Shown here: positions 1 to 64,000 of the stretch, one piece after another
Layout: the number at the start of each line of letters is the position of its first letter
Position numbering within the stretch: position 1 is the first letter of the stretch
Origin: Candidatus Micrarchaeota archaeon
GTDB taxonomy: Archaea; Micrarchaeota; Micrarchaeia; Micrarchaeales; Micrarchaeaceae
Assembly (NCBI GenBank): GCA_021848125.1
Contig: JAJZMY010000019.1
Location: 13,054 to 77,053, forward strand
Length of the DNA stretch: 64,000 nt
Reading direction: 5' to 3'
The notes under the pieces: model-generated
Seen by the model: only the letters and a program-made list of their open reading frames with translations
What the model was told of the DNA's origin: nothing
The model's database searches: none
Program-made: the position numbers and the translations under genes

Positions 1-543
1 TGCCTCTGCACCATAAATATTATTTACATTTAAAAATGTTTTTAAAAGTCTGACGTCATCTCTGAGTTTTTCATTAAAATTATTATTTATAAATTGATTA
101 TGCAATTGTGTTCTATCAACTGCGCTGATTCTTTCCGAAGCATTTTTTATCTTAAAAGATGGAACTAAATCAACTGTTATTGCTCTGTCGTTTAAAATCA
201 GCATTGCATAAGGATGTTCAGCATATTTAACTATATATTTTTCATTTTTGTTTCTATTTACTATTTTTTTCGCAATTTCTAGGCCCTTTTTTTCCATTTC
301 GCTTTCTTTTAAATTCCTATTAAATAATAAAAAAATATCAATGTCATAATTTCCCCTTACATTAGTTCCTCTTGCAACAGACCCTGTCAATAATAGTTCT
401 ACATTTTTATTGATTATTTTTTGCAGTCTGCCCATTACTTCATTTACAGTAATATTAATTGTTTTTATTTCTTCCTCATCAGGTTTTACAATTTTTATTA
501 CTTTTTTTAATATGCTGTTAATTTTTTCATTTTTTTTATCCAC
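1..543 (-). CDS. cca: CCA-adding enzyme (archaeal class I tRNA nucleotidyltransferase), N-terminal part; the ORF runs off the left window edge
   Basis: This is my own minus-strand translation. It is absent from the ORF track because it has no stop in the window and no ATG. Sequence: VDKKNEKINSILKKVIKIVKPDEEE..LLLTGSVARGTNVRGNYDIDIFLLF..KYAEHPYAM..SAVDRTQLHNQF..DVRLLKTFLNVNNIYGAEA. The GSxARGT and DIDIF nucleotidyltransferase motifs plus the EHPY, AVDRT and RLLK blocks are typical of archaeal CCA enzymes. The first in-frame start after the stop at 597-595 is GTG at 543. Confidence 0.75.
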   Translation of the reverse strand, partial: MDKKNEKINSILKKVIKIVKPDEEEIKTINITVNEVMGRLQKIINKNVELLLTGSVARGTNVRGNYDIDIFLLFNRNLKESEMEKKGLEIAKKIVNRNKNEKYIVKYAEHPYAMLILNDRAITVDLVPSFKIKNASERISAVDRTQLHNQFINNNFNEKLRDDVRLLKTFLNVNNIYGAEA

Positions 544-708
544 TTTAGTTAAAGAAATACTTTTTATAGCACCACCACAAAAGATATATAAAAATTAAAA
601 TACTTTAATAATTTATATAAATCAAATATTAATATATTATAATAAATCATTATTATTAAACTATTTTATTATTTTATTAATTTTTTAATATAAATATCAA
701 TTGGTTCA

Positions 709-1383
709 ATGAAAATTAAAAATATTGAAAAAATTAAACCAGATATTATTTACAATCTAGAATCGCTTCAATTTCTAAAGTCACTGAAGCCAAAATCAGT
801 TGACTTGATATTTTCAGATTTGCCATACAATACCAAGAAAGATTATTCTGTTTTTCAAAGCATTATTAAAAAAAATTATTACGCTTATATGCAGGAGCTG
901 ATTATAGAATGCAAAAGAGTTAGCAGAAAAGGAATAGCTATTTTTATAAATTATGAAAACTTTAATTTTTTCTGGAAATTATTGCCAGATAGCCACCCAA
1001 TTATAATACCACATAATCATAAACAATTTAATAAAAAATCAAATTTAATAATTAGCTATAATATTATTTTAACAAATATCAAACCAATTAATAAAATAGA
1101 TAATATGTGGCTAGAATTAGATAAAAATAAAACAGACCCTGAAAAAATAAAGTTATTGGAAGATAAATTTGATTATTATGCAAAAACCCCACTTTCTTTA
1201 ACAGCACAATTTTTGTCTTATTTTTCCAAACAAAACAATATTGTTTTAGACCCTTTTATGGGGATCGGAACAACTGCTGTTGCAGCAAAATTACTTAATA
1301 GGTTATTTATTGGATGCGAATTAAATAAAAAACGCATTGAAATTTCATATCAAAGGCTAGATTTAATAGAAAAATTCAAATAA
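709..1383 (+). CDS. DNA methyltransferase, beta-class N4-C/N6-A amino-methyltransferase
   Basis: A DPPY-like catalytic motif (FSDLPYN) lies near the N-terminus. The AdoMet motif (VLDPFMGIGTTAVAA) lies near the C-terminus. This motif order (IV before I) is characteristic of beta-class DNA amino-methyltransferases. Confidence 0.7.
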   Translation: MKIKNIEKIKPDIIYNLESLQFLKSLKPKSVDLIFSDLPYNTKKDYSVFQSIIKKNYYAYMQELIIECKRVSRKGIAIFINYENFNFFWKLLPDSHPIIIPHNHKQFNKKSNLIISYNIILTNIKPINKIDNMWLELDKNKTDPEKIKLLEDKFDYYAKTPLSLTAQFLSYFSKQNNIVLDPFMGIGTTAVAAKLLNRLFIGCELNKKRIEISYQRLDLIEKFK

Positions 1384-1414
1384 AATATAATAATATTATT
1401 TATTTTTACTTTAT

Positions 1415-1717
1415 TTATTGTTCTATCCATGCTCCTTTTTCATTTTTATAATAATCAACTTCTGCATTAGAGATACATATTGTATCAAAATAACCAAAAC
1501 TGTTTTTTACTTTTTTATATATTTCTTCTGTTATAAATACCACCTCTCTTTTATAATTTAAATTGTTTAAAATAGCTATTTTATCATCCTTAGAAAAATT
1601 ACCAACAATAATACTGTCCTTTTTAATGTAAAAATATTTTATAGCATTATTAAAACTTTTATTGGTTTTATTTTTTTCCTCATTATTTTCATTTTTCATA
1701 TTTTTTAATTTCTCCAT
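1415..1717 (-). CDS. hypothetical protein (100 aa)
   Basis: Clean ORF with no overlap and no motif I recognise. Confidence 0.4.
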   Translation of the reverse strand: MEKLKNMKNENNEEKNKTNKSFNNAIKYFYIKKDSIIVGNFSKDDKIAILNNLNYKREVVFITEEIYKKVKNSFGYFDTICISNAEVDYYKNEKGAWIEQ

Positions 1718-1762
1718 TTAATTCACCTGTTATTATTTTTTATTTATTCTTAATTGCACTGT

Positions 1763-2356
1763 TTAAAAACAGTCTCTTCTTGCCAAATATTTTTTATCAA
1801 TATGCAATTCAGTAGGGGCATTTTGACTTATTTTTAAATATTCATCAAATATAAATTTATTTTTGATCTGAAATTCATTGTTCAAATTTTTATTTTCAAT
1901 ATTTATAAATAAATCTGAATTCAATATTATTGAATCTGCTATTTCAATTATGCCATCATTGTTTATATATGAAAAGCTTATTTTTGACTTTCCTCTAATA
2001 TAAGTGGTTCCATTACCTGATATAAGGCTATCGCCAACTATTATTGATTTTTTGTCAATATATATCTCATTTTTAATATTTGCACTATCTTCGATAAATC
2101 CACCAACTCCATTATTTTTATTCTGATGTCGTATAAAACACCTAATATCTTTTTTTGGTATATCTTTTATGTCTTTATTGCCATATTTGCTAAAATATTT
2201 TATCCAAGTATCAAAGTCTATAATAAATACATATGGTTTTTCAATTTCTACTAATTTTTCTACATTGCCCTCTTTTTTATGAAAATCTTTTAACTTAGAA
2301 TTAATTGAAATAATTATTTCACTATTTTTATCATTTATTTTTTTATAATGCTGCAT
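1763..2356 (-). CDS. hypothetical protein (197 aa), convergent with the DNA methyltransferase
   Basis: Clean ORF. I did not recognise a nuclease motif with any confidence. Confidence 0.45.
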   Translation of the reverse strand: MQHYKKINDKNSEIIISINSKLKDFHKKEGNVEKLVEIEKPYVFIIDFDTWIKYFSKYGNKDIKDIPKKDIRCFIRHQNKNNGVGGFIEDSANIKNEIYIDKKSIIVGDSLISGNGTTYIRGKSKISFSYINNDGIIEIADSIILNSDLFINIENKNLNNEFQIKNKFIFDEYLKISQNAPTELHIDKKYLARRDCF

Positions 2357-2511
2357 AATATCTATATGTCATATAATTTTTATCATATATATATTTTTGT
2401 ATTGCAAAAACAATAGCAAAAAATACGATTGTTATATATATTTTAATTTTTTATTATTGTTTATAATTTATATAAATTAATAAAATATAGTTTTAGATAA
2501 AAATAAACAAT

Positions 2512-3204
2512 ATGACAAAAATGACTAGTATATTTCCACTTCCTTTGAAGAGAGAAAGAGATAAATTTAAAATAAATACAGGGCTAGAAGTTAAATTTAG
2601 TGCATATAAATATTCCGAAAGATTAATAGAAGTACCATTTTTATTTAAAAATATAAAATCAATTCCTGCAAATGTTTTAGATATTGGGTGCTGTGAAGGG
2701 ATATATCCTATTCAATTAGCAATGCTTGGCTATATTGTAACAGGAATTGATACTAGGTATTATCCATTTAATCATAAAAATTTTAAATTTATAAAATCAG
2801 ACTTTATTAAAACAAATGAATTTAAAAAACAGTCATTTGATATTATTATAAATATCAGCTCATTAGAACATTTTGGACTGTTAGTCTATGGAAACAATGA
2901 AAAAGACCCTGATGCTGATTATAAAGCAATGCAAAAAATAAAAGAATTGTTAAAGCCTGAAGGGCAGCTTATTTTTACTGCGCCTTTTGGAAAACAAGGG
3001 CGCATTTTGGAATTTGAACGGATTTATAATACCAGTGAAATAAATTATTTATTTAATGGATTTAAAATCATAAATAAAAAATACTATGAAGTATATAAAA
3101 ATAAAACAATTTTAGAAATTCCGCAAGAAGAAGCAGAAGCAATAGAGCATGATGAAAAATTAGGATTAAGCTGCACTGTCTGTATTAGCGCTATCAAACA
3201 ATAA
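2512..3204 (+). CDS. class I SAM-dependent methyltransferase
   Basis: Motif I is VLDIGCCEG. This is followed by IINISSLEHFG and LKPEGQLIFTAP, a typical Rossmann methyltransferase layout. The true start is probably ATG 2521 (the ORF begins MTKM). Confidence 0.6.
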   Translation: MTKMTSIFPLPLKRERDKFKINTGLEVKFSAYKYSERLIEVPFLFKNIKSIPANVLDIGCCEGIYPIQLAMLGYIVTGIDTRYYPFNHKNFKFIKSDFIKTNEFKKQSFDIIINISSLEHFGLLVYGNNEKDPDADYKAMQKIKELLKPEGQLIFTAPFGKQGRILEFERIYNTSEINYLFNGFKIINKKYYEVYKNKTILEIPQEEAEAIEHDEKLGLSCTVCISAIKQ

Positions 3205-3253
3205 AACAATAAAAAAAGAATGATATATAAAAACCTAATTAAGCAAAAATAAA

Positions 3254-3445
3254 CTAATCTTTAATATTAATTGCAAACATGCTATTAAATTTTAATTCTA
3301 ATTTTTCAGCTATCTTTGATTTTTCAGAGTTTATAATAATAATGTAGCTATCCCATTTTGTAGAAAGATCTTTGCTGCCACATATTGGACATTGAGTTCC
3401 ATTTATTATTAATCTGCATTTTTTACATGCTTTTTGTTCAGACAT
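3254..3445 (-). CDS. spt4: transcription elongation factor Spt4 / RpoE''
   Basis: 63 aa with a CxxC..CxxC zinc ribbon (CKKCRL..CPICGS) followed by STKWDSYIIII. It lies directly downstream of rpoE', the conserved archaeal arrangement. Confidence 0.8.
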   Translation of the reverse strand: MSEQKACKKCRLIINGTQCPICGSKDLSTKWDSYIIIINSEKSKIAEKLELKFNSMFAINIKD

Positions 3446-3502
3446 ACAATTCCTATAATTATTTCACTTTTATTGTTTAAATATTATTTTTAATGTTTTT
3501 TA

Positions 3503-4129
3503 TTATTTTTTGTTTTTTTCCTGATTTATTTTATTTTTTCTTCCCCTGCCTTTATTACCAAATTTTGAATGCCTATTTATTAATTGCTTTGTTTTTGTCC
3601 ATTCCAATTTTCCTAAACCCTCTGGTCTCATTGTAAGTGCTATTTTTGAATCTTTTAATGTTGTTTTTATACTAACTGTAGATATTCTTGCAAAGATTTC
3701 ATCGCCTTTTTTAAGAATAATATTACTTTTTTTTGAATTAAACATTTGATTTTTTTTATCAAAAAATACAAAATCATCAGTTATTTGGGATACATGAACA
3801 AGGCCATCCATTGGGCCAATTCTTACAAATGCACCAAATTCAATTAATTCTGTTACTTCCCCACTGACTACTTCATTTACTTGCGGAATGAATGTCAATG
3901 CTTCAAATTCAACATCATGGTGCGTTGCAGGATCTCCTGGATAAATTAAACCATCCCCAATAATTTTAATATTAAAAACAGAAACAATCAGACCCATATC
4001 TCTATCAATTATACCTTCATAATTTTTTTCTAATAATTCTTTTAAAACTTCATCCAAATCTCTATCAAAATATTCAGATGGAACTCTTATAGTGTCTCTG
4101 ACTAAATATTTTTTATACATTAATTTCAC
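3503..4129 (-). CDS. rpoE: DNA-directed RNA polymerase subunit E' (Rpo7) with S1 domain
   Basis: The N-terminus MYKKYLVRDTIRVPSEYF and the S1-like block VVSGEVTELIEFGAFVRIGPMDGLVHVSQI are typical of Rpo7. The track start GTG 4129 sits inside a GGTGA motif, so ATG 4120 is the likelier start. The protein has a lysine/arginine-rich C-terminal tail. Confidence 0.85.
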   Translation of the reverse strand: MKLMYKKYLVRDTIRVPSEYFDRDLDEVLKELLEKNYEGIIDRDMGLIVSVFNIKIIGDGLIYPGDPATHHDVEFEALTFIPQVNEVVSGEVTELIEFGAFVRIGPMDGLVHVSQITDDFVFFDKKNQMFNSKKSNIILKKGDEIFARISTVSIKTTLKDSKIALTMRPEGLGKLEWTKTKQLINRHSKFGNKGRGRKNKINQEKNKK

Positions 4130-4202
4130 CGTTAAATTACATTAATAATTTAAAATATATAGAATTAACATTTTTTGCTTTATTATAATTGTAGTAAAAC
4201 TG

Positions 4203-4604
4203 CTATTTATTAAAATCCCTTAAAATGCCTTGTTTTGATATTTTTAATATTTTGTTTTTTTTATGAATTTTTTTTGCTAAGTTTGTATCATTAGTTATTA
4301 TATCAATATTTTTCAAATCATTAGAAATATTTAAAATCCAGGTGTCTACATTTATATTAGACCTCTTATAAATAAATACCTTTCTTTCATTTTGTCTAAT
4401 TTTATAAATTAGTAATAATGCCATTTTGGCAATTACTGCTAGTTTAGATTTGGATTTTGATAAACGAGCCAATTCATTAATAATGCCTTTAGAAATAAAA
4501 ATCTTATAATTACTTATATACTTTGTTTTAATCACTTCAAAAACATTTTTTTTATACTTCAAACCAAATAAAATTGAGCTTGTATCAATTATAATATACT
4601 TCAT
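4203..4604 (-). CDS. PIN-domain protein
   Basis: The N-terminus MKYIIIDTSSIL contains the first PIN acidic residue, and TNDTNLAKK lies near the C-terminus. A PIN gene next to rpoE'-spt4 is a recurrent archaeal neighbourhood. Confidence 0.6.
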   Translation of the reverse strand: MKYIIIDTSSILFGLKYKKNVFEVIKTKYISNYKIFISKGIINELARLSKSKSKLAVIAKMALLLIYKIRQNERKVFIYKRSNINVDTWILNISNDLKNIDIITNDTNLAKKIHKKNKILKISKQGILRDFNK

Positions 4605-4685
4605 AATCTCAAATTAACATTATATAAAAAGAAAATTTAAATTATTTTTAATATTTATTATTTTTGCATTTACTGAAAATTGCCA

Positions 4686-5462
4686 CTATTCTTTCCATAA
4701 TTTCCATCTTTTTTTAGCTTTTAATACACCAATGTCATTTGAGTCTATTTCTAATGCTTTATTGTAATATTCACTTACCAGATTTTTATTATCCGATCCT
4801 ATTGATGTCTTTATTATATATGCACACCAATTATATGTTATCCCAATTATTTTTTTAATATCTAAATTTTGCGCATAAGAATATATTCTCTGCTGCTGGG
4901 TTTTTTCAAATATTTTATTATATTTAGTAGTTTCAAAAATAAATTTTTTTCCATTCAAACAAACATGATTCGGTGTTTTAATAATTTTAATATTTTCCTT
5001 GCCTAATCTTGTTAATACATCACCAAACAAAACAGATGAAGAATAACAGTTAAATTTATTAGACTGGACTGAATTTGTAAGAATTCTATTGGATTCATAT
5101 GATGCTTTTAAATCATTATAAAAAACATTCCCTAATAGAAAAAACAGATCTTTTTCATCCATTTCATTAACTTTATATTTAAGCTCTATTCTATCACTAT
5201 TTTTCAATTCTTTGCATCCAGTCCAGACAGATACTGAATTCATTAATTTATATACATATTGTTCATAAACTTCTCTGATTTGTTCTCCAAGTTGCTGGTT
5301 TATCCCTAATGTTTTAAATTCAAGTTTAAATATTTCAGTTATTGGAACAACTTCCTCAATTTGTTTATTTTTTCTTAAATAATTCTCTAACTTAATGTTA
5401 TTCTCTTTTTGTGAATTTGAATAATTAATTATATGCTGTTCTGATCTCTCCATTTTTATCAT
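4686..5462 (-). CDS. hypothetical protein, possibly transglutaminase-like core plus TPR-like tail
   Basis: A Cys..His spacing (NCYSSSVLFGDVLTRLG..TPNHVCL) is reminiscent of transglutaminase-like proteins. The C-terminal YYNKALEIDSNDIG looks TPR-like. This is a weak call. Confidence 0.35.
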   Translation of the reverse strand: MIKMERSEQHIINYSNSQKENNIKLENYLRKNKQIEEVVPITEIFKLEFKTLGINQQLGEQIREVYEQYVYKLMNSVSVWTGCKELKNSDRIELKYKVNEMDEKDLFFLLGNVFYNDLKASYESNRILTNSVQSNKFNCYSSSVLFGDVLTRLGKENIKIIKTPNHVCLNGKKFIFETTKYNKIFEKTQQQRIYSYAQNLDIKKIIGITYNWCAYIIKTSIGSDNKNLVSEYYNKALEIDSNDIGVLKAKKRWKLWKE

Positions 5463-5707
5463 TTTATTGTTTTAAATGCCTATTATTTGACCAATTAAAT
5501 ATATTGATGTATTTTATGATATATTAATGTTTTTATTAACCTGCTCTGGTAAATAATTTTCTATAAACTGCTTTTTCATTATATATACTGAATTCAATTG
5601 AATGCCAGTATTCAAAAAATAGCACATATATTTAAAAACTTATTTTTAAAATAATTTCTTATTTATATTATAATTCTGTTTTTAATTAAAATATTTTAAA
5701 GGGTTAA

Positions 5708-5968
5708 ATGGCAAAGTCTAAAAAAAATAAATTAAGTTTTTATGATATTGAACAATTTTTAAGAGATGCAGGTGCAGAAAAAATAAATGAAGGTGCTGTT
5801 GATGTTTTTGAAAAGGAATTGGAAGAAACAGTTGATGAACTAATAAAAAAAGCAAAAATCTATGCAAATTATGCAGGCAGAAAAAAATTAATAAAAGATT
5901 CAGACATCAAATTGATTTTAAATAAAGAAACTAAAAGAGCAATTAAAAATCAAAATCAAATTAAATAA
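5708..5968 (+). CDS. archaeal histone (histone-fold protein)
   Basis: 86 aa. The segment IEQFLRDAGAEKINEGAVDVFEKELEE..AKIYANYAGRKKLIKDSDIKL matches the archaeal histone-fold pattern (AGAxR/K..A...L...LE....A...A.HAGRKT.K..DI.L). Confidence 0.75.
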   Translation: MAKSKKNKLSFYDIEQFLRDAGAEKINEGAVDVFEKELEETVDELIKKAKIYANYAGRKKLIKDSDIKLILNKETKRAIKNQNQIK

Positions 5969-6003
5969 ATAAGTATAAAAACTTTAAATTACAATTTTAT
6001 TTT

Positions 6004-6420
6004 ATGTCATTTTCAAATATTTTCGAAGAACTATCCTTAAATGAATTAATTTTAAGACTGCATAAATTAATAACAGAATTTACAGAAACATTGGACACGC
6101 TTATTGATCATAATAAAACAATCAATTATAAAGAAATTAATGAATTGCGGACTTTAATCAAAACAAGAATACGCAGAGGGGAAGATATCGAAGATAATAA
6201 AAAATTATTGAATTTATTAGAACTATTTTCAAGCAATAAATCTATTTTAGAATTAATAAGAGAAGATGTTGATGAATGGATTGATTTTATTGAAGCGATT
6301 GATAAACTTGTAAATGATAAAAAACTTAATGCTAATAAAGAAGAGATAGAGGATATTGAAAAGATAAAACAATTAAATTTGAATTTAAAAACCATATTGA
6401 GGGCTGAAAATAAAAAGTAA
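6004..6420 (+). CDS. hypothetical coiled-coil protein (138 aa)
   Basis: Clean ORF that is rich in charged residues with heptad-like spacing. Confidence 0.4.
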   Translation: MSFSNIFEELSLNELILRLHKLITEFTETLDTLIDHNKTINYKEINELRTLIKTRIRRGEDIEDNKKLLNLLELFSSNKSILELIREDVDEWIDFIEAIDKLVNDKKLNANKEEIEDIEKIKQLNLNLKTILRAENKK

Positions 6421-6535
6421 ATAATACACCAGTTAAAAATCAGATTATTGAAATTAAAGTAATATATAAAATGATATTTGATCTAATTCGTTAATTTCTG
6501 AACACATAAAAATATATTTATAATTTTTTATACAA

Positions 6536-7972
6536 ATGGTTATGTTGAGTATGAAGATTTCAAAGGAAATTGGCCTGTCATTTGATGACGTTCTTCTTGT
6601 TCCAAATAAAAATATTTTTGGGTCAAGATCAAACATCTCTTTAAGGACCAAATTAACAAGAAATATTGAATTAAATACGCCAATAGTCAGTGCAAACATG
6701 GATACAATAACTTCTTCGCAAATGGCAATTGCAATGGCAGAATCAGGCGGAATTGGAATCATACACAGATTCAATACTATTCAGGAAGAGATGGAAGAAG
6801 TGGAGAAAGTAAAAAGAAAAAGCTCATTTATAATAAAAAATCCATATACTATTGCAATTGATAAAACAGTAGGAGATGTCAAAAACCTTATTAATAAAAC
6901 AGGCGTGTCTGGATTCCCTGTTGTTGATATTAGGAACAAAACCAAGCTTCTTGGAATTGTTACATTAAGGGATATAAAATTTCAGTCAGATAATAATAAG
7001 ATTTCAGACATAATGACGCCGAAAAAAGATCTAATAACAATATTAAGCAATAAAAATTTAAATGCAACTTTTTTTCTAGATATGTTTAAAAAATATAAAT
7101 TCGAGAAAATCCCAATTATTGATAGCAAATTCAATTTAATTGCATTAGTTGCTGCAAAAGACATATTTGACATAAGAAATAATATTACAAGTAAAAATAA
7201 AGACGGAAAATTAATGGTTGGCGCTGCAGTAGGTATTAAATCAGATGCAATTGAAAGAATAGAAAAATTATATGATGCAGAAGCTGATGCAGTTGTAATT
7301 GATATTGCGCATGGGCATTCTATCCAGGCTATTAATCTAATACAAAAAATAAAAAAGGATTTTGATATTGATATAATTGCAGGAAATGTTGCGACAAAAC
7401 AGGGAACCCTTGATTTAATAAAAGCTGGTGCAGATGCAATTAAAGTTGGAATAGGTCCTGGGCATGTATGTACAACAAGACTAGTTACTGGGGCAGGAGT
7501 TCCGCAGCTAACAGCGATTTCCTGGGCTTACTCAATTGCAAAGGACTATGATGTGCCAATAATTGCAGACGGGGGGATAAACAATTCTGGCGACATAGTA
7601 AAGGCACTGGCATCTGGAGCATCAAGTGTAATGATAGGCAAATTATTTGCAGGAACCGACGAGACACCTGGAAGTACAATTATCAAAAACGGAAAAAAAT
7701 ACAAATTTTATAGAGGCATGTCATCAATTTCTGCAAACAGCAAAAAACTTTCTGTTGATATGTCTGGAGAGATTTCAATTGATACTATTGGAGAAGGAAA
7801 AGAGTCATTTGTACCTTATGTGGGATCAGTCAAAGAAATCATAGTGCAGTTAGTTGGTGGTATAAAATCTGGTTTTAGCTATTGTGGATCAAAAAATTTA
7901 GAGCAATTAAGAAGGAATGCAGAATTTATAATTCTTTCAAAAGGTGCACAAAAAGAAAGTTTTGTCAGGTAA
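6536..7972 (+). CDS. guaB: IMP dehydrogenase with CBS pair
   Basis: Motifs seen are [16 protein letters not shown], the catalytic loop [11 protein letters not shown], and [25 protein letters not shown]-like insert spans residues about 95-210. Confidence 0.9.
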
Positions 7973-7979
7973 ATAACAA

Positions 7980-8429
7980 TTATTCTAGCAATTTAACATG
8001 CTCTTTCATCATGCATCTATTCATTATAAATAAAATATTATTTTCTATTGCAAGTTTTTCTGCTGCTTCATTAATAATTCCCTCCTGTAACCATAGCGCC
8101 TTTGCATGAATTTGAATTGCTTGTTTTGCAATATCTACTGCTTCATTTGCAGGCCTAAAAACATCAACAACATCAATCTGCTCTCCAATATCTAATAAGC
8201 TCTTATATGCCTTTTCATTTAAAATATAATCTGCAAAAGGATTGACAGGTATTATCCTATAACCATTTTGCTGCAGATATTCAGGAACATCATGGCTTGG
8301 TTTTCCCTGCTCTCTTGAACACCCAACAACTGCAATTGTATGAAAATTTTTCAATATAAATAAAGCAGTTTTATCAACACCATGAATATCATTATTCATT
8401 TTATCAAGTTTTTGTCTGAACATCGCCAT
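7980..8429 (-). CDS. CoA-binding domain protein (YccU/YneT-like)
   Basis: IAVVGCSREQGKPSHDVPEYLQQNGYRIIPVNP and VDVFRP are typical of the CoA_binding_2 family. The start may be an internal Met, because the listed start overlaps the next gene by 26 nt. Confidence 0.75.
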   Translation of the reverse strand: MAMFRQKLDKMNNDIHGVDKTALFILKNFHTIAVVGCSREQGKPSHDVPEYLQQNGYRIIPVNPFADYILNEKAYKSLLDIGEQIDVVDVFRPANEAVDIAKQAIQIHAKALWLQEGIINEAAEKLAIENNILFIMNRCMMKEHVKLLE

Positions 8430-9126
8430 TATTTATATTTTTATTATTTTCCTTTTTTTGCTTTTCATATTCTTCAATAATATTAACTTTTTCAATATTT
8501 AAATATTTAAAAATAGAATCAATTAAATATTGTTTTTTTATAAAATAAGATTCATTTTTATTAATTTCAGGTCCAAAACTAATTTCGCATGAATTTTCTT
8601 TAATTTTAATGTTTTTCAGTTTAATATTCTCATATTCACTCAATGCTTTTATTTTATCTTCATCTGAATTGAAGAAATCAGTAATTTTTATTTTAAAAAT
8701 TAATTCCCTCCCAGCTAATTGATTATTAAAATCAACAATAACTCTCCCAGAATTTACTGCTTTTATAAGTGCTATTTTATTGTCAATATTTACTTCCATG
8801 CCTGGATATGGATTTATATCATGGGATTTAAAATCAGATAAATGCATTACTTTTATTAAATTTTTATCATAATCGCCAAATGCTTCATCAGGCTTTAATA
8901 TTATGTCCTTTGACTCATTTAAATTTAAGTTTTTTATTTCTTTATTCAGGCCTTTTAAATTTGCTTCAGAACCAACAATGAATAAAGACTTGCCATAATG
9001 CATTTCTTTTTTATAAACATTAGCTTCCTTTGCCTTTGCTTCATTTGTTGTTGCCACTAACTTATTCGCCTCTTTATCTATAAGATCATATTCTATGTAT
9101 AAAAAGTCATTTTCTTTGAAACTCAT
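8404..9126 (-). CDS. FKBP-type peptidyl-prolyl cis-trans isomerase, long archaeal type
   Basis: YIEYDLID...TTNE.., PDEAFGDYDKNLIKV and AVNSGRVIVDFNNQLAGRELIFKIKI match archaeal SlyD/FKBP with an IF insert. A C-terminal extension is present, as in 26-kDa archaeal FKBPs. Confidence 0.85.
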   Translation of the reverse strand: MSFKENDFLYIEYDLIDKEANKLVATTNEAKAKEANVYKKEMHYGKSLFIVGSEANLKGLNKEIKNLNLNESKDIILKPDEAFGDYDKNLIKVMHLSDFKSHDINPYPGMEVNIDNKIALIKAVNSGRVIVDFNNQLAGRELIFKIKITDFFNSDEDKIKALSEYENIKLKNIKIKENSCEISFGPEINKNESYFIKKQYLIDSIFKYLNIEKVNIIEEYEKQKKENNKNINNGDVQTKT

Positions 9127-9268
9127 TATATCCCTTTTTTAATCTAATTTAATTTAATTAAGTTTAAATCAATAAATTAATTAAATAATTATTTAAATAT
9201 AATTTAAAAATATTATTTATTTGCGAAATTCATTTTCTAGTTTATAAAAATAAAATTATAAATATGAT

Positions 9269-10063
9269 TTGATGAAATTAATTTTAATAAAGCTTGGAGG
9301 AAGCGTAATAACAAACAAGGCAAAACAGAATACAGCAAAAATCAAGGTTATAAATAGGTTGTTAAGTGAAATTCATAGGGCGCTAAATTCAGATAAAAAA
9401 ATTAGGATAATTCTCGGTCACGGAAGCGGATCATTTGGCCATATGGCTGCACATAAATATAAAATTAATTTAGGGCTTATCAACAAAAAAAGTTTGGAAG
9501 GTGCATCAATAACACAAAATGCAGCTGCAAAACTTCATAGAATAATATTTGATCAAGGCATAAAAAACAAGTTAAATTTCATATCTTTTGCCCCATCTTC
9601 ATCTGTTTTGTCTAAAAACTCGAAAATTGTTTCATGGGACTTAAAAGCACTTAAATTTGCACTTGGTTTTGGCTTTATTCCATTAACATACGGGGACATT
9701 GCAATTGATTCAAAATTAGGCGTCTCAATTGTTTCAACTGAAGAAGTTTTCAGGTATTTGTCCTATGAATTAAACCCGTATAAAATAATTGCAGGGAGCG
9801 ATATTGATGGTGTTTTAGATATAAATAATAACAGCAAGTTAATAAAAACAATCTCAGAGCGCAATTTTGATGAGGTTTTTAAAATAGCGGCAAACTCAAA
9901 GAATATTGATGTAACAGGAGGCATGAAGTCAAAGGTTGACTATTTGTATAAAATAGCAAAGCATACTGGAGCTCAATGCCAAATAATAAATGCAAACAAG
10001 CCAGGCAGGCTTTATAATTCAATACTGGACAAAAATGTAATTGGAACAAGAATAATAAAATAG
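9269..10063 (+). CDS. ipk: isopentenyl phosphate kinase (amino-acid-kinase fold)
   Basis: LIKLGGSVITNK, GHGSGSFGH and DVTGGM are motifs of the archaeal modified-mevalonate-pathway IPK. Confidence 0.8.
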   Translation: MMKLILIKLGGSVITNKAKQNTAKIKVINRLLSEIHRALNSDKKIRIILGHGSGSFGHMAAHKYKINLGLINKKSLEGASITQNAAAKLHRIIFDQGIKNKLNFISFAPSSSVLSKNSKIVSWDLKALKFALGFGFIPLTYGDIAIDSKLGVSIVSTEEVFRYLSYELNPYKIIAGSDIDGVLDINNNSKLIKTISERNFDEVFKIAANSKNIDVTGGMKSKVDYLYKIAKHTGAQCQIINANKPGRLYNSILDKNVIGTRIIK

Positions 10064-10205
10064 AAATTTATTCAAATTTTATCTATTTTAAAATAAATTG
10101 ATACAAAAAGCATAAAAACCTTTCAAATTTAATTAATAAAAGTAAATAAGTTGGGTATAAATCAAGAAAAATATAAATAAATTTTAAAGAGAGGGTGTAG
10201 AGTTA

Positions 10206-11636
10206 ATGTTTAAGATGTTATTTAAAAATGAAAATAAGCATGACCAGAAAAATAAAGAAAATGAAAAGCAAAACTTCAAAGAATTTGATTTGCTGCAAAA
10301 ATCAATTGACAAATCAACAAATGGCTTTTTTCATTCAACTCCTTTAATTATGTATCAGGAAAATGGAAACAGTTTTGAAGTAGATCTAAGAAAATTTTTT
10401 CTGATTTCTGCATTGTCTGAGGGAAATGTATTGCTGCGTGGAGGTACAGGAATAGGAAAAACAAGTTTTGCAAAAGCATTTTTAGAGGGATTATTCAATC
10501 AAAATTATGGTGTAATACAATTTGATATTGGTTTGGATGAAACTAAATATTTGGATGTGGATTTTGGCAAAATGAAAAAAGGTCAAAATCTGAGCGATGC
10601 AATAACAGAGTCAAAATTAATTAAAATGCCTGCAATTATCTTTGATGAATACAACAGAGCATTAGGCGCACAAACATCATTAGTTCAAGGATGGCTAATT
10701 AATGACGAATTGACTATTGAAGGAAATAAAAAAATCAGGCCAGGATACAAATTAAAAGACAGTAATTATTATCAATTAAAAATTGCAACAATAAATGAAG
10801 GCAATGAATATATCAATACACAGGAAATCGATTTTGCTTCAAGAGATAGATTTTCAATTGAATTGAATCTTGATAATTTTCCAATGAATGATAGTGATAA
10901 GAATAATTTAATACTAAATTCTTCCTTTGTAAATAAAAATAATTATGAAAATAAATCTTTAATTGGAACTGAAAATTCAAATTCAAAATCTTTTTTTGAC
11001 CTATATTTTAAAATAAAAGACATTCAATTGTCTGCGCAAGCCCAGGAATTTCTTGTTTATTTGCAAAGATTGGACAATTGCTATAAATCGCCGATTGGAA
11101 CTAAAAAAAGTTTTATTGAATTTAATAGCCATTCAACATGCGAGGGATGCCACGCGCTTAATAAAGACAATGGCATTTGTTCAAGTATTCATGCAATATC
11201 CCCAAGAACTGCATCAAATTTAATAAGGCTTGGAAAAGCATTTGCAGCATACAGGATTTATAAACTAGAAAATGAAAATAAAGAGACAAGCAATGAAATG
11301 ATAATAAATGATTTAGAAGCAGTAGCGCCATTTGTATTATCAATGCAGAAATTAGATTTATCAAAGGAATGGATAAAAAAATCACTAAATCAGACTGGAA
11401 ATTCAGAGTATACTGCAGTAAAAGAAGCATTTAATATTATAAAACAGAGGTTTAATAATGATAAATTAGTTAGCCACAATCCAATTTTAGACGAAAACAA
11501 AAACCAGGATCCAGCAGAAAATGAAAAGCAAAAAATTGACCAGATAATGAAAAATCCATGGTCAAGTTCAAGGGAAAATGTTATAAAAGTTTATGAATAT
11601 TTAAGGAAAACTGGAAATTTTTTTAATAAGACTTAG
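10206..11636 (+). CDS. MoxR-like AAA+ ATPase
   Basis: Walker A is LLRGGTGIGKTSFAKAF. The Walker B/MoxR signature is IIFDEYNRA. It is followed by a VWA-domain gene, the classic MoxR-VWA pairing. Confidence 0.65.
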   Translation: MFKMLFKNENKHDQKNKENEKQNFKEFDLLQKSIDKSTNGFFHSTPLIMYQENGNSFEVDLRKFFLISALSEGNVLLRGGTGIGKTSFAKAFLEGLFNQNYGVIQFDIGLDETKYLDVDFGKMKKGQNLSDAITESKLIKMPAIIFDEYNRALGAQTSLVQGWLINDELTIEGNKKIRPGYKLKDSNYYQLKIATINEGNEYINTQEIDFASRDRFSIELNLDNFPMNDSDKNNLILNSSFVNKNNYENKSLIGTENSNSKSFFDLYFKIKDIQLSAQAQEFLVYLQRLDNCYKSPIGTKKSFIEFNSHSTCEGCHALNKDNGICSSIHAISPRTASNLIRLGKAFAAYRIYKLENENKETSNEMIINDLEAVAPFVLSMQKLDLSKEWIKKSLNQTGNSEYTAVKEAFNIIKQRFNNDKLVSHNPILDENKNQDPAENEKQKIDQIMKNPWSSSRENVIKVYEYLRKTGNFFNKT

Positions 11637-11678
11637 ATATATTATAATAAATTGGGATATTTAATGTTGATGATGTAA

Positions 11679-13325
11679 TTGGTTGAAATAAATAATAATA
11701 ATCTTAAAATAGATAAATCAAGAGATGAGCAGCTGCAAAATATTATTAATAAATATTTTAAAGACAAAAATTGGGATTTAAATAAATTAGACCTGCAGAT
11801 TTCATCATCAGGGTCTTTGATAAATGCTTATATAAAATTAGACGATTGGATAATAAATTTAAAATTAAATTCTTCATTAGAACAAGATTTAGAAAATCTT
11901 TTAAAAATCAAGGCAAATAAAACAAATATTCTTGATAGTATACTTTATAGTACAATAACTCATGAAAAAGGGCATTGGGATATATGCCCAAAAGATAGAG
12001 TGTATTTAAATAGATTTATTTCAGTTGCATATAAGGAACTAAAAAAACATAACCAGGAATTTAATACATTAGACAATGAAGATAAAAATAAATATATTGA
12101 TACTGTTTTGAATTTATTTGAAGATATTGCTGTTAATTTGTCAAATAAAAATGACAAAAAATTTGTTGAAGGCTACTCATTCCTTTATTTCAATAGATTA
12201 CTTGAAAATAGCCAAATAAACAAAATGTTTTTTGCGTTTGTATATTCACAAATTAATTTTTTGGACAAAGATATGAAGTCTTCATTATTTGATAAGTTTG
12301 ATGTTGATTATAAAACATTAAATCCAATCAGCAGGAAAATACTAGGTGTATTTGTTGGAGATGAAATTTCATGTAAGGTATTTAATGGGCAAGAACTGAC
12401 AAAATATGAAATAGACGAATCAATCAAAAGGATAAAAAACGAAGAGAATTGGGAACAAATGCTAAAAAATTTTATAAAAATTTTAAATGACAATGAATTA
12501 ATTAAAAAATCTGACATAGTATCAATTAATTTATTAATTGGCGAACAATTAGTTTTCAAAACAAAAACAACATTTGAAGAATTTGACCGCATTTATAAAA
12601 AAAATGCGCAAGATATCATTATTAAATACAACAAACCTGATTATAACATTTATTTAAGAAAAGAATTTAGAGATCCAAATTCAATAAATAAGATGTCAAT
12701 TAAAAATACTTTTTTAATAAATAATAAATTAAATATTCCGCAAAAATCTATTTTATACAATATTCCTATTTTAAATTCAATTAATGATCTATTATTTATT
12801 GTGGATGTATCTGGAAGTATGAATTGGACAGGCAAACCCCTAGATAACAGCCATTATGATACATGTATTAGATCTTTATACTCAATTTTTGCTTATCTGG
12901 AAAAACATAGCCAAAACCCACAAACCAAATTCGGGTTAATCACATTTAGTGAATATACAAAATGGACAGGATGGTATGACTTTAACAATTTAATTAAAGT
13001 GAAGAAAGGTTTATTTAATGACTATCAAAATTCCGCAACTAGTCTTAATATTACGACATTAAATAATGCATTCAATCAGTCAAATAAAAAATTCACAACA
13101 ATTATAATAACTGATGGCGACATTTTCAATGAAACAGCACTAATACAATTTTTAGAGCCAAAAATTATTTCAGGTGAAATAATTTTTTTTAATATTAATA
13201 CAGATATAAATCATACAAACGGACTTATTAAAAAATTCAAGGAATTAAGTCCAAATAAAATTTATAAAATAACAAAACCAGAAGATTTGCTTGACAAAGT
13301 AATAAATTTAAATAACAAAAAATGA
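11679..13325 (+). CDS. von Willebrand factor A (VWA) domain protein with an N-terminal HExxH-like segment
   Basis: The MIDAS motif is FIVDVSGSM, with IIITDGD downstream. The N-terminal region contains THEKGHW (HExxH). Confidence 0.65.
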   Translation: MVEINNNNLKIDKSRDEQLQNIINKYFKDKNWDLNKLDLQISSSGSLINAYIKLDDWIINLKLNSSLEQDLENLLKIKANKTNILDSILYSTITHEKGHWDICPKDRVYLNRFISVAYKELKKHNQEFNTLDNEDKNKYIDTVLNLFEDIAVNLSNKNDKKFVEGYSFLYFNRLLENSQINKMFFAFVYSQINFLDKDMKSSLFDKFDVDYKTLNPISRKILGVFVGDEISCKVFNGQELTKYEIDESIKRIKNEENWEQMLKNFIKILNDNELIKKSDIVSINLLIGEQLVFKTKTTFEEFDRIYKKNAQDIIIKYNKPDYNIYLRKEFRDPNSINKMSIKNTFLINNKLNIPQKSILYNIPILNSINDLLFIVDVSGSMNWTGKPLDNSHYDTCIRSLYSIFAYLEKHSQNPQTKFGLITFSEYTKWTGWYDFNNLIKVKKGLFNDYQNSATSLNITTLNNAFNQSNKKFTTIIITDGDIFNETALIQFLEPKIISGEIIFFNINTDINHTNGLIKKFKELSPNKIYKITKPEDLLDKVINLNNKK

Positions 13326-13511
13326 TTATTTTTGCATAAAATCAAATATTTTAAAAATTTCTATTATAAAAAAGAAAAGATATATAAATATTAAATCTAA
13401 TTACTATTTTATATTCTGTTTAATTAATTTATTTTTCTCTAAATAGGCAATAAATTAATAATAAACAAATCTAATCTAATCTAATTTAATTTTATTTTAA
13501 ATGGTGAAAAT

Positions 13512-14207
13512 ATGTATCCAAATATACAAGCATATGATAGGGGAGGTATGTTTAGCCCTGAAGGGAAATTGTTTCAAGTAGAATATGCAAAAGAAGCTGT
13601 TAAAAAAGGCGCAACATCAATAGGTATTATTGCTGATAAAAGTGTCGTGCTGATTGCTCATAAAAATATAACAGAACCCTTATTGGTTCCAGCCACTGTC
13701 CAGAAAATATTTAGAATTGACCAGTATATAGGCGCTACATATAGCGGACTAGTTTCTGACGGATTGCGCATAATTGGATTAATGAGATCAAAGACGCAAA
13801 CGCATAGAATGATTTATGATGAAACAGAATCAGTAGAATCAATTGCAAAAGAAGTTTCAGAAGAAATGCAGCAGGCGACGCAATATGGTGGATTAAGGCC
13901 GTTTGGTATTTCATTGTTAATTGCAGGTTTTGACAGCAAGCCAAGATTATTTGAAGTTGAGCCTGCAGCTGCATTTTTTGGATATAAGGCAGATGCAATC
14001 GGTTCTGGGAAAAAAATAGCAGTTGAAATATTGGAAAAAGAATACAAAGAAAATTTAAGTAGTGAAGAGGCAATTGAACTTGGATTGAGAATAATTAATA
14101 AAATAAACACAAAAAAAACATCAGAAGACAATATTGATATTGGGATTGTTAATAAAGAGCAAGGGTATAAACAATTAACACAAAAAGAAATATTGAAATA
14201 TTTATAA
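13512..14207 (+). CDS. psmA: proteasome subunit alpha
   Basis: YDRGGMFSPEGKLFQVEYA is the signature alpha-subunit N-terminus, and the size is about 230 aa. GGTGA lies 4 nt upstream of the ATG. Confidence 0.9.
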   Translation: MYPNIQAYDRGGMFSPEGKLFQVEYAKEAVKKGATSIGIIADKSVVLIAHKNITEPLLVPATVQKIFRIDQYIGATYSGLVSDGLRIIGLMRSKTQTHRMIYDETESVESIAKEVSEEMQQATQYGGLRPFGISLLIAGFDSKPRLFEVEPAAAFFGYKADAIGSGKKIAVEILEKEYKENLSSEEAIELGLRIINKINTKKTSEDNIDIGIVNKEQGYKQLTQKEILKYL

Positions 14208-14250
14208 TTTTTTAATATTATTTATTATTGGTTTATCTAAATAATTAAAA

Positions 14251-14943
14251 ATGTTTTTAATGTCCAAAATAGTAATTGCAAAATATGAGCGTAACAATGA
14301 ATTGTTTGAGATATTTGTTGATTCTGATTTAGCATATGAGTTTATAACAGGAAAAATAAAGGATCCATTAAAAACCCTTGACATTGAAGAAATATTCAAG
14401 GATGCTAAAAAAGGAGAACGGCAAGGCAATGAAAAAATAAAAAAGATATTTGGAACAAATGATATTTCAAAAATAGCAGAAATTATTTTAAAAAATGGAG
14501 AGGTTCCAATCACAACAGAACAAAAAAATAATTTATTAGAGGAAAAAAGAAAGCAAATTATTGAAATTATTTCAAGAAATTCAATAGATCCAAGAACTAA
14601 TGCCCCGAATCCTCCTTTAAGAATTGAAAATGCAATGAAACAGGCAAAAATTACTATAAATCCTTTTAAATCTGCAACTGATCAAATAGATGAAATTGTA
14701 AAAAAAATAAATATGCTGATACCAATTAAATTTACAAATATAAAATTAGTTGTAACAATCCCCCCAGAATTTTCAAATAGGTGCTATGGTTTATTAAAGC
14801 AGTATGGTTTGAAATCAGAGCAATGGCTTTCAAATGGATCTCTGCAGGCAAATTTGGAATTTCCAGCAGGAATGAAAGCTGATTTTTTTGATAAAATAAA
14901 TAAGCTAACACAAGCAAAAGCAGACATAAAAATCATAGAGTAA
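14251..14943 (+). CDS. SBDS-family ribosome maturation protein
   Basis: [55 protein letters not shown] closely follows the archaeal SBDS N-terminal domain. Its position in the exosome superoperon fits. Confidence 0.85.
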
Positions 14944-15123
14944 ATTTTTATTTTTGCAAAAATATATATAACTATACAATTAAATTATTCATATATAATA
15001 TATTTATAATAATTATATTTGTTTTTAAATTTTTAAATTAATATTTTTAAATATTTGATTTTTAAATTATTAAACTATTTTTAATTAATTTATATTTTAA
15101 TATTAAACTTAATCAATGGTTTT

Positions 15124-15738
15124 ATGACTGAAATTTTAATTCCAGGAGATCTGATAGAAGACAAAGAATTATTAAAAAATAACAGATTTTATATTAGCGA
15201 AAATAATAAACATTATTGTACCTTAGTAAGCTTATATAATAATAGGCTGATACCTTTAGAGGGATACTGGTATCCAAATATAGACGAAACAGTAGTTGGA
15301 ATTATCAAGGAAGTAAGAAATAATGTTTTTGAAGTTGATTTATCTCATTTTTTAAGAGCAATTATTATCAATGATTTCAGAAATAAATTACATTTTAATG
15401 TCGGGGATGTGATTGAAGCCAAAGTCAAAGCAATTGAAAACAAAAAAACAATTATTTTAATATATCCCAGATTATTAAGAGACGGAATGCTGATTCAGAC
15501 AAAGCCTGTCAAAATTCCAAGGATCATTGGAAAAAATAATACAATGATAAACCAGATATCAAGTTTTACAAAAACAAGCATTATTGTTGGCTTTAATGGC
15601 TTGATTTATATTAAAGGCGCCAACAGTTCCATGGCAATTTCAACTATTCTGAGAGTTGAAAAGGAAGCGCATACAAAAGGATTAACAGAAAACATCAAGC
15701 AGATTCTGCAAAAAGAGCTTGAGCTGACTGAAAAGTAA
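15124..15738 (+). CDS. rrp4: exosome complex RNA-binding protein Rrp4 (S1 + KH)
   Basis: An S1-like segment (VVGIIKEVRNNVFEVDL) is followed by a KH-like segment (PRIIGKNNTMINQI..GFNGLIYIKG). It lies directly upstream of rrp41/rrp42. It is shorter than typical Rrp4. Confidence 0.75.
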   Translation: MTEILIPGDLIEDKELLKNNRFYISENNKHYCTLVSLYNNRLIPLEGYWYPNIDETVVGIIKEVRNNVFEVDLSHFLRAIIINDFRNKLHFNVGDVIEAKVKAIENKKTIILIYPRLLRDGMLIQTKPVKIPRIIGKNNTMINQISSFTKTSIIVGFNGLIYIKGANSSMAISTILRVEKEAHTKGLTENIKQILQKELELTEK

Positions 15739-15747
15739 GGTGAAGAA

Positions 15748-16476
15748 ATGGCTAGCAGTTTGAATAAACCTGAATTATTAAGACAAGATGGCAAAAGATT
15801 GGATGGACGGGATTTTGATGAATTAAGACCCTTGAAAATTACTGCAAATGTAATAAAAAATGCCAATGGCTCTGCATATACTGAATGGGGAAACAATAAA
15901 GTTTTAGCAGCAGTATACGGGCCAAAAGAAGTTGTTCCCAAGCATTTGTCTGATCCTTCAAAAGCAGTAATTAAATGCAGGTACGCAATGGCTCCTTTTT
16001 CATCTTTATCAGATCATGGAAGATCAGGACCAAACAGAAGGGCAACAGAAATCTCAAAAGTAACAAGAGAAGTTTTTGAAAATGTTGTTTTAACAAAAGA
16101 ATTTCCAGATACTGCAATTGAAATTTCAATAGAAATATTGCAAAGCGATGGAGGTACAAGAGCAGCTGGAATCACAACAGCAGCAGTAGCTCTTGCCAAT
16201 GCAGGCATTCCAATGAAAGACCTGGTTTATGCTGTTTCAGCCGGGAAAATAAAAGACAATATAGTGCTTGATCTGAATATGATTGAGGACAACTATTCTG
16301 ATGCAGACATGCCAGTGGCAATCGCGCCTAGAAACAACAACATCTTGTTATTGCAGATGGATGGGGGATTAACAAAAGCGCAAATAAATTCATCTCTTGA
16401 TAAAGTAATTAATGCTGGAAAGATAATTTCTAAAATTCAAAGGCAGGCGCTGCTTGATGTTTATAAAATAGATTAA
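15748..16476 (+). CDS. rrp41: exosome complex exonuclease Rrp41 (RNase PH fold)
   Basis: RQDGKRLDGRDFDELRPLKI, GSAYTEWGNNKVLAAVYGP and IEILQSDGGTRAA are present. GGTGA lies 4 nt upstream of the ATG. Confidence 0.9.
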   Translation: MASSLNKPELLRQDGKRLDGRDFDELRPLKITANVIKNANGSAYTEWGNNKVLAAVYGPKEVVPKHLSDPSKAVIKCRYAMAPFSSLSDHGRSGPNRRATEISKVTREVFENVVLTKEFPDTAIEISIEILQSDGGTRAAGITTAAVALANAGIPMKDLVYAVSAGKIKDNIVLDLNMIEDNYSDADMPVAIAPRNNNILLLQMDGGLTKAQINSSLDKVINAGKIISKIQRQALLDVYKID

Positions 16477-16484
16477 ATGATAAT

Positions 16485-17270
16485 ATGGATGTAGTGAATT
16501 TTGTAAAAACAAATTATATTAAAAATTTACTGGATAAATCAATCCGATCTGATTCCAGAGGCTTGTATGATTTCAGGCCAATAAATATCCAGGCAAATAT
16601 AATGGAAAATACAGAGGGATCAGCCCAGGTTGATCTAGGGGATACAAGAATTTTGTGTGGCATAAAGATGCAAGTAGAAGATACAAAAGAGGACACTCCA
16701 GACGAGGGCAATTTAATTGTGTCTGCAGAACTGCTTCCGCTGGCGTCATCCCAGTTTGAGTCAGGCCCTCCGAGTGCTGATTCAATTGAATTGGCAAGAG
16801 TAGTTGACAGAGGCATAAGGGCTGCGCAATGCATTGATTTGGCAGATTTGCTTATTGAAGAGAAAAAAGCATGGACTATTTTTATTGATCTTTATGTTTT
16901 AAATTACAGCGGAAATCTATTTGATGCTTCTTATATTGCTGCAATGTCTGCTTTAATGAATACAAAAGTTCCAAAATATGAAGATGGAAAAGCAGTAATG
17001 GAACAAAGAGTAAAAAAATTGAAAGTAGATAATATTGTAACATCAACAACATTTGCAAAAATAAACAATAAAATTATTTTGGATCCTGATGAAAATGAAG
17101 AATATGTAATGGATGCAAGACTGACAATTGCAACTGACAAAAAAAATATAAGGGCAATTCAAAAAGGCCTGTCAGGCGCGTTTTCATCTGATGAAATTAA
17201 GGAATTAGTTGATAGGTCCTTTGAGAAGCATGATTTATTAAAGGATTATATTAATAGTAATACTAAATAA
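16485..17270 (+). CDS. rrp42: exosome complex component Rrp42 (RNase PH-like, inactive)
   Basis: RSDSRGLYDFRPINI.. and GSAQVDLGDTRILCG indicate an RNase PH fold. Gene order rrp4-rrp41-rrp42 is conserved. Confidence 0.9.
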   Translation: MDVVNFVKTNYIKNLLDKSIRSDSRGLYDFRPINIQANIMENTEGSAQVDLGDTRILCGIKMQVEDTKEDTPDEGNLIVSAELLPLASSQFESGPPSADSIELARVVDRGIRAAQCIDLADLLIEEKKAWTIFIDLYVLNYSGNLFDASYIAAMSALMNTKVPKYEDGKAVMEQRVKKLKVDNIVTSTTFAKINNKIILDPDENEEYVMDARLTIATDKKNIRAIQKGLSGAFSSDEIKELVDRSFEKHDLLKDYINSNTK

Positions 17271-17403
17271 AATAAAGCAATAATATTAAATAAATCGTTT
17301 AAAGTAATAATATAATTTAAAGTAATAATATAAAAATTATAAATGTCTAATATAATGTAAAAGAGATATAATATTCATAATATATAAAATTGATAGTGGT
17401 TAT

Positions 17404-17643
17404 ATGGCAAATGCTAGCATTAGATACGGTACTAAAATAAGAAAAAGCTATTCTGAAATTAAGAAAAAAAAGCAAGCAGATTATAAATGTGAAAGATGCG
17501 GGAGAATTTTAGTCCAAAGAATAAATACAGGCATATGGAAATGCAAGCACTGCAGCACTGTTTATGCCGGCGCTGCCTATTCATTGTCAAGCGAGGCAGG
17601 AGAAAAAGGTAAAAAATTAATTGATAATCTTTATCACACCTAG
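17404..17643 (+). CDS. rpl37ae: ribosomal protein L37Ae (eL43)
   Basis: RYGTKIRK at the N-terminus, a CERCG..CKHC zinc ribbon, and GAAY. Its position after rrp42 matches the archaeal superoperon. Confidence 0.85.
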   Translation: MANASIRYGTKIRKSYSEIKKKKQADYKCERCGRILVQRINTGIWKCKHCSTVYAGAAYSLSSEAGEKGKKLIDNLYHT

Positions 17644-17768
17644 AAAATCCAATACAGTCATTTAGTATTAGTAAATGTTTTGTGTAAAGTGCAAAAACTG
17701 AATATTGAAAAAGTTATATAAATCTGAATAATATATAAGTATAACACAGCAAAATAATATAAGATATT

Positions 17769-18104
17769 ATGTCGTCAATACAAATTGAAAATAAAGAAAA
17801 TAAGGAAAACAAAAATTCATCAATTAATAATTTCAATGACATAAATGATAAAGTTGATTTTGATAAATTAAATAAATTGATCCAAAATCCAAAAGAAAAG
17901 CTAAAAAAAGATTTATATAAAAATAAGTCTGCAACTTGCGCAATTGCGCAAAAACCAGGTTCAGATTCTTATTGCGTAAAAATATTCTTTCAAAGAATGT
18001 CAGAAGCAGAAAGAACAATATTATATGAAAAAGAATTTACGCAGTATAAAGATGCAAATAAGGAATTTAATAAAATTTTAAAATCAATGATAAGAAAAGA
18101 TTAG
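17769..18104 (+). CDS. hypothetical protein (111 aa), lysine/asparagine-rich
   Basis: An ORF between rpl37ae and rpoP with no motif I recognise. Its low-complexity N-terminus lowers confidence. Confidence 0.35.
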   Translation: MSSIQIENKENKENKNSSINNFNDINDKVDFDKLNKLIQNPKEKLKKDLYKNKSATCAIAQKPGSDSYCVKIFFQRMSEAERTILYEKEFTQYKDANKEFNKILKSMIRKD

Positions 18105-18470
18105 ATGGTACAAATAACATTTTCACCAATAAATGAATTAGTTATTCATGAAATAATAAGTATTGATTATGAAGACTTAATAAGAGAAAGAGTTACACCT
18201 GCAGGCAATATGCCATTATACTGGTGCAATGGCATTCTTTTCAGTTTTTCGTCAATGCCAATGTCAAAGTCAATAATAAAAGATTATCTGAATGGCAAAA
18301 TTCACTGGGTGGAGGTTCATTATACAAAAAAAGACACTTATGAACCAATTTTAGAATTAGATGATGAACAGTTTAAAACAACATTAAAAATAAGAGTTAT
18401 TGATACAACTCAATCATTATTGCATTTAGATTTTATAAAATGGCTTAAGAATAATCAAAAAATAAAGTGA
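18105..18470 (+). CDS. hypothetical protein (121 aa)
   Basis: The start ATG immediately follows the stop of the previous ORF (TAGATG), which suggests coupling. No motif recognised. Confidence 0.4.
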   Translation: MVQITFSPINELVIHEIISIDYEDLIRERVTPAGNMPLYWCNGILFSFSSMPMSKSIIKDYLNGKIHWVEVHYTKKDTYEPILELDDEQFKTTLKIRVIDTTQSLLHLDFIKWLKNNQKIK

Positions 18471-18474
18471 TACT

Positions 18475-18606
18475 ATGGCTTATATATGTCAAAATTGTGG
18501 AAAAGAAGTAACAGATATAACATATTTTATAACATGTGTTAATTGCGGAGGCAGAATTCTAGTTAAAAAAAGACCAAGTTTAGCAAAAGAAATATCAACA
18601 GATTAA
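18475..18606 (+). CDS. rpoP: DNA-directed RNA polymerase subunit P (Rpo12)
   Basis: This is my own translation; at 43 aa it is below the ORF-track cutoff. Sequence: MAYICQNCGKEVTDITYFITCVNCGGRILVKKRPSLAKEISTD. It has a CxxC..CxxC zinc ribbon followed by RILxKxR, and it sits at the expected superoperon position downstream of rpl37ae. Confidence 0.7.
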   Translation: MAYICQNCGKEVTDITYFITCVNCGGRILVKKRPSLAKEISTD

Positions 18607-18620
18607 ATACATTTGAAATA

Positions 18621-19448
18621 TTAATTATTTTTTTTTATTTTTTCAAGCGTTTTGTCAATTGAATCTTTTAATTCCTTTGCAATAAATCTTTTTGATATTA
18701 TATCTCCTTTTAGCCCTATTGATATTTTTGCAGCATACAGCCTTGCAATCTTTCCTCTAATATTTCTTTTTGCATTTGTTATTGCTGGCAATTTAAACAA
18801 AACCCCATATTTTGGCGGTTTTGATCCGAATTTGATATGTTTAAAAAGTGCTTTTTCAGCCCCGAGTAATTGAATAGTGCTTGAAGGCATTATGCTTAAT
18901 TTTTCCAGTGATCCTGCCTTATTTAACAGTTCTGCTGCTATTTTTTCATCAGTCAAATAAGTAGTGTTTGGCATTAGTTTATTTGATGTTTGTTTTAAAT
19001 ATTCCTCAAAATTTTTTAATGTTTCATCAGTGTTTTTTATATATTTTAAAAACATTATAATTAATTTTTTTTCATTTTCCTCTAAATTTCTTCCGCTAGT
19101 ATTCAGATATTTCTGATATATTGCCTCTGCTTTTGACTTGTCATCAAAAACCCTATAGAAATCATTTATTTCCAGTTTATTTTTATTTTCAAACCCTTTA
19201 AAAAATTCATTTAATTGATTTATCGAAGTCAGGCTAATTTCAGGGAAATAGAGGCCAAACCATTCATTTATTCGTTCAAAAAATAAATTATAGGATTTGG
19301 ACAGTTCATTATATGCATTAATTGCCTGAATAAGCACAAATTCCTCATTTGCATAATTTCTTTTAATTGCTTCCTTTGTTTTTTTAATTGCAAATTTCCT
19401 AATATCTTTAATATTCTTGAAATTTCTAGTATTTTTAAAATTTCTCAT
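18621..19448 (-). CDS. nop5: Nop5 (Nop56/58) C/D box sRNP core protein, lacking the N-terminal domain
   Basis: A NOSIC-like block (ERINEWFGLYFPEISL) lies at residues about 57-72. The Nop domain is present (LLGAEKALFKHIKFGSKPPKYGVLF..RNIRGKIARLYAAKISIGLKGD). The protein is only 275 aa. Confidence 0.8.
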   Translation of the reverse strand: MRNFKNTRNFKNIKDIRKFAIKKTKEAIKRNYANEEFVLIQAINAYNELSKSYNLFFERINEWFGLYFPEISLTSINQLNEFFKGFENKNKLEINDFYRVFDDKSKAEAIYQKYLNTSGRNLEENEKKLIIMFLKYIKNTDETLKNFEEYLKQTSNKLMPNTTYLTDEKIAAELLNKAGSLEKLSIMPSSTIQLLGAEKALFKHIKFGSKPPKYGVLFKLPAITNAKRNIRGKIARLYAAKISIGLKGDIISKRFIAKELKDSIDKTLEKIKKNN

Positions 19449-19680
19449 TTCATCAGTTATTATATTTTAATATTTTTATTTATTCAATTTATTTTATTAT
19501 ATTCTTTATTTTAATAAGATATTATAAAAAAATACATATTTAGTTTATTTTAAAAATAAAAATTAATGCTTTCTGAAAAATTAAATTAGAATTAAATTAT
19601 TAAATAATTAAACAATTAATTGCTAACATTTAAATATATTTGTATTATGAAATATAGGCATATAAATAAAAAGTGGTTTT

Positions 19681-19827
19681 ATGAAATTAGACGAACTTTG
19701 TTGCAAAACAATGAAAATGAAAGCAGAAGAAGACGAATCCGACGACGAAGATTCTGAAGAATCCGACGACGAAGATTCTGATTTTGATGACGAAGATGAT
19801 GATTCGGATTCCAGCGAAGACGAGTAA
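19681..19827 (+). CDS. possible small acidic protein (48 aa)
   Basis: My own translation: MKLDELCCKTMKMKAEEDESDDEDSEESDDEDSDFDDEDDDSDSSEDE. It is a locally GC-richer patch in an AT-rich 515-bp intergenic region. GTGG lies a few nt upstream of the ATG. It contains a 24-nt tandem duplication. Confidence 0.3.
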   Translation: MKLDELCCKTMKMKAEEDESDDEDSEESDDEDSDFDDEDDDSDSSEDE

Positions 19828-19963
19828 ATCTTATTAACTCATCATCATAATTTTATTTGATTTTTTTTATTTTTATTAATAATGGTTTAATTTTTTATTT
19901 TGGAAAATTTAAATAAATTTAAAATAGAAAATATTATAAATTTCTTTGTTCTAATACTTACAA

Positions 19964-21349
19964 ATGGATAAATTATTCGGATCAAATGGAATAAGGGGCA
20001 TTGTGAATAAAGATCTGACTCCTAGCTTTGTTTTAGATATAAGCAGAGCTATTGGCACATATTTTGGCAAGAATAAAAAAATTTTAATCAGTAGGGATTA
20101 TAGATTTGGCGGAGAATTTCTAGAGAAAATGGCTGAAAGCGGATTATTAATATCAGGGATTGAGGTTTTTGAATCAGACCCAGTACCAATACCAGCGCTG
20201 CAATTCTGTATAAAAACAATGCAATTTGATGGAGGGATAATGATTACTGCAAGCCATAACCCATATCAATTTAATGGCATTAAGGTTATTGGCCAGAATG
20301 GCATTGAGTTAGAAAGAAAAGAAGAAGAAAAAATTGAAAAAATATTTTATAATAAAAGCTTTTCAAACTTGAATTTTAATGAATTAAAATATAATGTCAA
20401 AAAACAAGTCAATATAATTTCAAATTATGTTAATGCTGTTTTATCAAATATCAATAAACAAAAAATTCGTTCCAAAAGATTTAAGGTCTTAATAGATCCT
20501 ATTAATAGCGTTGGTGCAATAACGTCTTCTTTGATAGCAAGAGAGCTTAATTGCAAAATATATTGGACTAATAAAGAGCCAAACCCTTTATTTCCAGAAA
20601 GACAGCCAGAGCCGAATCCAGATACACTGACAAAAACAGCCAGGATTGTCAAATCGCTGAAAGTTGATCTCGCAATTGCACATGATGCCGATGCTGATAG
20701 AATTATTTTTATTGATAACAAAGGCAGAATTCAATTCGGAGACAGAAGCGGAACATTAATTGCAAAACACTTATGCAAAAAATTAAAAAACAATTTAAAT
20801 AATAATAAAATAAGCAAAAAAGTCATTACTGCTGTTTCAAGCTCAGTTTTAGTGGAAGAATTTTTAAATAAATTAGGCATTGATGTTGTTTGGACAAAAG
20901 TGGGTGCGCCAACAGTTTCCCACGCATTATTAAAACAAAACGGTTTATGCGGATTTGAAGATAATGGCGGTTTTTTATTTCCAATGCATCAATATGTAAG
21001 AGATGGCGGAATGACATTTGCATTAATGCTGGAATTATTATCTGATTCAAATTCAACATCATCACAATTATTTGATACTCTTCCAAAATATTACCCGATA
21101 AAAACAAAAATACCAATAACAAATAATTTTGATTTAAACCTTATTGAAGCAAAAATTAAAAAAGATTTTAAATCAAAAATAAAAAAAGTAATAAAAATTG
21201 ATGGGCTAAAAATAATAGGAGATGATTTTTGGTTTTTAATCAGGAAAAGCGGTACAGAATCAATAATCAGAATAATGGCAGAAGCAAAAGATAAAAATCA
21301 TGTTGAATCAATTGTAAAAAATTTAAAGCAGATAATATCGGGCTCGTAG
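19964..21349 (+). CDS. phosphohexomutase (phosphoglucosamine/phosphomannomutase family)
   Basis: FGSNGIRG, the active-site motif TASHNP, the metal loop AHDADADR, and the C-terminal RKSGTE are all present. Confidence 0.85.
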   Translation: MDKLFGSNGIRGIVNKDLTPSFVLDISRAIGTYFGKNKKILISRDYRFGGEFLEKMAESGLLISGIEVFESDPVPIPALQFCIKTMQFDGGIMITASHNPYQFNGIKVIGQNGIELERKEEEKIEKIFYNKSFSNLNFNELKYNVKKQVNIISNYVNAVLSNINKQKIRSKRFKVLIDPINSVGAITSSLIARELNCKIYWTNKEPNPLFPERQPEPNPDTLTKTARIVKSLKVDLAIAHDADADRIIFIDNKGRIQFGDRSGTLIAKHLCKKLKNNLNNNKISKKVITAVSSSVLVEEFLNKLGIDVVWTKVGAPTVSHALLKQNGLCGFEDNGGFLFPMHQYVRDGGMTFALMLELLSDSNSTSSQLFDTLPKYYPIKTKIPITNNFDLNLIEAKIKKDFKSKIKKVIKIDGLKIIGDDFWFLIRKSGTESIIRIMAEAKDKNHVESIVKNLKQIISGS

Positions 21350-21456
21350 CTCAGCTTGGATAGAGCAATAGCGTCCTAAGCTAAAGGTCGCGGGTTCAAA
21401 ATAAACTTCTTTTTAAGAAGTTTAATCAAGAAGTTATGAAAATCCCGCCGAGCCCG
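21340..21456 (+). tRNA. tRNA-Arg (anticodon CCU) with a 42-nt non-canonical intron in the T-loop
   Basis: I folded this by hand. Acceptor stem: GGGCTCG (21340-46) pairs with CGAGCCC (21449-55), with discriminator G. D-arm: GCTC/GAGC. Anticodon stem: ATAGC/GCTAA with one mismatch, loop GTCCTAA, anticodon CCT at 21375-77. T-stem: GCGGG (21390-94) pairs with CCCGC (21444-48). The T-loop TTCAAA..T is interrupted by about 42 nt (about 21401-21442). A T8 run follows the 3' end. Confidence 0.75.
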
Positions 21457-21525
21457 TTTTTTTTGAAAATATTTATATTTTTATTTAATCAAATAAAAAA
21501 TAATAAAAATTAAAAGTGAAAATAT

Positions 21526-22581
21526 ATGGCTAAAACAAAGAATAAAGATAATGCAGTCAAAAATAATAAAAATGCAGTATTTCTAGTAAAAGCAACAAAA
21601 CATGGTGGATTTGATTATTTGCATATTTCATTGATTGCTCTTGTAATAATTTTAATAGCTCTTGTATTTGCTTTTGCAAAATTAAAGCCAGTAAATACCT
21701 GCTATAGCTTAAATAGTACATCAAGTTACGGAATTCTTAATAACACCTGCGTAAAGTTAGAGAATAACAATACCCAGGTATTAAATGCAGTTGAAAAAAT
21801 ACTAGCAGGCTATGCAAAAGTCAATAGTACATTTTCTTTGCTGCCTTATTATTCCTATATTAATAAAACAAAAATTTATTATTTGGAAAATCAGGATGCA
21901 TATTTTGTAGAAGTTCCTTTTAAAGATCCTTTTGTTTCAAATCAAATTCTAAACTTTTCATTACTGCTAAATGGCTCTAACCTGACATTAATAAATGCAT
22001 TTACCCAGTCTTTGATAAAACCTCAAAATACAACAAACAAAGTTGTTAGTTTCGGGGTTGTAAAACTAGCCGGAAAAGTTTCATGTGCTTCTTCAAATAC
22101 AATACCTGTTTATATTTTTAATGACCCTTATTCACCAGGAGCTTTTGAATCACTCTTCAGATCAGTAAACATAAGCAAAAACAACTCAGGAATAAATATG
22201 TCGTATTATTTTATTTTCGGTTCAAGTTCAATAAATTTTTATAATTCTTATGGTGTGCACAGAACGCAATTATTAGGTCAATATTTAGCATGTACTTCTC
22301 AGCAGCCAAAGTTTTATGGATTCTTATATAATTTAAGCAAAATATTTTCAGGCACGCCAATGAGCAATTATACATTATACCAGACAGCATACGGATCTGG
22401 ATTAAACATAACTCAATTAAATGCATGCTTAAGCAATTCAACAACTTTATTAACAAAAGAATCAGACCTGGCCAAATTCTACAATGTTGTTTCAGTGCCA
22501 CAATTTATTATTAATTGCGAATATACTTCATTGCCCCAAACACTGATAAATGCAGTAAATTATTCCAGGCAACAAAAATAA
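21526..22581 (+). CDS. membrane-anchored DsbA/thioredoxin-like protein with the CxxC replaced (SPGA); sequon-rich
   Basis: There is an N-terminal TM segment (ISLIALVIILIALVFAF). The C-terminal domain follows the DsbA-like pattern: PVYIFNDPYSPGAFES (where F.D..CP.C is expected), LGQYLACTSQQPKFYGFLYNL, LNITQLNACLSNS and VVSVPQFIIN. It carries many N-x-S/T sites. Confidence 0.5.
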   Translation: MAKTKNKDNAVKNNKNAVFLVKATKHGGFDYLHISLIALVIILIALVFAFAKLKPVNTCYSLNSTSSYGILNNTCVKLENNNTQVLNAVEKILAGYAKVNSTFSLLPYYSYINKTKIYYLENQDAYFVEVPFKDPFVSNQILNFSLLLNGSNLTLINAFTQSLIKPQNTTNKVVSFGVVKLAGKVSCASSNTIPVYIFNDPYSPGAFESLFRSVNISKNNSGINMSYYFIFGSSSINFYNSYGVHRTQLLGQYLACTSQQPKFYGFLYNLSKIFSGTPMSNYTLYQTAYGSGLNITQLNACLSNSTTLLTKESDLAKFYNVVSVPQFIINCEYTSLPQTLINAVNYSRQQK

Positions 22582-22638
22582 ATTTATAAAACAGGATAAA
22601 AATCAAGAAGCCCGAAAGTATAAGACTGTTGCAAAAAA

Positions 22639-23883
22639 TTATGTTGCATTGGATAAATCAGATAACGAAAAACTCTGGCTGCAAGAAGATTTTATTGTTG
22701 TGTTGTTAATATAATTGCAATAAACTGAATTATTCAGTTGCTGAGCCATATTTATTATGCAAATATTCCTTTCACTAATATTATTTATTTTTAAACAAAT
22801 TGAGATATTTTTAGTTTTCAGCGCATATGATGTATAGATTCCTATCTGGCAAATAGATGTCAAATTGTAAGAGGATAATTTATTGCAATTATTTACCTCA
22901 GCTGTAAGATTAAATGTTTTATTAACACTGTTTTGCGGGTTTAATTCAGTTCTGCATATAAATCCTAAATTGCCTGCCAAATTACAAGTGCTCAAGTTTT
23001 TAGAAATTATCGCAGAATCAAAATAACAGTAATTTTGAGGAGTTACATTATTAGAAACCAGTCCAAAAATAATCTCGCTATTATTCAATTCAAGATTTAG
23101 ATTATTTGTGTTTAAAATAGTTTTATTAATATTGCTTAAATTAATTGCTGAGCTACTTGAATTGCTTATATTAAATAACTTGTATTTTGTATTGTTTGCA
23201 ATATTGTTATTTATCATTAAATTCAAAATACTTAAATTTGCAGTGTTTGTTATATTTGAGCAGTAATTTTGGTTTTTAGTTTTAAGCATCTGGTTATAAT
23301 AAAACATATTGCTGCAAATGTTTCTATCAGAAGTATTTGCAATTGATCTGCATTGATTTAAATTATTAAAATTATTTAATTTCGAAAAATAATACTGGCA
23401 AGAATATTTATATGAATTGTTCAAATCATTGCATATTGTCTCATTTTGTGTTATTATGCTGATATTTAAGATGCAATTAGAATACATTACTGAGTTATTT
23501 ATTGATTTACATGTTTCTGTGCTGTTTTTTGAAATTGCAACATTAAAAAAACATTCATTTTTATCCCCAGAATTTACATAATTGCAGATAGAGCTGTTTT
23601 TTGTTGCATTAGCCAGGCTCATCAAACAATTATTTCTAAAATTAGCTAAGATAATATTTTTGCAATTGTTGAATTGAGTTGCATTTGATTTTGAAAAATT
23701 AAACAAAATTATTATTAAAGCAGCAATAAGCAAAAATAATGTAATTAAAATAACCAATCCAAATTTTTCTTTAATTTCTTCCTTTAAATTTATTGTTTTT
23801 TTATTAATGCTATTATTTTTATTTTTCGTACTTGAATTTTTATTAATTTTTTTGTTGTCCATATATATCTTCAAGAATCCCAA
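22639..23883 (-). CDS. membrane-anchored cysteine-rich repeat protein, sequon-rich
   Basis: An N-terminal TM segment (LVILITLFLLIAALIIILF) is followed by many iterations of a roughly 25-35 aa unit with two Cys (for example CKNIILANFRNNC, CNYVNSGDKNEC, CKSINNSVMYSNC, CRSIANTSDRNIC, CLKINNISERNIC). The likely start is the internal MDNKK. Confidence 0.45.
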   Translation of the reverse strand: MGFLKIYMDNKKINKNSSTKNKNNSINKKTINLKEEIKEKFGLVILITLFLLIAALIIILFNFSKSNATQFNNCKNIILANFRNNCLMSLANATKNSSICNYVNSGDKNECFFNVAISKNSTETCKSINNSVMYSNCILNISIITQNETICNDLNNSYKYSCQYYFSKLNNFNNLNQCRSIANTSDRNICSNMFYYNQMLKTKNQNYCSNITNTANLSILNLMINNNIANNTKYKLFNISNSSSSAINLSNINKTILNTNNLNLELNNSEIIFGLVSNNVTPQNYCYFDSAIISKNLSTCNLAGNLGFICRTELNPQNSVNKTFNLTAEVNNCNKLSSYNLTSICQIGIYTSYALKTKNISICLKINNISERNICIINMAQQLNNSVYCNYINNTTIKSSCSQSFSLSDLSNAT

Positions 23884-23938
23884 CTAACAACTAAAATCAA
23901 ATACTGAACGTCATGGCTTTAATTATATTGAATATATA

Positions 23939-24667
23939 TTAATCAATGGAGTATATTTTAAAACCGTCGCTAGTTATTTCATATGGCACTAAAGCATAAC
24001 TGTGGTTTACTCCTCTCATCTTTACAATTTCTGTCAGCAGCATTCTTCTGTCTTCCTGGCCTGACTGATATAGAGTTATTACGCCGTCAAATAAAAAGAA
24101 ATCCTTGCTGAATTTTAAATTATTTCTTTCACCAGAGCTAAGTTCATAAGTTATAAAAGATGTTACGCCAAGCCTATTGAAGTTTGAAATTAATGACAAC
24201 AAACTTTGCCTGTATTTTATTTTATCAGTTAAAATTAAAGAAAGCATTGATAAAGAATCAATAACAATTATTTTTGCCTTATTTTTACTTATTTCTTCTT
24301 CAATATCACTTACAATAGATCCAAAGCTATATCCTTCTGCATCTGGAGAATCCATTAATTTTGATGTTGGATCCTGCCCGTCAATTATTATCAATTTATT
24401 TGCAATCAATTCATCAATATCTTCAAAGCTTGAAAATGTCTCCTTTGCATTTCTTATAATATTTTCTGGCTGTTCTTCCATTGATATAAATACGCATGGA
24501 ATTCCTTTTTTTGCATTGCGGTATACTATTTCAAAGCAAAGCAATGTTTTGCCAGCACCAGGCCCTCCTGCGATTAATATTTGGTTTTTTTCAGGTATTC
24601 CACCTTTCAGCATTTTATCAAGGCCTTCAATTCCTGTTTCAATAAGTTTATTATTCATATATAACAC
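23939..24667 (-). CDS. KaiC/RadA-like RecA-superfamily ATPase (single domain)
   Basis: TGIEGLDKMLKGGIPEKNQILIAGGPGAGKT (Walker A), IIVIDSLS (Walker B) and VKMRGVNHS are present. The likely true start is ATG 24658. Confidence 0.8.
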   Translation of the reverse strand: MLYMNNKLIETGIEGLDKMLKGGIPEKNQILIAGGPGAGKTLLCFEIVYRNAKKGIPCVFISMEEQPENIIRNAKETFSSFEDIDELIANKLIIIDGQDPTSKLMDSPDAEGYSFGSIVSDIEEEISKNKAKIIVIDSLSMLSLILTDKIKYRQSLLSLISNFNRLGVTSFITYELSSGERNNLKFSKDFFLFDGVITLYQSGQEDRRMLLTEIVKMRGVNHSYALVPYEITSDGFKIYSID

Positions 24668-24797
24668 TTCTAATTTTATTGCTGTTTTATTATATTTATA
24701 TTATTAATTTTATTGCCCTATATTTTTATTTTTATCTATTAATTTGCAATATTTTTAAGTTTGTCATTTTTATAATTTTTTAAAATTCATGCATTTT

Positions 24798-25133
24798 TTA
24801 TAAATCTGCAAATTTTTTTGGAATCATTCTTGGGATTCCATTTATAATAAGATATTTTGTCCTGCATTTGCTGCAAAATAAATGTCCTGAAATAATATTT
24901 ATCTTTAAGCATCCATTACAACTTAATTTTTTCGATTTATTTTGCATCAAATCTTTAATTGATTTATTTCTAAATGCGCAAAATATTTCACATTCAAATC
25001 TTTTGAAAAAATGTGCCCTGGCTTTTCCATCTAATTCATTGTCTATTTGCCCTGATTTTGAATTTACAGATAATTGCAATGGAAAATTTTTGCATTCAGG
25101 GCAAATCAAAATATCAATTAACTTGTATTGCAT
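24798..25133 (-). CDS. Trm112-like zinc-ribbon protein
   Basis: The N-terminus has LIDILICPECKNFPL and the C-terminus has GHLFCSKCRTKYLIINGIPRMIP. This is the split Trm112 zinc-knuckle signature with an inserted middle domain. Confidence 0.6.
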   Translation of the reverse strand: MQYKLIDILICPECKNFPLQLSVNSKSGQIDNELDGKARAHFFKRFECEIFCAFRNKSIKDLMQNKSKKLSCNGCLKINIISGHLFCSKCRTKYLIINGIPRMIPKKFADL

Positions 25134-25145
25134 TTTTATCTCTTA

Positions 25146-25853
25146 TTATTTTTTATTATTTTTTGATTTTGCTATAATCTGATAAATAGTATCAAATGCC
25201 TTTTGCTTAAAAATTTCAATATTATAGTATTTTTTAAGAATAGTAAGAAGTTCATTATTATTAGGGATATTTTTATAAATTTCAGATATTTTCTTAAATT
25301 CTTTATAATTGCTTCCAGCTGATAATCTGGCAATTATTGGGATCAAATTATAAATATAAAAAGCGCCTAATTTTTGTTTTATTTTATTTCTAGATTTCCC
25401 AATGCTCACTAAACCCGTATAATATTTATTCACTCTTGCAAATTCAGATGCAGATTTATTCATATCAATTGATGCATGAAATGCAAATCCGCTCAATACA
25501 ACATCAAAGCATTTGTCTCTAAATGGCAGTGCTTCAAATAATCCCTGAACTTTATTGCAGTCAATAATTGAATTTTCAAGCATTTCTATTGAATAATCCA
25601 GTAGAATAATATTGCTTTTAATCTGTCTGTTAAACAAATCCCCCATAAATCCAGGTCCTGCTCCTGCATCTAAAACCAGAGGCCTCTTTATGTGCAACTT
25701 TCTTATTTCTTCAGCAATACTATTTATTATAAATTTTCTCCACCTATTAACCTGGAAAAAAGTTATTAGCATGTTTGTTTTTTCATAACTTTTAATTATT
25801 CTATGATATGCTGAATAAACTTTTTTTGAATTTTTCCCTAATCCTGCTGGCAT
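25146..25853 (-). CDS. class I SAM-dependent methyltransferase (UbiE/COQ5-like)
   Basis: YHRIIKSYEKTNMLITFFQVNRWRK is a UbiE-like N-terminus. Motif I is VLDAGAGPG, and FDVVLSGFAFH follows. Confidence 0.7.
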   Translation of the reverse strand: MPAGLGKNSKKVYSAYHRIIKSYEKTNMLITFFQVNRWRKFIINSIAEEIRKLHIKRPLVLDAGAGPGFMGDLFNRQIKSNIILLDYSIEMLENSIIDCNKVQGLFEALPFRDKCFDVVLSGFAFHASIDMNKSASEFARVNKYYTGLVSIGKSRNKIKQKLGAFYIYNLIPIIARLSAGSNYKEFKKISEIYKNIPNNNELLTILKKYYNIEIFKQKAFDTIYQIIAKSKNNKK

Positions 25854-25954
25854 TTTATCAAAATTATTAAGAATTATTATTTAATATATTTATAATTAAA
25901 TTAAAATTATAGAATAATATAATTTTTTATAAATTTATTAAAATAGATGTTAAA

Positions 25955-27316
25955 ATGGTTATGGGATCAATTCCGGAAAATGTTGATGTTGCTGTTGTTG
26001 GGGGTGGACTTGGGGGATATATATCTGCAATACGCGCCTCACAATTAGGTTTAAATGTTGTGCTTGTTGAAAAGCATAAGCTTGGAGGACACTGCTTGAA
26101 TTATGCCTGCATTCCTTCAAAAACATTAATACATATTTCTGATATTTTATACAATGCAAAAAATTCTCAAAATTTTGGCATTAATGCATCGGATATTTCA
26201 ATAGATGCAAAAAAAATGTATGAATATAGAATTAATGTATCAAAGAAATTAGAGCAGGGCGTGGAATTTTTATGCAAATCTAATGATATTGAAGTAATTA
26301 AAAGCGAGGCAACATTTTTATCCTCTAATAGCTTACAAGTATCAGATGGAATAAAGATTAATTTCAAAAAAGCAATTATTGCAACTGGCTCTGAGCCAGT
26401 TGAGCTTAAGGGTTTTGAATTCAATAATATTAATATATTGGATTATAAAAAAGCATTATCATTGGATAAGATTCCAGAATCAATTGCAATAATAGGCGCT
26501 GGATTTGTTAGTATTGAAATAGGTACATTATATGCAAAATTAGGTTCAAAAGTTTCAATAATCTCACGAAGCGATATACTGTCAAATTTTGATCCTGATG
26601 CTGTTGCTATTATTAAAAAAAGAATGCAGATTCTTAATATAAATATTTATACAAATTCTACTCCAGTTTCTTATAAAGATAATGTCCTGGAGCTGAATAA
26701 TGGATCAAAAATTATTGCTGAATTAATAGTTGTTTCGATTGGAATGTATCCATATACGCAAAATCTGGGCCTTGAAAATACAAAAGTCCAGACTGATAAA
26801 AAAGGCTTTGTTATAACTGATAATAAACTTTATACAACTGATGAGAATATTTTAGCTGTTGGCGATGTGATTGGGCAGCCGATGCTTGCGCATAAAGCAA
26901 TAAGGCAGGGTATTGTAGCAGGAGAATCAGTAAAATCTCCTGCATTTTTTGACAATATTGTTATTCCATATGTAGTATTTTCAGATCCGGAAATTGCAGT
27001 TGCAGGCGATATTAAGACAAGTTCATTGAAAATTGCTAAATTTCCTTTAACTGCATTGGGGAGAGCAATTGCATTTAATAGAACAGATGGATTTGTAAAA
27101 ATTGCTTATAATGAAGATAATATAGTAAAAGGAATTGAGATTGTATCAGAAGATGCAAATGCATTAATTAGCGAGGCAGCATTAGCAATTGAGATGGGTG
27201 CTACCCTAGAAGATATTGCAGATACAATACATCCTCATCCAACATTTGCAGAGTCAATCCAGGAAGCAGCAGAAATAGGGCTTGGAAGGCCAGTGCATTT
27301 TTTTATTAAAAAATAA
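25955..27316 (+). CDS. lpdA: dihydrolipoyl (dihydrolipoamide) dehydrogenase
   Basis: FAD motif VVGGGLGGY, redox-active disulfide GGHCLNYACIPSK, NAD motif IIGAGFVSIE, and the C-terminal HPHPTFAES interface motif. Confidence 0.85.
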   Translation: MVMGSIPENVDVAVVGGGLGGYISAIRASQLGLNVVLVEKHKLGGHCLNYACIPSKTLIHISDILYNAKNSQNFGINASDISIDAKKMYEYRINVSKKLEQGVEFLCKSNDIEVIKSEATFLSSNSLQVSDGIKINFKKAIIATGSEPVELKGFEFNNINILDYKKALSLDKIPESIAIIGAGFVSIEIGTLYAKLGSKVSIISRSDILSNFDPDAVAIIKKRMQILNINIYTNSTPVSYKDNVLELNNGSKIIAELIVVSIGMYPYTQNLGLENTKVQTDKKGFVITDNKLYTTDENILAVGDVIGQPMLAHKAIRQGIVAGESVKSPAFFDNIVIPYVVFSDPEIAVAGDIKTSSLKIAKFPLTALGRAIAFNRTDGFVKIAYNEDNIVKGIEIVSEDANALISEAALAIEMGATLEDIADTIHPHPTFAESIQEAAEIGLGRPVHFFIKK

Positions 27317-27338
27317 AACTCTTTAAAAAAGAGTTTTA
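27314..27338. terminator. 8-bp perfect hairpin starting at the lpd stop codon; degenerate relative of the palindromic repeat family
   Basis: TAAAACTC (27314-21) pairs with GAGTTTTA (27331-38) across a 9-nt loop. A/T runs follow. Confidence 0.4.
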
Positions 27339-27395
27339 TCAGAAAAAAATAAAATAAATAAAAAAAATAAAAATTAGAAATAAATTAAAAAAATA

Positions 27396-28241
27396 ATGAT
27401 AAAAATGAAGATGTATTTGGATTTATTAAGATTTGTTGAATCTAATAATAAAAAATTATTCTGCATTTATTGCGGGACAGAAACTTATGTGCTTAATAAT
27501 ATTGGAATTTGTTCAAATTGCGAAAATATAATCAGTTTGCCTAGCAGTGTATTGATAAAACAGGATCCTGAAGCAGTTTCGAAAATATCTGCAATTAATG
27601 AAAAATTATCCAATCAAAACATAACTGAAACTGACTTTGAAGAAGCAATAAAAATATATGATGAATTAATTGCAAAGAAAAACAATCTTGGTTATTTATA
27701 TGCAAAGGCATTGCTGCTAATCAAATATTCAAATTATCTGATAAACCAGATTAATTATAATAAACAGGGTTTTATGGATGAAAATTCAGAACTTAATGAA
27801 AAATCAATTAAGCTAGTATCAGATTCAAAACTTCTTTTATATAAAATAATTTCTACATGCAATGCCAATATCAATAGCAATATTAATTCATTTAATGAAA
27901 TTTATTTGATGTTTTTGGCAAATATTAAACTAAATAATTTTAAGGCAGCACAAAGCTCACTTAATCTAATAAAGAATTTTAATGAAATTTTTATTTTAGA
28001 ATATAGCCAATTAATTTTTAATATTGCAATAAAAAATTATGAAAATGCAACAAATAATGCAAAAAACTTGCTGATGCATGATAATTTTTCAATAAATGCC
28101 CTGTTCTATTATTCATTTGTATTATTCAATAAAAAAGAGTTCAAGCAAAGCAAGAATATATTACAACAACTGCAAAAATATATTAAAAATGATAATATAA
28201 AAAATTTAATTCAGGATATAGCAATAAAACAAAACCTATAA
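27396..28241 (+). CDS. hypothetical protein: N-terminal zinc ribbon plus helical-repeat (TPR-like) body
   Basis: CIYCGTE..CSNCEN is followed by about 230 aa of helical-repeat-like sequence. The likely start is ATG 27405. Confidence 0.4.
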   Translation: MIKMKMYLDLLRFVESNNKKLFCIYCGTETYVLNNIGICSNCENIISLPSSVLIKQDPEAVSKISAINEKLSNQNITETDFEEAIKIYDELIAKKNNLGYLYAKALLLIKYSNYLINQINYNKQGFMDENSELNEKSIKLVSDSKLLLYKIISTCNANINSNINSFNEIYLMFLANIKLNNFKAAQSSLNLIKNFNEIFILEYSQLIFNIAIKNYENATNNAKNLLMHDNFSINALFYYSFVLFNKKEFKQSKNILQQLQKYIKNDNIKNLIQDIAIKQNL

Positions 28242-28281
28242 TAAAATTAAAATAAAGTAAGTATTAGCAATTGACAAATAA

Positions 28282-28374
28282 AAATAAAGCTTTTGGAAAA
28301 AGATTTTGCAAAATGAAAAGTCTGCAGAATTCAGCAGCAAACCTGCTGAAGCTTTTGCAAAATGCAAAAAATAG
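28282..28374 (+). repeat. palindromic intergenic repeat, long form (copy 1)
   Basis: Sequence: aaataaagcttttggaaaaagattttgcaaaatgaaaagtctgcagaattcagcagcaaacctgctgaagcttttgcaaaatgc. It contains an AAAGCTTT-type arm and the hairpin TTCAGCAG/CTGCTGAA (28330-50). It lies 3' of gene 27396..28241. Confidence 0.75.
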
Positions 28375-28938
28375 TTGATTAAAATGGAACTGAAAAGAAA
28401 AACAAGCACATTTAATTTTAATTTAAATTTAAATTATAAAACCTTAAAACAAATTTATTCGTTAAAAATTATTATATTGAATATTGGTATTTTTGTATTA
28501 TTCTACTTTATTTTCAACTTTTTTATAAAATACCAAAATAGAGGGGTATTTTTAATTAATGTTCCTCTTTATATTATATATCTTGCAATAGCAACTTCCT
28601 CAATATTAACTTCAATTAGCATTGCAACAGTATTAAAAACAATTAGAACAAAATCAGCAATTGCCGGCGTAGGATTCGGGACATTTACAAGCGTTTTAAG
28701 CGGAATAATCACTGGATGCGGATGTTCTTTTCCATTATTGATTAGTATTTTTAGCCTATTTGGGCTAAATTCAACATATGCATTATTTTTTAATACTTTT
28801 TTTGTAAATAATGCGTTTTTTATATTATTTGCAATTAGCATTATTAATATACTAACAATTGTTTATCTGATTGGCCAATTTAATAATAAGATTAATTGCA
28901 AAATCAAAAGCAGCAAATCTTTAAATAAAAAAGTTTAA
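28375..28938 (+). CDS. small integral membrane protein with a GCGC motif
   Basis: About four hydrophobic segments, with the motif IITGCGCSFPLL in the third. Confidence 0.45.
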   Translation: MIKMELKRKTSTFNFNLNLNYKTLKQIYSLKIIILNIGIFVLFYFIFNFFIKYQNRGVFLINVPLYIIYLAIATSSILTSISIATVLKTIRTKSAIAGVGFGTFTSVLSGIITGCGCSFPLLISIFSLFGLNSTYALFFNTFFVNNAFFILFAISIINILTIVYLIGQFNNKINCKIKSSKSLNKKV

Positions 28939-28975
28939 ATAAAATATAAAATAAATTAAAAGATATGATATTATT

Positions 28976-30184
28976 ATGAAAAAGCAAAAAAAAGGAATTA
29001 TTAAAAATTATAACAAAACTAAAAAAATAAACAAAATCAGCAATAAACAAATAAGAAAATCTTATTCAAAACTACAAAAACATAAACTAGAAAATATACT
29101 AAAGCACCAAAAAGAAACAAGAAAAACTAAGCAAAACAACATTATAAATTTAAAGGATGTCACTATAAACAATATTGGCTCAAATATTTTAATTGAAGAA
29201 ATTTTAATAAATAAATTGATAATCAGCAAGCAAAATAAGAGCTACAAAAATAAAGTCAATGAATATTTTTCTGAAAATTCAATGCTGTTAAAAAATTTAA
29301 TAATAAATTTTACAGGCACGCTATCAAAATTAAATTATAAAAATGGATTATTTGCAGGTAAACTATTATACCACGCATATAATAAAATATACAATTATGC
29401 TTCATATAATGATGCCCTATGGCATTTAATTGAATTTTTAGAATCATGTGGGTATAAAAATATTGTCTTCACGTCCTTTCCAGACAAGATAACAATAAAA
29501 ATACCAAATATTAAACAGGATTTAAATCTAAATACCCATGTATTTGAAGCAGGGCTGATCTCTGGATTCATAACTGCATCAAAAAATAAATTATTATTTG
29601 CTAAAGAGGCAAAATGCTCAAATAATAATTCTGATTTTTGCGAATTTATTTGCGATGAATATAATAATTATAATGATTTTAGGACAAATAGCCAAAATAT
29701 TGACAAATCCATTGAAAAATTCATAGAATCTTATTTAAGGGACCTAAACAGAAATAAAAGAGATGCAAAAACCAAGATAAATTATTCTGCCAATATCTAT
29801 CCTGAATCATATTATTATTTATCATCATTTCCAATAATTTTTAATAATAAACTAAATAATTATATGAAATTAATATTTACTCATATTGCAATCAAGTTCA
29901 ATCAAAACTTATTAAAGGAATTTAAAACCATAACTAAAAAAAATCAGAAAAATCTGTTTGAACAAATTCAGCAAATATTAGGTTTATTAGACATAACAGT
30001 AACAATTAACAGCTTAAAGCCACTAAATATTTCTTTAATGTTCAATTATTTAAATTCAAAAAAAGAATTCATTGACTTATCCATAATATTTTTTAATAAT
30101 CTGGCAAATGGATATATAAATACTAAAAATACAGCAACACAATTAAAAAACATTAATGGAAAATATATTTTAACTATCTCATAA
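28976..30184 (+). CDS. hypothetical protein with a V4R-like domain and a lysine-rich N-terminus
   Basis: HVFEAGLISGFITAS....AKEAKCSNNNSDFCEFIC resembles the V4R (4-vinyl reductase) C-terminal pattern G.l.G...E..C...G...C.F. Confidence 0.4.
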   Translation: MKKQKKGIIKNYNKTKKINKISNKQIRKSYSKLQKHKLENILKHQKETRKTKQNNIINLKDVTINNIGSNILIEEILINKLIISKQNKSYKNKVNEYFSENSMLLKNLIINFTGTLSKLNYKNGLFAGKLLYHAYNKIYNYASYNDALWHLIEFLESCGYKNIVFTSFPDKITIKIPNIKQDLNLNTHVFEAGLISGFITASKNKLLFAKEAKCSNNNSDFCEFICDEYNNYNDFRTNSQNIDKSIEKFIESYLRDLNRNKRDAKTKINYSANIYPESYYYLSSFPIIFNNKLNNYMKLIFTHIAIKFNQNLLKEFKTITKKNQKNLFEQIQQILGLLDITVTINSLKPLNISLMFNYLNSKKEFIDLSIIFFNNLANGYINTKNTATQLKNINGKYILTIS

Positions 30185-30408
30185 TTATTTGTTAATATGA
30201 ATGTTTATGTAAAAATCATATTAATAAATATCATTAGCTAAGCAATAACAAATGTAAAAAACATACTAATAAAAAATCTCACTAAATAATAAATACTTTA
30301 TTATTAAAAATAAAAAATAGAATAAAACAGAATAATAAAAAAATGCAAAATACGCATTAAAAGTATTACCTTAAAAATCTAAAATTGTAAATAAATTACA
30401 TACTTCGT

Positions 30409-31869
30409 GTGAAAATTATGGCATTAGAATTTATGGATAAAGTTTCTAAATTTATTCCGTCAATAAAATCCCCAAAGACGCCATTGTCTTTAAAGGAAAA
30501 ATTATATTGGACAGGCATTGTGCTTGTTGTTTATTTTCTTCTTTATAATACATATGCAATAGGCGTTAACCAGGCAGAAGTAACAAATCCTTTATTTGAA
30601 TTAATAAGCATTATATTTGCTGCAAAAATAGGCAGCCTGATAACAATTGGAATCGGCCCCATTGTATTGGCAAGCATTCTGCTTCAATTGTTTAATGGAG
30701 CTGGGCTGATAAAATTTGATTCAAGTAATCTTGAGGAAAAATCAAGGTTTCAGAGCCTTCAGAAATTATCAGCAATTGTTTTAGGGGTTATTGAAAGTTT
30801 TATATTTGTATTTACAGGTTATATTCCAATTTCCAGCCCATCAGCTGCCGGCTTTGTCATCATTCAATTAATAATCGGCGCAATAACAATTATTTTTTTG
30901 GATGAAATAATGACAAAATGGGGGATAACATCTGGAATAAATATGTTTATTGCGTCTGGGGTTTCATATGATATTATTGCAGGAACTTTTGGAATTTTAT
31001 TGCCAGGCGCAATAACTGCAATAGAAACAGGAGGTGCAACAGCAATTTCTGGAGCTGTCCTGGCATTTGCCCCTTTGTTCTTTTCAGTCATTGTTTTTTT
31101 AATAAGTATTTATGCATATGAAATAAAAGTTGAGCTGCCCCTAGTTTTTGAGCAGTTGAGAGGCATCGGCGGCAGACTGCCAATACCTTTCTTATATGTG
31201 AGCGTTTTGCCTGTAATCCTGGCAACTTCCCTGGAAATGAGTCTGACAGTATGGTTTAGAATGCTGGCAAATATAAAAGGAGCTTTTGCTAATTTTGCCA
31301 AATTTATTGCATTTTATCAGCCAGTGAATGGCCAACTGCAGCTGAATGGCGGACTTGTTTATTTAATTTCACCCTCATTTCCATTGCCTTATCCAGCGCC
31401 AGCCGGCATCGGCGGCTATAGGCAGTATTTCACATACCTGGCAACGCATACAACGCAATTGTTTCTGCCGTTCGGTGGATTTGTCAATGTTCCCGAGTGG
31501 ATTCATATCATTGTTTATACTCTGGTTCTAGTAGTGCTTTGTATTGTATTCGGTAAGTTCTGGATTGAAATGACTGGCCAGAATCCAAAAAGCGTTGCAG
31601 ATCAATTGCAGTCAGTGGGCTGGCAGATACCAGGATTCAGGAGGGACCCTAGAATTATTGAAAACGTGCTCAACAAATACATACCAACAGTCACTGTGCT
31701 CGGAAGCATTTTTGTCGGCCTCCTGGCAGCATTTGCAACATTGACCGGAGCCCTGGGAACTGGCATGGGGATTTTATTGACAGTTGGAATTATTTACATG
31801 CTGTACCAGCAATTAGAACAAGAGCATCTTTATGAAGCCTATCCAATACTGGAAAAGATTGCAAAATAA
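30409..31869 (+). CDS. secY: preprotein translocase subunit SecY
   Basis: About 10 TM segments with archaeal SecY/Sec61alpha hallmarks: KLYWTGIVLVVY, GIGPIVLASILLQL, GIPGFR..P. The likely start is ATG 30418. Confidence 0.9.
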   Translation: MKIMALEFMDKVSKFIPSIKSPKTPLSLKEKLYWTGIVLVVYFLLYNTYAIGVNQAEVTNPLFELISIIFAAKIGSLITIGIGPIVLASILLQLFNGAGLIKFDSSNLEEKSRFQSLQKLSAIVLGVIESFIFVFTGYIPISSPSAAGFVIIQLIIGAITIIFLDEIMTKWGITSGINMFIASGVSYDIIAGTFGILLPGAITAIETGGATAISGAVLAFAPLFFSVIVFLISIYAYEIKVELPLVFEQLRGIGGRLPIPFLYVSVLPVILATSLEMSLTVWFRMLANIKGAFANFAKFIAFYQPVNGQLQLNGGLVYLISPSFPLPYPAPAGIGGYRQYFTYLATHTTQLFLPFGGFVNVPEWIHIIVYTLVLVVLCIVFGKFWIEMTGQNPKSVADQLQSVGWQIPGFRRDPRIIENVLNKYIPTVTVLGSIFVGLLAAFATLTGALGTGMGILLTVGIIYMLYQQLEQEHLYEAYPILEKIAK

Positions 31870-31975
31870 AGCTCTTTAGAAAAGAGCTTTTGCAGAAATA
31901 AAGCTTTTAGAAAAAGCTTTTGCAAAATGAAAAGTTTGCAGAATCCAGCAGCTTTGCTGCTGAAGTTCATTAAAA
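31866..31975 (+). repeat. palindromic intergenic repeat, long form (copy 2)
   Basis: It starts at the secY stop. It has hairpins AAAGCTCTT/AAGAGCTTT (31868-90), AAAGCTTTT..AAAAGCTTT (31900-20) and CAGCAGC/GCTGCTG (31946-62). The segment tgcaaaatgaaaagtttgcagaat is shared nearly verbatim with copies 1 and 3. Confidence 0.8.
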
Positions 31976-32005
31976 AATAAATTAAAAACAAATATGTGAA
32001 ATCTA

Positions 32006-34495
32006 ATGGATCAAAAAAATACTAATAAAAACAATGAAATTAAAAATATTGAATCAGAGACAAAAAAATTGGAAGAAGAAATTGAAAAGCAGAAGCAGAG
32101 ATTAGAGCAGGAATATTCAAAAATATCAAAAGAAACAAGCAAATTAAAATCAGATGAAAGAAAATTAGAGCAGGAAATTGAAACGCAGGACAAAGAAGAT
32201 GAAAAAAACCAATTTGTTAAATTTATTACATCTCTTGAAAAGAATAAATATTTTATTTTGTCAATCGCAATAATAATTGTTTTAATTGGCATTTATCTGA
32301 GAGTTGGAATGCTAAAATATCAGGGCCTTTTTGAACCCGATGGATTTTTCCACTATTCTGTGCTGCAGCAGATTGTTTCAAATCATTTTATTGAACCAAT
32401 AAATACAAGTTTGTCAGGTTTTCCAGCTCCTCATTATATTGAAGAGCCTGATGGGCTTTACTATGTCACTATTATCCTGTATTTTTTCCTTAGATTTTTT
32501 GGAATAAGCTTATACAGCCTAATGAGGATTATTCCTGTTTTGTTTGGAATCAGCGATATAATAGGCAGTTTTTTCCTAATAAGATTTTTTTCAAAAAATA
32601 ATTATTTGTCTTTATTAGGTATGTTTTTTGTTGCTGTTTCAAATGGCGATATTGCAAGAACCGCAGCATTAGTATACAGAGGGGATGGATTCATAACTAT
32701 TTTTATGATAATAACATTAATTTTAATGCTAAAAACACTTGAATCAAAAGACAAAAAAAGATATTTTTATGCTATTGGCACAGGAATTATATCTGGAATA
32801 GGTATAGGAATATGGAACGGATCCCCTTTTACTCTCCTTGTTTTTATTCTTGCCATGATATTTATCATTATTTATTCCTTTTTGATTGCTAATAAGGATT
32901 ATTTATTTAATACTATTTTGCTTACTTTTGCTGTTTTGCTTTCCCACATTGTCCAGGATCTGCTTTACAGATTAACAATAATTCGTGTAACACTGCCATT
33001 CACTGACTGGCATTTTTATATATTTTTCATGCCATTGTTGATTTTCTCAATTCTTGCATATTATTTAATAAAGAGCAGCAAACTGAAATTAATCACGCAT
33101 AATTTCAAAAACAGACTTTTGTTTACTGTTATTATAATCCTAGTTGCATCATTGGTTATTATATCAATATTTTATAATTATCTTGCATTTGCTTCAACTG
33201 GCTATGGAATGCTAAGCAGGAACAGCGCACTTGGTGTAACTATTGAAGAGTTGCTGCCACCAACATATGCATTTATATTTGCAAGCTTTTATTACCAGCT
33301 TTATCTTGCGCCGTTTGCAATTATATTATTTTTAGGAATTTTTATTTTTATTAAAATATATAATAAATATTATTCTACATCTCCAAAATTAAGTTTCAAA
33401 AGCATTGACAAAAATTATTTAGGTGATTTATCTGTATCTGCATTTCTTATAATTTTATCCTATTTCTTATTGACTTCTTATTTGCAGTCAACAGCAATAA
33501 GATATAATTCATTGGTTTCAATTCCAATTGCATTATTTTCAGCATATGCAATTTACTTAATAAGCGCACTTGTCTATAAATTATTTAAGAAGATATTGAC
33601 ATCAAATGTGAACTTGAAATATTATGCATTTATTGTTTATGTTTTTATCTTGTTTATTTTCTTTTATAATTCTTTTAATTTCTCGCATGCACAGGCATAT
33701 TCATCAACGCAGGCAGATGACATAAATCCATTATTTTTAAATGCAATGACATGGCTGAGGGCTAATACACCACAAAATTCAACTGTATTGGCTTTATGGC
33801 CTGACGGCTCTGTTGTTGAAGGATGGGGCCATAGAAGAAGCTTAATGGACAGCGTCAGCGGGCAAATAGCATCAAATATATATCCATTTGCCAAATTTGT
33901 ATTTAATCAAACCAATAACCAAACATATCTTTTTTCAATTCACAGACCAAATTATTTAGTTGTGAGATATTTCTGGTTTTATGAACTTGGAGGCATTGCG
34001 CAAGAGGCAAAATTAAATATAAGCAATCCGGCTGTTTCCTCCAACTACAGCTATGTAATGATGAATTCTCTTAATATAACTAAAAACAGCACATCAATAA
34101 ATTATTTATTCAGCTCTAATAACTTTGATGTAAAATTTATTACAGAACCGACTGCAAACGGAACAAAGTTTGCAGCCTATCTTTTGCAGCCAAGGATAGC
34201 TCCGCAGCCAATTAAAACAATTATTTTTTACAATGAAACAAATAAAAATTATTCAATTGTAAATTCATCAGTTCCTTCTTTAAATTTCAGTCTCCTGATT
34301 TATTATTCAGGGCATAATATTTATGGCGGTGCAATTGTAGGCCCAAAGCTTTTAAAATCAAATATGTTCAAGTTTCTGATTTTATGCAATTATGTTGAAT
34401 GTCCATATAATGGCAATAATGTCACTTTAAATCTAGTTTATGCAAATAATGATACAAGAATTTATAAGATAAATTATCTTAATTCATCAACATAA
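32006..34495 (+). CDS. aglB: AglB/STT3-like oligosaccharyltransferase with an N-terminal Glu/Lys coiled-coil extension
   Basis: Many TM segments are followed by a soluble C-terminal domain. The first-loop motif LFEPDGFFHYS resembles STT3 E.DP.F.Y. A WWDYG-like motif appears as ALWPDGSVVEGWG. A different GT-C family enzyme cannot be excluded. Confidence 0.6.
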   Translation: MDQKNTNKNNEIKNIESETKKLEEEIEKQKQRLEQEYSKISKETSKLKSDERKLEQEIETQDKEDEKNQFVKFITSLEKNKYFILSIAIIIVLIGIYLRVGMLKYQGLFEPDGFFHYSVLQQIVSNHFIEPINTSLSGFPAPHYIEEPDGLYYVTIILYFFLRFFGISLYSLMRIIPVLFGISDIIGSFFLIRFFSKNNYLSLLGMFFVAVSNGDIARTAALVYRGDGFITIFMIITLILMLKTLESKDKKRYFYAIGTGIISGIGIGIWNGSPFTLLVFILAMIFIIIYSFLIANKDYLFNTILLTFAVLLSHIVQDLLYRLTIIRVTLPFTDWHFYIFFMPLLIFSILAYYLIKSSKLKLITHNFKNRLLFTVIIILVASLVIISIFYNYLAFASTGYGMLSRNSALGVTIEELLPPTYAFIFASFYYQLYLAPFAIILFLGIFIFIKIYNKYYSTSPKLSFKSIDKNYLGDLSVSAFLIILSYFLLTSYLQSTAIRYNSLVSIPIALFSAYAIYLISALVYKLFKKILTSNVNLKYYAFIVYVFILFIFFYNSFNFSHAQAYSSTQADDINPLFLNAMTWLRANTPQNSTVLALWPDGSVVEGWGHRRSLMDSVSGQIASNIYPFAKFVFNQTNNQTYLFSIHRPNYLVVRYFWFYELGGIAQEAKLNISNPAVSSNYSYVMMNSLNITKNSTSINYLFSSNNFDVKFITEPTANGTKFAAYLLQPRIAPQPIKTIIFYNETNKNYSIVNSSVPSLNFSLLIYYSGHNIYGGAIVGPKLLKSNMFKFLILCNYVECPYNGNNVTLNLVYANNDTRIYKINYLNSST

Positions 34496-34664
34496 TTCTG
34501 TTTTTCTAATTATTATTTAAAAAAATTCCTATTTTTTTCAAATTTTATTAAAAAATCAACGAAACATATATATATCTCAATAATCTTATTAAATTAAAAT
34601 TTAAAATAAAAATAAAATCAGAATTATTAATGAAATTCACTTTAAATAGCAATTTGGTGGTGAA

Positions 34665-35024
34665 ATGTTTTTTATGAAACTTAAAAACAGTAATGAAAAA
34701 ACAAGTGGAAGCAGAATTCAGCAAACTTTTGATAAAACAATTAAGCAGGCATCAGAAGAATTTCAAAACCCTAATTTAAATTTTTATGATATTGTTAGCA
34801 TATATGAAAAAGGGATAAAAGAATTAAAAGAAATTAATAAAAACGAGGCAATTGATTCTGGCTTTACTGAATTGCTAATTAAATTGGAGACATACCAGTT
34901 AAATTTTATTAAGATCTGTTTAAGTAATTTTTCCAAGTCTAAAGATTTTGATGAAATTAAATTAATTAAGCAGAAAGAGGAATTGGAAAATGAATTAAAG
35001 CAATTCAAACGGGATTCCTCTTAG
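34665..35024 (+). CDS. hypothetical protein (119 aa), paralog of the N-terminal part of the next ORF
   Basis: It shares MFFMK..FDKTI..NFYDI..IYE.G.KELKEINKNEAIDS....L......QLNFI with 35072..35875. Confidence 0.45.
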   Translation: MFFMKLKNSNEKTSGSRIQQTFDKTIKQASEEFQNPNLNFYDIVSIYEKGIKELKEINKNEAIDSGFTELLIKLETYQLNFIKICLSNFSKSKDFDEIKLIKQKEELENELKQFKRDSS

Positions 35025-35071
35025 ATAAAAATACATAATTATTATAGTATACAAATAAAAAAGGTGATTAA

Positions 35072-35875
35072 ATGTTTTTTATGAAAAATAAATCAAAAAA
35101 TGAACAAATTTTTGATAAAACAATTAATAAAGTAAAAACAGAATTAAATATATCTTCAATGAATTTTTATGATATTTCAAAAATTTATGAGAATGGTGTA
35201 AAAGAATTAAAAGAAATTAATAAAAACGAGGCAATTGATTCTAAGCTTATTGACTCATTAGTTTTATTAAAAAACAGTCAATTAAATTTTATTAATAAGT
35301 ATTTAAGCTCTATTCAATTTTTGAATTCACCAATATATGTTCATGCAGAAAGTTATAATGTAGAAAAAGAAAATTTAAAATCTGATTTAAAACTATTGTC
35401 TGAATTAAAATCTTTTTATTCGAAAGCAAATTTAAAGAATTTAAAAAAATTAAAAAATAGCACAGATATATTTAGTATTAACACAGATCCAAGAGAATCT
35501 GTTTTTTCAAGTATGAATTCAGTTTCAAGAGCTTTCAATCCAAATAATTTTTCAATATATGAAGAACTTGGACAAAAAAGCGAAAGTATTGCAGAAGCAT
35601 ATTCTGAAACAAAAAAAATATTAAATAAATTGGATTTAAATTCTCAAAATGAGGATAGAGAAATGAAGAAATATGCTGAAAGGGCAACAAAGTTCTATAT
35701 TGGGTATTATAATTTTAAAAGATCTGCATTTTTTGGAAATAAAAAGAATGATAATTCGTTAGCATTTTATATAGTTAAAATAAATTCTTTGATTGCAAAC
35801 TACAGTCTACCTAATTCATTACAGAACTTGATAGATATTAATACAAAAGAGTTAGATCAAATGATTAGAAAATAA
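35072..35875 (+). CDS. hypothetical protein (267 aa), paralog of the previous ORF
   Basis: GGTGAT lies 4 nt upstream of the ATG. The N-terminal roughly 85 aa are paralogous to 34665..35024. Confidence 0.5.
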   Translation: MFFMKNKSKNEQIFDKTINKVKTELNISSMNFYDISKIYENGVKELKEINKNEAIDSKLIDSLVLLKNSQLNFINKYLSSIQFLNSPIYVHAESYNVEKENLKSDLKLLSELKSFYSKANLKNLKKLKNSTDIFSINTDPRESVFSSMNSVSRAFNPNNFSIYEELGQKSESIAEAYSETKKILNKLDLNSQNEDREMKKYAERATKFYIGYYNFKRSAFFGNKKNDNSLAFYIVKINSLIANYSLPNSLQNLIDINTKELDQMIRK

Positions 35876-35891
35876 GATAAATAAATAATTT

Positions 35892-36497
35892 CTAATGTTT
35901 AGAATATCTGACAAATGTTTCATTTACTTTTTTCCAATCAATGTTATTAATAAATTCTGCAATATATGCTGCTCGGTCAGGGCCAAATTTATGATAATAA
36001 GCATGCTCAAAAACATCCAATGCAATCAATGGAATTGAGCCAACTACTCCACCCTGATTATGAACGTCATACAAAAAATTCCTCAAATTTTTATCACTGA
36101 ATAGATCAAGAGACAGCACTGCCCAGCCTCTTGCTGATTTTCCACAAGCAATAAAATCTTGTTTCCAATTTTCCATAGATCCAAAATCGTCATTAATCTT
36201 TTTTATTATTTCTAAATTTTCATCAAATGCGCCATTGCCTCCCAATGAATTCCAATAAAGTTCATGCAATAATGCGCCATTGCCATTCCATGTTTCCTCT
36301 AATTTTAATTCCCTAAATAAAGAATAGTTTGCATTTGCTTTTGACTTGTCAGCATTTTCCAATTCTTTTTCAATTTCATTTCTTTTATTTACATAGCCTG
36401 CATAATGTATATCATGATGCCATTTATATGTTTCATTATCCATTAAGTTTTCTAATTTTTCAAAAACTATTTTCATTTCTTTTATTTCAAATTTCAT
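35892..36497 (-). CDS. sod: Fe/Mn superoxide dismutase
   Basis: Metal-ligand motifs HHDIHYAGYV and DVFEHAYY, plus WNGNGALLHELYW. Confidence 0.9.
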   Translation of the reverse strand: MKFEIKEMKIVFEKLENLMDNETYKWHHDIHYAGYVNKRNEIEKELENADKSKANANYSLFRELKLEETWNGNGALLHELYWNSLGGNGAFDENLEIIKKINDDFGSMENWKQDFIACGKSARGWAVLSLDLFSDKNLRNFLYDVHNQGGVVGSIPLIALDVFEHAYYHKFGPDRAAYIAEFINNIDWKKVNETFVRYSKH

Positions 36498-36625
36498 AAG
36501 ATCACATTTATTAATTTAATAAAAAACATTAAATAATTTAATTTAGAATTTTAGATATTTAAATAATATTTTTAAATTAATATATGAGTATTAATATTAA
36601 GTTTGCTTTTGTTTAAAATGATAAA

Positions 36626-39505
36626 ATGATTGATTATAAGGAAATTGAGGAAAAATGGCAAAACCAATGGGCAGAAAATAAACTTTTTGAGCCAGAAGTG
36701 AGTGAAAACAAAAGTTTACTGGTTACAGCAGCATTTCCTTATGTAAACATGCCGCAGACAATAGGCCATCTTAGAACATATGGTACAACAGATGTATATG
36801 CAAGATATATGCGTTTAAGAGGCTTCAATGTACTGTTTCCAATGGGTTTTCATGTTACTGGTACTCCAATAATTGCAATTGCAAAAAGACTGCAGAACAA
36901 TGACAAAGAATTAATTGAGACTTTAAAAATGTTTGATATACCTGATGCTGAAATTAAGAAAATGCAAGATCCATATTATATAGCAGAATACTTTATCAAA
37001 ATTACTGAGAAAGGCATGAAGAGAGCAGGTTATTCTATTGATTGGCGCAGAAAATTCAATTCCATTGATCCTTTATTTAGTAAAATGATTGAATGGCAAT
37101 TTTTAAAACTTAAAGAAAAAGATTTATTAATACAAGGATCCCATCCTCTTGGATGGTGTCCAAATGAAAACAATGCAGTTGGACAACATGACACAATGCA
37201 TGATATCCAGCCAGAAATAGAAAAAATAACAGCAATAAAATTCAAAAGCAGCAATGAGGATATTTATTTTATATGCGCAACATATAGGCCTGAAACGCTT
37301 TATGGCGTTACTAATTTATTCATAAACAAAAATGAAAAATATGTAATAGCAAAAATAAATAATGAAAAATATTATCTGGCAAGGCAAAGCGCTGAAAATC
37401 TTTCTAATCAAATTAAGTTGTCAATTGAAATGGAGATTTCTGTAGATGAATTAATAAATAAACATGCAGTAAATCCCATAAACAGTAAAGAAGTTCCAAT
37501 ATTTAATGGATTTTTTGTAAAGCCAAATGTCGGAACAGGCATTGTAATGTCAGTACCTTCTCACGCGCCTTTTGACTATGTTGCACTTGAAGATCTTAAA
37601 AAGAAAGGAGTTGTAAATAAAGAGATCAAATATGAAAAGCTCATTGGTATAGAGCCGCATCAACAAGCAAATTTAAACAAACTTCTTGATAAAAAACATG
37701 AAGCAGAAATAAATAATTCAATTCCTGCATTGAATTATTTAAATATTGTTATGTCCGAAAAAAGCACAGTGGATTTTACTGATGAAATAATAGAAGAAGC
37801 AACAAAACTAGCATATAAAGAAGAATCCCATTTTGGAATAATGCTTGTTGGAAAATATAAGGGCCAGAAAGAAGCATATGCAAGAGATGCAATAAAGCAG
37901 GATTTAATTAATGAAAACAATGCATTTGAAATATACATAATTGCAAATAATGATAATGTTGTCTGCAGATGCGGCTCAAAAATAATTATTAAAATGATTC
38001 AGAACCAATGGTTTATTAATTATGGAAATGAGGAATGGAAGAGCAAAGTAAAGCAGGATTTTAAGAATATAAAGATATTTCCACCTATTCTAAAAAGTTC
38101 TTTTGAAGCAGCAATTGACTGGATAAATCTGAGAGCAACAGAAAGAGCGCAGGGACTGGGGACACCATTTCCATTCAATAAAGACCATATAATAGAATCC
38201 TTATCTGATTCAACAATCTATATGGTGTTTTATACTTTTTTGCATTTATTAAGACAAAATAAAATACAGGCAGAACAATTAAAGCCAGAGTTTTTCGATT
38301 TTGTGTTTCATAATAGTGGAGAAATTAAAGATATCTCAAGTAAAACAGGAATTGATATCGAGGTAATAAAAAAATGCAGGGAATCTTTTAACTATTGGTA
38401 TAGTGGATTAACTTCAAGGCATTCTGGAGGAGATCTAGTTCCAAGCCATCTTACAATGTATATTTTTAATCACATTGCGCTCTTTGAAAAACAATACTGG
38501 GTAAAGCAGATTATTATAAATGGACTTGTATTTTATGAAGGCCAGAAAATGAGCAAAAGCCTTGGGAATATAATACCTCTAATTAAAGGTATTGACATGT
38601 TCGGCGCAGATCCAATAAGATTTTTGGAAATTGCAACAGCAAATCTTGATTCTGACAATGATTTTTCATCAAAAGCAATAGACGGAATTAAATCCAAAAT
38701 AGAATTTTTCAGTGATACAATACAAAAGCTTGAATCATTAAATGCAGATCAATTAAAGCATATTGATTTCTGGCTTTATTCAAAATTAAATTCCAAAATC
38801 AAGGTTTCAACAGAATTATTTGATTCAATGCTTTTTAGAGATGCATATAATGAAATATTTTATAATACTATCTCTGAATTAAAATGGTATTTTGAAAGAG
38901 GCGGATCAAATCAGATTGTTGTCAGAGATGTGCTAGAAAATGCAATAATAATGCTTTCTCCTGTTATGCCACACATAAGTGAAGAATTTTGGAGAATGCT
39001 TGGAAAAAATAATTTTATTGTAAGGCAAAAATGGCCTGCTGCAAATGAATCAATGATTAATTCAGATATTGAATATATTGAAAACATATTCATTAATTCA
39101 TTACCTGATATTAACAAGGCTATTGAATTATCTTCAAAAATATCCAGCAATTCCGATAAAAAACTCAAGCAAATCAAAATTATAATATCTAACGACTGGA
39201 AAACTAAATACTTTAATAAACTTGCAGAATCAAAATCCTTATCAAATGTACTTTCAGATGCAAAAGATATGCAAAAAGATAAACTTGGTAAATTTTTATC
39301 CCAATTTGCAAACAAGCTGAATGCATTAAGGCCTGTGCCAGATATAAATTCAAAGCAGGTATTTGAAGTATTTGAAGACGCAAAGGGTTTTCTGGCATCT
39401 AGATTCAATACAAGTGTTTTAATAGAGTATGAAAAGGATTCAACTTCACAAAGAGCATTCAGATCATTTATTAACAAGCCAGGCATTGATTTGATATGGG
39501 CGTAA
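36626..39505 (+). CDS. leuS: leucyl-tRNA synthetase (archaeal type)
   Basis: A HIGH-region variant (PYVNMPQTIGHLRTY), the KMSKS motif, an inserted editing (CP1) domain, and a length of about 960 aa. Confidence 0.9.
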   Translation: MIDYKEIEEKWQNQWAENKLFEPEVSENKSLLVTAAFPYVNMPQTIGHLRTYGTTDVYARYMRLRGFNVLFPMGFHVTGTPIIAIAKRLQNNDKELIETLKMFDIPDAEIKKMQDPYYIAEYFIKITEKGMKRAGYSIDWRRKFNSIDPLFSKMIEWQFLKLKEKDLLIQGSHPLGWCPNENNAVGQHDTMHDIQPEIEKITAIKFKSSNEDIYFICATYRPETLYGVTNLFINKNEKYVIAKINNEKYYLARQSAENLSNQIKLSIEMEISVDELINKHAVNPINSKEVPIFNGFFVKPNVGTGIVMSVPSHAPFDYVALEDLKKKGVVNKEIKYEKLIGIEPHQQANLNKLLDKKHEAEINNSIPALNYLNIVMSEKSTVDFTDEIIEEATKLAYKEESHFGIMLVGKYKGQKEAYARDAIKQDLINENNAFEIYIIANNDNVVCRCGSKIIIKMIQNQWFINYGNEEWKSKVKQDFKNIKIFPPILKSSFEAAIDWINLRATERAQGLGTPFPFNKDHIIESLSDSTIYMVFYTFLHLLRQNKIQAEQLKPEFFDFVFHNSGEIKDISSKTGIDIEVIKKCRESFNYWYSGLTSRHSGGDLVPSHLTMYIFNHIALFEKQYWVKQIIINGLVFYEGQKMSKSLGNIIPLIKGIDMFGADPIRFLEIATANLDSDNDFSSKAIDGIKSKIEFFSDTIQKLESLNADQLKHIDFWLYSKLNSKIKVSTELFDSMLFRDAYNEIFYNTISELKWYFERGGSNQIVVRDVLENAIIMLSPVMPHISEEFWRMLGKNNFIVRQKWPAANESMINSDIEYIENIFINSLPDINKAIELSSKISSNSDKKLKQIKIIISNDWKTKYFNKLAESKSLSNVLSDAKDMQKDKLGKFLSQFANKLNALRPVPDINSKQVFEVFEDAKGFLASRFNTSVLIEYEKDSTSQRAFRSFINKPGIDLIWA

Positions 39506-39834
39506 ATAAAAATCCAGAAAAGACAATATTTTTAGCAGTACACGGCAATATACAGGGCGTTGGTTATAGGGTATTTGTTTATGAAATTGCGAAAAAATAT
39601 AATATTAATGGGATGGTAAGGAATGTTTCAGATGGAAGCGTTGAAATTCTAGCAATTGGAAATGAAAAGGATTTGAAACAATTTATAAAAAACATAAATA
39701 TTTCAACAAATAATATGTCTGTTTTTAATATTGAAAAATTCAGTAATAAAAATAAAATAAAACATTTTTTTCAAAGTGAAGCCCAGAATAATGATTTTAT
39801 AATTGAAAAAACCAAAATATTAGAAAATAACTAA
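39496..39834 (+). CDS. acyP: acylphosphatase
   Basis: VHGNIQGVGYRVF...A....I.GMVRNVSDGSVEI is the acylphosphatase signature. It overlaps the leuS stop by 10 nt. Confidence 0.8.
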   Translation: MGVNKNPEKTIFLAVHGNIQGVGYRVFVYEIAKKYNINGMVRNVSDGSVEILAIGNEKDLKQFIKNINISTNNMSVFNIEKFSNKNKIKHFFQSEAQNNDFIIEKTKILENN

Positions 39835-39876
39835 TCAGCTGATTTAAAAATCATCAAACAACAATAGTGAAAGAAA

Positions 39877-42072
39877 ATGAATATTTCAGAATTAAAAAAA
39901 TATTTTCCAGAACAAATAATCAGTTCATTGCTGAATCAAGGAATCAGCAAATTAAATCCCTTGCAGGAAATGGTATTCACAAATGGGATTCCATCTAATA
40001 ATATTTTAGTTTCAGCTCCAACAGCAAGCGGGAAAACATTGATTGCTGAAATAATATGCCTGAATAATATAATAAAAAATCAAAAAAAAGCAGTTTATAT
40101 AGCTCCAATGAGAGCACTGGTAATGGAGAAATATAATGATTTCAAAAAAAATTATCCTTACATAAAATCAGCAGTATCAATTGGTGATTTAGACACTAAT
40201 GATGCATGGCTTTCCAGCTTTGATATAATATTTGTTTCTACTGAAAAATTTGATAGTCTTATTAGGCATAATATTAATTGGACAGATCAGATAGGCTGCA
40301 TTGTATTTGATGAAATTCATTTGATTGATGATTTAACAAGAGGGCCTACTTTAGAAATATTAATAACTAAATTAAAACAACAAAATTTGCAGATAATAGG
40401 ATTAAGCGCAACAATAGGAAATGACAAAGAATTAAGCGAATGGATTAGTGCACAAATTTTTGAGAGTAATTATAGGCCAACAAAATTAAAAAAAGGCATT
40501 TTATCAGATTCAAAAATATATTATAAGCCCAATTCCAGTAAAAAATTAAAATCTAAAAATTCAGATACATTATTAAGTCTTATTGATGATCATTTCCCAA
40601 AAAACCAGCAGATATTAATTTTTTATTCAAGCAAAAGAAATGCAGAAAATGAAGCAATTAAATTGGCTTCATTTGTTTTTCAAAAATTAAACAATAATGA
40701 GAAACAAAAACTTAGTGAAGTAAGTGATAAAGTATTAAATGTGCTTGAAACTCCAACGCAGCAATGTATCAGGCTATCAAATTTAGTCAAAAATGGAATT
40801 GCGTTTCACCACAGCGGATTATTAAATCACCAGAGAGCTTATATTGAAGAGGCATTTAAAAACAATTTGATTAAAATTATTTGCTCCACGACAACATTAG
40901 GCCTTGGCATAAATCTTCCTGCACATACTGTTTTAATAAAAAATATTTATAGATTTAATAATTATTCATCAGAACTTATACCTACAAATGAGGTTTTGCA
41001 ACTGTTTGGAAGAGCAGGAAGGCCAAAATATGACAAAGAGGGCCTGGCTCTTATTTTTTCAAATTCGCAAAAATCATTTAAAATTTTTTTTAATAAATAT
41101 ATTAATGCAGAACCTTCGCCTATTTATTCTAAATTGGCTGTTGCGCCCCTGCTAAGAGCTCATATTTTATCATTTATAAGCCAGGATTTTTTAAACAGTT
41201 TAAAAGATATTGAAACTTTCATTTCAAGCACATTTTATGGTTTTCAATATAAGAATAATAAAGATATTGAAGAGACTATCAAGAGAATAATAATAGAATT
41301 AAATGATTGGAAATTTATTGAAATTAAAGATGAAATAGTGAATAATAATACAGAACAGATTAAATTTAAAAAATTAAAAGCAACAAAATTAGGAAAAAGA
41401 ATAAGTGAATTATACATAGATCCTTTATCTGCAAAATGGATTATTGATGCGTTAGAAGATATAAATAAAATCAATGAATCAAATAAAGAAATTATTTTTG
41501 ACCTGATTATTTTATATATAATTTCAAATACCCAAGAATTAAAGCCCTATAATAGAATTATTGAAGAAAGCAATTATTTATTTCCTTTTTATATGAAATT
41601 AGGGCAAAAATTCTATGATAAAAATGAATTAAGTTTTAATTATTCTTTAAATGCTTTTACAACTGCATTAATGCTAGATGAATGGATAAACGAAAAAAAA
41701 GAAAATGAAATAACAGACAAATTTTTAACAACACCTGGATTTTTGTATTCAAAGCTTTCAAATGCAGATTGGATTTTATATTCATTGATAGAAATTTCAA
41801 AATTACTAAATCTGCCAATAAATAAATTTAATGAAATTAGGTTAAGATTAAAATATGGTATTAAATCGGAATTGCTGGATCTGATAAGATTACAATATAT
41901 TGGAAGGATAAGAGCAAGGCGCCTATATAATAATGGAATTACAAGTGTTTCTGAAATTAATGAAAATAAAGAAAAACTGATTTCATTGCTTGGTAATGAT
42001 ATTGCACAAAAAATATTTTTCCAAATTAATTCAGAATCAAGTATTATTAAAAAAAATAAAATAGAAGAATAA
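39877..42072 (+). CDS. hel308: Ski2-like DNA helicase Hel308
   Basis: Motif I APTASGKT, motif II DEIH, SAT, HHSGL, QLFGRAGR, and a C-terminal HhH-like region (IGRIRARRLYNNGI). Confidence 0.85.
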   Translation: MNISELKKYFPEQIISSLLNQGISKLNPLQEMVFTNGIPSNNILVSAPTASGKTLIAEIICLNNIIKNQKKAVYIAPMRALVMEKYNDFKKNYPYIKSAVSIGDLDTNDAWLSSFDIIFVSTEKFDSLIRHNINWTDQIGCIVFDEIHLIDDLTRGPTLEILITKLKQQNLQIIGLSATIGNDKELSEWISAQIFESNYRPTKLKKGILSDSKIYYKPNSSKKLKSKNSDTLLSLIDDHFPKNQQILIFYSSKRNAENEAIKLASFVFQKLNNNEKQKLSEVSDKVLNVLETPTQQCIRLSNLVKNGIAFHHSGLLNHQRAYIEEAFKNNLIKIICSTTTLGLGINLPAHTVLIKNIYRFNNYSSELIPTNEVLQLFGRAGRPKYDKEGLALIFSNSQKSFKIFFNKYINAEPSPIYSKLAVAPLLRAHILSFISQDFLNSLKDIETFISSTFYGFQYKNNKDIEETIKRIIIELNDWKFIEIKDEIVNNNTEQIKFKKLKATKLGKRISELYIDPLSAKWIIDALEDINKINESNKEIIFDLIILYIISNTQELKPYNRIIEESNYLFPFYMKLGQKFYDKNELSFNYSLNAFTTALMLDEWINEKKENEITDKFLTTPGFLYSKLSNADWILYSLIEISKLLNLPINKFNEIRLRLKYGIKSELLDLIRLQYIGRIRARRLYNNGITSVSEINENKEKLISLLGNDIAQKIFFQINSESSIIKKNKIEE

Positions 42073-42079
42073 AGGTAAT

Positions 42080-43381
42080 ATGCACATATTTAAAGAAAAT
42101 AACAAAAAACCAATTTCAGGAAACATTAAAATTTCAGCTGATGATTTTATTGTTGAAGAAATAACAAATAATAATACTGTTCTTGAAATCAATAAAAAAA
42201 TAGAACAAATCCCATTTAACTTAAATCAAAGCAAAGAGGCCAGCAAAGATAAAGTTAAAAACCAGAATAAATTCACACTTTTTATTTTGCAAAAAAAGAA
42301 CTGGAATACGATTCAGGCATTAACTGCAATTGCAAAAAAATTTAGAAAAGGCTACAAGTCAACATCATTTGCAGGAACAAAGGACAGAATTTCATTATCA
42401 ACACAACTATGTACTATATTTGATTTAGATCCTAATATTTTATTAAATTTAAATATAAAAGACATAAAAATAAATAATGCCTGGCTTATAGATCAAAAAT
42501 TAAGTCTTGGCGATTTACTAGGAAACAGATTTAAAGTTACAATAAGAAATGCCGAAATAAATATTGATTCAATTGATAAGGCAATTGATGAATTTGGCGG
42601 TGTTTTTCCAAATTTTTTTGGAGCTCAGCGATTTGGCAATAGAAACAATAATTATCTGATAGGCATTGAAATTTTAAAGGGCAATTTTGAAAATGCTGTT
42701 CTTAGATTTCTAACTGATACTCAAAATGAATTAAATGAAGATGCAAAAAATGCAAGAATCAGATTAAATAACGAACTTGATTTTAAAAAAGCATTGGATT
42801 ATTTTCCAAAATACCTTAAATATGAAAGGCTTGTTCTGAATTATTTGTCAAAATATCCAACAGATTATGCAAATTCATTAAGAAGGCTTCCGAGAAGTTT
42901 AAGTTTAATTTTTATTCATTCTGTAGAATCATTTATTTTTAATAAAGAATTAGATGAAATAATTAAAAAAAATCTTAATGCCTTTGAAGAAACTAATTTT
43001 GCCTGCTTTAAAGATAAATATGGATTTCCAGATTCAATGAAACTAATTAAAACAGAAAATAACAAAGAATATTTTAAAGATAAAAATTATTATCCAATGG
43101 CAAATATTATTGGATATGACTCTAAATTGAATAATATTGAGAAAAAACTGTTGGATGAATTTGAAATTGAGTTGGATATGTTTAAATTAAAAAGAATGCC
43201 TGAATTAAATGCAAAAGGATTTTATAGAGTTTTGTTTTCGCCTTTTTTTGATTTCAATTTCAAAATTAATATAGATCAAGATGACCATAAAAATAATAAT
43301 ATTGAACTAGATTTTTCATTGCCAAAATCAGCTTATGCTACAGTGTTTTTAAATCAAATAGTTACTAAAAAACTAGAATAA
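42080..43381 (+). CDS. truD: tRNA pseudouridine synthase TruD/Pus7
   Basis: The catalytic motif FAGTKDR and FGAQRFG are present, with TruD-typical length. It lies 7 nt downstream of hel308. Confidence 0.8.
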   Translation: MHIFKENNKKPISGNIKISADDFIVEEITNNNTVLEINKKIEQIPFNLNQSKEASKDKVKNQNKFTLFILQKKNWNTIQALTAIAKKFRKGYKSTSFAGTKDRISLSTQLCTIFDLDPNILLNLNIKDIKINNAWLIDQKLSLGDLLGNRFKVTIRNAEINIDSIDKAIDEFGGVFPNFFGAQRFGNRNNNYLIGIEILKGNFENAVLRFLTDTQNELNEDAKNARIRLNNELDFKKALDYFPKYLKYERLVLNYLSKYPTDYANSLRRLPRSLSLIFIHSVESFIFNKELDEIIKKNLNAFEETNFACFKDKYGFPDSMKLIKTENNKEYFKDKNYYPMANIIGYDSKLNNIEKKLLDEFEIELDMFKLKRMPELNAKGFYRVLFSPFFDFNFKINIDQDDHKNNNIELDFSLPKSAYATVFLNQIVTKKLE

Positions 43382-43450
43382 ATGATAAAATATAATATCA
43401 ATTTAAATACTTTAATTATTTAATAAAAATAGCAATTAAAATCTTTAAAA

Positions 43451-43487
43451 AATAAGGCTCTTAAAAAAAGCTTTAGCAAAAATAAGC
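43451..43487 (+). repeat. palindromic intergenic repeat, short degenerate form
   Basis: Sequence: aataaggctcttaaaaaaagctttagcaaaaataagc. It lies 3' of truD. Confidence 0.5.
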
Positions 43488-43509
43488 AAAATAAAGAAAA
43501 AAGATAAAA

Positions 43510-45288
43510 ATGAAAAATAAAATTAATAATTTAAAAATAATAAATACAGATATTTTGATTATTGGCGGTGGCGGAGCAGGGTTAAGAGCTGCAATTGAAG
43601 CCTATGACAATAGAATTAACAATGCAAAAATAATTATTGTCTCAAAATCTCTTCCTGGAAAAGCGCATACAGTCATGGCAGAAGGCGGAATTGCAGCATC
43701 CCTTGGAGATGTTGACGATAAAGACAACTGGAAAGTTCATTTTTCAGATACTTTTAAAGAAGGTGTTTATTTAGGCAACTATAAAATGATTGAAATTTTA
43801 GTAAAAGAAGCTCCGGAAAGAGTTTATGAACTTGAAAAATATGGTGCATTATTTGACAGAACAAAGGAGGGGAAAATAATGCAAAGAGCATTTGGTGCAC
43901 ACACCTATAAAAGATTATGCCATATTGGGGATAAAACAGGAATGGAAATAATTCGTGTTCTTGAAGATCAGGTATTAAAAAGAAATATTGAATTTTTAGA
44001 TGAATTGCAAATCACAAAAATATTCAAGCATGAAAATAAAATTATCGGAGCCATTGGGCTTGATTTAAAATCAGGCAATTTTATTTTGATTAATTGTAGG
44101 GCAATAATATTAGCAAGCGGCGGATGCGGAAGATTATACAAAACAACATCTAATTCACTGGAAACAACTGGCGACGGACTTGCAATGGCCTATGATATTG
44201 GATGTGAATTAATTGATATGGAAATGGTTCAATTTCATCCGACAGGCATGGTTTATCCATTAGGCGTAAAGGGATTATTAGTAACAGAGGGAATTAGAGG
44301 TGAAGGGGGAATATTATTAAATAATAAAAATGAAAGATTTATGAAAAAGTATTCACCAAAAAGAATGGAGCTGGATGCAAGAGACGTTGTTGCCAGAGCA
44401 ATATATAATGAAATAAAAATAGGAAACGGAACAGAGCATAATGGCGTTTATCTAGATATCTCCCATAAAGGTGCAAGTTTTATAAAAAAGAAGCTTCCTG
44501 CAATGTATGAGCAATTTAAAGAATTTGCAGATATTGATATCACAAAACAAAAAATGGAAGTCGGCCCTACTGTTCATTACCATATGGGGGGAATCAAAAC
44601 AAATCCAGGAACATGTGAAACAAATATAAATGGATTGTTTGCTGCTGGCGAAGTGGCCGGAGGGCTGCATGGAGCAAATAGGCTTGGTGGAAATTCACTA
44701 GCAGATATTCTTGTATTTGGAAGACGTGCAGGATTATTCTGTTCTAAATATATTAATGAAAATAAACGAGCAAATTTTGATATTATGTCAAATCTATTAT
44801 TAAAACAACAAATTAATTTGGAAATAAGGAGAATAAATAATTATTTAAGTCTTTATAGCTTCAAATCCTTAAAAAATAAAAATAATAATAATTTAGTGGT
44901 TTATGAATTATTAGATTTATTAAAATCAACAATGAATGAGAATGTTGAAATTATAAGAAGCGAAAAATCATTAAAAAATGCATTGAAAGTGATAAATAGT
45001 ATAAAAAATCAGTTAAAAAACATCAAAGTCAATGGAACTACCAAATATAACAGGGGTCTATTGGCTTGTTTGGAGCTTGAAAATGAATTAAAAATCGCAA
45101 ATTGCATAATAAAAAGCGCGATTAAAAGAACTGAAAGCAGGGGCGCACATTTTAGAAGCGATTTTCCAAAAACAAGTAAATTATGGAAAAAAAATATTAT
45201 TTGCAAAAAGCAAAATAATTCATTAAAATTAACATTAGTAAAAGTTCCTGAACTTTCAAAGAATTTAAAAAAAATATTGGCAGATTAA
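43510..45288 (+). CDS. sdhA: succinate dehydrogenase / fumarate reductase flavoprotein subunit
   Basis: IIGGGGAGLRAA, HTVMAEGGIAA (FAD-histidine context), HPTG, HYHMGGI and ESRGAHFRSDFP. Confidence 0.85.
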   Translation: MKNKINNLKIINTDILIIGGGGAGLRAAIEAYDNRINNAKIIIVSKSLPGKAHTVMAEGGIAASLGDVDDKDNWKVHFSDTFKEGVYLGNYKMIEILVKEAPERVYELEKYGALFDRTKEGKIMQRAFGAHTYKRLCHIGDKTGMEIIRVLEDQVLKRNIEFLDELQITKIFKHENKIIGAIGLDLKSGNFILINCRAIILASGGCGRLYKTTSNSLETTGDGLAMAYDIGCELIDMEMVQFHPTGMVYPLGVKGLLVTEGIRGEGGILLNNKNERFMKKYSPKRMELDARDVVARAIYNEIKIGNGTEHNGVYLDISHKGASFIKKKLPAMYEQFKEFADIDITKQKMEVGPTVHYHMGGIKTNPGTCETNINGLFAAGEVAGGLHGANRLGGNSLADILVFGRRAGLFCSKYINENKRANFDIMSNLLLKQQINLEIRRINNYLSLYSFKSLKNKNNNNLVVYELLDLLKSTMNENVEIIRSEKSLKNALKVINSIKNQLKNIKVNGTTKYNRGLLACLELENELKIANCIIKSAIKRTESRGAHFRSDFPKTSKLWKKNIICKKQNNSLKLTLVKVPELSKNLKKILAD

Positions 45289-45313
45289 TATTTATAAATT
45301 ATAAGGTAAAAAT

Positions 45314-46009
45314 ATGAATAAAATAATAAAAATATATAAATCCCAGGAAAATAAATTCAAAGAATTCGAAGTTCCGATTCAGGAAGGAATGGTTGTGCTT
45401 GATGCAGTTATTTATATACTTGAACATTTTGATTCTACTATTAGCGTGAGATGGAATTGCAAAGCAGCAAGATGCGGGTCTTGTGGAGCTGAAATAAATG
45501 GCCTTCCAAAATTGATGTGCAAAACAAGAATTGATTCAATAAAAGAAGATATCGAGATAAAACCCTTAAAAATATTTAAAAATGTGCAGGATATTGTTGT
45601 TGATGTTTCTGATACATGGGAAATAAAAAAGAAAATGCCAGGTTTTGAAATAATAAATAAATTTTCAAACAAAAATATTTCAACAAAAGAAATGAAAATA
45701 TATGAAATTGATGTTGAGAGGGCGCAGGAATTCAAAAAATGCATAGAATGCTTTCTTTGTTTAGATTCATGCCATGTTATTAGAGAACATAAAACAAATT
45801 ATATCGGTCCAATGCATGTTGTTAAAACTGCGTCATTTGATATGAACCCAATTGATAAAAAAATCAGAATAGATTTTCTTGATAAAAATGGAATTAGATA
45901 CTGCAATGTTACTAAATGCTGTACTGAAGTTTGTCCTGCCCATATTAAGATAACAGATAATGCAATTATTCCTGAAAAAGAAAGAATAAATGATAAAAAA
46001 ATATTATAA
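45314..46009 (+). CDS. sdhB: succinate dehydrogenase / fumarate reductase iron-sulfur subunit
   Basis: Cys clusters CKAARCGSCG..MC, CIECFLCLDSC and CNVTKCCTEVCP. Confidence 0.8.
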   Translation: MNKIIKIYKSQENKFKEFEVPIQEGMVVLDAVIYILEHFDSTISVRWNCKAARCGSCGAEINGLPKLMCKTRIDSIKEDIEIKPLKIFKNVQDIVVDVSDTWEIKKKMPGFEIINKFSNKNISTKEMKIYEIDVERAQEFKKCIECFLCLDSCHVIREHKTNYIGPMHVVKTASFDMNPIDKKIRIDFLDKNGIRYCNVTKCCTEVCPAHIKITDNAIIPEKERINDKKIL

Positions 46010-46740
46010 TGTTTATTAAATTTTCAATAGTATGGAATGTTATGAAAGAAAATAATAAAATAATAAAAACATTAATTCCCCCAGAATTTAAAAATATAAG
46101 ATTTTTTTCATTTTTATTATTAATGATAACAGCCATTTTTATTCTTTTAATGTTTCCTGTTTCAGAATACAGAGGTTATATAGATCCGTTTTATTCCCCG
46201 ACTATTTTAATCATTCCAATAATTGCATTGTTTAGATTAACATGCTATGGATTTAGAAAAAGTTATAACAGGCATTTGTTTAAGCATCCTCAGTCATGCA
46301 TAATTTCAAGACAAAATGACAATCAAAATTATTATACTGGCGAAACAAGCCTATTATTTAGAATAGAAAATTTACACAGATATTTTATGTATTTTTCTCT
46401 TTTAATTCTGCCATTTTTTTATTATGATTTATATCTTTCATTTGTATTTAATTTGTCTATACTGCGGCTTGGCAGCATATTTTTATTAATTGACACTATT
46501 TTATTAACTTTATATATATTCTCCTGCCATTCTATACGAAATTTGATAGGCGGAAATAAGGACTGCTTCAGCTGCTTGAAATTTTCACAAAAAAGAAAAA
46601 AAATATTTGATCTGCAATCATTTTTAAATTCAAATCATGAATTTTTTGCGTGGTCAAGCCTTGTTTTTATTATTTTTGTTGATCTTTATATAAGGGCAAT
46701 GATTGCGTTTCATTTTGATATAATTTTATTACATATTTAA
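46009..46740 (+). CDS. polytopic membrane protein; putative membrane anchor of the Sdh/Frd complex
   Basis: The ATG overlaps the sdhB stop (TAATG), implying co-translation. It has about 5 hydrophobic segments with several His and Cys residues. Assigning it as the anchor is inference from position only. Confidence 0.35.
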   Translation: MFIKFSIVWNVMKENNKIIKTLIPPEFKNIRFFSFLLLMITAIFILLMFPVSEYRGYIDPFYSPTILIIPIIALFRLTCYGFRKSYNRHLFKHPQSCIISRQNDNQNYYTGETSLLFRIENLHRYFMYFSLLILPFFYYDLYLSFVFNLSILRLGSIFLLIDTILLTLYIFSCHSIRNLIGGNKDCFSCLKFSQKRKKIFDLQSFLNSNHEFFAWSSLVFIIFVDLYIRAMIAFHFDIILLHI

Positions 46741-46767
46741 AATTTATAGATGCAATAAAAATTTTAG

Positions 46768-46938
46768 ATGAAAAACATGAAAAAAATAAATCCAAAATAT
46801 AAATATTATTTATTCTTTTTTGGACTTCTGATAATAATGCTTTCTGGTCTTTTATATAAACTTAATAAGAACAGATATTTAACAGCAGCACTTGTTACTA
46901 TCGGCTTTATAATTTTTATTTTATCTTTATTGCTATAA
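46768..46938 (+). CDS. possible small two-TM membrane protein (56 aa)
   Basis: My own translation: MKNMKKINPKYKYYLFFFGLLIIMLSGLLYKLNKNRYLTAALVTIGFIIFILSLLL. It lies just after the putative anchor gene. Confidence 0.25.
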   Translation: MKNMKKINPKYKYYLFFFGLLIIMLSGLLYKLNKNRYLTAALVTIGFIIFILSLLL

Positions 46939-46978
46939 AAATATTTTAAGATATATTACTTCTAACTATTTCCTGAAT

Positions 46979-47293
46979 TTATTTTTTGTATTTTCTTATC
47001 AGCTCAACAACACGATACACTGATTTTCTAACATCTGCTGTTGTTGATGCGCCAGTACAAATGATTTTTCCATTTTTGAACAATAAAATAGCAGACTTAG
47101 GATTATAAAGTTTTAATATTGCCCCTGGAAACTGCTCGGGTTCATAATCAATATCATGGGAAACTGATGCCAAGCCATAAAGGTCCAATTCCTTTTCCAA
47201 ATTGGCACTTGCAACTATATTTACAATTTTATAAGTTGGTTTTAATATTTTTGTATTTTTCTTTATTTCTTTTTTTACCATTTTATCAGCCAA
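46979..47293 (-). CDS. tbp: TATA-box binding protein homolog with a single TBP repeat (104 aa)
   Basis: IVNIVASANLEKELDLYGLA....DYEPEQFPGAILKLYNPKSAILLFKNGKIICTGASTTADV matches one TBP repeat almost motif for motif. Canonical TBP has two such repeats in about 180 aa. Confidence 0.7.
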   Translation of the reverse strand: MADKMVKKEIKKNTKILKPTYKIVNIVASANLEKELDLYGLASVSHDIDYEPEQFPGAILKLYNPKSAILLFKNGKIICTGASTTADVRKSVYRVVELIRKYKK

Positions 47294-47403
47294 ATAATTA
47301 TTATTTTTAATTTATTTTATTCTTATTTTATCTATTTATTAGTTTATATTAATGAATAATTAAATTCAAGTATTTAAATCTTTATTTTAATCCTTTATTT
47401 TTA

Positions 47404-48981
47404 TTAAGATTCATTTTTGTCTTCTTCTTTTTCTTCATTTTTGGTGTTTAAGATTTTTTTATAGTGTTTTTCAACAAGTTTATTGATTTTTAATGTTATA
47501 TCTGATAAATCTTTTCCAGTAATTGAACTTAGATCCTGTGCTAATTGTTTTGAATACCTCATTATTGTTTTGTATTTATTAACTTCATAATTAATTTGCT
47601 GTTTTCCTTTTATATACTTCTGAATTCCACGGGCGCTTTCCATTAATGCAAATCGAATTTCATTTATTATTTCTTCCTCTTTTGATATTGCTTCTTTTCC
47701 AACGCCTTCATAAGGAATATAAACAGATGAAACATTGACAAAAATGCTGATCGGCTGGGTTTCCAAGTCAAGTCCATATCTTTTCCATTCAATTGTTTTA
47801 ACAGCACTTGTTATTGCGCAGTTTCCTGCATCAAATAATAATGGCACGCGGTTTGCAAACCTCAAAATATTTGCAAATGACTCATTTTCTTGCTTATTTC
47901 CGGAATTGCCTCCAAAAGCAATTGCCGATTCAACAACAAACGGTATTCCGCCTCTGAAAACAAGAGGCTTTCTTTCTGTTACAAACATATATTCTGGGTT
48001 TAAAATATTTTCCAATGCAATCTTAATCTGCTTTTCACCAATTGGAATAACAGAATTTGTATCCGGAAGCATCCATTTAATTTTTTTAAAATGCTGAATT
48101 AATTTTTCTGCCTCTTCCCATGTTATTTTTTTTGGGTCTTTATTAAGATCAATATCTGTGATTTCTTTTAGTTTGTCTCTTGTTACACGTGAAAATGTTT
48201 CAAGCAAAAATAATGATAATTTATTTGATTTTGAATAAGATGCATATTCAAAAAGATCATTAACTGTTAGACCCAAGGGATGTGGTTTTATTGGCTTTGA
48301 TTTTCTAGGTATCTCTTCAACAGCCCTTAAAAAAATAAATTCTTCATTATCTGGGCTAATAAATTTTATTTCAATATGCGGATTTGATAAGGCAGTTCTT
48401 CTTAAATATTCATAAACACTGTGTTCTCCATTAATATATTTGACATCAGCAAGATTTATTTCTACATATAGCCCTTGTTCTGATTCATTTATTTCCGTTA
48501 GATTGCTAATTATTGGCTTGTTACTTTTAGTATCTATTGATACATTGCATGAATATGCATTTTTTCCAGTATTTGATTTTACAAATATTGGTTTTCCAGT
48601 TGTTATCTGTGAAAATAAAGTGCAACCGGCAGCGCCAATACCCTGCTGGCCTCTTTGCTGAATAAATCTATGGAATTTTGTCCCTGCTAGTATAACTGCC
48701 AATGCCTTTCCAATATAATTTTTAGGTATTCCTGGCCCATTGTCTCTGATAATAACTTTAAATTTGTTTTCTTCTTGTTTTTCAATTTTAACAAAAATGC
48801 TAGGCAAAATACCTGCTTCTTCGCAAGCATCCAATGAATTTGTTACATATTCATGCACAACAGTTACTATTGATCTTGAAATACTTGAATAGCCCAGCAT
48901 CTGCCTATTTTTTTTAAAAAATTCAGATACTGAATGCTCTTTAAATTCTTTAAAAATTTCATCTGCTTTGCTATTATCCAT
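47404..48981 (-). CDS. top6B: DNA topoisomerase VI subunit B
   Basis: The GHKL ATPase fold is indicated by VHEYVTNSLDA, IIRDNGPGIP and RGQQGIGAAG. A transducer domain follows. Length is 525 aa. Confidence 0.9.
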   Translation of the reverse strand: MDNSKADEIFKEFKEHSVSEFFKKNRQMLGYSSISRSIVTVVHEYVTNSLDACEEAGILPSIFVKIEKQEENKFKVIIRDNGPGIPKNYIGKALAVILAGTKFHRFIQQRGQQGIGAAGCTLFSQITTGKPIFVKSNTGKNAYSCNVSIDTKSNKPIISNLTEINESEQGLYVEINLADVKYINGEHSVYEYLRRTALSNPHIEIKFISPDNEEFIFLRAVEEIPRKSKPIKPHPLGLTVNDLFEYASYSKSNKLSLFLLETFSRVTRDKLKEITDIDLNKDPKKITWEEAEKLIQHFKKIKWMLPDTNSVIPIGEKQIKIALENILNPEYMFVTERKPLVFRGGIPFVVESAIAFGGNSGNKQENESFANILRFANRVPLLFDAGNCAITSAVKTIEWKRYGLDLETQPISIFVNVSSVYIPYEGVGKEAISKEEEIINEIRFALMESARGIQKYIKGKQQINYEVNKYKTIMRYSKQLAQDLSSITGKDLSDITLKINKLVEKHYKKILNTKNEEKEEDKNES

Positions 48982-49219
48982 TTAAATCCCCAAAAGAATT
49001 TATATTATTTAATTCAGTATTTTAACAGCTAATAATTTAATTAAAACAAATATTTAAAAGAATAAATTCATTAATAATCTTTAATATTTTTAAATATTGT
49101 TAAGTAAAATTAAGAATATTAAGTGTTAAAATAAATTATACCATTAATAATATTATTAAATTGTATAATTAATATAAATTTTTATTTAAATAGGTTAAAT
49201 TAATTATTAAGTCTTTATT

Positions 49220-50008
49220 ATGGCTCAAAATAATCCTAATCAAGGTATTATTATTCAAAATACTGCAAATAACCAGCAGCAGCAAGTTCAGCAAGAACAA
49301 ACTACTCCCTATGTTGAGTCAATAAAAATCAGTGCAAACTTAATCAAATCATTTGAAGATATTTCCAAAATAGTTTCGAATTTAGAAGTTTTTTCATATC
49401 AACTGAATCAGGATAATTTAATTTTATTTAAAGTAGAAAGCAGGGACTTGCAAAAAAAACCATTTCTTTTTTTTGTTTTTAGTTTTTATAAAGATTATAT
49501 TGAAATACAATATTCAATTGCAGTTGATGCAAGCAAAAAATTAAGAAGAATCACTATTATTAAGAATTTTTTGAGTGTTTTATCTTTAATAAGCAATTGC
49601 TATGAAATCAATTTAAAAGAATTATTCCAGCATTTGGATTCAATAATAGATGATCTTTTATCTTCCTTATCCCAAAGTTATAGCACATTGTTTAATAATT
49701 ATGATTCTATTTTTAATCAATATAAGGAATTGAAATTAATTAATAATGATCTTGCAATATCTAATAAAAATTTAGCTGCAACAACTGGACAGCTTACTCA
49801 AAAAAATAAAGAATTATCTGAAAAATTAAAGGACCTTGAGACATATTCAGATGAATCTTTAATGGTAATGATTGAAGAGTGGATTGAATCACATGATAAC
49901 ACAATTGATATTAATGAATTTGCAAAAAGTTATAAAATTATACCGCCAAGAGTAGAACAGATATTGAATAAGATGGTAAGTTTGGGTTATTTAGAATTAA
50001 AAGAATAA
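49220..50008 (+). CDS. hypothetical protein: Gln-rich N-terminus, coiled coil, C-terminal wHTH-like segment
   Basis: NNQQQQVQQEQ at the N-terminus, a heptad-like region (NNDLAISNKNLAATTGQLTQKNKELSEKLKDLE), and the C-terminal INEFAKSYKIIPPRVEQILNKMVSLGYLELKE. Confidence 0.4.
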   Translation: MAQNNPNQGIIIQNTANNQQQQVQQEQTTPYVESIKISANLIKSFEDISKIVSNLEVFSYQLNQDNLILFKVESRDLQKKPFLFFVFSFYKDYIEIQYSIAVDASKKLRRITIIKNFLSVLSLISNCYEINLKELFQHLDSIIDDLLSSLSQSYSTLFNNYDSIFNQYKELKLINNDLAISNKNLAATTGQLTQKNKELSEKLKDLETYSDESLMVMIEEWIESHDNTIDINEFAKSYKIIPPRVEQILNKMVSLGYLELKE

Positions 50009-50148
50009 TGATAAAAATGAAATATAATGTCAGGATTAATAAAAAAGTAAAATACATGAAGGTTTATACACTGCTTAAAAAAATAGGAAATAATGAAAAT
50101 TTTTTAACCAAACTTTTTATTAAAATATTTGCAAAAAATAAGCAATGA
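50008..50148 (+). CDS. possible small basic protein (46 aa)
   Basis: My own translation: MIKMKYNVRINKKVKYMKVYTLLKKIGNNENFLTKLFIKIFAKNKQ. Its ATG overlaps the previous stop (TAATG). Confidence 0.2.
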   Translation: MIKMKYNVRINKKVKYMKVYTLLKKIGNNENFLTKLFIKIFAKNKQ

Positions 50149-50203
50149 TTTTATCATTATTATTTTTAATTTTTATTATTATATAAAATATATTTTGATA
50201 TAA

Positions 50204-52726
50204 ATGCCAAAATCCAATAATCTAATTAATCTATTAAAATTACATAAACGATTAGTTATAATTGCAGTAATTGTTGCTGTCTTGTTTTTTGCGCTTATTT
50301 TTTTTATTCAATTCCAATTGCATTCAATAACATCGCATTATATAACAAAAAAAATAATAATTAATTCACAGCTTTCTGCTAGATTTATTTCATCTGGAAT
50401 AACATTTGATAATAATACAAATTTACAGAATATAAAATCTAAAAGAAACTATACAATAGAATCTTATCCTTATTCAATAATTAGTTATAAATCATATAAT
50501 CTTTCTAATTTAACAATAAATGAATCAATTTTCAAAAATGCAATACCTTCAAAGATTTATATATGGAATACAAGCGGTGAAAATTTTCAAGGCCTAAATA
50601 CTAATCAGGTTCTTGTTTTACTTAAAAAATATCTAAAAATTTACAATATAACTGATAATATTTCAATAATTTCCTATGCTAATATTTCGCAAATTCAGAA
50701 TAATTCAATATTGCTTGTACTAACAGGATTAATGCCAATCCAGATGTTTCAGCAAGTAAACAATTCAAATTTTACAACTATCTCATTCTTACTAAATAAA
50801 GGAACTAGCATAATTTATACGGGCGCAAATTTGTCAAGAGTTGTTCAGTCCCCATTTTCAACTCCACTTCCTTCCCAAAATATTCCAAGCTTTTTGGAAT
50901 GGATTCCGAATACAACAATTTATAATTCAAGTTTTTACTTTTCAAAAAAAACATTTAAATTTTTTAACGGCACTGATTATGGCCCAATAACGTATATTAA
51001 TTATCTGAATGGATCTGTTGTTGCTTTTTCAAACTACCCTGATTCTTGGAATTCAGTAAATCAGTTTTCATATGACTTGGCTAAATCAATTGCAGAATTG
51101 TTTTGGATGCCCAAATATGCAACAGGCTACAGATCTGTAAATTTATCTAATTTCAGTTATTCATCAGGAACATTGGGGCTTGTATTAAACAGTTCAAATG
51201 TTAATTATACTTATGAAAATCATAGTTTGATTGTAAATAACTTCAATTCTGGATTTCCCAGAATAACAATTTCAAATTCAAATAATTTTTCATTTAATAT
51301 AAATTTTCTAAATTCAACTAAATATTATTATTTTTATAAAAATAATATTAGTTATAATGCTACAATTAATTTATCAAATTATTCAAAATTTTTCTATATC
51401 CAAAATAAACCAAATTTTTCATTGAATGGCAGTGTGATTGTTCCAAACCTTGCAATTCCAAGCATACCAATTCTAGCAAATATTTCAGAGTTTGTAACAT
51501 GCCAAAATCTTAATTTGACAATAGAGCCATCAATTTATTTTTATACAATAAATTTCACTCAGATTGGCTCCCCAATATTTTTAGGATTTCATTATCCCTG
51601 CAAAAAATCATTCAATAATAAATTTACATTCTATTATTATCCAACTTTTAATCTCCCATCAGGAACTTATTTTGCAGTTGTTAGAAACTCTAACTTTTCA
51701 GTAGTTGGCTCAGGTATGTTTAATATTCCTAAAATAAATATTAATTTAAGCAGTGAAAATTTTAAAACAAATCAATTTATTTTGACAATAACTGCAAATA
51801 ATAAAATTTTATCTGGCATTCCATTCAAGTTAAATTTAAATAATTTCGGAAATGAGTCAGGAACAATTGTTAATGGCTCTATTATTTATCAATTGCCACA
51901 AGGAATAGTATTAACCTACAGCCAAAATCTTAATTTTACTTTATACATGCTTAACCATAAATATATTAAGTTTGTTCCCGGACAAGTAACCCCCTTTGTT
52001 GTTAATCAAAAAATCATAATATTAGGCATTGCAGGAATATTTTCTATTTTAATGATGGTTTTAGTAAAAGCGCCAAATAAAGATGAATTTTATATTGATG
52101 TGCCTTCAATTCCAATTCAAAAAAAGATTCCAGTTGAATTAGATACAAATGAATTTATAAGTATATTCAATAAATTAAATTTATATTATCACTGGAGATT
52201 CATGCCTTTGTCAAAAGATGAAATAAAAACAGGTGTATTTAATAATATAAGATTCAATGGAATGCCAGTGACTATTACTTATGACAATTTAGAAAAATTG
52301 CTTATAATGTTATCGCATAATAATATTTTAACAGATATTGATAATTTATATTTGCCTAATTCCTGGATTGATCAAGTTCAGCATGATGCGGAATATTTGG
52401 CTACTTTTAAAAAATTAAGGCTTTATTTTGTTTCGCATACATTCATGTTTACTGATCTAGATCTTAGTAATAGTGGCGATATTACTGCAACATTCCATGA
52501 TCAAAAAATAAATATAATTATTTATTCAAAATCAACAAAGTTTAAGAATATTCCAATATATGAAAACTCAAAAACCTACTTAGCCTTTTTAAATAATGAT
52601 AAATTAGAAGAATTTAAATTAAAATTATATAATTCTAATTTAGATGAAGCAAGGGAATTGGAGTTGTATATTTCATTAAATAAAATATTATTAATAAATG
52701 CGGATTCTCCAGAAATAATTATATAA
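50204..52726 (+). CDS. large bitopic surface protein: N-terminal TM, about 570-aa sequon-rich ectodomain, second TM, about 230-aa cytoplasmic domain
   Basis: TM1 is LVIIAVIVAVLFFALIFFI and TM2 is IIILGIAGIFSILMMVLV. I counted about three dozen N-x-S/T sequons by hand between the two TM segments. No domain recognised. Confidence 0.5.
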   Translation: MPKSNNLINLLKLHKRLVIIAVIVAVLFFALIFFIQFQLHSITSHYITKKIIINSQLSARFISSGITFDNNTNLQNIKSKRNYTIESYPYSIISYKSYNLSNLTINESIFKNAIPSKIYIWNTSGENFQGLNTNQVLVLLKKYLKIYNITDNISIISYANISQIQNNSILLVLTGLMPIQMFQQVNNSNFTTISFLLNKGTSIIYTGANLSRVVQSPFSTPLPSQNIPSFLEWIPNTTIYNSSFYFSKKTFKFFNGTDYGPITYINYLNGSVVAFSNYPDSWNSVNQFSYDLAKSIAELFWMPKYATGYRSVNLSNFSYSSGTLGLVLNSSNVNYTYENHSLIVNNFNSGFPRITISNSNNFSFNINFLNSTKYYYFYKNNISYNATINLSNYSKFFYIQNKPNFSLNGSVIVPNLAIPSIPILANISEFVTCQNLNLTIEPSIYFYTINFTQIGSPIFLGFHYPCKKSFNNKFTFYYYPTFNLPSGTYFAVVRNSNFSVVGSGMFNIPKININLSSENFKTNQFILTITANNKILSGIPFKLNLNNFGNESGTIVNGSIIYQLPQGIVLTYSQNLNFTLYMLNHKYIKFVPGQVTPFVVNQKIIILGIAGIFSILMMVLVKAPNKDEFYIDVPSIPIQKKIPVELDTNEFISIFNKLNLYYHWRFMPLSKDEIKTGVFNNIRFNGMPVTITYDNLEKLLIMLSHNNILTDIDNLYLPNSWIDQVQHDAEYLATFKKLRLYFVSHTFMFTDLDLSNSGDITATFHDQKINIIIYSKSTKFKNIPIYENSKTYLAFLNNDKLEEFKLKLYNSNLDEARELELYISLNKILLINADSPEIII

Positions 52727-52856
52727 TACTTTGATTGCTATTCTCTAAATTATTTTATATATTGTCTTAATTTTTACTATGCTTCCTATTTTTTAAATAG
52801 AAACCTATATATATCTAAATAATTAATTAATAGTATTATTGAATTATATAAAATAG

Positions 52857-53330
52857 GTGATAAGGATGGAAACATATAATATTGATAAAAAAAATAAAAA
52901 TAATAAGAGAAATAGAATTATTCGTGGAGCAGCAGGTATAGCGATTATAGGTTCATTGTCTTTTTCATTATATGGTTGCGCAGCATATATTCCATTTCAA
53001 AATGGCAGTTATATTAATATAAATCCAAATCAATTAACAATAGGAAATTTTGAGACTGGAGCTAATTTTTCAGTTCTTTTAAATGATTTAAACCAAATGA
53101 AATACAACCAAAAAATCAATGTTAACTTAAAAGATAAGACACAAATAATTCCAATATCAATTCTAAAATTAAAAAATAATTACATGGTTACAAATAAAAT
53201 TAGTAATGAAAAATATTATATTACTCCATCGCAGCTTGGAAATTTAGTTTATTATAAATTTCTTAGGCAAGATCCCAGAACAAAAGTAGAAGTTGCAATG
53301 CTGAGAAATAATACCTCATCAATTAATTAA
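52857..53330 (+). CDS. small secreted or lipoprotein-like protein
   Basis: A basic N-terminus, a hydrophobic stretch, then a lipobox-like LYGCAAY. The track start GTG 52857 lies inside GGTGAT, so the likely start is ATG 52866. Confidence 0.4.
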   Translation: MIRMETYNIDKKNKNNKRNRIIRGAAGIAIIGSLSFSLYGCAAYIPFQNGSYININPNQLTIGNFETGANFSVLLNDLNQMKYNQKINVNLKDKTQIIPISILKLKNNYMVTNKISNEKYYITPSQLGNLVYYKFLRQDPRTKVEVAMLRNNTSSIN

Positions 53331-53368
53331 TTGTCTTTATTCAAAAATATAATTATAGGTGAAATGAA

Positions 53369-53974
53369 ATGGCTATTAATAAATTAAAAAAATTAGGATT
53401 TGATTTAGATAACACAATTGCTGATTCTCTTCCAATAAAATTAATAAATAATGAATTAATCAAAAATAAAGAATGCAAGACTAAAATATGCAAAAAGCAT
53501 TTCACATCCTATTATTTTGATAATATTAAGGGCCTTGATCATGATCTTTTTATTAAATTATATAAAGCATACTGGAATGAACAAAAAAATAACATGGATA
53601 AAAATATAATAAAATTAATTGATAGCAAAATTCCAAAAATCATAAATAATCTGAGCAACCATTATGAAATTTACATTGTTACTGCCTCGTCACTTGATGC
53701 AGAAACAATTTTTAAATGGCTGTTTAAAAATCAGATATTTATTCCTAAAGAAAATTTAATATTATGCAAACCAGAAGAAAAAGTAAATTTTGGGATTGAT
53801 GTTTATATTGATGATAATTATGAGGAAGTTGCTTTAAAAGTTGCAGCAAATAATAAAATATCAATTGTATTGGAACAGCCATGGAATAAAAAATTATTAA
53901 ATGAAAATACTAATAAGAATATTATTCCTGCAAAGAACTGGTCAAAAATTGAATCAATATTATTAAGAAAATAA
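53369..53974 (+). CDS. HAD-superfamily 5'(3')-deoxyribonucleotidase-like phosphatase
   Basis: HAD motif I is GFDLDNTIADS, motif II YIVTASS, and motif IV YIDDN. The size of about 200 aa fits the NT5C-like family. Confidence 0.6.
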   Translation: MAINKLKKLGFDLDNTIADSLPIKLINNELIKNKECKTKICKKHFTSYYFDNIKGLDHDLFIKLYKAYWNEQKNNMDKNIIKLIDSKIPKIINNLSNHYEIYIVTASSLDAETIFKWLFKNQIFIPKENLILCKPEEKVNFGIDVYIDDNYEEVALKVAANNKISIVLEQPWNKKLLNENTNKNIIPAKNWSKIESILLRK

Positions 53975-53976
53975 AT

Positions 53977-54023
53977 ATGAATAATAAAGCTTTTAAAAAA
54001 AGCTTTGGCAAAAATCAAAAAAT
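53977..54023 (+). repeat. palindromic intergenic repeat, short form
   Basis: Sequence: atgaataataaagcttttaaaaaaagctttggcaaaaatcaaaaaat. It lies between the convergent 3' ends of 53369..53974 and 54031..55194. It is near-identical to the copies at 59.2 kb and 60.65 kb. Confidence 0.8.
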
Positions 54024-54030
54024 AAAAAAA

Positions 54031-55194
54031 TTAAATAAAACCCCTCATTTTTCCTCCGAGTCTTGCCGCGCCCCCTAAAAAGCTTGCTAATTGATTAATA
54101 GCAGCATATGCAATTACTATTATTAAAACAGGGTAAAATAATAACAATAGCCAGTAGCTTGCCATTGCATTTTTTATTTGCTGTACTTGAAGTATAAGAG
54201 GACTTGCAGGAGTCAAGGCATTTGTGATTGATCCTTGATTTGCGCCGAATTTATTTAGCAAAACAGATGCAGTAGTCAGGTTTTGCAAAACACTTGGAGC
54301 AGTGAAATAAAATGCAATTGCAAATAATATTGGCACAATCAAATAAAACGTTATTGCAATAGCCATCAACATTCCTCCCAATGCCCTTGTCGGGAATATT
54401 GATCTGAAAATAATTCCAGGAACTAGAAATACTGGTATTGATGCAATTGAAAAAAATACTAATAAAAAGTATTCAGCCCACAAAATAAATATTCCGTCAG
54501 AAATAATATTCATCAGTGCCATAGCAGGATCTAAAAAAAAGAAAGTCACAACAAACTGGCCGATTTCAAGCGCAATATTAACTACATTTGTTGCTTTTAG
54601 TATCAATTTAAAAATAGTTGTTGACGATCCACCAACAATCAATGACATTGAATAATAATATTTATCTTTAATGTATTGCGTAAATAAACTAGAATACAGA
54701 GTTTGTGATTCACTGACTGTTGCAGTGATTAAATTAAGTGCAGTTGGATATGGGTTAATAGGGCCAACAGTTAATCCTGGCAAAATACCAAATATAACAG
54801 CGCATACATATAAAAATAAAAGAACAATTATTCCACTTGCAGCTGCTTCGAATATTTCTCCAATTCCAAAATTCTTGATCCTGCTGTTTCCTGTCAATGC
54901 GCCAGCCATGTAAATTATAGATGCTATTGCAAATGAAATTAAAACAGCAATCCACATAAGCGGCGCTTCTTTTGTAAATGTATTGCCTATCTGGCTGTTT
55001 ATCTGGCAGTACCATGGTTCTGTTCCTTCAATTGTTGTCCTGATTGATGAAGGAAGCGTGGAGCAGCCAGCTGCGCTTGTTGATGGAGAAGGTATAATGC
55101 TGCCTGCCATGCTTACTGAGCTTATTAAACTTATAAAAACTAACAATAATGAAATTATTGAGCATAATTTTAATATTTTTTTCATATTTTCCAC
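54031..55194 (-). CDS. polytopic membrane protein, member 1 of a six-gene paralogous family (uncharacterised)
   Basis: Signal-like N-terminus, then S/T/P-rich SPSTSAAGCS..WYC. TM segment ending IIYMAG, linker GIGEIFEAAASG, loop motif FRSIFPTRALGGMLMAIAI..VP, and tail FLGGAARLGGKMRGFI. Confidence 0.7.
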   Translation of the reverse strand: MENMKKILKLCSIISLLLVFISLISSVSMAGSIIPSPSTSAAGCSTLPSSIRTTIEGTEPWYCQINSQIGNTFTKEAPLMWIAVLISFAIASIIYMAGALTGNSRIKNFGIGEIFEAAASGIIVLLFLYVCAVIFGILPGLTVGPINPYPTALNLITATVSESQTLYSSLFTQYIKDKYYYSMSLIVGGSSTTIFKLILKATNVVNIALEIGQFVVTFFFLDPAMALMNIISDGIFILWAEYFLLVFFSIASIPVFLVPGIIFRSIFPTRALGGMLMAIAITFYLIVPILFAIAFYFTAPSVLQNLTTASVLLNKFGANQGSITNALTPASPLILQVQQIKNAMASYWLLLLFYPVLIIVIAYAAINQLASFLGGAARLGGKMRGFI

Positions 55195-55249
55195 ATTTGT
55201 TATTTGTTTAATTATTAATTTAAATTTAATTATTGTTTAATATTATTTG

Positions 55250-56323
55250 CTAAATCATTGTTCCCATTAAACTCATAAATGACATTCTTTCTCCGATTGC
55301 AGTTGAAAAATCAATTATAAAAGCATCAAGAATCAGGAAATTCAAAAATGGTATAAATGTCAGTCCCCCAATTATATATCCCAGATTCAATGCAAAAGCT
55401 CCGGATATAAATACATTCTGGAATCCGAATAAATTAGAAATTGCTGTTGTCATAATGCCAGAATAAGCCTGTATAAACTGCCAAATGACTGTAGTTGCAC
55501 TAATAGTTCCGATTTGTGTTGAAATGAATCCATAGGTAATTGCAGTCAATAATGGAAAAACAAATCCAAGCCCGATCCCAAGTGCAATCATTGCCCCTCC
55601 AAAAGTTCTTGTTACTCCGAATATTCTTGCAACAAGCCCGATTACTAAAAACAAGGACAGGAACAGCAGTGATGAAGAGATAAGCATTAGCTGGATCTGG
55701 TTTAAAATCAGCATGACAAGTATTGCGCTGAAAAATACTGATAAAAATTCTGCTTGGGATTTTGGAAAAATACTATTTATATCAGAGCCAATTGAGACAG
55801 AACCCAGCTTTGTTGCACTTATTGAACTTGCCCCAATGCTTACATTTACTCCAGGGCTGAAATCAAGAATTGTCTGGCCCCAGTAAAAAACCTGGAAATA
55901 TGTTTCAACATCAGAATTGAAGGCACTTAAATCACATGCAGATAATTGAAATAATGTATCAGTGCTTGTGCACTGCGTTGGAACTAGATGTGCAGAGCTA
56001 AATGACGGCACTGGATTTGAAAAAAACAATGCGCTTATCCATACAAAAATCAATAAAATAACAAAAGACAAAAATGCTTCATATATCTGCATTTTTGTCC
56101 ATGCCTCTATTCTGGTATTAAACATGAATCTGGACAGCATATAAATAAATGCTGCAATTGCAATTACAACCAGAACAGCAATAAATGCAATTGGCTCCCA
56201 GTTGCTGACGCTGATTGGAAATGCAGGGCTGGAAGCAGCATATGAATTATTAATCAAGAAAATGCTTGCAAATAAAACAATAATAGAACTTACTGCATAT
56301 TTGCTGGTATTTTGCTTTTCCAT
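55250..56323 (-). CDS. polytopic membrane protein, member 2 of the paralogous family
   Basis: Signal-like N-terminus (..INNSYAASSP). FIYMLS, linker MQIYEAFLSF, a paired-Cys loop (QCTSTDTLFQLSAC), and loop motif ARIFGVTRTFGGAMIALGI..FP. Confidence 0.7.
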   Translation of the reverse strand: MEKQNTSKYAVSSIIVLFASIFLINNSYAASSPAFPISVSNWEPIAFIAVLVVIAIAAFIYMLSRFMFNTRIEAWTKMQIYEAFLSFVILLIFVWISALFFSNPVPSFSSAHLVPTQCTSTDTLFQLSACDLSAFNSDVETYFQVFYWGQTILDFSPGVNVSIGASSISATKLGSVSIGSDINSIFPKSQAEFLSVFFSAILVMLILNQIQLMLISSSLLFLSLFLVIGLVARIFGVTRTFGGAMIALGIGLGFVFPLLTAITYGFISTQIGTISATTVIWQFIQAYSGIMTTAISNLFGFQNVFISGAFALNLGYIIGGLTFIPFLNFLILDAFIIDFSTAIGERMSFMSLMGTMI

Positions 56324-56335
56324 TTTATCAAATAA

Positions 56336-57475
56336 TTAAATTACATTTTTTAATGCATGCTCTGAGCTTAATGAGGGCGCTCCTAGCAAGTCTCCTACTT
56401 GCTCCATAAAATTAAATGCAATTATTAATGAAAAAATATAAATTATTAATGTATATAATACTGGCTCTAAAATATATGTTGTAATAAATCCAAAAGGTGC
56501 AATAACCCCATTGATTGTATTTATAATTGAAGTAAAAATATTTATTCCACTATTTACGCTTGACACCTTGCTTGCTTGAAAATTACTATTAACCTGGCTT
56601 AGAGCACTTGCAGCAGAATTAGGGCATGCTGATGATGTTGATGCAGTTGATGCTGATGATGTTGATGCAAGGCATTGAAATGCAGCAGGCCCCATTAATC
56701 CAAAATAAAGCATAATTGGAAACATTATGTATAAGCCTGCAAACAGCCCAAGAAATGCGCCTCCAGCAGCCCTTGTCCATGGCACTGCCCTAAGAACAAT
56801 GCCAATATAAAGAAAAATCGGGAAAAATGCATAAATAATTCCCAGAATAATTGACATTCCAAACAATAGCATTATTAACATTCCAGAAATAGTTATCCCA
56901 TAATTTAATGGTGTTGAAATAATCCCAAACCCAGCAAAAGGCGAGAATGTAATTCCCTCCCAATTGGGATATATGCGCACTGTAATACTTGAAAATATTT
57001 TTATTATTAGTTGGGACAATGACATCTGAACTAATGGTGAAATCAATCCAAGTGAAGAAGTTGTCAGGCTTATGCAGTCAGAGCCATATATATTTGTTAT
57101 GCCTCCGCTTGCTGATGTGCTTGTAGAGCCAAGCATGCTCATTGCTGTAAGAAAAACAAATGCAACAATGCCTGTTAATATTATTTCTCCGATTTCAGCC
57201 CTTGTAAATATTAATAATTTTTCTATTCCAAGCCCATATGCAAGTGCGTACAAGAATCCAACAACTGTAATCATAACTAGAATTATCAGCACTGTCATTT
57301 TCAGCAATGCATTAGGCGCATTTGGAGCCAGTGTTAAAAAAGTGTTTTTCGGGTTTATTACTCCGCCTGGACCAGTGCAGAATTGCGTTATTGTTTCTGC
57401 ATGAATGCTTGGAATGATTAAAATAAACACTATTAAAATCAATAATGATTTTTTGATTGCATTGTTTTTTTTCAT
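56336..57475 (-). CDS. polytopic membrane protein, member 3 of the paralogous family
   Basis: Signal-like N-terminus (..IPSIHAET). FLYALA, linker RAEIGEIILTG, loop motif LRAVPWTRAAGGAFLGLFA..FP, S/T/A-rich loop CLASTSSASTASTSSAC, and tail VGDLLGAPS. It lies 12 nt from the next gene. Confidence 0.7.
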   Translation of the reverse strand: MKKNNAIKKSLLILIVFILIIPSIHAETITQFCTGPGGVINPKNTFLTLAPNAPNALLKMTVLIILVMITVVGFLYALAYGLGIEKLLIFTRAEIGEIILTGIVAFVFLTAMSMLGSTSTSASGGITNIYGSDCISLTTSSLGLISPLVQMSLSQLIIKIFSSITVRIYPNWEGITFSPFAGFGIISTPLNYGITISGMLIMLLFGMSIILGIIYAFFPIFLYIGIVLRAVPWTRAAGGAFLGLFAGLYIMFPIMLYFGLMGPAAFQCLASTSSASTASTSSACPNSAASALSQVNSNFQASKVSSVNSGINIFTSIINTINGVIAPFGFITTYILEPVLYTLIIYIFSLIIAFNFMEQVGDLLGAPSLSSEHALKNVI

Positions 57476-57488
57476 AGCATCTTTTTTA

Positions 57489-59072
57489 TTATATTATTTT
57501 TGACAATCCTGCCAGGTTTGTGTCTCCGCCGAGAAGGCCTGATAGCCCTATAATTGATGAAATAACAATAAAAATATTTATAATGGGAAGAAAATATGCA
57601 GTAACTCCTATTATGCCATATGCTTCCATAAATTTAAAAAATGCCCTTAATAAGCTATTGGGTCCACAATTGTCTGTTATGACCATATGGGGCACGCCTG
57701 GAGTAACAAGGGATCCAACGCCAGTATATACCAATGTTACTAATGATGAACCAGGTACAAGGAATTCAATAGAATCAATTGCCTCAGCTTCCAGAAGATT
57801 GTCATTTGACGGCCAGCATTGATAATAATATGCTATTTTGTTTAATTGAGGCTCAATGAAAAAATTAAGAGTATATGGATCTTGGACAGGAGTGCCTGAA
57901 GACCATTGGACAGGCGCATCTGATGGATATCCTGGTATGAATGTAATTGGGTTTGTTGCAATTGTATTGAATCCGTAAATTCCTCCAATGCATCCGCTTG
58001 CGCTTGGATTTGCAGAGCATGAGCTTGGAGACGATGAAATCAAATTTCCAATCCCGTTTCCAAGGCCAAGGTATTCAAGCAAAAACACTGCTGGAAATAT
58101 TAAAATCATTGCAATTCCGACTGCAATCAGCAATCCGCCTATTTTCCTGGTAAATATTGTTGCCCTTAATACTAATCCAGAGAATATGAGAACTGGCCAT
58201 GAATACAAAGAAATAATAATAAACAGGAACTGGGCAATGAATGAATTAAGAGCAGTTGTCAGCAATGCGCCAAGTGTTCCGAGCTCGCTGTAAACAATGT
58301 CAAACCCAGCATAAGGCGTTGCTGCATATCTTATATATAAAATTGGCAACGCAGTCGCTATTCCAGCAAGACCTTCAGGCACTGCTATAATTCCGCCCAC
58401 TGCTGAGCATGAAGCCATTGTTGGAATTGGATCCAGTAATGCATCAACTGCTGGTATGCACCAGCTCATTGTCGGCGTAAGCATTGACAAGTACCCAATA
58501 AAGCTGTCAAAAACAAACAAGCTGTTAAGATTGTGGGCCGTCTGGTTTGTCAAGTTTGCCAGGATTATTCCAGACGCTACTAATGGATAATCAATATGCC
58601 TTGTTGGAGAATCAAGGGAAGTATAAGCGCATAATCCTGGAAACTTGGAATAACTTGACTTTAAAAATGTGTTTGTGCTGGCGCCAAATGAATTAGTTCC
58701 TATTATATTTATAAAACTTGTTGTGTAGAGATTGCTGCATAAAGTACTGATTGTTCCTGGGGATGCTGGCGCTACTGATGAAGATGATGAAGAACTGTAA
58801 AAGAAGTTTGAATTTGTTAATACTGAATCAAAGCTTGTTGCCAAAAACAGCAGAATTCCAATAATTATCATTGCCAGGATTGCTGTGCCAACTGCCTGGT
58901 ATGCCTCTGTTTTTGCGCCTTCTTTTATTTTGGAATTATTAAGAAAAGAGCCAATAAAATACCACACACTGACAACTGCAAAATCAAGAATAATTGCAAT
59001 AATAACCAATGGCATTATTGCATTTGATGCCGAAGAAAAACTCAATGGATTAATGCTTGATAATAAAAACAT
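57489..59072 (-). CDS. polytopic membrane protein, member 4 of the paralogous family (largest, 527 aa)
   Basis: Linker KTEAYQAVGTA, an SSSSSSVAPASP stretch, several paired-Cys loops, loop motif LRATIFTRKIGGLLIAVGI..FP, and tail LLGGDTNLAGLSKII. Confidence 0.7.
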   Translation of the reverse strand: MFLLSSINPLSFSSASNAIMPLVIIAIILDFAVVSVWYFIGSFLNNSKIKEGAKTEAYQAVGTAILAMIIIGILLFLATSFDSVLTNSNFFYSSSSSSSVAPASPGTISTLCSNLYTTSFINIIGTNSFGASTNTFLKSSYSKFPGLCAYTSLDSPTRHIDYPLVASGIILANLTNQTAHNLNSLFVFDSFIGYLSMLTPTMSWCIPAVDALLDPIPTMASCSAVGGIIAVPEGLAGIATALPILYIRYAATPYAGFDIVYSELGTLGALLTTALNSFIAQFLFIIISLYSWPVLIFSGLVLRATIFTRKIGGLLIAVGIAMILIFPAVFLLEYLGLGNGIGNLISSSPSSCSANPSASGCIGGIYGFNTIATNPITFIPGYPSDAPVQWSSGTPVQDPYTLNFFIEPQLNKIAYYYQCWPSNDNLLEAEAIDSIEFLVPGSSLVTLVYTGVGSLVTPGVPHMVITDNCGPNSLLRAFFKFMEAYGIIGVTAYFLPIINIFIVISSIIGLSGLLGGDTNLAGLSKII

Positions 59073-59109
59073 TTTATCATTTAATTTATTGTTCTTTTAT
59101 TTTATATTC

Positions 59110-59226
59110 TTTTTGCAAAAGCTTTTTTTAAAAGCTTTATTTCTGCTAAAGCTTCAGCAGGTTTGCTGCTGAATTTTGCAAACTTTTCATTTTGCCAAAG
59201 CTTTTTTTAAAAGCTTTATTATTCAT
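59110..59226 (-). repeat. palindromic intergenic repeat, long form (copy 3, inverted orientation)
   Basis: The reverse complement reads atgaataataaagcttttaaaaaaagctttggcaaaatgaaaagtttgcaaaattcagcagcaaacctgctgaagctttagcagaaataaagcttttaaaaaaagcttttgcaaaa. It fills the 150-nt gap between paralogs 5 and 4. Confidence 0.8.
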
Positions 59227-60674
59227 ATTAAATTTGTATTCAAAGCTTTTGTCAGCCCCATTGCAAATCCAATGACAATTGCAAAATCAATTCCCAGCAT
59301 AAAAAATACAGTGAATTCAAATTGCGCAATTTCATTAACAAGGTTTAATAAATCCTGAATAACTATATTCGGATCAATAATTGACCAAATCACATTGCCT
59401 GTTACTGCTGTTGAAAGAATTTGATCTATTGACGGCAATCCTATTCCAAGAATTGTTGCTGACGCTGTCGGGTTGCCTGCGAATAAGGAGCTGGATGGTA
59501 TTTTATTCAATAAATATGTTGAATGCAAATAAGTATACGAAGGGTTTTTCGAGCTGAATATCCAGTGAATTGCCCATGCATTAAAAACAATTGTTAATGG
59601 CAGTATAAGGTAAAAGGCAATTGCCAAGGCAAGAAATGCATTTGCTGCTGATTTCAAGCCAACACTTTGCGCAGCTGCGCCTCCTCCCCCAAAACCAGAA
59701 TAAGCAATCATTCTAAGAACCAATGCAACTGGCAGCACAACAGTAAAAGCAACAAACTGTATAACAGGCAGAATCAGCCATAATAAATACAGCAAGCCAA
59801 TAGCCATAATTACAAGAGGAGCAAAAATTGAAAGCAGCAAATCGCTTAAAATATTGTATGATGCTCCCAAATCATAGCCAGTTGAAAATTGGACAGACAA
59901 TGAAAAAGGCCCTAATGAAGTAGCTGCAGAAATACTTGAAGATAGTGCAGAAGTTAGAACTGAACTTGCTGAAGCAATAACATTAAACAGCAACTGGCCA
60001 ATATTTGAAAATATCATTGAATCAATATTAAAGCCTATTGCATAAGTATAAATCTGGATCAACAGTTTAATTCCAACAGAATTTGATAAATTTCCAATAT
60101 AATAATCAGCAAACTGAAAAGGATTGCTTGCAGGAACAGGATATGTTCCAGTGCTTAAAGAACTTCCAATTGAGCTTGTTATTTTGCATGCACTTGTAGT
60201 AAAGGTAAGAAGCAGCATAAGTATTGCAGCGCTTATTATTACCTGGATTAATTCTATTTTTGTGATTTGCGTGAATTTTTCCCTTTCCCTTGCTGAAATA
60301 AATCGTGATGCCATATAAATAAATGAAATAACAAGCAGGCTTACTATTAAGACATATAAATTTATCCACATCCAGTTATTGTAATTTCCAGTGCTTGTTC
60401 CCCCAAATAAACTGCACGACTGTATGCTCGGGCCTGTACTTGTTGGCGCAGGAGATGAAGCAGGGATTGCTGTCGCTCCGGCAGCATTAATATTCATGAA
60501 TACAGATAAAAACAAAACAGCAATAAAGCCAATCAAAATAAAAAATGATTTTTGGTTTTTTATTTTTTTATTATTTATTAAATTAGTTTTAGTGCTTTTG
60601 CGCATGCTCATTCTGTATTTATTTTTTTGATTTTTGCCAAAGCTTTTTTTAAAAGCTTTATTTATATTATTCAT
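59223..60674 (-). CDS. polytopic membrane protein, member 5 of the paralogous family (divergent loop motif)
   Basis: S/T/P-rich segment ATAIPASSPAPTSTGPSIQSC. FIYMAS, linker KIELIQVIISA, and a degenerate motif LRMIAYSGFGGGGAAAQ. The first 21 codons (MNNINKAFKKSFGKNQK..) are read from a copy of the palindromic repeat. Met22 or Met24 (60611 or 60605) may be the real start. Confidence 0.65.
   Translation of the reverse strand: MNNINKAFKKSFGKNQKNKYRMSMRKSTKTNLINNKKIKNQKSFFILIGFIAVLFLSVFMNINAAGATAIPASSPAPTSTGPSIQSCSLFGGTSTGNYNNWMWINLYVLIVSLLVISFIYMASRFISAREREKFTQITKIELIQVIISAAILMLLLTFTTSACKITSSIGSSLSTGTYPVPASNPFQFADYYIGNLSNSVGIKLLIQIYTYAIGFNIDSMIFSNIGQLLFNVIASASSVLTSALSSSISAATSLGPFSLSVQFSTGYDLGASYNILSDLLLSIFAPLVIMAIGLLYLLWLILPVIQFVAFTVVLPVALVLRMIAYSGFGGGGAAAQSVGLKSAANAFLALAIAFYLILPLTIVFNAWAIHWIFSSKNPSYTYLHSTYLLNKIPSSSLFAGNPTASATILGIGLPSIDQILSTAVTGNVIWSIIDPNIVIQDLLNLVNEIAQFEFTVFFMLGIDFAIVIGFAMGLTKALNTNLI
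60628..60674 (-). repeat. palindromic intergenic repeat, short form (inverted), overlapping the annotated 5' end of paralog 5
   Basis: The reverse complement reads atgaataatataaataaagcttttaaaaaaagctttggcaaaaatca. Confidence 0.75.
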
Positions 60675-60739
60675 GATATTTCATTTAATTTAATTTCAAA
60701 CAATATTTAATATTTTAATATTCTGGTTTTTATTTTTTA

Positions 60740-62053
60740 TTATGCTAATTTCAATCTTCCAATTCCTAATTTTAAAGCACCACCTAATAATCTTGCAATG
60801 TTTTCTGCAATAACAATTGTTATTACTAAATCAATTATTAAAAGCAAAAATTCTATTATTAATGGCAAAATTAAAAATAATACATAATTGTACACAGCAG
60901 AAATTCCAGACATTGGCCCAAACATGCCAACTAAAATGCCAGTAAAAAATACAGATGAATCAACAATAAATGGCGATGTTACAATACTGCAGATAGGGGT
61001 TTTTACTGTATTAAATATTTGCTGCAGTAAAGGGCAAATTAATGGAGAGGTGTTTATTGTAAATGTTGTTGGGGCAGTCGGAGGGCTTAGGGTATTCATT
61101 AAGAAATTCTGAATCGGCACATTTATTGCAAGCAATAATGTTGGAAATATTATTGAAATGGCAATTGCAATTGCAATCAGCATTCCGCCAATTGATCTTA
61201 AAAAAGGCATTGCCCTGAATACAAGGCCTATTGGCAGCAAAATTGAAAGGCACAACATAGCCAATGGAATAAACATATCTTTCATAAACTGGAATAGCAT
61301 TAATAAAGGAACAGTAATAAAGTCAAATGCCTGGTTTACAAATGAATAGCTGCCGTGTGATGATTCAAGAGTATTTGACAAAAACAGATTCTCTTGAAAT
61401 CCAAATGACAATGCCCCAATTGTAAGTGGAGGAATTGGAAGCACTGGAATTGGAATATAAAGCATCACTGAAATGCTTTTTATAAAGCTTAATCCAACAG
61501 ATACGCCGAGCAGTCCCCAGTAAGCAGTATAAGCTGATGCAAGTTCTGGTACAAGATAATTTGACTGAATAGAAGTATAAAGCGAGCCTAATGTCGAGCT
61601 TAAGCTTGTTGTAGAGCCAGGCGGAGCGCCTACAAGCGCATTTGCAATGCCGCCGATTTCAACAAGCAGTGAAAAAATAATAGCAACCAGCAACGCGCTT
61701 TTTGTAAGCTCCCATATTTCAGCCTTGTACCAGTTTTTAAATCCAGATATCTGCAAAACCTCTCCAATCATGTAAGATACTGCAATCATTAAAAGAGACA
61801 CGGTTAGAGCAATTAATGCAATTGGAATTGAATCAGTAATGCATTTTCCAACTGGCTCACTGCTTCCAGTCATAATACAATAAGTGCTAGGCAGTGCTGT
61901 TGCAGATGCAGGAGAAGTTGTCTTGCTTGGAGTACATGATAAAGAAAGAGAACAAGCAGTTCCTGCTGGAGTTGCTGTAATGAAAAAATTAGAAAATATA
62001 AAAAAAGATAAAAATAAAATAAATATAAATAATAAATTAATTTTTTTATTCAT
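60740..62053 (-). CDS. polytopic membrane protein, member 6 of the paralogous family
   Basis: Signal-like N-terminus, then TPAGTACSLSLSCTPSKTTSPASATALPSTYC..KC. SYMIG, linker KAEIWELTKSA, loop motif FRAMPFLRSIGGMLIAIAI..FP, and tail LLGGALKLGIGRLKLA. Confidence 0.7.
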   Translation of the reverse strand: MNKKINLLFIFILFLSFFIFSNFFITATPAGTACSLSLSCTPSKTTSPASATALPSTYCIMTGSSEPVGKCITDSIPIALIALTVSLLMIAVSYMIGEVLQISGFKNWYKAEIWELTKSALLVAIIFSLLVEIGGIANALVGAPPGSTTSLSSTLGSLYTSIQSNYLVPELASAYTAYWGLLGVSVGLSFIKSISVMLYIPIPVLPIPPLTIGALSFGFQENLFLSNTLESSHGSYSFVNQAFDFITVPLLMLFQFMKDMFIPLAMLCLSILLPIGLVFRAMPFLRSIGGMLIAIAIAISIIFPTLLLAINVPIQNFLMNTLSPPTAPTTFTINTSPLICPLLQQIFNTVKTPICSIVTSPFIVDSSVFFTGILVGMFGPMSGISAVYNYVLFLILPLIIEFLLLIIDLVITIVIAENIARLLGGALKLGIGRLKLA

Positions 62054-62277
62054 ACTTAATTTTATTTAGTAATACTTTAATAACTTTCTTTTAAAAATTG
62101 ACTCTCTAATTTTGGAAAGTCTTTTGAAATTAGTACCATATTAATTTAATGCAATGAATTTTTTTAAATTTATTTATAAATTGCCTTTGCAGCATTTTTT
62201 ATTTTTTTAATTGAAGTATCTATATTATCATTTAAATTTTAGAAAAAATGCAATTTAAATAAACAAAAGATTTTTAA

Positions 62278-62923
62278 ATGTATAATAAAAACAAGAGAGC
62301 AAAAAATAAAGGCTGAAATAGAAGATAAAGTCATTGAGGCAATATTTTCTATAACGGATAAAGCAGCATTTCATGGAGGCACATGTGTTTGGAGATGTTA
62401 TGGTGGAAAGAGATTCTCACAGGATATTGATATCTATGTGTGGGACAGAAACCTGGAATATAAATTAAAAGAATCGTTGGAAAAGGTTGGATTAAATGTT
62501 CTTAAGTATAGATTTAAAGAACATATAATTTTTATACATGTCTCTCTATTGAATGCGGAGCAATTTGAAGTAAAGATAGAAATAAACAATAAAAAAATTG
62601 AAAATTTTATTGTTGTATTTTATGAAACAGTTAGTGGACGGGGCATGCAGATAAATAATTTATCTGATGAGGATCTAGTTCTAGAAAAGATAAACGCATA
62701 TAATAATCGAAGATTACATAAAGATTTGTATGATATTACAATATTACTAAACAGCATTGCAAATTCTGCACATATAAATAGTGCTTTGACAAAATTTATA
62801 AGTGCTATCGCTCCTCCAAAAGATGCATATATTGAATTTAAAGCTACAATTTATTCTGGGTCTATTTCATCATTTGGTAGTATGATAGATTTAATAAAAA
62901 GATGGATAAAACAAAATAGATGA
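62278..62923 (+). pseudogene. AbiEii-like nucleotidyltransferase (toxin-type), reading frame broken near an A5 run
   Basis: The frame holding the NTase motif (AAFHGGTCVWRCYGGKRFSQDIDIYVW) is open from 62243. It has no ATG, GTG or TTG before GTG 62438, which lies after the catalytic motif. ATG 62278 is in a different frame and stops after 12 codons. Deleting one A from the run at 62287-62291 would fuse them into MYNKTREQKIKAEIEDKV... Confidence 0.5.
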
Positions 62924-62927
62924 AAAA

Positions 62928-63533
62928 ATGACAAAAAAATATATTAAGATATTTAAAGAGCATTTTAAAACAGTTCCTGTCTTTACAACAAGAGATGTAA
63001 GGCTTTTTTTAAACCAATTTGGATCTAAAAATTATGCTCTTAGATTCATTCAAAATCTAAAAAAATCAAATGCCTTAATAGAATTGAAAAATGGTTTTTA
63101 TACATTAATAGATGACATCACTGTTTCTGGTTTCATGTTTGATCCGTTTTATTATGGATTAGGCAAGGCATTAACATACTATAATTGCTGGGATTATGTC
63201 ACACCAATGGTAATAATAACCATCAGAAATGTAAGAAGCGGGATAAGGATGATAATGGGAATGAATGTAGATGTTAAGAGAATAAATAAAAAAATGTTCT
63301 TTGGCTTCAGATATGTTCCGTATGAAAATATGTTTTATATTCCAATGGCGACATTAGAGAAAACCTTGATAGATCTTGCATATTTTAATATGGGGCTTGG
63401 AGATCCTCAGATATATAAAAATATTCTGGAGAAGATAGATCATGATGAGCTTAAGAAGCTGATGAAGCAGACACCATTAAGAATAAAAAAAAGAGTCGAG
63501 AATATAATTAAGAATTACTCTTCAAGGGCATAA
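62928..63533 (+). CDS. AbiEi-like wHTH protein (antitoxin/transcriptional regulator type)
   Basis: The N-terminus FTTRDVRLFLNQFGSKNYALRFIQNLKKSNALIELKNGFYTL fits the AbiEi N-terminal wHTH pattern (..l..l.k.g.l..l.rG.Y.l). The gene starts 4 nt after the NTase stop. Confidence 0.5.
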   Translation: MTKKYIKIFKEHFKTVPVFTTRDVRLFLNQFGSKNYALRFIQNLKKSNALIELKNGFYTLIDDITVSGFMFDPFYYGLGKALTYYNCWDYVTPMVIITIRNVRSGIRMIMGMNVDVKRINKKMFFGFRYVPYENMFYIPMATLEKTLIDLAYFNMGLGDPQIYKNILEKIDHDELKKLMKQTPLRIKKRVENIIKNYSSRA

Positions 63534-63572
63534 TCTCAATGCCTTTATTTGCAATATTTGTCTCTATAATCC

Positions 63573-64000
63573 TTAATGCTTTAATAATGCAAATCTTTTC
63601 ATATATGATTCTGCCTGAAGAATTACTAGAAATGGCAGTATAAAAATAGAATTAAAAATAAGCATAATAAATATTGATATCAGTGTAGGAAATAGGGATG
63701 TAAAAATAAAGTCAAATAAAGTAATCAGCACAACTGCAATAATAAGCCATAGTATAAAATAATTGAATTTTTTTGAAAAGAATGAAATGCTTTTTTTAAT
63801 TGCATTGATTGTCTTAGAATCATCAATTACTATTGATGAAGGCGCATAAAAAAATATAGGAATCAGACACAGCAGAATAACAGCGCTTACTAATCCTGAA
63901 AAGCCAAAAACCAATTTGTTAAGCAAAATCGGAACTGCAATGGCAATAAAACTAAACAATAATAAAACTAAAAAAACTTTTCCAGTATATTTCTCAAGCC
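63573..64000 (-). CDS. integral membrane protein, partial (the ORF stays open to the right window edge)
   Basis: About 4 hydrophobic segments. The in-frame translation upstream of the listed TTG start (..LEKYTGKVFLVLLL) has no stop before position 64000. Confidence 0.4.
   Translation of the reverse strand, partial: LEKYTGKVFLVLLLFSFIAIAVPILLNKLVFGFSGLVSAVILLCLIPIFFYAPSSIVIDDSKTINAIKKSISFFSKKFNYFILWLIIAVVLITLFDFIFTSLFPTLISIFIMLIFNSIFILPFLVILQAESYMKRFALLKH

What the first reader, a model, noticed from the sequence alone, without database searches (positions are those of the whole stretch)
28282..31975. Family of AAAGCTTT-centred palindromic intergenic repeats (7 copies), always at gene 3' ends
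A composite element recurs seven times.

- **Long forms:** 28282-28374, 31866-31975 and, inverted, 59110-59226.
- **Short forms:** 53977-54023 and, inverted, 60628-60674. These two and the right end of the 59.2-kb copy share ATGAATAAT(A)AAAGCTTTTAAAAAAAGCTTTGGCAAAA almost exactly.
- **Degenerate relatives:** 43451-43487 and 27314-27338.

The modules are one or two hairpins built on the self-complementary AAAGCTTT (which contains an AAGCTT palindrome), a conserved spacer TGCAAAATGAAAAGTYTGCAGAAT, and a GC-rich hairpin. That hairpin is TTCAGCAG-caaac-CTGCTGAA in two copies and CAGCAGC-ttt-GCTGCTG in the third, so the stem is kept while the loop differs.

Every copy starts at or a few nt after a stop codon (lpd, ORF 27396, secY, truD, the HAD phosphatase, paralog 5, paralog 6). 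Three of the seven sit in or at the edge of the six-paralog block. They could be structured terminators or RNA-stability elements, a REP/MITE-like mobile repeat, or protein-binding sites.
Basis: seen in the sequence. Interest (0 to 1): 0.62.

Follow-up and report, generated by a model that had tools for sequence, protein, structure and literature searches.

The report
Modular hairpin repeats in a Micrarchaeota genome
The repeats are real: a tiny acid-mine archaeon (Micrarchaeota) carries tens of copies of a small, modular hairpin-forming DNA repeat that sits between genes, often on top of the stop codon, always pointing the same way as the genes. It behaves like the small REP/MITE-type mobile repeats of bacteria rather than like a dedicated terminator, and its units also turn up inside tRNA introns.

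Summary
Observation confirmed.

The basic unit is about 30 nt: AAT + a perfect 9-12 bp A/T-rich hairpin (AAAGCTTTT-NNN-AAAAGCTTT and co-varying variants) + a tail (T/G/A)GCA(A/G)AA. Units stand alone or in direct tandem arrays of 2-4. The "long form" adds a degenerate half-unit and a GC hairpin.

The window is from an acid-mine-drainage Micrarchaeota genome (27% GC).

- **Abundance:** read depth and 20 kb of extra sequence indicate tens of copies, including arrays after rpoB, rpoA' and EF-1alpha.
- **Lineage-specific:** there are none in 20 kb of a sister species (SecY 89% identical). Its secY-aglB spacer is 47 nt, against 136 nt here.
- **Dynamic between strains:** a 79-nt module is present or absent between strains, and patch conversions, including a hairpin-loop flip, lie within otherwise identical DNA.
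- **Oriented:** all 10 loci point the same way as the upstream gene. In 5 of 10 the stop codon lies in or against the hairpin foot; the other copies lie 5-80 nt away.
- **In tRNA introns:** the tRNA-Arg intron in the window contains a unit, and the same 28-mer sits in tRNA-Trp and tRNA-Gly introns of other DPANN contigs.

Best reading: a REP/BIME- or MITE-like repeat tolerated only in the orientation that lacks T-runs.

The parts
27313..27339 (+). Unit G: ATAAAACTCTTT-aaa-AAAGAGTTTTAT (12-bp perfect stem) plus tail CAGAAAAAAAT. The lpd stop codon TAA (27314-27316) lies inside the hairpin foot.
   Evidence: 46.5 bits
28284..28313 (+). Unit A: TAAAGCTTTT-gga-AAAAGATTT plus tail TGCAAAA. The one arm mismatch (GATTT) reads GCTTT, a perfect stem, in strains L145, L148 and L149.
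28314..28329 (+). Half-unit M2 of long form A (GAAAAGTCTGCAGAAT), a degenerate copy of right arm plus tail.
   Evidence: comparison by eye with AAAAGCTTTTGCAAAAT
28330..28362 (+). GC hairpin M3 of long form A (TTCAGCAG-caaac-CTGCTGAA), followed by the half-unit GCTTTTGCAAAA.
31868..31899 (+). Unit B1: AAAGCTCTTT-aga-AAAGAGCTTT plus tail TGCAGAAAT. The secY stop TAA (31867-31869) overlaps the first two bases of the stem. The stem variant carries a compensatory CT/AG insertion.
31900..31927 (+). Unit B2: AAAGCTTTT-aga-AAAAGCTTT plus tail TGCAAAA. This is the 28-mer 'M1' that recurs in other DPANN contigs.
   Evidence: 52 bits
31928..31962 (+). M2 half-unit (TGAAAAGTTTGCAGAAT) and GC hairpin CAGCAGC-ttt-GCTGCTG (31946-31962). 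In strains L145 and L146 the same hairpin reads CAGCAG-caaac-CTGCTG.
43454..43481 (+). Unit F, degenerate: AAGGCTCTT-aaa-AAAAGCTTT plus tail AGCAAAA. It sits in the truD-sdhA spacer, where the sister species carries an extra 269-aa gene.
   Evidence: 48.2 bits
53986..54013 (+). Unit D plus tail GGCAAAA, between the convergent 3' ends of the HAD-type nucleotidase gene and paralog 1. On the opposite strand it reads as a T7 run.
59142..59220 (-). The 79-nt block of long form C (unit C1, M2 and GC hairpin 59153-59173). It is absent from strain L158 (GCA_023380775.1). The boundaries are ambiguous within the 24-nt direct repeat AATAAAGCTTTTAAAAAAAGCTTT.
59111..59141 (-). Unit C2 (AAT + AAAGCTTTT-aaa-AAAAGCTTT + TGCAAAA), present in all strains, 38 nt upstream of the paralog 4 start.
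   Evidence: 54.2 bits
60632..60659 (-). Unit E plus tail GGCAAAA, 20 nt upstream of the in-frame ATGAGC. It lies inside the N-terminus that ORF callers give paralog 5.
   Evidence: 52.8 bits
21401..21442 (+). 42-nt intron at position 59/60 (T-loop) of tRNA-Arg(CCU). It contains a family-type hairpin TAAACTTCTT-ttt-AAGAAGTTTA (21402-21424). The intron junctions form a strict 3-4-3 bulge-helix-bulge: UUCA:UGAA, with bulges AA|A and AA|U.
   Evidence: 36.1 bits; the sequence was in the training set

Best explanation
This is a lineage-specific family of small modular palindromic DNA repeats, working like bacterial REP/BIME or MITE-type elements.

**Unit.** About 30 nt: AAT, a perfect A/T-rich hairpin with one or two G:C pairs, and a tail (T/G/A)GCA(A/G)AA. 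A second module is a GC hairpin.

**Shown.**
- Units have been copied to many intergenic sites.
- They form direct tandem arrays.
- They are absent from the same sites in a sister species.
- They gain or lose whole modules between strains by recombination between units.
- They exchange short patches between copies, including a flipped hairpin loop.

**Inferred.**
- Spread and homogenisation act on the DNA hairpin, through an unidentified hairpin-recognising enzyme or through recombination and template switching.
- Copies survive only where they do no harm: in transcribed spacers in the orientation that has no run of five or more T (the archaeal termination signal), right at or after a TAA stop codon (the element's own 5' end, AATAAAGC, supplies a TAA), and in the apical loop of tRNA introns.
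- Once in place, the hairpin is transcribed as part of the mRNA. It may secondarily protect the upstream 3' end or slow termination at the stop codon.
- On the opposite strand it offers a T5-T7 terminator to antisense or convergent transcription.
For: **Real and repeated.** 8 sites against 0.09 expected. Logan contigs of independent metagenomes break at the repeats. Depth there is 54-88 times the single-copy level for the AAAGCTTTT hairpin and 8-17 times for the spacer module.

**Copies outside the window, same species.** Three units follow rpoB, four follow rpoA' and three follow EF-1alpha.

**Covariance-model census.** 17 strong matches (at least 46 bits) in the three loci of this species, which overlap each other. 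There were none in 20 kb of the sister species or 21 kb of a relative with 74% SecY identity.

**Empty site.** The sister species has a 47-nt secY-aglB spacer without any unit. Here the spacer is 136 nt, and its last 40 nt or so are still alignable.

**Strain polymorphism.** A 79-nt block is bounded by two identical 24-nt unit sequences. There are 2-6 clustered differences inside repeats A and B, while the flanks are 100% identical. These include TTTG to AAAC in the GC hairpin loop and repair of a stem mismatch.

**Hairpin kept by compensatory change.** 93.9% of cells are paired, 7 of 14 pairs change on both sides, and 0 of 500 shuffles reach this.

**Orientation.** All 10 loci are co-oriented with the upstream gene, and every strong model match lies on the gene strand.

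**T-run asymmetry.** The sense strand of co-directional spacers avoids T-runs genome-wide: T5 or more in 9 of 34 spacers, against A5 or more in 26 of 34. Spacers with units have a maximum T-run of 3-4.

**Intron colonisation.** A relative's tRNA-Arg(UCU) has an intron at the same 59/60 site with the same UUCA:UGAA helix, but only a 13-nt apical hairpin. The family unit is therefore a later addition.

**Spread beyond this lineage.** The same 28-mer is found in intergenic spacers and in tRNA-Trp and tRNA-Gly introns of Woesearchaeota-like and other DPANN contigs.
Against: - No mobilising enzyme was found.
- No target-site duplication or terminal inverted repeats could be shown.
- No GTAG/CGTC tag as in REPs. 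Clusters are direct, not inverted as in BIMEs/REPINs.
- Within the species every locus is occupied in every strain. No fresh insertion at a new site was seen, only module gain or loss at an occupied site.
- The 28-mer is identical in distant DPANN lineages and at orthologous sites whose flanks have diverged. That could equally mean purifying selection for a function.
- The covariation set was partly chosen by looking for hairpins, which inflates pairing.
Confidence: 0.6

Rival explanations
1. The hairpins are primarily functional RNA elements at gene 3' ends. As part of the mRNA, they would protect the upstream cistron from 3' exonucleases, act as terminators, or, by pairing the stop codon into the stem, slow translation termination. 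E. coli REPs do the last when they lie within 15 nt of a stop codon.
For: - The stop codon lies in or directly against the hairpin foot at lpd, secY, rpoB, rpoA' and EF-1alpha, and in about 10 of 20 intergenic copies in other DPANN contigs.
- Orientation is strictly with the gene.
- The stem is kept by compensatory changes.
- The 28-mer is conserved at orthologous sites whose flanks diverged.
- Precedent: REPs within 15 nt of a stop stall ribosomes (PMC12306157, citing Liang et al. 2015).
Against: - Three of seven window copies are 44-80 nt from the stop and closer to the next start.
- The sister species does without them at the same genes.
- Arrays of 3-4 different hairpins, a 79-nt indel and patch conversion are not expected of a tuned signal.
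- No T-run follows the hairpins in the sense direction, and they sit inside the RNA polymerase operon.
- The M1 hairpin is weak: -7.3 kcal/mol at 37 C, z about -2.
- The same unit sits in tRNA introns, where none of these roles applies.
Confidence: 0.2
2. The units are dispersed tRNA-intron sequences, or substrates of the tRNA splicing endonuclease. Intergenic copies would be cut out of, or cut, polycistronic RNA at bulge-helix-bulge motifs. New tRNA introns would arise when a unit lands in a tRNA gene.
For: - Units lie in the tRNA-Arg 59/60 intron here, and in 37/38 introns of tRNA-Trp and tRNA-Gly elsewhere.
- Other community members have AACTTCTT-type hairpin introns at 37/38 of tRNA-Arg.
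- About 15-20% of the M1 hits in metagenome contigs are tRNA-associated, far more than the share of intron DNA among non-coding sites.
- The tail motif AUGAAAA, shared by the intron and the long forms, supplies the UGAA that pairs with the universal T-loop UUCA.
- Micrarchaeota have a broad-specificity epsilon2 endonuclease and many non-canonical introns (PMC3239211). [quoted passage not shown]
Against: - By inspection, no 3-4-3 or near bulge-helix-bulge can be drawn around the intergenic units. The four bases after the stem (UGCA or UCAA) have no partner three bases upstream of it.
- In the introns the motif is made by exon-intron pairing, and the unit is only the apical decoration.
- The 59/60 intron of tRNA-Arg predates the unit.
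- No reverse transcriptase or other RNA-to-DNA route is known here.
Confidence: 0.08
3. The palindrome is a DNA site for a protein. One possibility is a symmetric BRE/TATA-like promoter read by the half-size (homodimeric) TBP of this genome. Another is an operator for a dimeric regulator. Either would drive or control the downstream gene.
For: - AAAGC-TTTTAAAAA resembles an A/T-rich TATA element.
- In many DPANN contigs the tail ends 9-30 nt before the next ATG.
- In the window, unit E ends 20 nt and unit F 28 nt before a start.
Against: - Loop variants AGA and GGA put G in the middle of the supposed TATA.
- Stems change sequence by double substitutions and paired insertions while keeping complementarity. 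That fits a folded strand, not a fixed protein site.
- Unit D has no downstream gene.
- Units occur in tRNA introns and in tandem arrays.
- Many genes here have a GGTG Shine-Dalgarno-like leader and other TATA-like boxes.
Confidence: 0.05
4. The repeats encode small basic peptides (MNNKAFKKSFGK..., MKSLQNSAANLLKL...) or supply N-terminal coding sequence.
For: - One frame is open across each long form.
- Three copies start with ATG.
- Gene callers predict 43-48-aa ORFs over some arrays and start paralog 5 in unit E.
Against: - Unit-to-unit spacing is 32, 33, 35 and 32 nt, not a multiple of three.
- Compensatory stem changes and the loop flip change the peptide freely: SAANLLK against PAALLLK.
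- Copies A and B lack an upstream ATG for the KAF part.
- The open frame follows from A-rich, stop-poor DNA copied as DNA.
- Copy D's frame runs antisense into paralog 1.
Confidence: 0.03

Closest known systems
Bacterial REP / BIME / REPIN elements (E. coli, Pseudomonas; mobilised by RAYT, a Y1 HUH transposase)
   Same: - Short (about 20-35 nt) palindromic units in tens to hundreds of copies.
- Extragenic, inside transcription units and close to stop codons.
- Clustered into composite arrays with other motifs.
- Species-specific, and homogenised between copies.
   Different: - No GTAG/CGTC tag.
- Very A/T-rich perfect stems.
- Clusters are direct tandems, not inverted pairs.
- Strict co-orientation with genes.
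- No RAYT found in the DNA that could be read.
- The host is an archaeon.
- Units also occur in tRNA introns.
Prokaryotic MITEs and other small mobile repeats (Correia/NEMIS of Neisseria, RUP/BOX of Streptococcus, Sulfolobus SM1-4; high MITE densities reported for Altiarchaeum and a Woesearchaeon, PMC11602168)
   Same: - Non-coding and multi-copy.
- Presence/absence between close relatives.
- Can supply stop codons or regulatory signals to neighbouring genes.
   Different: - The unit is a single hairpin of about 30 nt, not a 100-400-nt element with terminal inverted repeats.
- No target-site duplication is visible.
- No parent insertion sequence is known.
IS200/IS605-derived palindrome-associated elements (PATE) and their subterminal hairpins
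   Same: - Hairpins in direct orientation at both ends of long form C.
- A conserved short word (AAT) immediately 5' of the hairpin.
- Strand bias.
- No inverted termini and no duplication.
   Different: - Arrays of more than two hairpins.
- No TnpA/TnpB nearby.
- Cleavage and guide sequences were not identified.
Archaeal bulge-helix-bulge tRNA introns and 'intron transposition' (Thermoproteales, ARMAN-2; Fujishima et al. 2010, 2011)
   Same: - The same hairpin sequences occur in introns of different tRNAs and at different positions (59/60 and 37/38).
- The host lineage is known for many non-canonical introns.
   Different: - The intergenic copies lack the splicing motif.
- In introns the unit is only the apical part.
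- At tRNA-Arg the intron is older than the unit.

Membership tests
REP / BIME (RAYT-associated) | Short imperfect palindrome, high copy number, extragenic | tested here: met
   - Hairpin of 21-27 nt.
- 8 sites in 64 kb.
- Depth 54-88 times single copy.
- All intergenic apart from one copy in a tRNA intron.
REP / BIME (RAYT-associated) | Conserved GTAG or CGTC tetranucleotide at one end of the palindrome | tested here: not met
   The 5' flank is AAT and the foot is (T)AAAGC. No GTAG/CGTC appears in any unit.
REP / BIME (RAYT-associated) | A RAYT (TnpA_REP, Y1 HUH) gene in the genome, usually flanked by REPs | not testable with these tools
No such Pfam family appears among genes called on about 105 kb of this species.
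REP / BIME (RAYT-associated) | Clusters made of units in alternating (inverted) orientation | tested here: not met
   All units of every array are in the same orientation.
MITE | Terminal inverted repeats flanked by a target-site duplication | tested here: inconclusive
   - The unit is itself a palindrome.
- No duplication is recognisable at the secY site when compared with the sister's empty site.
- The A/T-rich flanks make short duplications undecidable.
MITE | Presence/absence polymorphism between close relatives | tested here: met
   - Sister species lacks the 96-100-nt array after secY.
- No unit in 20 kb of the sister species.
- 79-nt block missing in strain L158.
Archaeal BHB intron | hBHBh' motif (3-nt bulge, 4-bp helix, 3-nt bulge) at the junctions | tested here: met
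   This applies to the tRNA-Arg intron only. The motif is GCGGG/CCCGC, UUCA:UGAA, bulges AA|A and AA|U, and inner helix UAAaCUUCUU/AAGAAGUUA. Removal gives the T-loop UUCAAAU. Drawn by hand on the sequence; the fold is.
Archaeal BHB intron | The same motif around the intergenic units | tested here: not met
   The four bases after the stem (UGCA, GGCA or UCAA) have no complement placed three bases 5' of the stem in units A-G or in the rpoB unit. By inspection.
Intrinsic terminator (hairpin plus U-run) / archaeal oligo-T terminator | Run of five or more T after or in the element on the transcribed strand | tested here: not met
   - Sense-strand maximum T-run is 3-4 in all seven spacers with units.
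- The run is T5-T7 only on the opposite strand.
- Exception: the TTTTCTTT-type unit ends in T5.
Any Rfam RNA family | Match to a curated covariance model | tested here: not met
   No match at gathering score in the whole window, and none at E up to 1 in 27200-32100.

The most novel reading that the evidence does not exclude
The hairpin units are the raw material of tRNA intron turnover in DPANN archaea.

A unit whose tail carries AUGAAAA brings a UGAA that pairs with the universal T-loop UUCA. Insertion after position 59 would then create a cleavable bulge-helix-bulge by itself. More generally, these repeats enter, enlarge and move between tRNA introns and intergenic spacers. That would give 'intron transposition' a concrete DNA vehicle.
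Probability: 0.12. Interest if true: 0.8.

Novelty: new variant of a known kind. Interest (0 to 1): 0.5.

Why it matters
**A repeat family in an unexpected host.** Small palindromic repeats are well described in bacteria and hardly at all in DPANN archaea. These genomes are among the most compact known and are usually thought to hold little repetitive DNA. Here a repeat family makes up a visible share of the intergenic DNA, including inside the RNA polymerase operon and on the stop codons of secY, lpd, rpoA' and EF-1alpha.

**Practical effects on annotation.** The repeats break metagenome assemblies. They also mislead gene callers, which predict spurious 43-48-aa ORFs over the arrays and extend the N-terminus of paralog 5.

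**Link to tRNA introns.** The same short sequence occurs in intergenic spacers and in tRNA introns of several DPANN lineages. This is the unusual part. If pursued, it could bear on the unsolved question of how archaeal tRNA introns are gained and moved.

Tried and rejected

**Scan of genome contigs with the bare hairpin.** The hairpin alone is a generic palindrome, found once each in many A/T-rich bacteria. It did turn up a tRNA-Gly intron copy (L104).

**RNA evidence.** Three metatranscriptomes of the same study hold none of this organism. One read-laying run was lost to a filter.

**Viral contigs.** No match to M1 or to the spacer.

**Rfam.** No family matched.

**Bulge-helix-bulge around intergenic units.** Not found by inspection.

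**Box C/D or K-turn reading of AUGAAAA...CUGA in the long form.** The terminal stem needed next to the GA pairs cannot be drawn, so this was dropped.

**BRE/TATA reading of AAAGC-TTTTAAAAA.** Dropped because of G in loop variants and because the stems co-vary.

**secY C-terminus encoded by an older unit.** I first thought ATTGCAAAATAA was such a remnant. The sister species shows homologous codons (ATCGTCAAAGAGTAA), so it is native sequence.

**Strand preference from folding energy.** None: z-scores are similar on both strands.

Full report
**Organism and setting.** The window is 24-36% G+C, mostly about 27%. It encodes archaeal SecY, AglB/STT3, TruD, SdhA and Lpd. SecY homologues are named Micrarchaeales / Micrarchaeaceae. 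The DNA is found at 0.91-0.98 word share in acid-mine-drainage, mine-tailings and sediment metagenomes. Everything beyond the window therefore comes from exact-protein look-ups of neighbouring contigs, one metagenome pattern scan and read or contig laying.

All seven copies are at the stated coordinates.
- The hairpin pattern with up to 2 mismatches gives 8 sites against 0.09 expected.
- The spacer gives 3 sites against 0.01 expected.
- A census of perfect hairpins of 8 bp or more shows no general excess in the window: 38 against 21-34 in Markov shuffles. The family members are the ones with a 3-nt loop and G/C in the stem.

**Anatomy.** The repeating unit is about 30 nt: AAT, a perfect hairpin, and a tail (T/G/A)GCA(A/G)AA(A)T that runs into the next unit.
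- Stem variants are AAAGCTTTT/AAAAGCTTT, AAAGCTCTTT/AAAGAGCTTT, AAAACTCTTT/AAAGAGTTTT, GAACTTCTT/AAGAAGTTC and AAAGCTTTTCTTT/AAAGAAAATTTTT.
- Loops are AAA, AGA or GGA.
- The 'conserved spacer' of the long forms is a degenerate right arm plus tail.
- The GC hairpin is a second module.
- On 25 units, 93.9% of cells pair and 7 of 14 pairs change on both sides. No shuffle reaches this, and slid partners drop to 43-73%. The caveat is that many units were picked as hairpins.
- Folding energy is modest (M1 -7.3 kcal/mol) and alike on both strands.
- No Rfam family matches.

**Copy number and spread in the genome.**
- Contigs of independent runs end at the repeats.
- Summed depth at 31910 is 482, 1372 and 1389, against single-copy depths of 8.9, 15.6 and 25.7. 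At 28313-28327 it is 8-17 times single copy. These are upper bounds, since relatives in the community add to them.
- Ten kb upstream of the window, three units follow the rpoB stop and four follow rpoA'. Ten kb downstream, three follow EF-1alpha.
- A covariance model built from the units finds 17 matches of 46-55 bits in the loci of this species, all on the strand of the flanking genes.

**Position.**
- All ten loci are intergenic and co-oriented with the upstream gene.
- Nine lie between co-directional genes and one (D) between convergent 3' ends.
- The stop TAA is part of the hairpin foot at lpd, secY, rpoA' and EF-1alpha, and abuts it at rpoB.
- The stop is 5 and 11 nt away at paralog 5 and the HAD-type gene, and 44-80 nt away at three others.
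- So 'always at gene 3' ends' is half right. The firm rule is orientation.
- Co-directional spacers of this genome avoid T-runs on the sense strand: T5 or more in 9 of 34, A5 or more in 26 of 34. Every spacer with units has at most T4 on the sense strand, while the opposite strand reads T5-T7.
- Oligo-T is the usual archaeal termination signal (established knowledge), and a T8 follows the tRNA-Arg here. I therefore infer that reversed copies would terminate operons and are lost.

**DNA-level dynamics.**
- Across ten contigs of the same species the flanks are 100% identical, but repeats A and B carry 2-6 differences.
- In two strains the loop of GC hairpin B reads CAAAC, as in copy A, instead of CTTTG.
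- In three strains the mismatch in the arm of unit A is repaired to a perfect stem.
- Strain L158 lacks 79 nt of long form C, bounded by two identical 24-nt unit sequences.
- The sister species (SecY 89% identical, 32.6% G+C) has a 47-nt secY-aglB spacer with no unit, and no family hairpin in 20 kb. A relative with 74% SecY identity has none in 21 kb.
- The family therefore expanded in this lineage, or was lost from the sister. Its copies recombine and convert one another.

**tRNA introns.**
- The only tRNA seen in about 84 kb is tRNA-Arg(CCU), with a 42-nt intron at 59/60. Its junctions form a strict 3-4-3 bulge-helix-bulge, and its inner part holds TAAACTTCTT-ttt-AAGAAGTTTA. This is the same stem as the unit after rpoB.
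- Depth over the intron hairpin is 7-12 times single copy in two runs.
- Other community members carry AACTTCTT- or AAGCTTCTT-type hairpin introns at 37/38 of a like tRNA.
- The 74% relative has tRNA-Arg(UCU) with a 20-nt intron at the same site and the same UUCA:UGAA helix, but only UGCA-cagaa-UGCA at the apex. The intron is therefore older, and the unit is a later occupant.

**Beyond this lineage.** A scan of JGI/ENA metagenome contigs for the 28-mer AAAGCTTTTNNAAAAAGCTTTNGCARAA gave 27 loci.
- Most are 28-33% G+C contigs from groundwater and lakes.
- One contig's nearest named relative is a Woesearchaeon at 48% identity.
- There the 28-mer sits in the 37/38 intron of tRNA-Trp (two lineages) and of tRNA-Gly(UCC), directly after a tRNA 3' end, and in short spacers of co-directional genes such as rps13-rps4.
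- In about 10 of 20 intergenic copies the upstream stop is 2 nt before the hairpin or overlaps its first 2 nt. The next ATG often follows 9-30 nt after the tail.
- A GTDB archaeal MAG has the same tRNA-Gly intron.
- At orthologous sites the 28-mer is identical while the flanks differ.
- No copy was found in viral contigs.

**Interpretation.**
- Copying as DNA is certain. Three long forms share more than 90% identical 50-80-nt blocks, and three short forms share a nearly identical 37 nt.
- Lineage restriction, module gain and loss, conversion patches and perfect but varied stems all fit a REP/BIME- or MITE-like element acting through the DNA hairpin.
- The strict orientation fits selection against T-runs, and does not by itself require an RNA function.
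- An added RNA-level role at stop codons, as shown for E. coli REPs (PMC12306157), remains possible. I give it 0.2 as the primary explanation.
- Endonuclease processing, promoter and mini-ORF readings are less likely, for the reasons listed under the rivals.
- The link to tRNA introns is real, but at tRNA-Arg it runs from repeat to intron.

**Limits.**
- No RNA data for this organism.
- No whole-genome search, so the mobilising enzyme and the true copy number are open.
- The covariation sample is partly selected.
- Depth-based copy numbers include relatives.
- The earlier AI notes on other Micrarchaeota genomes describe similar repeats. I used them only as leads.

Noticed in passing
window 21340-21456; L162 (minus strand, T-arm at about 15319 on the reverse complement): tRNA-Arg(CCU) has a strict 3-4-3 bulge-helix-bulge intron at 59/60. 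A relative at 74% SecY identity has tRNA-Arg(UCU) with a 20-nt intron at the same site and the same UUCA:UGAA helix, so this non-canonical intron is old within Micrarchaeales. Neither ARAGORN nor Rfam at E up to 0.1 finds the tRNA.
   Followed up: partly
window 59223-60674 (minus): The start that ORF callers give paralog 5 (MNNINKAFKKSFGK...) lies inside repeat unit E. The likelier start is the in-frame ATGAGC about 63 nt downstream, 20 nt after the unit's tail.
   Followed up: partly
L164/L165 14025-14834 (sister species), against window 43382-43509: The sister species has a 269-aa metallo-beta-lactamase-fold gene (Pfam Anti-Pycsar_Apyc1, Lactamase_B_2) between truD and sdhA. The window species lacks it and has only a 128-nt spacer with the degenerate unit F.
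   Followed up: no
L158 8957-9996, against window about 62243-62923: Strain GCA_023380775.1 has an intact 190-aa AbiEii (PF08843) gene where the window has a 161-aa ORF with no Pfam hit. Its paralog 6 is 377 aa instead of 437 aa.
   Followed up: no
L036, L044, L073 (one 'Methanobacteriota archaeon' MAG) and L059 (Methanosarcinales MAG): The same AAAGCTTTT-NNN-AAAAGCTTT hairpin, with a different conserved tail (GATGCAAAA) and conserved flanks, occurs on three contigs of one 40-42% G+C MAG. This may be another repeat family built on the same palindrome.
   Followed up: no
L127 9552-9590 and L135 2884-2922: Tandem 13-nt period GCTTTTGCAAAAA. It shows that M1 is built from alternating A-run, GC and T-run blocks, and that TTTTGCAAAA is itself a perfect palindrome.
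   Followed up: no
window, upstream of many starts (e.g. 709, 1717, 5708, 10206, 13512, 15748, 34665, 35072, 42080, 45314, 53369): GGTG/GGTGA Shine-Dalgarno-like words lie 5-9 nt before the ATG of many genes, so this organism seems to use leadered mRNAs widely.
   Followed up: no
L154 4179-4319 and L001 17938-18069: Gene callers predict 43-46-aa ORFs. The L154 ORF lies over the repeat array after rpoB and is probably spurious. The L001 ORF was not compared with the repeats.
   Followed up: partly

Follow-up and report, generated by a model that had tools for sequence, protein, structure and literature searches.

Comparable machines in archaea and ultra-small bacteria

Chromosomal, domesticated machines derived from conjugation are known in archaea as Ced (Sulfolobales) and Ted (Thermoproteales) (PMC9905601). 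The Micrarchaeota gene cluster reported here resembles them in that character and in its VirB4-like ATPase, VirB2-like pilin and polytopic membrane protein(s); no relaxase was detected among those cluster proteins that were scanned. Unlike Ced and Ted, the Micrarchaeota cluster has its polytopic component multiplied four- to six-fold, a short ATPase (about 500 aa) accompanied by two separate proteins with two transmembrane (TM) segments, and a trio of genes, cc262, mic46 and big840, without counterpart in either system. The searches used detected no sequence similarity between cluster proteins and Ced or Ted proteins.

The chromosomal type IV secretion system (T4SS) of Patescibacteria, reported to be essential for epibiotic growth in Saccharimonadia (PMC12102498), offers a bacterial parallel. 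Like the Micrarchaeota cluster, it belongs to ultra-small epibiotic organisms, is widespread, carries VirB2-like pilins, mostly lacks a relaxase and is proposed to be co-opted for host interaction. It differs in its MPF-FATA class and in having homologs of VirB4, VirB6 and VirB8 that can be recognised as such, and nothing in it corresponds to the trio.

In Nanohaloarchaea, each SPEARE protein combines an ectodomain rich in Ig domains with a TM segment, a VirB4/TraG ATPase and a coiled coil within a single polypeptide (PMC10266531). By analogy, both SPEARE and the trio, each from DPANN symbionts, would tie an Ig-like ectodomain at the surface, by way of a TM segment, to cytoplasmic elements that may work with a VirB4/TraG-type ATPase and a coiled coil. 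SPEARE packs about 75 Ig domains and the ATPase into one giant polypeptide, whereas in Micrarchaeota the ATPase, coiled-coil protein and glycoprotein are separate genes; the modelled big840 ectodomain is limited to two or three sandwiches and an alpha/beta domain, and its cytoplasmic domain is a winged helix with an endonuclease-like fold rather than an ATPase.

SlaB-type stalks of Sulfolobales resemble big840 as membrane-anchored, glycosylated beta-sandwich domains between membrane and S-layer. Unlike big840, SlaB crosses the membrane once, at its C-terminus, contains a long coiled coil, lacks a cytoplasmic domain and lies outside any ATPase cluster. Finally, a comparison can be made with VC1899, which contains a winged helix followed by a restriction-endonuclease-like fold. 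Its structure (PDB 1xmx) is the best full-length match to the cytoplasmic domain of big840, although not a significant one; relative to VC1899 and the Cdn1 nucleases (PDB 8z4i, 9u49), the big840 domain is membrane-tethered and lacks both CARF and a conserved catalytic D...(D/E)xK motif.

A conserved terminal module displaced in one genus

The window is a stretch of 64,000 nucleotides from a metagenome-assembled genome (26% G+C) of Micrarchaeota, tiny, host-dependent archaea within DPANN. An earlier note on this DNA had marked four ORFs beside an array of six paralogous membrane proteins. The ORF listing recovers all four at the same coordinates, and their lengths are not due to chance because stop codons are frequent at the 23-26% G+C of this stretch. 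As that note had it, none belongs to a recognisable family, with no above-threshold match in Pfam, NCBIfam, PADLOC or PHROGs. The region is organised as follows.

47404..48981, minus strand: top6B, conserved neighbour of the cluster end (NCBIfam 8.4e-174; synteny)
49220..50008, plus strand: cc262, 262 aa, coiled-coil/winged-helix protein (ORF listing; 317 homologs at 50-76% identity)
50008..50148, plus strand: mic46, 46 aa, conserved basic micro-protein, TAATG overlap with cc262
50204..52726, plus strand: big840, 840 aa, predicted bitopic N-in/C-in glycoprotein, last gene of the conserved cluster
52857..53330, plus strand: orf157, 157 aa, genus-restricted lipobox-like small protein
53369..53974, plus strand: NT5C/HAD-type nucleotidase, 201 aa (Pfam NT5C 1.5e-7, above cut-off)
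54031..62053, minus strand: six-paralog polytopic membrane array, grouped with the trio in one conserved cluster (synteny: about 70 of 80 loci)

The genes cc262, mic46 and big840 are the conserved terminal module of a chromosomal cluster in most Micrarchaeota lineages. In about 70 of 80 species-level Micrarchaeota loci they are the final three in a single run of co-directional genes, in which the polytopic paralog array precedes a pair of 2-TM proteins, the VirB4/HerA-like ATPase, two small proteins and then the trio itself; a convergent top6B follows. Median intergenic spacings are a few nucleotides. Loci L001 and L002 carry on one strand the array, 277, 277, a DUF87 ATPase, 102, 121, 242, 45/58 and 793/806, followed by convergent top6B. 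Each cluster holds four to six polytopic paralogs; it also includes one or more VirB2-like pilin genes, a small protein with homology to the tail of the ATPase, and a zinc-ribbon protein with two TM helices.

In the genus of the window, the cluster has broken up in three and the trio has flipped its orientation, so that it looked like a separate block. The same gene order recurs in the independent assemblies L007, L008 and L061. In the source genome the motor block, made up of the two 2-TM proteins, the ATPase and the two small proteins, is found on a different contig (C5) among unrelated flanking genes; its ATPase shares 76% identity with the L001 protein. The four ORFs do not make up an independent unit beside the array, the trio being the end of a larger cluster from which it has been displaced; the suggested link between the four ORFs and the array stands for cc262, mic46 and big840 (clustered in about 70 of 80 species) and falls for orf157. 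The gene top6B, convergent with big840 in most relatives, is divergent from cc262 in the window. The nucleotidase gene that separates the four ORFs from the array occupies that position only in L007, L008 and L061 and is context, outside the conserved cluster. The trio is apart from the motor in the source genome, L024, L036 and L037, and in L094 the big protein adjoins NurA-HerA. Deep-branching relatives keep a reduced core in which a 2-TM protein, the ATPase, an s121 homolog, cc262 and the big protein are directly adjacent.

Phyletic distribution agrees with synteny. Among 176 high-quality Micrarchaeota genomes, the big840 tail is found in 155, the cc262 family in 156 and the paralog family (A4) in 155, so that the co-occurrence raised in the earlier note takes the form of near-identical profiles; each of the three is present in 106 of 129 genera. 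Their joint absences fall in the same taxonomic families among the genomes listed, and trio and array show a matching presence/absence pattern over 301 genomes.

The ATPase exceeds the Pfam cut-offs for DUF87, AAA_10 and TraG P-loop. Against the PDB, its longest coverage is with the VirB4 structure 4ag5 (3e-10, residues 59-327) and its best E-value with HerA 8wiv (3.1e-11, residues 243-358). The pilin-like protein of L090 matches T4SS_pilin (1.7e-5) and TrbC (2.5e-4), and a 129-aa gene just upstream of the array in the source genome matches TrbC (1.4e-3), all under Pfam curated cut-offs. The paralog array has no Pfam match, including none to a VirB6/TrbL model; no relaxase-like or DNA-processing family appeared among the cluster proteins scanned (Pfam/NCBIfam) or in the precomputed Pfam assignments of L001 and L002. 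Counting against a T4SS reading are the sub-cut-off pilin matches, an ATPase that fits HerA as well as VirB4, paralogs that match no VirB6/TrbL model, and a trio that can live apart from the motor.

Architecture of the encoded proteins

The cc262 protein comprises a Q/N-rich start (aa 1-30), a conserved N-domain (about aa 31-130) with the motif VESRDxQKxPFLFF, a coiled coil (about aa 131-205) and a C-terminal winged helix (about aa 206-262), much as the first description of a Gln-rich coiled-coil protein with a terminal wHTH-like pair had it. Mean column identity in the family alignment (A3) is 55%. Sub-threshold Pfam matches among 62 relatives include the winged helices of EAP30/Vps36 (45) and PCI (28) and the coiled-coil models ZapB (60) and DUF3450 (46); on the window protein, ZapB scores 14.9 bits against a cut-off of 31.5 and covers generic coiled coil alone. 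Some homologs carry the NCBI name "cell division protein ZapB".

What had been listed as a possible 46-aa basic ORF is a conserved gene, with the TAATG overlap confirmed and tblastn matches (1.8e-11 and 9.5e-10) to 58- and 45-aa ORFs of L001 and L002. It is present in 74 of 77 cc262-bearing loci, typically 1-10 nt after cc262, and its strongly basic consensus is MKYxVRINKRxRYIRVYxIxKKxG..NxxTKLFxKIF; the homologs point to ATG 50017 (MKYNV...) as the likely true start rather than 50008. The mic46 profile aligns with the N-terminal tail of 850-900-aa big840 homologs (hhalign probability 73.5%, P 2.9e-5) and with every other cluster component at a probability below 1%; in L095, the 11-nt gap between cc244 and big866 contains no micro-ORF. 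In deep-branching relatives, mic46 is probably fused to the big protein as its N-terminal extension.

The big840 protein is N-in/C-in, with a sequon-enriched outside part and a conserved cytoplasmic winged helix plus endonuclease-like-topology subdomain. Its segments, all on the plus strand, are listed below.

50252..50308, plus strand: TM1, aa 17-35 (hydropathy 3.54; model helix 7-41)
50369..51274, plus strand: membrane-distal alpha/beta ectodomain, aa 56-357 (secondary structure; pLDDT 80-93; column identity 0.45)
51284..51379, plus strand: N-rich genus-specific insertion, aa 361-392 (6 sequons; pLDDT 30-36; column identity 0.09)
51389..51976, plus strand: membrane-proximal Ig/FN3-like beta-sandwich domains, aa 396-591 (Foldseek vs PDB)
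52007..52063, plus strand: TM2, aa 602-620, IIILGIAGIFSILMMVLV (hydropathy and structural model)
52064..52723, plus strand: cytoplasmic domain with juxtamembrane motif KAPNxDEFYIDVP, winged helix (aa 648-718) and alpha-beta-beta-beta-alpha-alpha-beta subdomain (aa 719-840)

The bitopic reading of this protein is borne out by the two TM helices, the first preceded by a short basic cytoplasmic tail and the second followed by a tail of 220 aa. An AlphaFold2 model (19-sequence alignment; mean pLDDT 78.9) places the alpha/beta ectodomain and the Ig-like sandwiches, in that order, between the two TM helices, with the cytoplasmic domain last. The three dozen or so sequons counted by hand number 38 N-x-S/T, all between TM1 and TM2 and none in the tail, against 15.1 +/- 3.3 (maximum 28) in 2000 composition-preserving shuffles; their distribution backs the proposed outside, glycosylatable topology. 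The AglB-like gene reported elsewhere in the window (32006-34495) indeed matches STT3 (33.5 bits, cut-off 24.5).

The Ig/FN3-like region has 206 PDB matches at E <= 0.001 (Foldseek), the best 50 of which include (at E about 1e-6 to 5e-5) complement C5/C4/C3, factor XIII and transglutaminase-2 barrels, and FN3/Ig tandems. The N-rich insertion is restricted to the window protein and relatives 57% identical to it, and a CxxC pair kept in the ectodomain of 77 of 79 homologs is missing from the window protein. The family comprises 340 clusters, full length almost throughout, and 80 Micrarchaeota loci; it is near-universal in the phylum, usually in one copy, and those named public copies that are listed are all "hypothetical protein". 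Identity with the known Micrarchaeota S-layer protein is ruled out by the absent PF05123 match, and no S-layer Pfam domain was found in big840.

The cytoplasmic domain is the most conserved part of big840, with column identities of 0.77, 0.64 and 0.65 against 0.45-0.48 in the ectodomain, and its model (A2, 72 sequences) reaches pLDDT 89.5 and pTM 0.84. A sequence-profile search of the PDB gave no match, and Foldseek returned none at E <= 0.001. The best full-length structural match, 1xmx (E 2.6e-3, TM about 0.28), is followed by winged-helix proteins, including the protein-binding winged helices of Nse1/Nse3, APC2 and Dcc1; among weak matches to viral proteins, several bear the label restriction endonuclease or VRR-NUC. 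All are non-significant (E > 1e-3, TM about 0.3). Because D...(D/E)xK is not conserved, the lysine position being K, S, I or A among homologs, the subdomain is probably non-catalytic.

The fourth ORF, orf157, probably starts at ATG 52866, behind GGTGAT. The lipobox-like LYGCAAY attributed to it does contain L-Y-G-C, although position -2 is atypical. It has no tblastn match in the 80 loci, no homolog in 57 genomes outside the genus, and weak matches (1.3e-4, 1.1e-3) in one of four genomes within it. In L007, L008 and L061, an ORF with the lipobox LTLTGC after big840 is a positional counterpart (27% identity over 134 aa, pairwise E 0.028). On this distribution, orf157 is genus-restricted and lies outside the conserved cluster.

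Proposed role and alternative explanations

Most likely, the cluster is akin to type IV secretion and the archaeal Ced/Ted DNA-import machines but strongly remodelled. We lean towards reading the trio, whose components show no likeness in sequence or fold to known T4SS, Ced or Ted proteins, as the surface-exposed and cytoplasmic coupling module of this chromosomal T4SS/Ced-like machine. Here, big840 would be a glycosylated subunit that bridges the gap between membrane and S-layer and makes contact with the envelope or the host. Inside the cell it would have two pieces, the C-terminal domain and the mic46 peptide, which, together with cc262, may dock on or regulate the ATPase and so couple outside events to the motor.

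It is unlikely that the trio instead handles nucleic acid at one end of a Ced-like machine for DNA import or export, with the ectodomain secondary and with the cytoplasmic domain of big840, mic46 and the cc262 winged helix binding or processing DNA at the cytoplasmic mouth of the channel. The order of winged helix and endonuclease-like topology, shared with 1xmx and hinted at by the viral matches, would suit such a role, as would the basic charge of mic46, the neighbouring Zn-ribbon protein and HerA/FtsK/VirB4-superfamily ATPase, and the big gene beside NurA-HerA in one relative. These fold matches, however, all lack significance, the catalytic lysine varies, the nearest winged helices include protein-binding ones, and no relaxase-like or DNA-processing family accompanies the scanned proteins.

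Somewhat less likely still is a SlaB-like membrane anchor or stalk that keeps the glycosylated S-layer protein at a set distance, cc262 and mic46 being its partners in the cytoplasm and the ATPase linkage a reflection of envelope assembly instead of transport. The cytoplasmic 220 aa, the most conserved part, would serve no need in a passive anchor; nor does a stalk fit the gene order kept with the ATPase and cc262 across about 70 species, the lack of an S-layer domain, or two TM segments plus a cytoplasmic domain, unlike SlaB. In its favour, big840 is bitopic, sequon-rich outside, near-universal and mostly single-copy, with Ig-like sandwiches at the membrane, and for the Micrarchaeum harzensis S-layer protein, whose anchoring is described as unknown, a stalk protein has been proposed (10.1101/2021.04.28.441871; PMC8975820).

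We consider it improbable that the trio is an independent signalling unit, that is, a receptor whose winged helix, with that of cc262, controls transcription and which sits beside the machine through regional stability. Two winged-helix modules, the cohesion of the trio when parted from the motor and the "receptor" idea of the earlier note point that way, but the phyletic profile is that of the paralog family, joint absences included (among the genomes listed), operon-like spacing and a common strand with the ATPase genes persist in about 70 species, and the reduced core keeps cc262 and the big protein adjacent to the ATPase. Least credible of all is a cluster for cell division or chromosome segregation with a ZapB-like cc262 and an FtsK/HerA-type DNA pump, since beyond the NCBI names and sub-threshold ZapB matches (60 of 62 relatives) only generic coiled coil is shared, cc262 has an N-domain and winged helix where ZapB is short and coiled coil throughout, three FtsZ genes and no Snf7 in the source genome indicate that a division apparatus is already present, and neither pilin-like genes nor six polytopic paralogs nor a large, glycosylated ectodomain would suit a divisome.

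Overall, the coupling-module reading places cc262, mic46 and big840 as the last genes of a conjugation-like membrane machine, and they are therefore candidates for the host-facing part of a machine that most Micrarchaeota possess and that has so far been undescribed.

Three of four genes belong to a conserved cluster

The earlier note had described four open reading frames converging on an array of six membrane paralogs, to which it thought them possibly linked. Listing of open reading frames reproduced all four exactly, all on the plus strand, and recovered the neighboring genes as follows.

The block and its neighbors in the window
32006-34495: AglB-like gene, with STT3 above cut-off
upstream of the block, minus strand: top6B (NCBIfam 8.4e-174)
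49220-50008, plus strand: cc262, 262-aa ORF (coiled-coil/winged-helix protein)
50008-50148, plus strand: mic46, 46-aa ORF (basic micro-protein)
50204-52726, plus strand: big840, 840-aa ORF (bitopic protein)
52857-53330, plus strand: orf157, 157-aa ORF (lipobox-like)
53369-53974, plus strand: NT5C/HAD nucleotidase of 201 aa, which separates the block from the array
54031-62053, minus strand: array of six polytopic paralogs

The G+C content of the block region is 23-26%, at which long open frames are rare by chance. As had been claimed, the four ORFs lack a recognizable family: 0/4 rise above threshold in Pfam, NCBIfam, PADLOC or PHROGs, and no family in these four collections reaches threshold for the array paralogs. 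A Pfam scan of each member of the 840-aa and 262-aa families likewise returned nothing above threshold.

We propose that cc262, mic46 and big840 (the trio) very likely belong to a conserved gene cluster. In two distant relatives, L001 and L002, the called genes form a single co-directional run from the paralogs to the big protein.

Gene order in L001/L002
Start: polytopic paralogs, two 277-aa proteins, ~500-aa DUF87/TraG-P-loop ATPase
Middle: 102/106-aa protein, 121/118-aa protein, 242-aa cc262 homolog
End: 58/45-aa ORF, 793/806-aa big840 homolog, convergent top6B

When every component was mapped by tblastn in 80 species-level loci, this order was repeated in about 70 of them, up to contig ends. 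Four loci (L020, L024, L025, L036) keep together only the small protein s121 and the trio, and a fifth (L037) only the trio, which is thus the tightest sub-unit of the cluster. The arrangement of the window (top6B minus; cc262, mic46, big840 and NT5C plus; array on the minus strand) is common only to its 57%-identical relatives L007, L008 and L061; as these are independent assemblies, the rearrangement is real and confined to the lineage of the window. The motor block (277 aa, 279 aa, ATPase of 500 aa, s100 of 100 aa and s141 of 141 aa) lies outside the window on another contig of the same genome (776 kb, 41 contigs, 95% complete) at C5:2366-6660, minus strand. There it sits amid unrelated genes: an ORF of 240 aa lies on one side and an ORF for a membrane protein of 171 aa on the other, neither matching any cluster component. 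Its ATPase shares 76% identity with the L001 enzyme. With the motor half on a separate contig, the cluster is split into three loci in this genus. A repeat search of the inversion breakpoints returned only AT-rich chance matches. In a deep-branching genome (GCA_038874215; L094:7324-12601), the big-protein homolog immediately follows a NurA-HerA pair instead of the cluster ATPase, a single case that may be a chance rearrangement.

The phyletic pattern was surveyed across the phylum in 301 genomes, of which 176 are high-quality, from 129 genera.

Occurrence of cluster families in Micrarchaeota (all genomes; high-quality genomes; genera)
big840 cytoplasmic domain: 258/301; 155/176; 106/129
cc262: 259/301; 156/176; 106/129
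paralog family: 264/301; 155/176; 106/129

The earlier note had named a lack of co-occurrence with the array as grounds for refutation; co-occurrence was clearly found for big840 and cc262, with near-identical profiles across the 301 genomes. Among the matchless genomes listed, all three families are missing from the same groups (f10, most of f11, f15, f17, f18 and f20), a comparison of joint absence that covers roughly half of the matchless genomes. The big840 tail is usually matched once per genome; in several other Micrarchaeota families (e.g., f4 and f9), cc262 is matched twice and in some cases three times per genome, which points to a cc262 paralog. Homologs of the 840-aa protein are labelled Micrarchaeota or carry labels that resemble mis-binning, and relatives of the trio families outside Micrarchaeota were not detectable. 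All named copies of the trio examined in public records are "hypothetical" or, wrongly, ZapB. A mobile element or defence island was rejected, since the cluster occurs across most of the phylum, usually in one copy and always beside top6B, and is free of PADLOC or PHROGs matches.

The proposed link to the array stands, by synteny and phyletic pattern, for cc262, mic46 and big840 and fails for orf157, which has no tblastn match in the 80 loci and is not part of the conserved cluster. Among 60 relatives, orf157 went unmatched in all 57 genomes from outside the genus and had two weak matches in 1/4 same-genus genomes. L007, L008 and L061 carry a ~160-aa gene directly after big840, with which orf157 shares 27% identity over 134 aa (pairwise E 0.028). 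Taking a lipobox as a signal peptide ending in L-[ASTVI]-[GAS]-C, these positional counterparts carry a canonical L-T-G-C (within LTLTGC); orf157 has a basic N-terminus, a hydrophobic stretch (aa 25-43) and L-Y-G-C with an atypical Y at -2. Most simply, orf157 would be a fast-evolving, genus-restricted lipoprotein-like gene placed here with the rearrangement. In the same relatives, two extra small ORFs, one of ~117-120 aa and one of 81-131 aa, separate the lipobox gene from NT5C (L007:6574-7383, L008:4283-5027, L061:13216-13884); both are missing in the window, where the gap from big840 to NT5C is 642 nt vs ~1.5 kb in the close relatives.

A bitopic protein with a sequon-rich ectodomain

Among 1.84 billion representative proteins, a profile search recovered 340 clusters of the big840 family, 212 of them below 1e-30, and nearly all of the 150 clusters listed are full length (780-900 aa). 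An AlphaFold2 model built from a 19-sequence alignment (mean pLDDT 78.9) gave the following layout.

Predicted layout of big840
aa 7-41: TM helix 1 (AlphaFold2 model)
aa 56-357: alpha/beta domain (AlphaFold2 model)
aa 361-392: N-rich disordered insertion, only in the genus of the window
aa 396-591: beta-sandwich domains (AlphaFold2 model, Foldseek)
aa 602-620: TM helix 2 (AlphaFold2 model)
aa 621-840: cytoplasmic domain (AlphaFold2 model)

Structure prediction and Foldseek, the check suggested earlier, found Ig/FN3-like sandwiches in the ectodomain and no significant neighbor for the cytoplasmic domain. The full-length model has 206 matches in the PDB at E <= 0.001, and the top 50 are mostly of Ig/FN3 type (complement C5, barrels of factor XIII and TG2, FN3 tandems); on the predicted structure, they account for the membrane-proximal sandwiches but point to no more specific relationship.

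The "about three dozen" sequons counted by eye proved to be 38, all between the TM helices (aa 42-601) with none in the tail, against 15.1 +/- 3.3 expected by shuffling (maximum 28 in 2000 shuffles); in homologs, the median is 22 outside vs 1 inside. This extracytoplasmic enrichment, together with the AglB/STT3 gene in the window, qualifies the ectodomain as a predicted N-glycoprotein. The sequon distribution and the basic residues beside both TM helices support an N-in/C-in topology with a predicted glycosylated outside part. Conservation runs opposite to the sequons and is higher in the tail: the ectodomain has a column identity of 0.45-0.48, whereas the juxtamembrane motif KAPNRDEFYIDVP reaches 0.77 and the remainder of the tail 0.64-0.65. 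The big840 of the window is missing an ectodomain CxxC pair at aa 127-130 (window 50582-50593; SGENFQGL vs the consensus SxxCFxCG) that is kept in 77/79 homologs, including the 57%-identical relatives; an identical sequence is on record from 11 contigs, and an assembly error is thus unlikely.

A less likely rival for big840 is an S-layer stalk, a reading left room by the Micrarchaeota S-layer protein, whose anchor is reported as unknown (10.1101/2021.04.28.441871; PMC8975820). That S-layer protein contains a PF05123 domain, which matches 0/19 big840 family members at E <= 1, and the architecture of big840 differs from that of SLP_Mh of Ca. Micrarchaeum harzensis (10.1101/2021.04.28.441871). 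By sequence, big840 and the S-layer protein are different proteins.

The cytoplasmic domain of big840

Because other domains were hidden behind the Ig/FN3 matches of the top 50, the cytoplasmic domain was modelled alone from 72 sequences (pLDDT 89.5, pTM 0.84). The model predicts a winged helix followed by alpha-beta-beta-beta-alpha-alpha-beta. Foldseek returned no neighbor at E <= 0.001 in PDB or BFVD; the closest full-length structural match is VC1899 (1xmx; 2.6e-3, not significant), other PDB matches are winged-helix domains (SelB, YceH, Nse1/Nse3, APC2, Dcc1), and several weak BFVD matches carry restriction-endonuclease or VRR-NUC labels. Searching PDB sequences by profile found nothing real: two AI-designed TIM barrels, the sole "significant" match, were dismissed as spurious, arising via a repeated 40-residue motif.

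The DSSP order of the model (H111-126, E142-146, E149-155, E172-177, H180-192/196-206, E210-214) fits the alpha-beta-beta-beta-alpha-beta core of PD-(D/E)xK enzymes at aa 719-840, with all endonuclease-type Foldseek matches at E > 1e-3. D759 is invariant; the next strand reads D-Q-K in the window protein vs E-R-S, E-R-I, E-R-A or Q-R-K in homologs, and a conserved catalytic D...(D/E)xK was not found in aa 719-840, as the lysine is not conserved. Since the topology fits this core but the lysine varies, we tentatively regard the modelled subdomain as probably an endonuclease-like fold that is non-catalytic.

A micro-protein probably split from the big protein

A micro-ORF was recovered in 74/77 loci with a 262-aa homolog, typically 1-10 nt past cc262 and a few nt ahead of the big gene, and encodes a conserved basic peptide (MKYxVRINKRxRYIRVYxIxKK..NxxTKLFxKIF). 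In deep-branching relatives, no separate micro-ORF lies between the cc262 homolog and the big gene (gaps of 26 nt in L090 and 11 nt in L095), and the big proteins of deep-branching Micrarchaeota (850-900 aa) are extended at the N-terminus by a cytoplasmic tail, 60-80 aa long, with the common pattern K-x-Y-x-F-D-V-K-K-R-Y...KK...LF..KK. Direct search of the long homologs with the mic46 HMM gave one weak match (E 0.057), for which reason a profile-profile comparison was needed; it aligned mic46 in register with these tails (hhalign probability 73.5%, P 2.9e-5), and every other cluster component scored below 1%. With moderate confidence, these alignments suggest that mic46 is the N-terminal tail of the big protein, split off, and it would then act on the cytoplasmic face jointly with the C-terminal domain of big840. 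In L090:7290-8873 and L095:3788-5362, the small protein s100 is fused to the ATPase C-terminus and a single 2-TM protein is present; genes split in the family of the window are thus single there, ATPase with s100 and mic46 with big840.

In the window, an 18-nt inverted repeat (94% complementary; arms 49999-50016 and 50149-50166) exactly brackets the micro-ORF, the first arm covering the cc262 stop and mic46 start and the second lying just past the mic46 stop. It may be meaningless, as a rough estimate gives ~0.4 such pairs by chance in 5 kb of AT-rich sequence.

cc262 is not ZapB

The cc262 family (317 matches, 50-76% identity) is better conserved than the 840-aa protein. Its Q/N-rich start is not conserved; after it come a conserved N-domain (VESRDxQKxPFLFF), a coiled coil and, at the C-terminus, a winged helix. 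Sub-threshold Pfam matches among 62 relatives were to ZapB (60), DUF3450 (46), EAP30/Vps36 winged helix (45) and PCI winged helix (28). Some NCBI records of the family are named "cell division protein ZapB". Assignment to ZapB was taken to require PF06005 above gathering score in a short protein consisting wholly of coiled coil; cc262 of the window scores 14.9 bits vs a cut-off of 31.5, over aa 145-206 only, and the identity was rejected given the additional N-domain and winged helix. Because the match is sub-threshold and covers the coiled coil alone, the name is probably a propagated annotation error. Against PDB sequence profiles, cc262 returned coiled-coil noise and a CdvB winged helix at E 0.94. 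An ESCRT link through the EAP30-like winged helix was also rejected, as Snf7 is missing from the genome, which carries three FtsZ genes. We see no reason to connect cc262 with division or ESCRT.

Possible relation of the cluster to type IV secretion systems

The cluster ATPase exceeds the Pfam cut-offs for DUF87 (55.5 bits), AAA_10 (53.1) and TraG P-loop (38.9), matches VirB4 in the PDB (4ag5, 3e-10, residues 59-327) with similar scores for HerA (8wiv, 3.1e-11), and is also matched by PADLOC HerA models; by sequence comparison, its place in the VirB4/HerA superfamily is established. Its C-terminal helical tail is homologous to s100 (hhalign 97%). The two 277-aa proteins, which begin with a pair of TM helices, are paralogous to each other (hhalign 96%), and s141 combines a Zn ribbon with two TM helices. 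The six array paralogs, putative counterparts of VirB6/TrbL-like polytopic channel proteins, have about 5-8 hydrophobic segments each and match no Pfam or NCBIfam family.

Pilin candidates accompany the cluster. Directly upstream in L090, two small proteins both combine a signal peptide with a pair of hydrophobic helices and fall just short of the T4SS_pilin and TrbC cut-offs; one of them (124 aa) scores 25.3 bits for T4SS_pilin (cut-off 26.6) and 21.6 for TrbC (cut-off 27.9). A 129-aa protein upstream of the array in the genome of the window (C31:77412-77801, equivalent to window 64359-64748) scores 19.2 bits for TrbC and matches the L090 candidate (tblastn 3e-8). These matches are full length and fit VirB2/TrbC architecture, and all lie under curated cut-offs. 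The same minus-strand region, from 63573-64000 to past the window end (C31:76626-80184), also encodes a polytopic protein of 245 aa that the window end truncates, a Zn-ribbon protein of 82 aa and a second, 648-aa polytopic protein. The last has a 502-aa homolog encoded within or next to the cluster of L001 and L075.

The ATPase, 2-TM, Zn-ribbon and pilin-like features agree with a T4SS/Ced/Ted-like reading of these sequences, for which Ced and Ted are archaeal precedents (PMC9905601), and we consider it moderately likely that the cluster is T4SS-derived. The trio itself has no Pfam, NCBIfam or PDB-sequence match to known T4SS subunits (VirB8, VirB10, coupling protein, adhesin), and Foldseek returned generic Ig/FN3 and winged-helix matches alone. 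A close architectural analogy is nanohaloarchaeal SPEARE, which unites an Ig-rich ectodomain, TM segment, VirB4/TraG ATPase and coiled coil in one chain (PMC10266531), as compared with the separate genes for ATPase, cc262 and big840 here. Likewise, Patescibacteria harbor a chromosomal T4SS that is reported essential for epibiotic growth in Saccharimonadia (PMC12102498). Within the literature searchable, no description of the cluster was found.

Proposed role in Micrarchaeota

From anatomy, synteny and analogy, we lean, if narrowly, towards an explanation in which big840 would be the surface-exposed, envelope-spanning subunit of a T4SS/Ced-like machine, and its tail, mic46 and cc262 would form the cytoplasmic coupling module of the same machine. 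A far more speculative extension, which we hold improbable as a whole, makes the trio the host-contact gate of a symbiosis organelle of most Micrarchaeota. Oligomers of big840 would form an envelope-spanning collar that passes material between host and symbiont, and its winged-helix/endonuclease-fold domain, with mic46 and cc262, would switch on the VirB4/HerA-like motor upon contact. One candidate for such a collar would be the unassigned 21-nm barrel-like docking structure that cryo-ET of ARM-1 revealed in the micrarchaeal envelope where host nanotubes enter (10.1101/2024.05.20.594898).

What is new concerns the terminal module and the rearranged cluster of this genus; the domain layout, topology, link to motor and array, and split or fused state of mic46 are now defined for the trio, which could be targeted in both systems available in culture, those of Ca. 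Micrarchaeum harzensis and of ARM-1. Micrarchaeota are unable to make many of their own building blocks, and to our knowledge no protein has yet been tied to how they obtain host material. The most concrete candidate for this role is the conjugation-like cluster, which is chromosomal, inherited vertically and present in most of the phylum, and the trio, its last three genes, comprises those that reach from cytoplasm to cell surface. If the trio were indeed a host-contact gate, these three unannotated families would provide the first molecular entry point to the way in which a DPANN cell connects to its host.

Follow-up and report, generated by a model that had tools for sequence, protein, structure and literature searches.

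The window, a 64,000-nt stretch of the genome of a low-GC Micrarchaeota archaeon, contains six tandem genes for multi-pass membrane proteins, all on the minus strand and transcribed in the direction p6 to p1 (Table 1). An ORF check found all six at the lengths and positions given in a preliminary description of this DNA, and the intergenic gaps from p1 to p6 measure 55, 12, 13, 150, and 65 nt, in agreement with the spacing claimed there (12 to 150 nt, with three junctions of 12 to 55 nt). The true p1 start may be an ATG at 55185, 9 nt downstream of the GTG, giving a protein of 384 aa, the same as database entry P0002.

Table 1. Genes of the array and its surroundings in the window
Feature	Position	Strand	Description
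p1	54031-55194	-	387 aa from GTG start; last gene of array
p2	55250-56323	-	357 aa; paralog of array
p3	56336-57475	-	379 aa; paralog of array
p4	57489-59072	-	527 aa; paralog of array
p5	59223-60674	-	483 aa; paralog of array
p6	60740-62053	-	437 aa; first gene of array
m243, 3' part	63573-64000	-	multi-pass membrane protein; gene continues past window end
two ORFs, 161 aa and 201 aa	62438-63533	+	inserted between m243 and p6
cc242	49220-50008	+	coiled-coil protein; conserved cluster member in relatives; inverted relative to array here
big784	50204-52726	+	large membrane-anchored surface protein, 840 aa; last conserved cluster member

Upstream of the array, where m243 is always found, tblastn with the 243-aa proteins of two relatives (L001 and L003) matches the window at 63998-63576 with 48-56% identity; judging from synteny, the s128 pilin gene would sit just beyond the window end, after m243. 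Relatives have m243 directly next to p6; the opposite-strand pair of 161- and 201-aa ORFs lying between them here is a genome-specific insertion outside the system, and the 161-aa ORF has a weak AbiEii-like Pfam match (E 0.001, short of the family cut-off). On the other side, cc242 is 54-55% identical to its L001 and L003 counterparts, with a weak ZapB-like coiled-coil match, and big784 shares 35% identity with both orthologs along its entire length; it consists of an N-terminal TM helix, an ectodomain, a second TM helix, and a conserved cytoplasmic tail, and has 38 N-x-S/T sequons where 16.6 +/- 3.6 are expected. The sextet, the partial m243, cc242, and big784 are the only parts of the system that the window contains.

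Paralogy and architecture of the six proteins

Direct pairwise phmmer and BLASTP signals among the six proteins are weak. With one profile per paralog, built from its orthologs in ~65-75 genomes, hhalign returns probabilities of 95.9-99.8% for 15 of 15 pairs of paralog families. By this measure the six genes, already described as distant paralogs, are true, anciently diverged members of one membrane-protein family, at a level far above chance.

The earlier view that all six share a single architecture holds. Its elements are i) a signal peptide in every protein except p4, in line with the five of six counted before; ii) an N-out, C-in topology with five TM helices; iii) helical extensions that project from the TM helices on the extracytoplasmic side; and iv) a strictly conserved cytoplasmic hairpin, R-x5-R-x2-G-G, between TM3 and TM4. 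The paired early-loop cysteines are a less general feature than had been thought, being present in p1 and p6 but reduced to one Cys in p3 and p5 and to none in p2; p4 has two large extracytoplasmic inserts containing Cys, and p5 is extended at its N-terminus by a basic stretch, and its GG loop is degenerate. The best conserved paralog is p1 (signal peptide and five TM helices; cytoplasmic loop R264-x5-R270-x2-GG and P288), whose orthologs are 45-73% identical across Micrarchaeota and whose AF2 model (pLDDT 84.9) is all-helical, with long helices reaching out of the membrane. In some orthologs of p1 a long N-terminal addition bears SprB, PKD, or Ig-type domains, pointing to surface adhesion.

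When 425 family members are aligned with MAFFT (p1 numbering), the motifs are in register, a point that the preliminary description had left to be checked. The loop and its following proline are as strongly conserved as it had stated (R264 in 97%, R270 in 96%, and P288 in 100%); G260 and G273-G274 are conserved in ~85%, the loss being confined to p5, the paralog whose loop had been called degenerate. Glu113, in the TM1-TM2 linker, is conserved in 81% but replaced by Gln in p2, the one paralog to which the substitution is confined. G374 is conserved in 84%, and the TM1-terminal Tyr in 76%.

No credible Pfam, NCBIfam, or PHROG matches were found for the window proteins, just as no known family had been recognized before. 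At a threshold as lax as E<=10, none of 154 members of the sextet family matches TrbL/VirB6 in Pfam, and hhalign against a single A. tumefaciens VirB6 sequence gave nothing; nor could a transporter family be found in Pfam, NCBIfam, or the PDB, or, for p1, any plasmid match or significant viral structural match. Elsewhere in the family, sporadic matches to NCBIfam CedA occur in 3 of 104 members (best E 2.8e-6; none of the six window proteins is among them), and others match pilin-like or TcpD conjugation families. In Foldseek searches with the p1 model, TrwI/VirB6 chains rank 5, 19, and 26 with probabilities up to 0.60, although these matches are non-significant (E 0.7-1.3, TM-score <=0.43). 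VirB6 of A. tumefaciens, as Jakubowski is said to have reported in 2004, is itself N-out and C-in with five TM helices and large extracytoplasmic loops.

The array and its cluster in relatives

The synteny of the array in relatives, for which a check had been suggested, is strict: every one of the 68 loci spanning it (drawn from ~80 Micrarchaeota species) has the gene order p6-p5-p4-p3-p2-p1, and the six paralogs have one-to-one orthologs across these species. The paralogy, conservation, and synteny of the sextet are evident from these comparisons. In most relatives the array is embedded in a 15-gene cluster, with the s128 pilin, m243, the six paralogs, a277, b279, an ATPase, and five further conserved genes, at a constant location adjoining topoisomerase VI B in ~80 species; s128 and m243 lie upstream, and in 53 loci a277-b279-ATPase come directly after p1.

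Of 20 members of the s128 family, 11 match Pfam TrbC/VirB2 (best E 1.1e-6) and 9 match T4SS_pilin, which marks s128 as a TrbC/VirB2-type pilin. The s128 family also aligns with p5 (hhalign 93.4%), the whole mature pilin pairing with the p5 N-terminal hairpin, a likeness that is strong for p5 alone and lies in TM helices, where false positives arise easily. The ATPase, which has neither a TM helix nor an N-terminal domain, shows a CedB/CedD/VirB4-type affinity: its best NCBIfam matches are CedD (2.8e-21), CedB (4.3e-18), and a VirB4-like family, with HerA scores behind; its Pfam matches are DUF87, AAA_10, and the TraG P-loop; and among plasmid proteins it is related to TraC/VirB4 of conjugative plasmids. 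The membrane-anchored a277 and b279 are paralogs (hhalign 97.6%), and the a277 AF2 model (pLDDT 78) is a structural match to VirB4, since its best 13 Foldseek PDB matches are all TrwK/VirB4 of R388 (probability 0.93-1.00; matched VirB4 region unspecified).

Neither a277, b279, nor the ATPase adjoins the array in the window or in its closest relatives (L004, L005, L007, L008, and L010), and the window's array is 58-73% identical to that of L010, in a clade in which the ATPase module is gone from the locus. L109, a contig that at 22% GC falls into the same GC class as the nearest relatives of the window, carries a277-b279-ATPase-c102-d112 on its own. The ATPase module has probably been relocated in the window's clade and presumably resides elsewhere in this genome. 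The remark that the block lacks an ATPase and a pilin is correct within the window, but the clusters of relatives contain both.

A proposed T4SS-derived machine and rival readings

The block had been considered unassignable; it becomes assignable because the array of relatives lies between the gene for a TrbC/VirB2-type pilin and, across from it, those for two membrane proteins resembling VirB4 and a CedB/CedD/VirB4-type ATPase. We think it likely that the sextet takes the CedA/VirB6 position, as the set of polytopic membrane subunits, in a chromosomal, conjugation-type machine of Micrarchaeota derived from the type IV secretion system (T4SS); a T4SS-like machine with a six-paralog core is apparently undescribed so far. 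The earlier rejection of VirB6/TrbL holds insofar as no sequence model matches, but not for the genomic context, by which the six proteins would be VirB6/CedA equivalents. The first suggestion, that the six proteins of this DPANN symbiont form a hetero-oligomeric membrane assembly, is still the most reasonable reading. The six subunits, probably one of each, would make up a cytoplasmic-membrane channel or platform; the conserved R-loops on their cytoplasmic side, together with their basic tails, may dock a VirB4-type motor in three parts, the membrane-anchored and VirB4 N-terminal-domain-like a277 and b279 together with a soluble, presumably hexameric ATPase; and the platform would pull s128 out of the membrane to make a pilus or conduit for macromolecules, perhaps DNA as in Ced and Ted, or else effectors or cargo taken from the host, an idea put forward for Patescibacteria.

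The failure of all VirB6/TrbL models, the non-significance of the TrwI match, and the survival of an intact array after loss of the ATPase module from the locus would also suit a lineage-specific membrane complex with a HerA/FtsK-type ATPase and no VirB6/CedA descent, possibly an envelope-biogenesis, adhesion, or cell-cell bridge scaffold with which a T4SS-recruited pilin and ATPase are simply co-operonic; the adhesion-type extensions of some p1 orthologs and synteny with a heavily glycosylated surface protein of 840 aa fit as well. We nevertheless consider such a complex unlikely, given the three CedA matches, the pilin-like N-terminal hairpin, and the 53 loci that place the array between pilin and VirB4-like genes, as expected for VirB6.

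Horizontal acquisition of an integrated conjugative or other mobile element is highly improbable, despite T4SS-like components, an AbiEii-like ORF pair next to p6, and a block that is richer in G+C than its surroundings (34-38% vs 22-31%; GC3 somewhat raised, 0.25-0.30 vs 0.16-0.25). The excess lies mostly at second codon positions (0.40-0.45 vs 0.20-0.35) and so reflects amino-acid composition, another membrane protein, SecY, likewise having 39% G+C; the toxin-antitoxin-like pair is particular to this genome; the cluster encodes neither an integrase nor a relaxase nor a coupling protein; p1 lacks plasmid and significant viral matches; and universal, vertically inherited presence of the cluster, as one-to-one orthologs at one site by topoisomerase VI B, refutes a mobile origin. 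Hydrophobic multi-pass proteins with weak BLAST similarity and no family match might also form a complex for ordinary solute transport or ion translocation that has nothing to do with the neighbouring ATPase, their mutual likeness being largely compositional, but the profile-profile probabilities and in-register motifs, the lack of any transporter-family match, the helices projecting from the membrane in the AF2 model rather than packing into a compact transporter fold, and tight conserved linkage to pilin and VirB4-like genes make this very hard to believe.

Comparison with known systems

Ced and Ted are DNA-import systems of Crenarchaeota in which CedA/CedE and TedA are VirB6-like, CedA1 and TedC are VirB2-like pilins, and CedB/CedD and TedB are VirB4-like ATPases (PMC9905601, PMC11868833). 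Like the proposed T4SS-derived machine of Micrarchaeota, they are chromosomal, domesticated archaeal T4SS derivatives without relaxase or coupling protein, built of a VirB2-type pilin, polytopic proteins with 5-7 TM helices, and a VirB4/HerA-clade ATPase. The Micrarchaeota ATPase scores best against CedD and CedB, and three sextet-family members match CedA; in both cases the polytopic protein has a pilin-like N-terminal hairpin, a relation shared by CedA/CedA1 and VirB6/VirB2 (PMC9905601); a277 and b279 mirror CedB and CedD, whose N-terminal domains span different parts of that of VirB4 (PMC11868833); and Ced too has acquired paralogs (CedA/CedE, CedB/CedD). However, scores against Ced/Ted families fall far under curated cut-offs, so these are not orthologs. 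Ced and Ted have one or two polytopic proteins rather than six paralogs in fixed tandem order, their VirB4-like motor is not divided into three genes (two for TM proteins with N-terminal-type domains, one for the ATPase), and they lack m243, c102, d112, cc242, and big784; the Micrarchaeota system, unlike them, belongs to a DPANN symbiont and has a predicted function.

VirB6/TrbL (PF04610; TrwI of R388, PDB 7O3V, 8RTD) is a polytopic protein of the inner membrane and shares with the sextet an N-terminus in the periplasm, some five TM helices, a cytoplasmic C-terminus, large extracytoplasmic loops, long helices jutting from the membrane, a gene position among virB2 and virB4, and, for TrwI, weak Foldseek matches to the p1 model; there is no detectable sequence relationship, and the structural match is non-significant. 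Moreover, TrwI is a homopentamer beneath VirB5, whereas no VirB5, B7, B8, B9, or B10 equivalent was found in the Micrarchaeota system.

Tandem VirB6 paralogs are known from Rickettsiales (rvhB6a-e in Rickettsia, virB6-1 to -4 in Anaplasma and Ehrlichia; PMC2653234, PMC7648143), where divergent polytopic T4SS paralogs are likewise retained in reduced-genome, host-dependent organisms and the remaining T4SS genes are dispersed to other loci. Those proteins belong to bacteria and are genuine members of PF04610, many of them very large and extended at the C-terminus; their expansion is independent of the sextet and serves as an analogy only. Patescibacteria/CPR carry a chromosomal T4SS with VirB4, TrsD, PrgI/VirB3, VirB6, and VirB2-like pilins, which is reportedly indispensable to the epibiotic growth of one cultured strain (PMC12102498). 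It resembles the Micrarchaeota system in being phylum-wide, chromosomally fixed, and of monoderm type in ultrasmall symbionts with reduced genomes, but it is bacterial, its components are recognized by standard T4SS profiles, and it has one VirB6 and an unsplit VirB4.

Six paralogous membrane proteins in a fixed array

The six tandem ORFs p1 to p6 encode multi-pass membrane proteins and lie exactly where the preliminary description had placed them, all on the minus strand; read from p6 to p1 they are separated by 65, 150, 13, 12, and 55 nt, and p1 may start at an ATG located 9 nt downstream of a GTG. The array and its partner genes are listed in the table.

Coordinates of the six paralogs and of associated genes (window positions unless a relative's contig, L001, is named)
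Feature	Position	Strand	Description
p6	60740-62053	-	437 aa ORF, transcribed first
p5	59223-60674	-	483 aa ORF
p4	57489-59072	-	527 aa ORF
p3	56336-57475	-	379 aa ORF
p2	55250-56323	-	357 aa ORF
p1	54031-55194	-	387 aa ORF, transcribed last
m243, 3' part	63573 to window end	-	multi-pass membrane protein; located by tblastn and synteny
cc242	49220-50008	+	coiled-coil protein; inverted relative to array
big784	50204-52726	+	large surface protein; inverted relative to array
s128	L001:740-1126 and orthologs		VirB2/TrbC-type pilin gene; in the window's genome expected just past position 64000
ATPase	L001:14034-15551		~505 aa

Aligned with MAFFT on their own, the six proteins are just 22-27% identical to each other, with P48, Y95, G212, R264, G273, G274, and P288 invariant (residues numbered as in p1). 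Because direct phmmer and BLASTP comparisons between the paralogs gave weak signals, we relied on profiles for the question of paralogy: with one alignment per paralog, each built from orthologs out of about 65-75 genomes, 15/15 profile pairs were matched by hhalign with a probability of 95.9-99.8% over 66-317 aligned columns. In a joint alignment of 425 family members R264, R270, and P288 are conserved at 97%, 96%, and 100%, and G374 at 84%; G260 and G273-G274 are conserved at about 85%, with loss confined to p5, and E113 at 81%, with replacement confined to p2. The shared motifs noticed earlier in the bare sequence are therefore real, in register, and ancient, although the paired early-loop cysteines once ascribed to the family at large are found in p1 and p6 only and are missing from the other paralogs.

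Hydropathy profiles of all six proteins show five strong transmembrane (TM) peaks, preceded by a signal peptide except in p4. The TM1-TM2 connection and the TM3-TM4 connection, which is the conserved R-x5-R-x2-GG hairpin, are short and rich in K/R; the C-terminal tail is likewise short and basic; and two long loops of 35-142 residues (TM2-TM3 and TM4-TM5) hold every cysteine. The signal peptide, taken with the positive-inside rule, leads us to infer an N-out, C-in topology, which would put the LGG tail as well as the conserved arginine loop in the cytoplasm. Consistent with this polytopic arrangement, the AlphaFold2 model of p1 (pLDDT 84.9, pTM 0.77) is entirely helical, with helices of 30-60 residues running from the membrane into an extracytoplasmic bundle. 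Some p1 orthologs carry long N-terminal extensions (P0041 has 912 aa, P0040, P0043, and P0044 have 578-599 aa, and one ORF has 1237 aa); P0041 contains SprB-repeat and PF22352 domains, and Ig and PKD matches occur in other family members. Extensions of this kind, several hundred residues long and bearing SprB, PKD, and Ig-type domains, fit an exposed N-terminus, and suggest adhesin modules fused to it on the outside of the cell.

Nearly all named homologs of p1 to p6 come from Micrarchaeota/Micrarchaeia MAGs, many from acid mine drainage; the remaining MAGs carry the label Marsarchaeota or, in one case, Candidatus Acidiferrales bacterium. The nearest p1 relatives (loci L010 and L004) are 70-73% identical. 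The array stands out in composition, with 34-38% G+C against 22-31% in its surroundings, but the excess sits mainly in second codon positions (GC2 0.40-0.45 in the block, 0.20-0.35 elsewhere), and SecY, also a membrane protein, likewise has 39% G+C; the excess thus reflects protein composition, and we rejected horizontal transfer as its cause.

The window also encodes archaeal housekeeping proteins (topoisomerase VI B, a Hel308-type helicase, AglB/STT3, SecY, exosome, and proteasome), as well as SdhAB and a superoxide dismutase. The SdhA and SdhB genes are followed by a 243-aa ORF without a Pfam match (43510-46740, +), which could encode a divergent membrane anchor; together with the Fe/Mn superoxide dismutase at 35892-36497, SdhAB points to an aerobic lifestyle, in a genome of about 28% G+C. 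At 10206-13325 (+) lies a MoxR/VWA-like pair unrelated to the sextet: a 476-aa protein that weakly matches AAA_5/AAA_24 and, after it, a 548-aa protein with a von Willebrand factor A domain.

The surrounding gene cluster and its partner proteins

Neighborhoods taken from ortholog look-ups on long contigs, and from scanning one genome per GTDB species (80 loci), were compared by tblastn. The array is conserved among relatives: all six genes are present, in the order p6 to p1, in 68/68 non-redundant loci that span it. The duplications are therefore older than the phylum's radiation, and each of the six copies has been retained everywhere since. In most relatives the array belongs to a conserved 15-gene cluster with the order s128-m243-p6-p5-p4-p3-p2-p1-a277-b279-ATPase-c102-d112-cc242-big784, whose end usually adjoins the topoisomerase VI B gene. 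The p1 gene is followed directly by a277, b279, and the ATPase gene in 53 of the 68 loci, so that in these 53 a pilin and a VirB4-family ATPase are encoded alongside the sextet, s128 and m243 lying at the other end.

The s128 protein has a signal peptide and two hydrophobic helices with a conserved Pro/Lys loop between them; among 20 members, 11 match PF04956 TrbC/VirB2 (best E 1.1e-6) and 9 match PF18895 T4SS_pilin. An invariant cysteine lies near the start of the mature chain and another near its end. T-pilin and RP4 pilin are cyclised head to tail, and we speculate that an end-to-end disulfide in s128 would mimic this arrangement.

The ATPase matches DUF87/HerA-central, AAA_10, and the TraG P-loop in Pfam; CedD (2.8e-21), CedB (4.3e-18), VirB4-like CD1110 (3.1e-16), and HerA (4e-16) in NCBIfam, all far below the curated cut-offs; and HerA and VirB4, among others, in the PDB. 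Its plasmid relatives are the TraC/VirB4 proteins of conjugative plasmids, at about 23% identity, and within Micrarchaeota it is 68-86% identical, compared with about 45% for p1. With Walker A at about residue 68, it has neither a VirB4 N-terminal domain nor a HerA HAS barrel. The neighboring a277 and b279 are paralogs (hhalign 97.6%), each combining an alpha/beta domain with two TM helices at the N-terminus; for the AF2 model of a277 (pLDDT 78.4, pTM 0.54), 13/13 top Foldseek matches in the PDB are to TrwK, the VirB4 of plasmid R388 (probability 0.93-1.00, E 4.5e-3 to 8e-2). As a277 has no Walker or other nucleotide-binding motif, the model is most simply read as a VirB4 N-terminal-type domain anchored in the membrane. 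A parallel exists in CedB and CedD of the crenarchaeal DNA-import system: the N-terminal domain of VirB4 is matched in superposition by those of CedB and CedD, each covering a different part of it (PMC11868833).

Directly downstream of the ATPase gene, c102 (L001:15544-15852) encodes a free-standing duplicate of the ATPase C-terminal domain (about 80 aa, hhalign 97.5%), and d112, which follows it, a zinc-ribbon protein that has a TM helix at its C-terminus. The big784 protein of the window (840 aa) has a TM helix at its N-terminus, then an ectodomain, another TM helix, and about 200 aa of conserved cytoplasmic tail, and its ectodomain contains 38 N-x-S/T sequons where shuffling predicts 16.6 +/- 3.6. 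It matched no family and is syntenic with the cluster throughout the phylum; a role as an adhesin, or as a partner of the machine at the cell surface, is possible.

Judged together, the identities of the pilin, the ATPase, and a277/b279, and the lack of a relaxase or VirD4-type coupling protein among the cluster genes of L001, indicate a chromosomal, non-conjugative machine that derives from a type IV secretion system (T4SS) and resembles Ced/Ted in kind (PMC9905601); its locus shows vertical conservation. We also considered HerA-NurA repair and rejected it because no NurA is present and the ATPase does not have the HAS-barrel N-terminus; a viral origin was rejected after searches of PHROGs and, with Foldseek, of BFVD.

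In the window itself tblastn found none of a277, b279, ATPase, c102, and d112, and the same five-gene module is absent from the array loci of the nearest relatives (L004, L005, L007, L008, and L010), in which the sextet is intact and 58-73% identical to that of the window. A composition-based search among the database matches, by amino-acid composition, did not find the ATPase or a277 of this clade, but a metagenome scan with the ATPase led to L109 (VAOW01019166.1), a Micrarchaeota contig of 101.8 kb and 22% G+C that carries a277-b279-ATPase-c102-d112 at 8222-12270 with no array within 10 kb. Its G+C is of the same extreme class as that of L004 (23.5%) and L010 (23.0%); as its flanks show no overlap with the window, G+C class is the only link to the window's genome. 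L109 shows that the cluster is modular, and this stand-alone module makes it most likely that the five genes have been moved rather than lost in the window's clade. The upstream part of the operon is also split in the window, where two opposite-strand ORFs lie between m243 and p6 (62438-63533, +): one of 161 aa with a sub-threshold match to an AbiEii toxin (E 0.001), the other of 201 aa with no family match. Relatives have just about 150 nt at this position, identifying the segment as a genome-specific insertion.

Relation of the six proteins to VirB6 and CedA

The preliminary description had proposed a profile check against PF04610 (TrbL/VirB6). This gave no match for the six window proteins, nor, even at E<=10, for 50 family members and 104 further p2-p6 members, 154 in all. 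Searched against Pfam, NCBIfam, and PHROGs, the six window proteins found nothing credible, the sole match being DUF2207_C for p5 (E 0.005); and the family, run as a sequence profile against the PDB, found GPCR noise only. An exhaustive representative search for the range of the family found 2688 clusters, the best 150 of which were listed without taxonomy. Single sequences of Agrobacterium tumefaciens proteins fared no better: hhalign gave the family profile a probability of 0.2% against VirB6, and the sole match of the family and all cluster families to VirB1-B11 and VirD4 was that of the ATPase P-loop. A broad VirB6 profile could not be built from A. tumefaciens VirB6, which in tblastn against plasmids found close relatives only.

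Foldseek found no significant match for the p1 model in the PDB or BFVD; in the PDB, chains of TrwI, the VirB6 of R388 (7o3v_F, 7o3v_G, and 7o3v_J), rank 5, 19, and 26 among generic helical proteins, at levels that are not significant (E 0.7-1.3, probability 0.33-0.60, target-normalised TM-score 0.30-0.43). The CedA profile NF041796 matched none of the six window proteins at E<=1, and 3/104 p2-p6 members with a best E of 2.8e-6, short of the curated cut-off; other p2-p6 members match pilin-like conjugal or TcpD families of NCBIfam. We take the CedA matches as evidence of distant relatedness, not of family membership. A likeness to the pilin itself is also seen: compared with the paralog profiles by hhalign, the s128 family gives 93.4% with p5, 44% with p3, 26% with p6, and 44% with the pooled family, and the p5 alignment covers the whole mature pilin as a module of Cys, TM1 (ending Y-[AM]), basic loop, and TM2. 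One p-family member matches T4SS_pilin of Pfam (E 0.0015).

Whether p1 to p6 are the counterparts of VirB6 and CedA has to be weighed from both sides. A. tumefaciens VirB6 was reportedly described by Jakubowski et al. in 2004 as N-out, five-TM, and C-in with large external loops. The same topology in the six proteins, their place between a pilin gene and VirB4-like genes, the CedA, TcpD, and pilin-like matches of some members, the TrwI chains in the Foldseek list of p1, and the alignment of p5 with the whole mature pilin count for equivalence; the lack of a PF04610 match, the lack of a match to A. tumefaciens VirB6, the non-significant structural matches, the sporadic CedA matches, and a pilin likeness that is strong in p5 only count against it. 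A pilin is related to the N-terminal part of a polytopic protein in the same way in CedA1/CedA as in VirB2/VirB6, according to Beltran et al. (PMC9905601). On balance we do not assign the family to PF04610 or CedA as a member, but we consider it fairly probable that the six proteins are the functional, and probably the evolutionary, equivalent of VirB6/CedA.

A possible host-contact machine and its known counterparts

How such a machine might work can be sketched as follows: i) p1 to p6 would assemble in the membrane as a hetero-oligomeric platform, a single copy per paralog being attractive given a presumably hexameric FtsK/HerA-type motor; ii) the invariant cytoplasmic R-x5-R-x2-GG hairpins, the basic tails, and the conserved Glu where TM2 meets the cytoplasm would be the surface on which a277, b279, and the ATPase dock; iii) the extracytoplasmic helical bundles would serve as a base for polymerisation of the s128 pilin; and iv) the cargo may be either DNA, by analogy with Ced/Ted, or host-related material, which has been proposed for the T4SS of Patescibacteria (PMC12102498). 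The boldest version of this sketch is a host-contact conduit in which a pseudo-sixfold ring of p1 to p6, one each, sits on a hexameric split-VirB4 motor and builds a VirB2-type tube for the exchange of DNA, lipids, or proteins between the symbiont and its Thermoplasmatales host; we offer it tentatively and think it on the whole unlikely. Were it true, the cluster would encode a T4SS-derived machine whose VirB6-like core is a hetero-hexamer and on which the DPANN lifestyle depends.

DPANN archaea, Micrarchaeota among them, are host-dependent and have genomes of about 1 Mb. A T4SS-derived cluster that is chromosomally fixed in some 80 sampled species is a concrete candidate for the interface at which material would pass between symbiont and host, and can be tested in culture with both Ca. 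Mancarchaeum acidiphilum and Ca. Micrarchaeum harzensis.

T4SS-derived archaeal machines are already known as a kind; what is new is the combination of a fixed paralog sextet in the VirB6 position with a VirB4 divided among three genes, conserved in the chromosome across a whole DPANN phylum. This unusual design also includes a pilin with a conserved cysteine at both ends of the mature chain. In the literature open to our search, which covered papers outside paywalls, we found no description of this cluster. It extends the Ced/Ted story beyond Crenarchaeota. The T4SS of Patescibacteria is reported to be essential to the epibiotic growth of one cultured strain (PMC12102498); the Micrarchaeota cluster would be its archaeal counterpart if the conduit reading held. 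The closest analogy to the sextet, though an independent one, is the expansion of VirB6 paralogs in Rickettsiales (PMC2653234).
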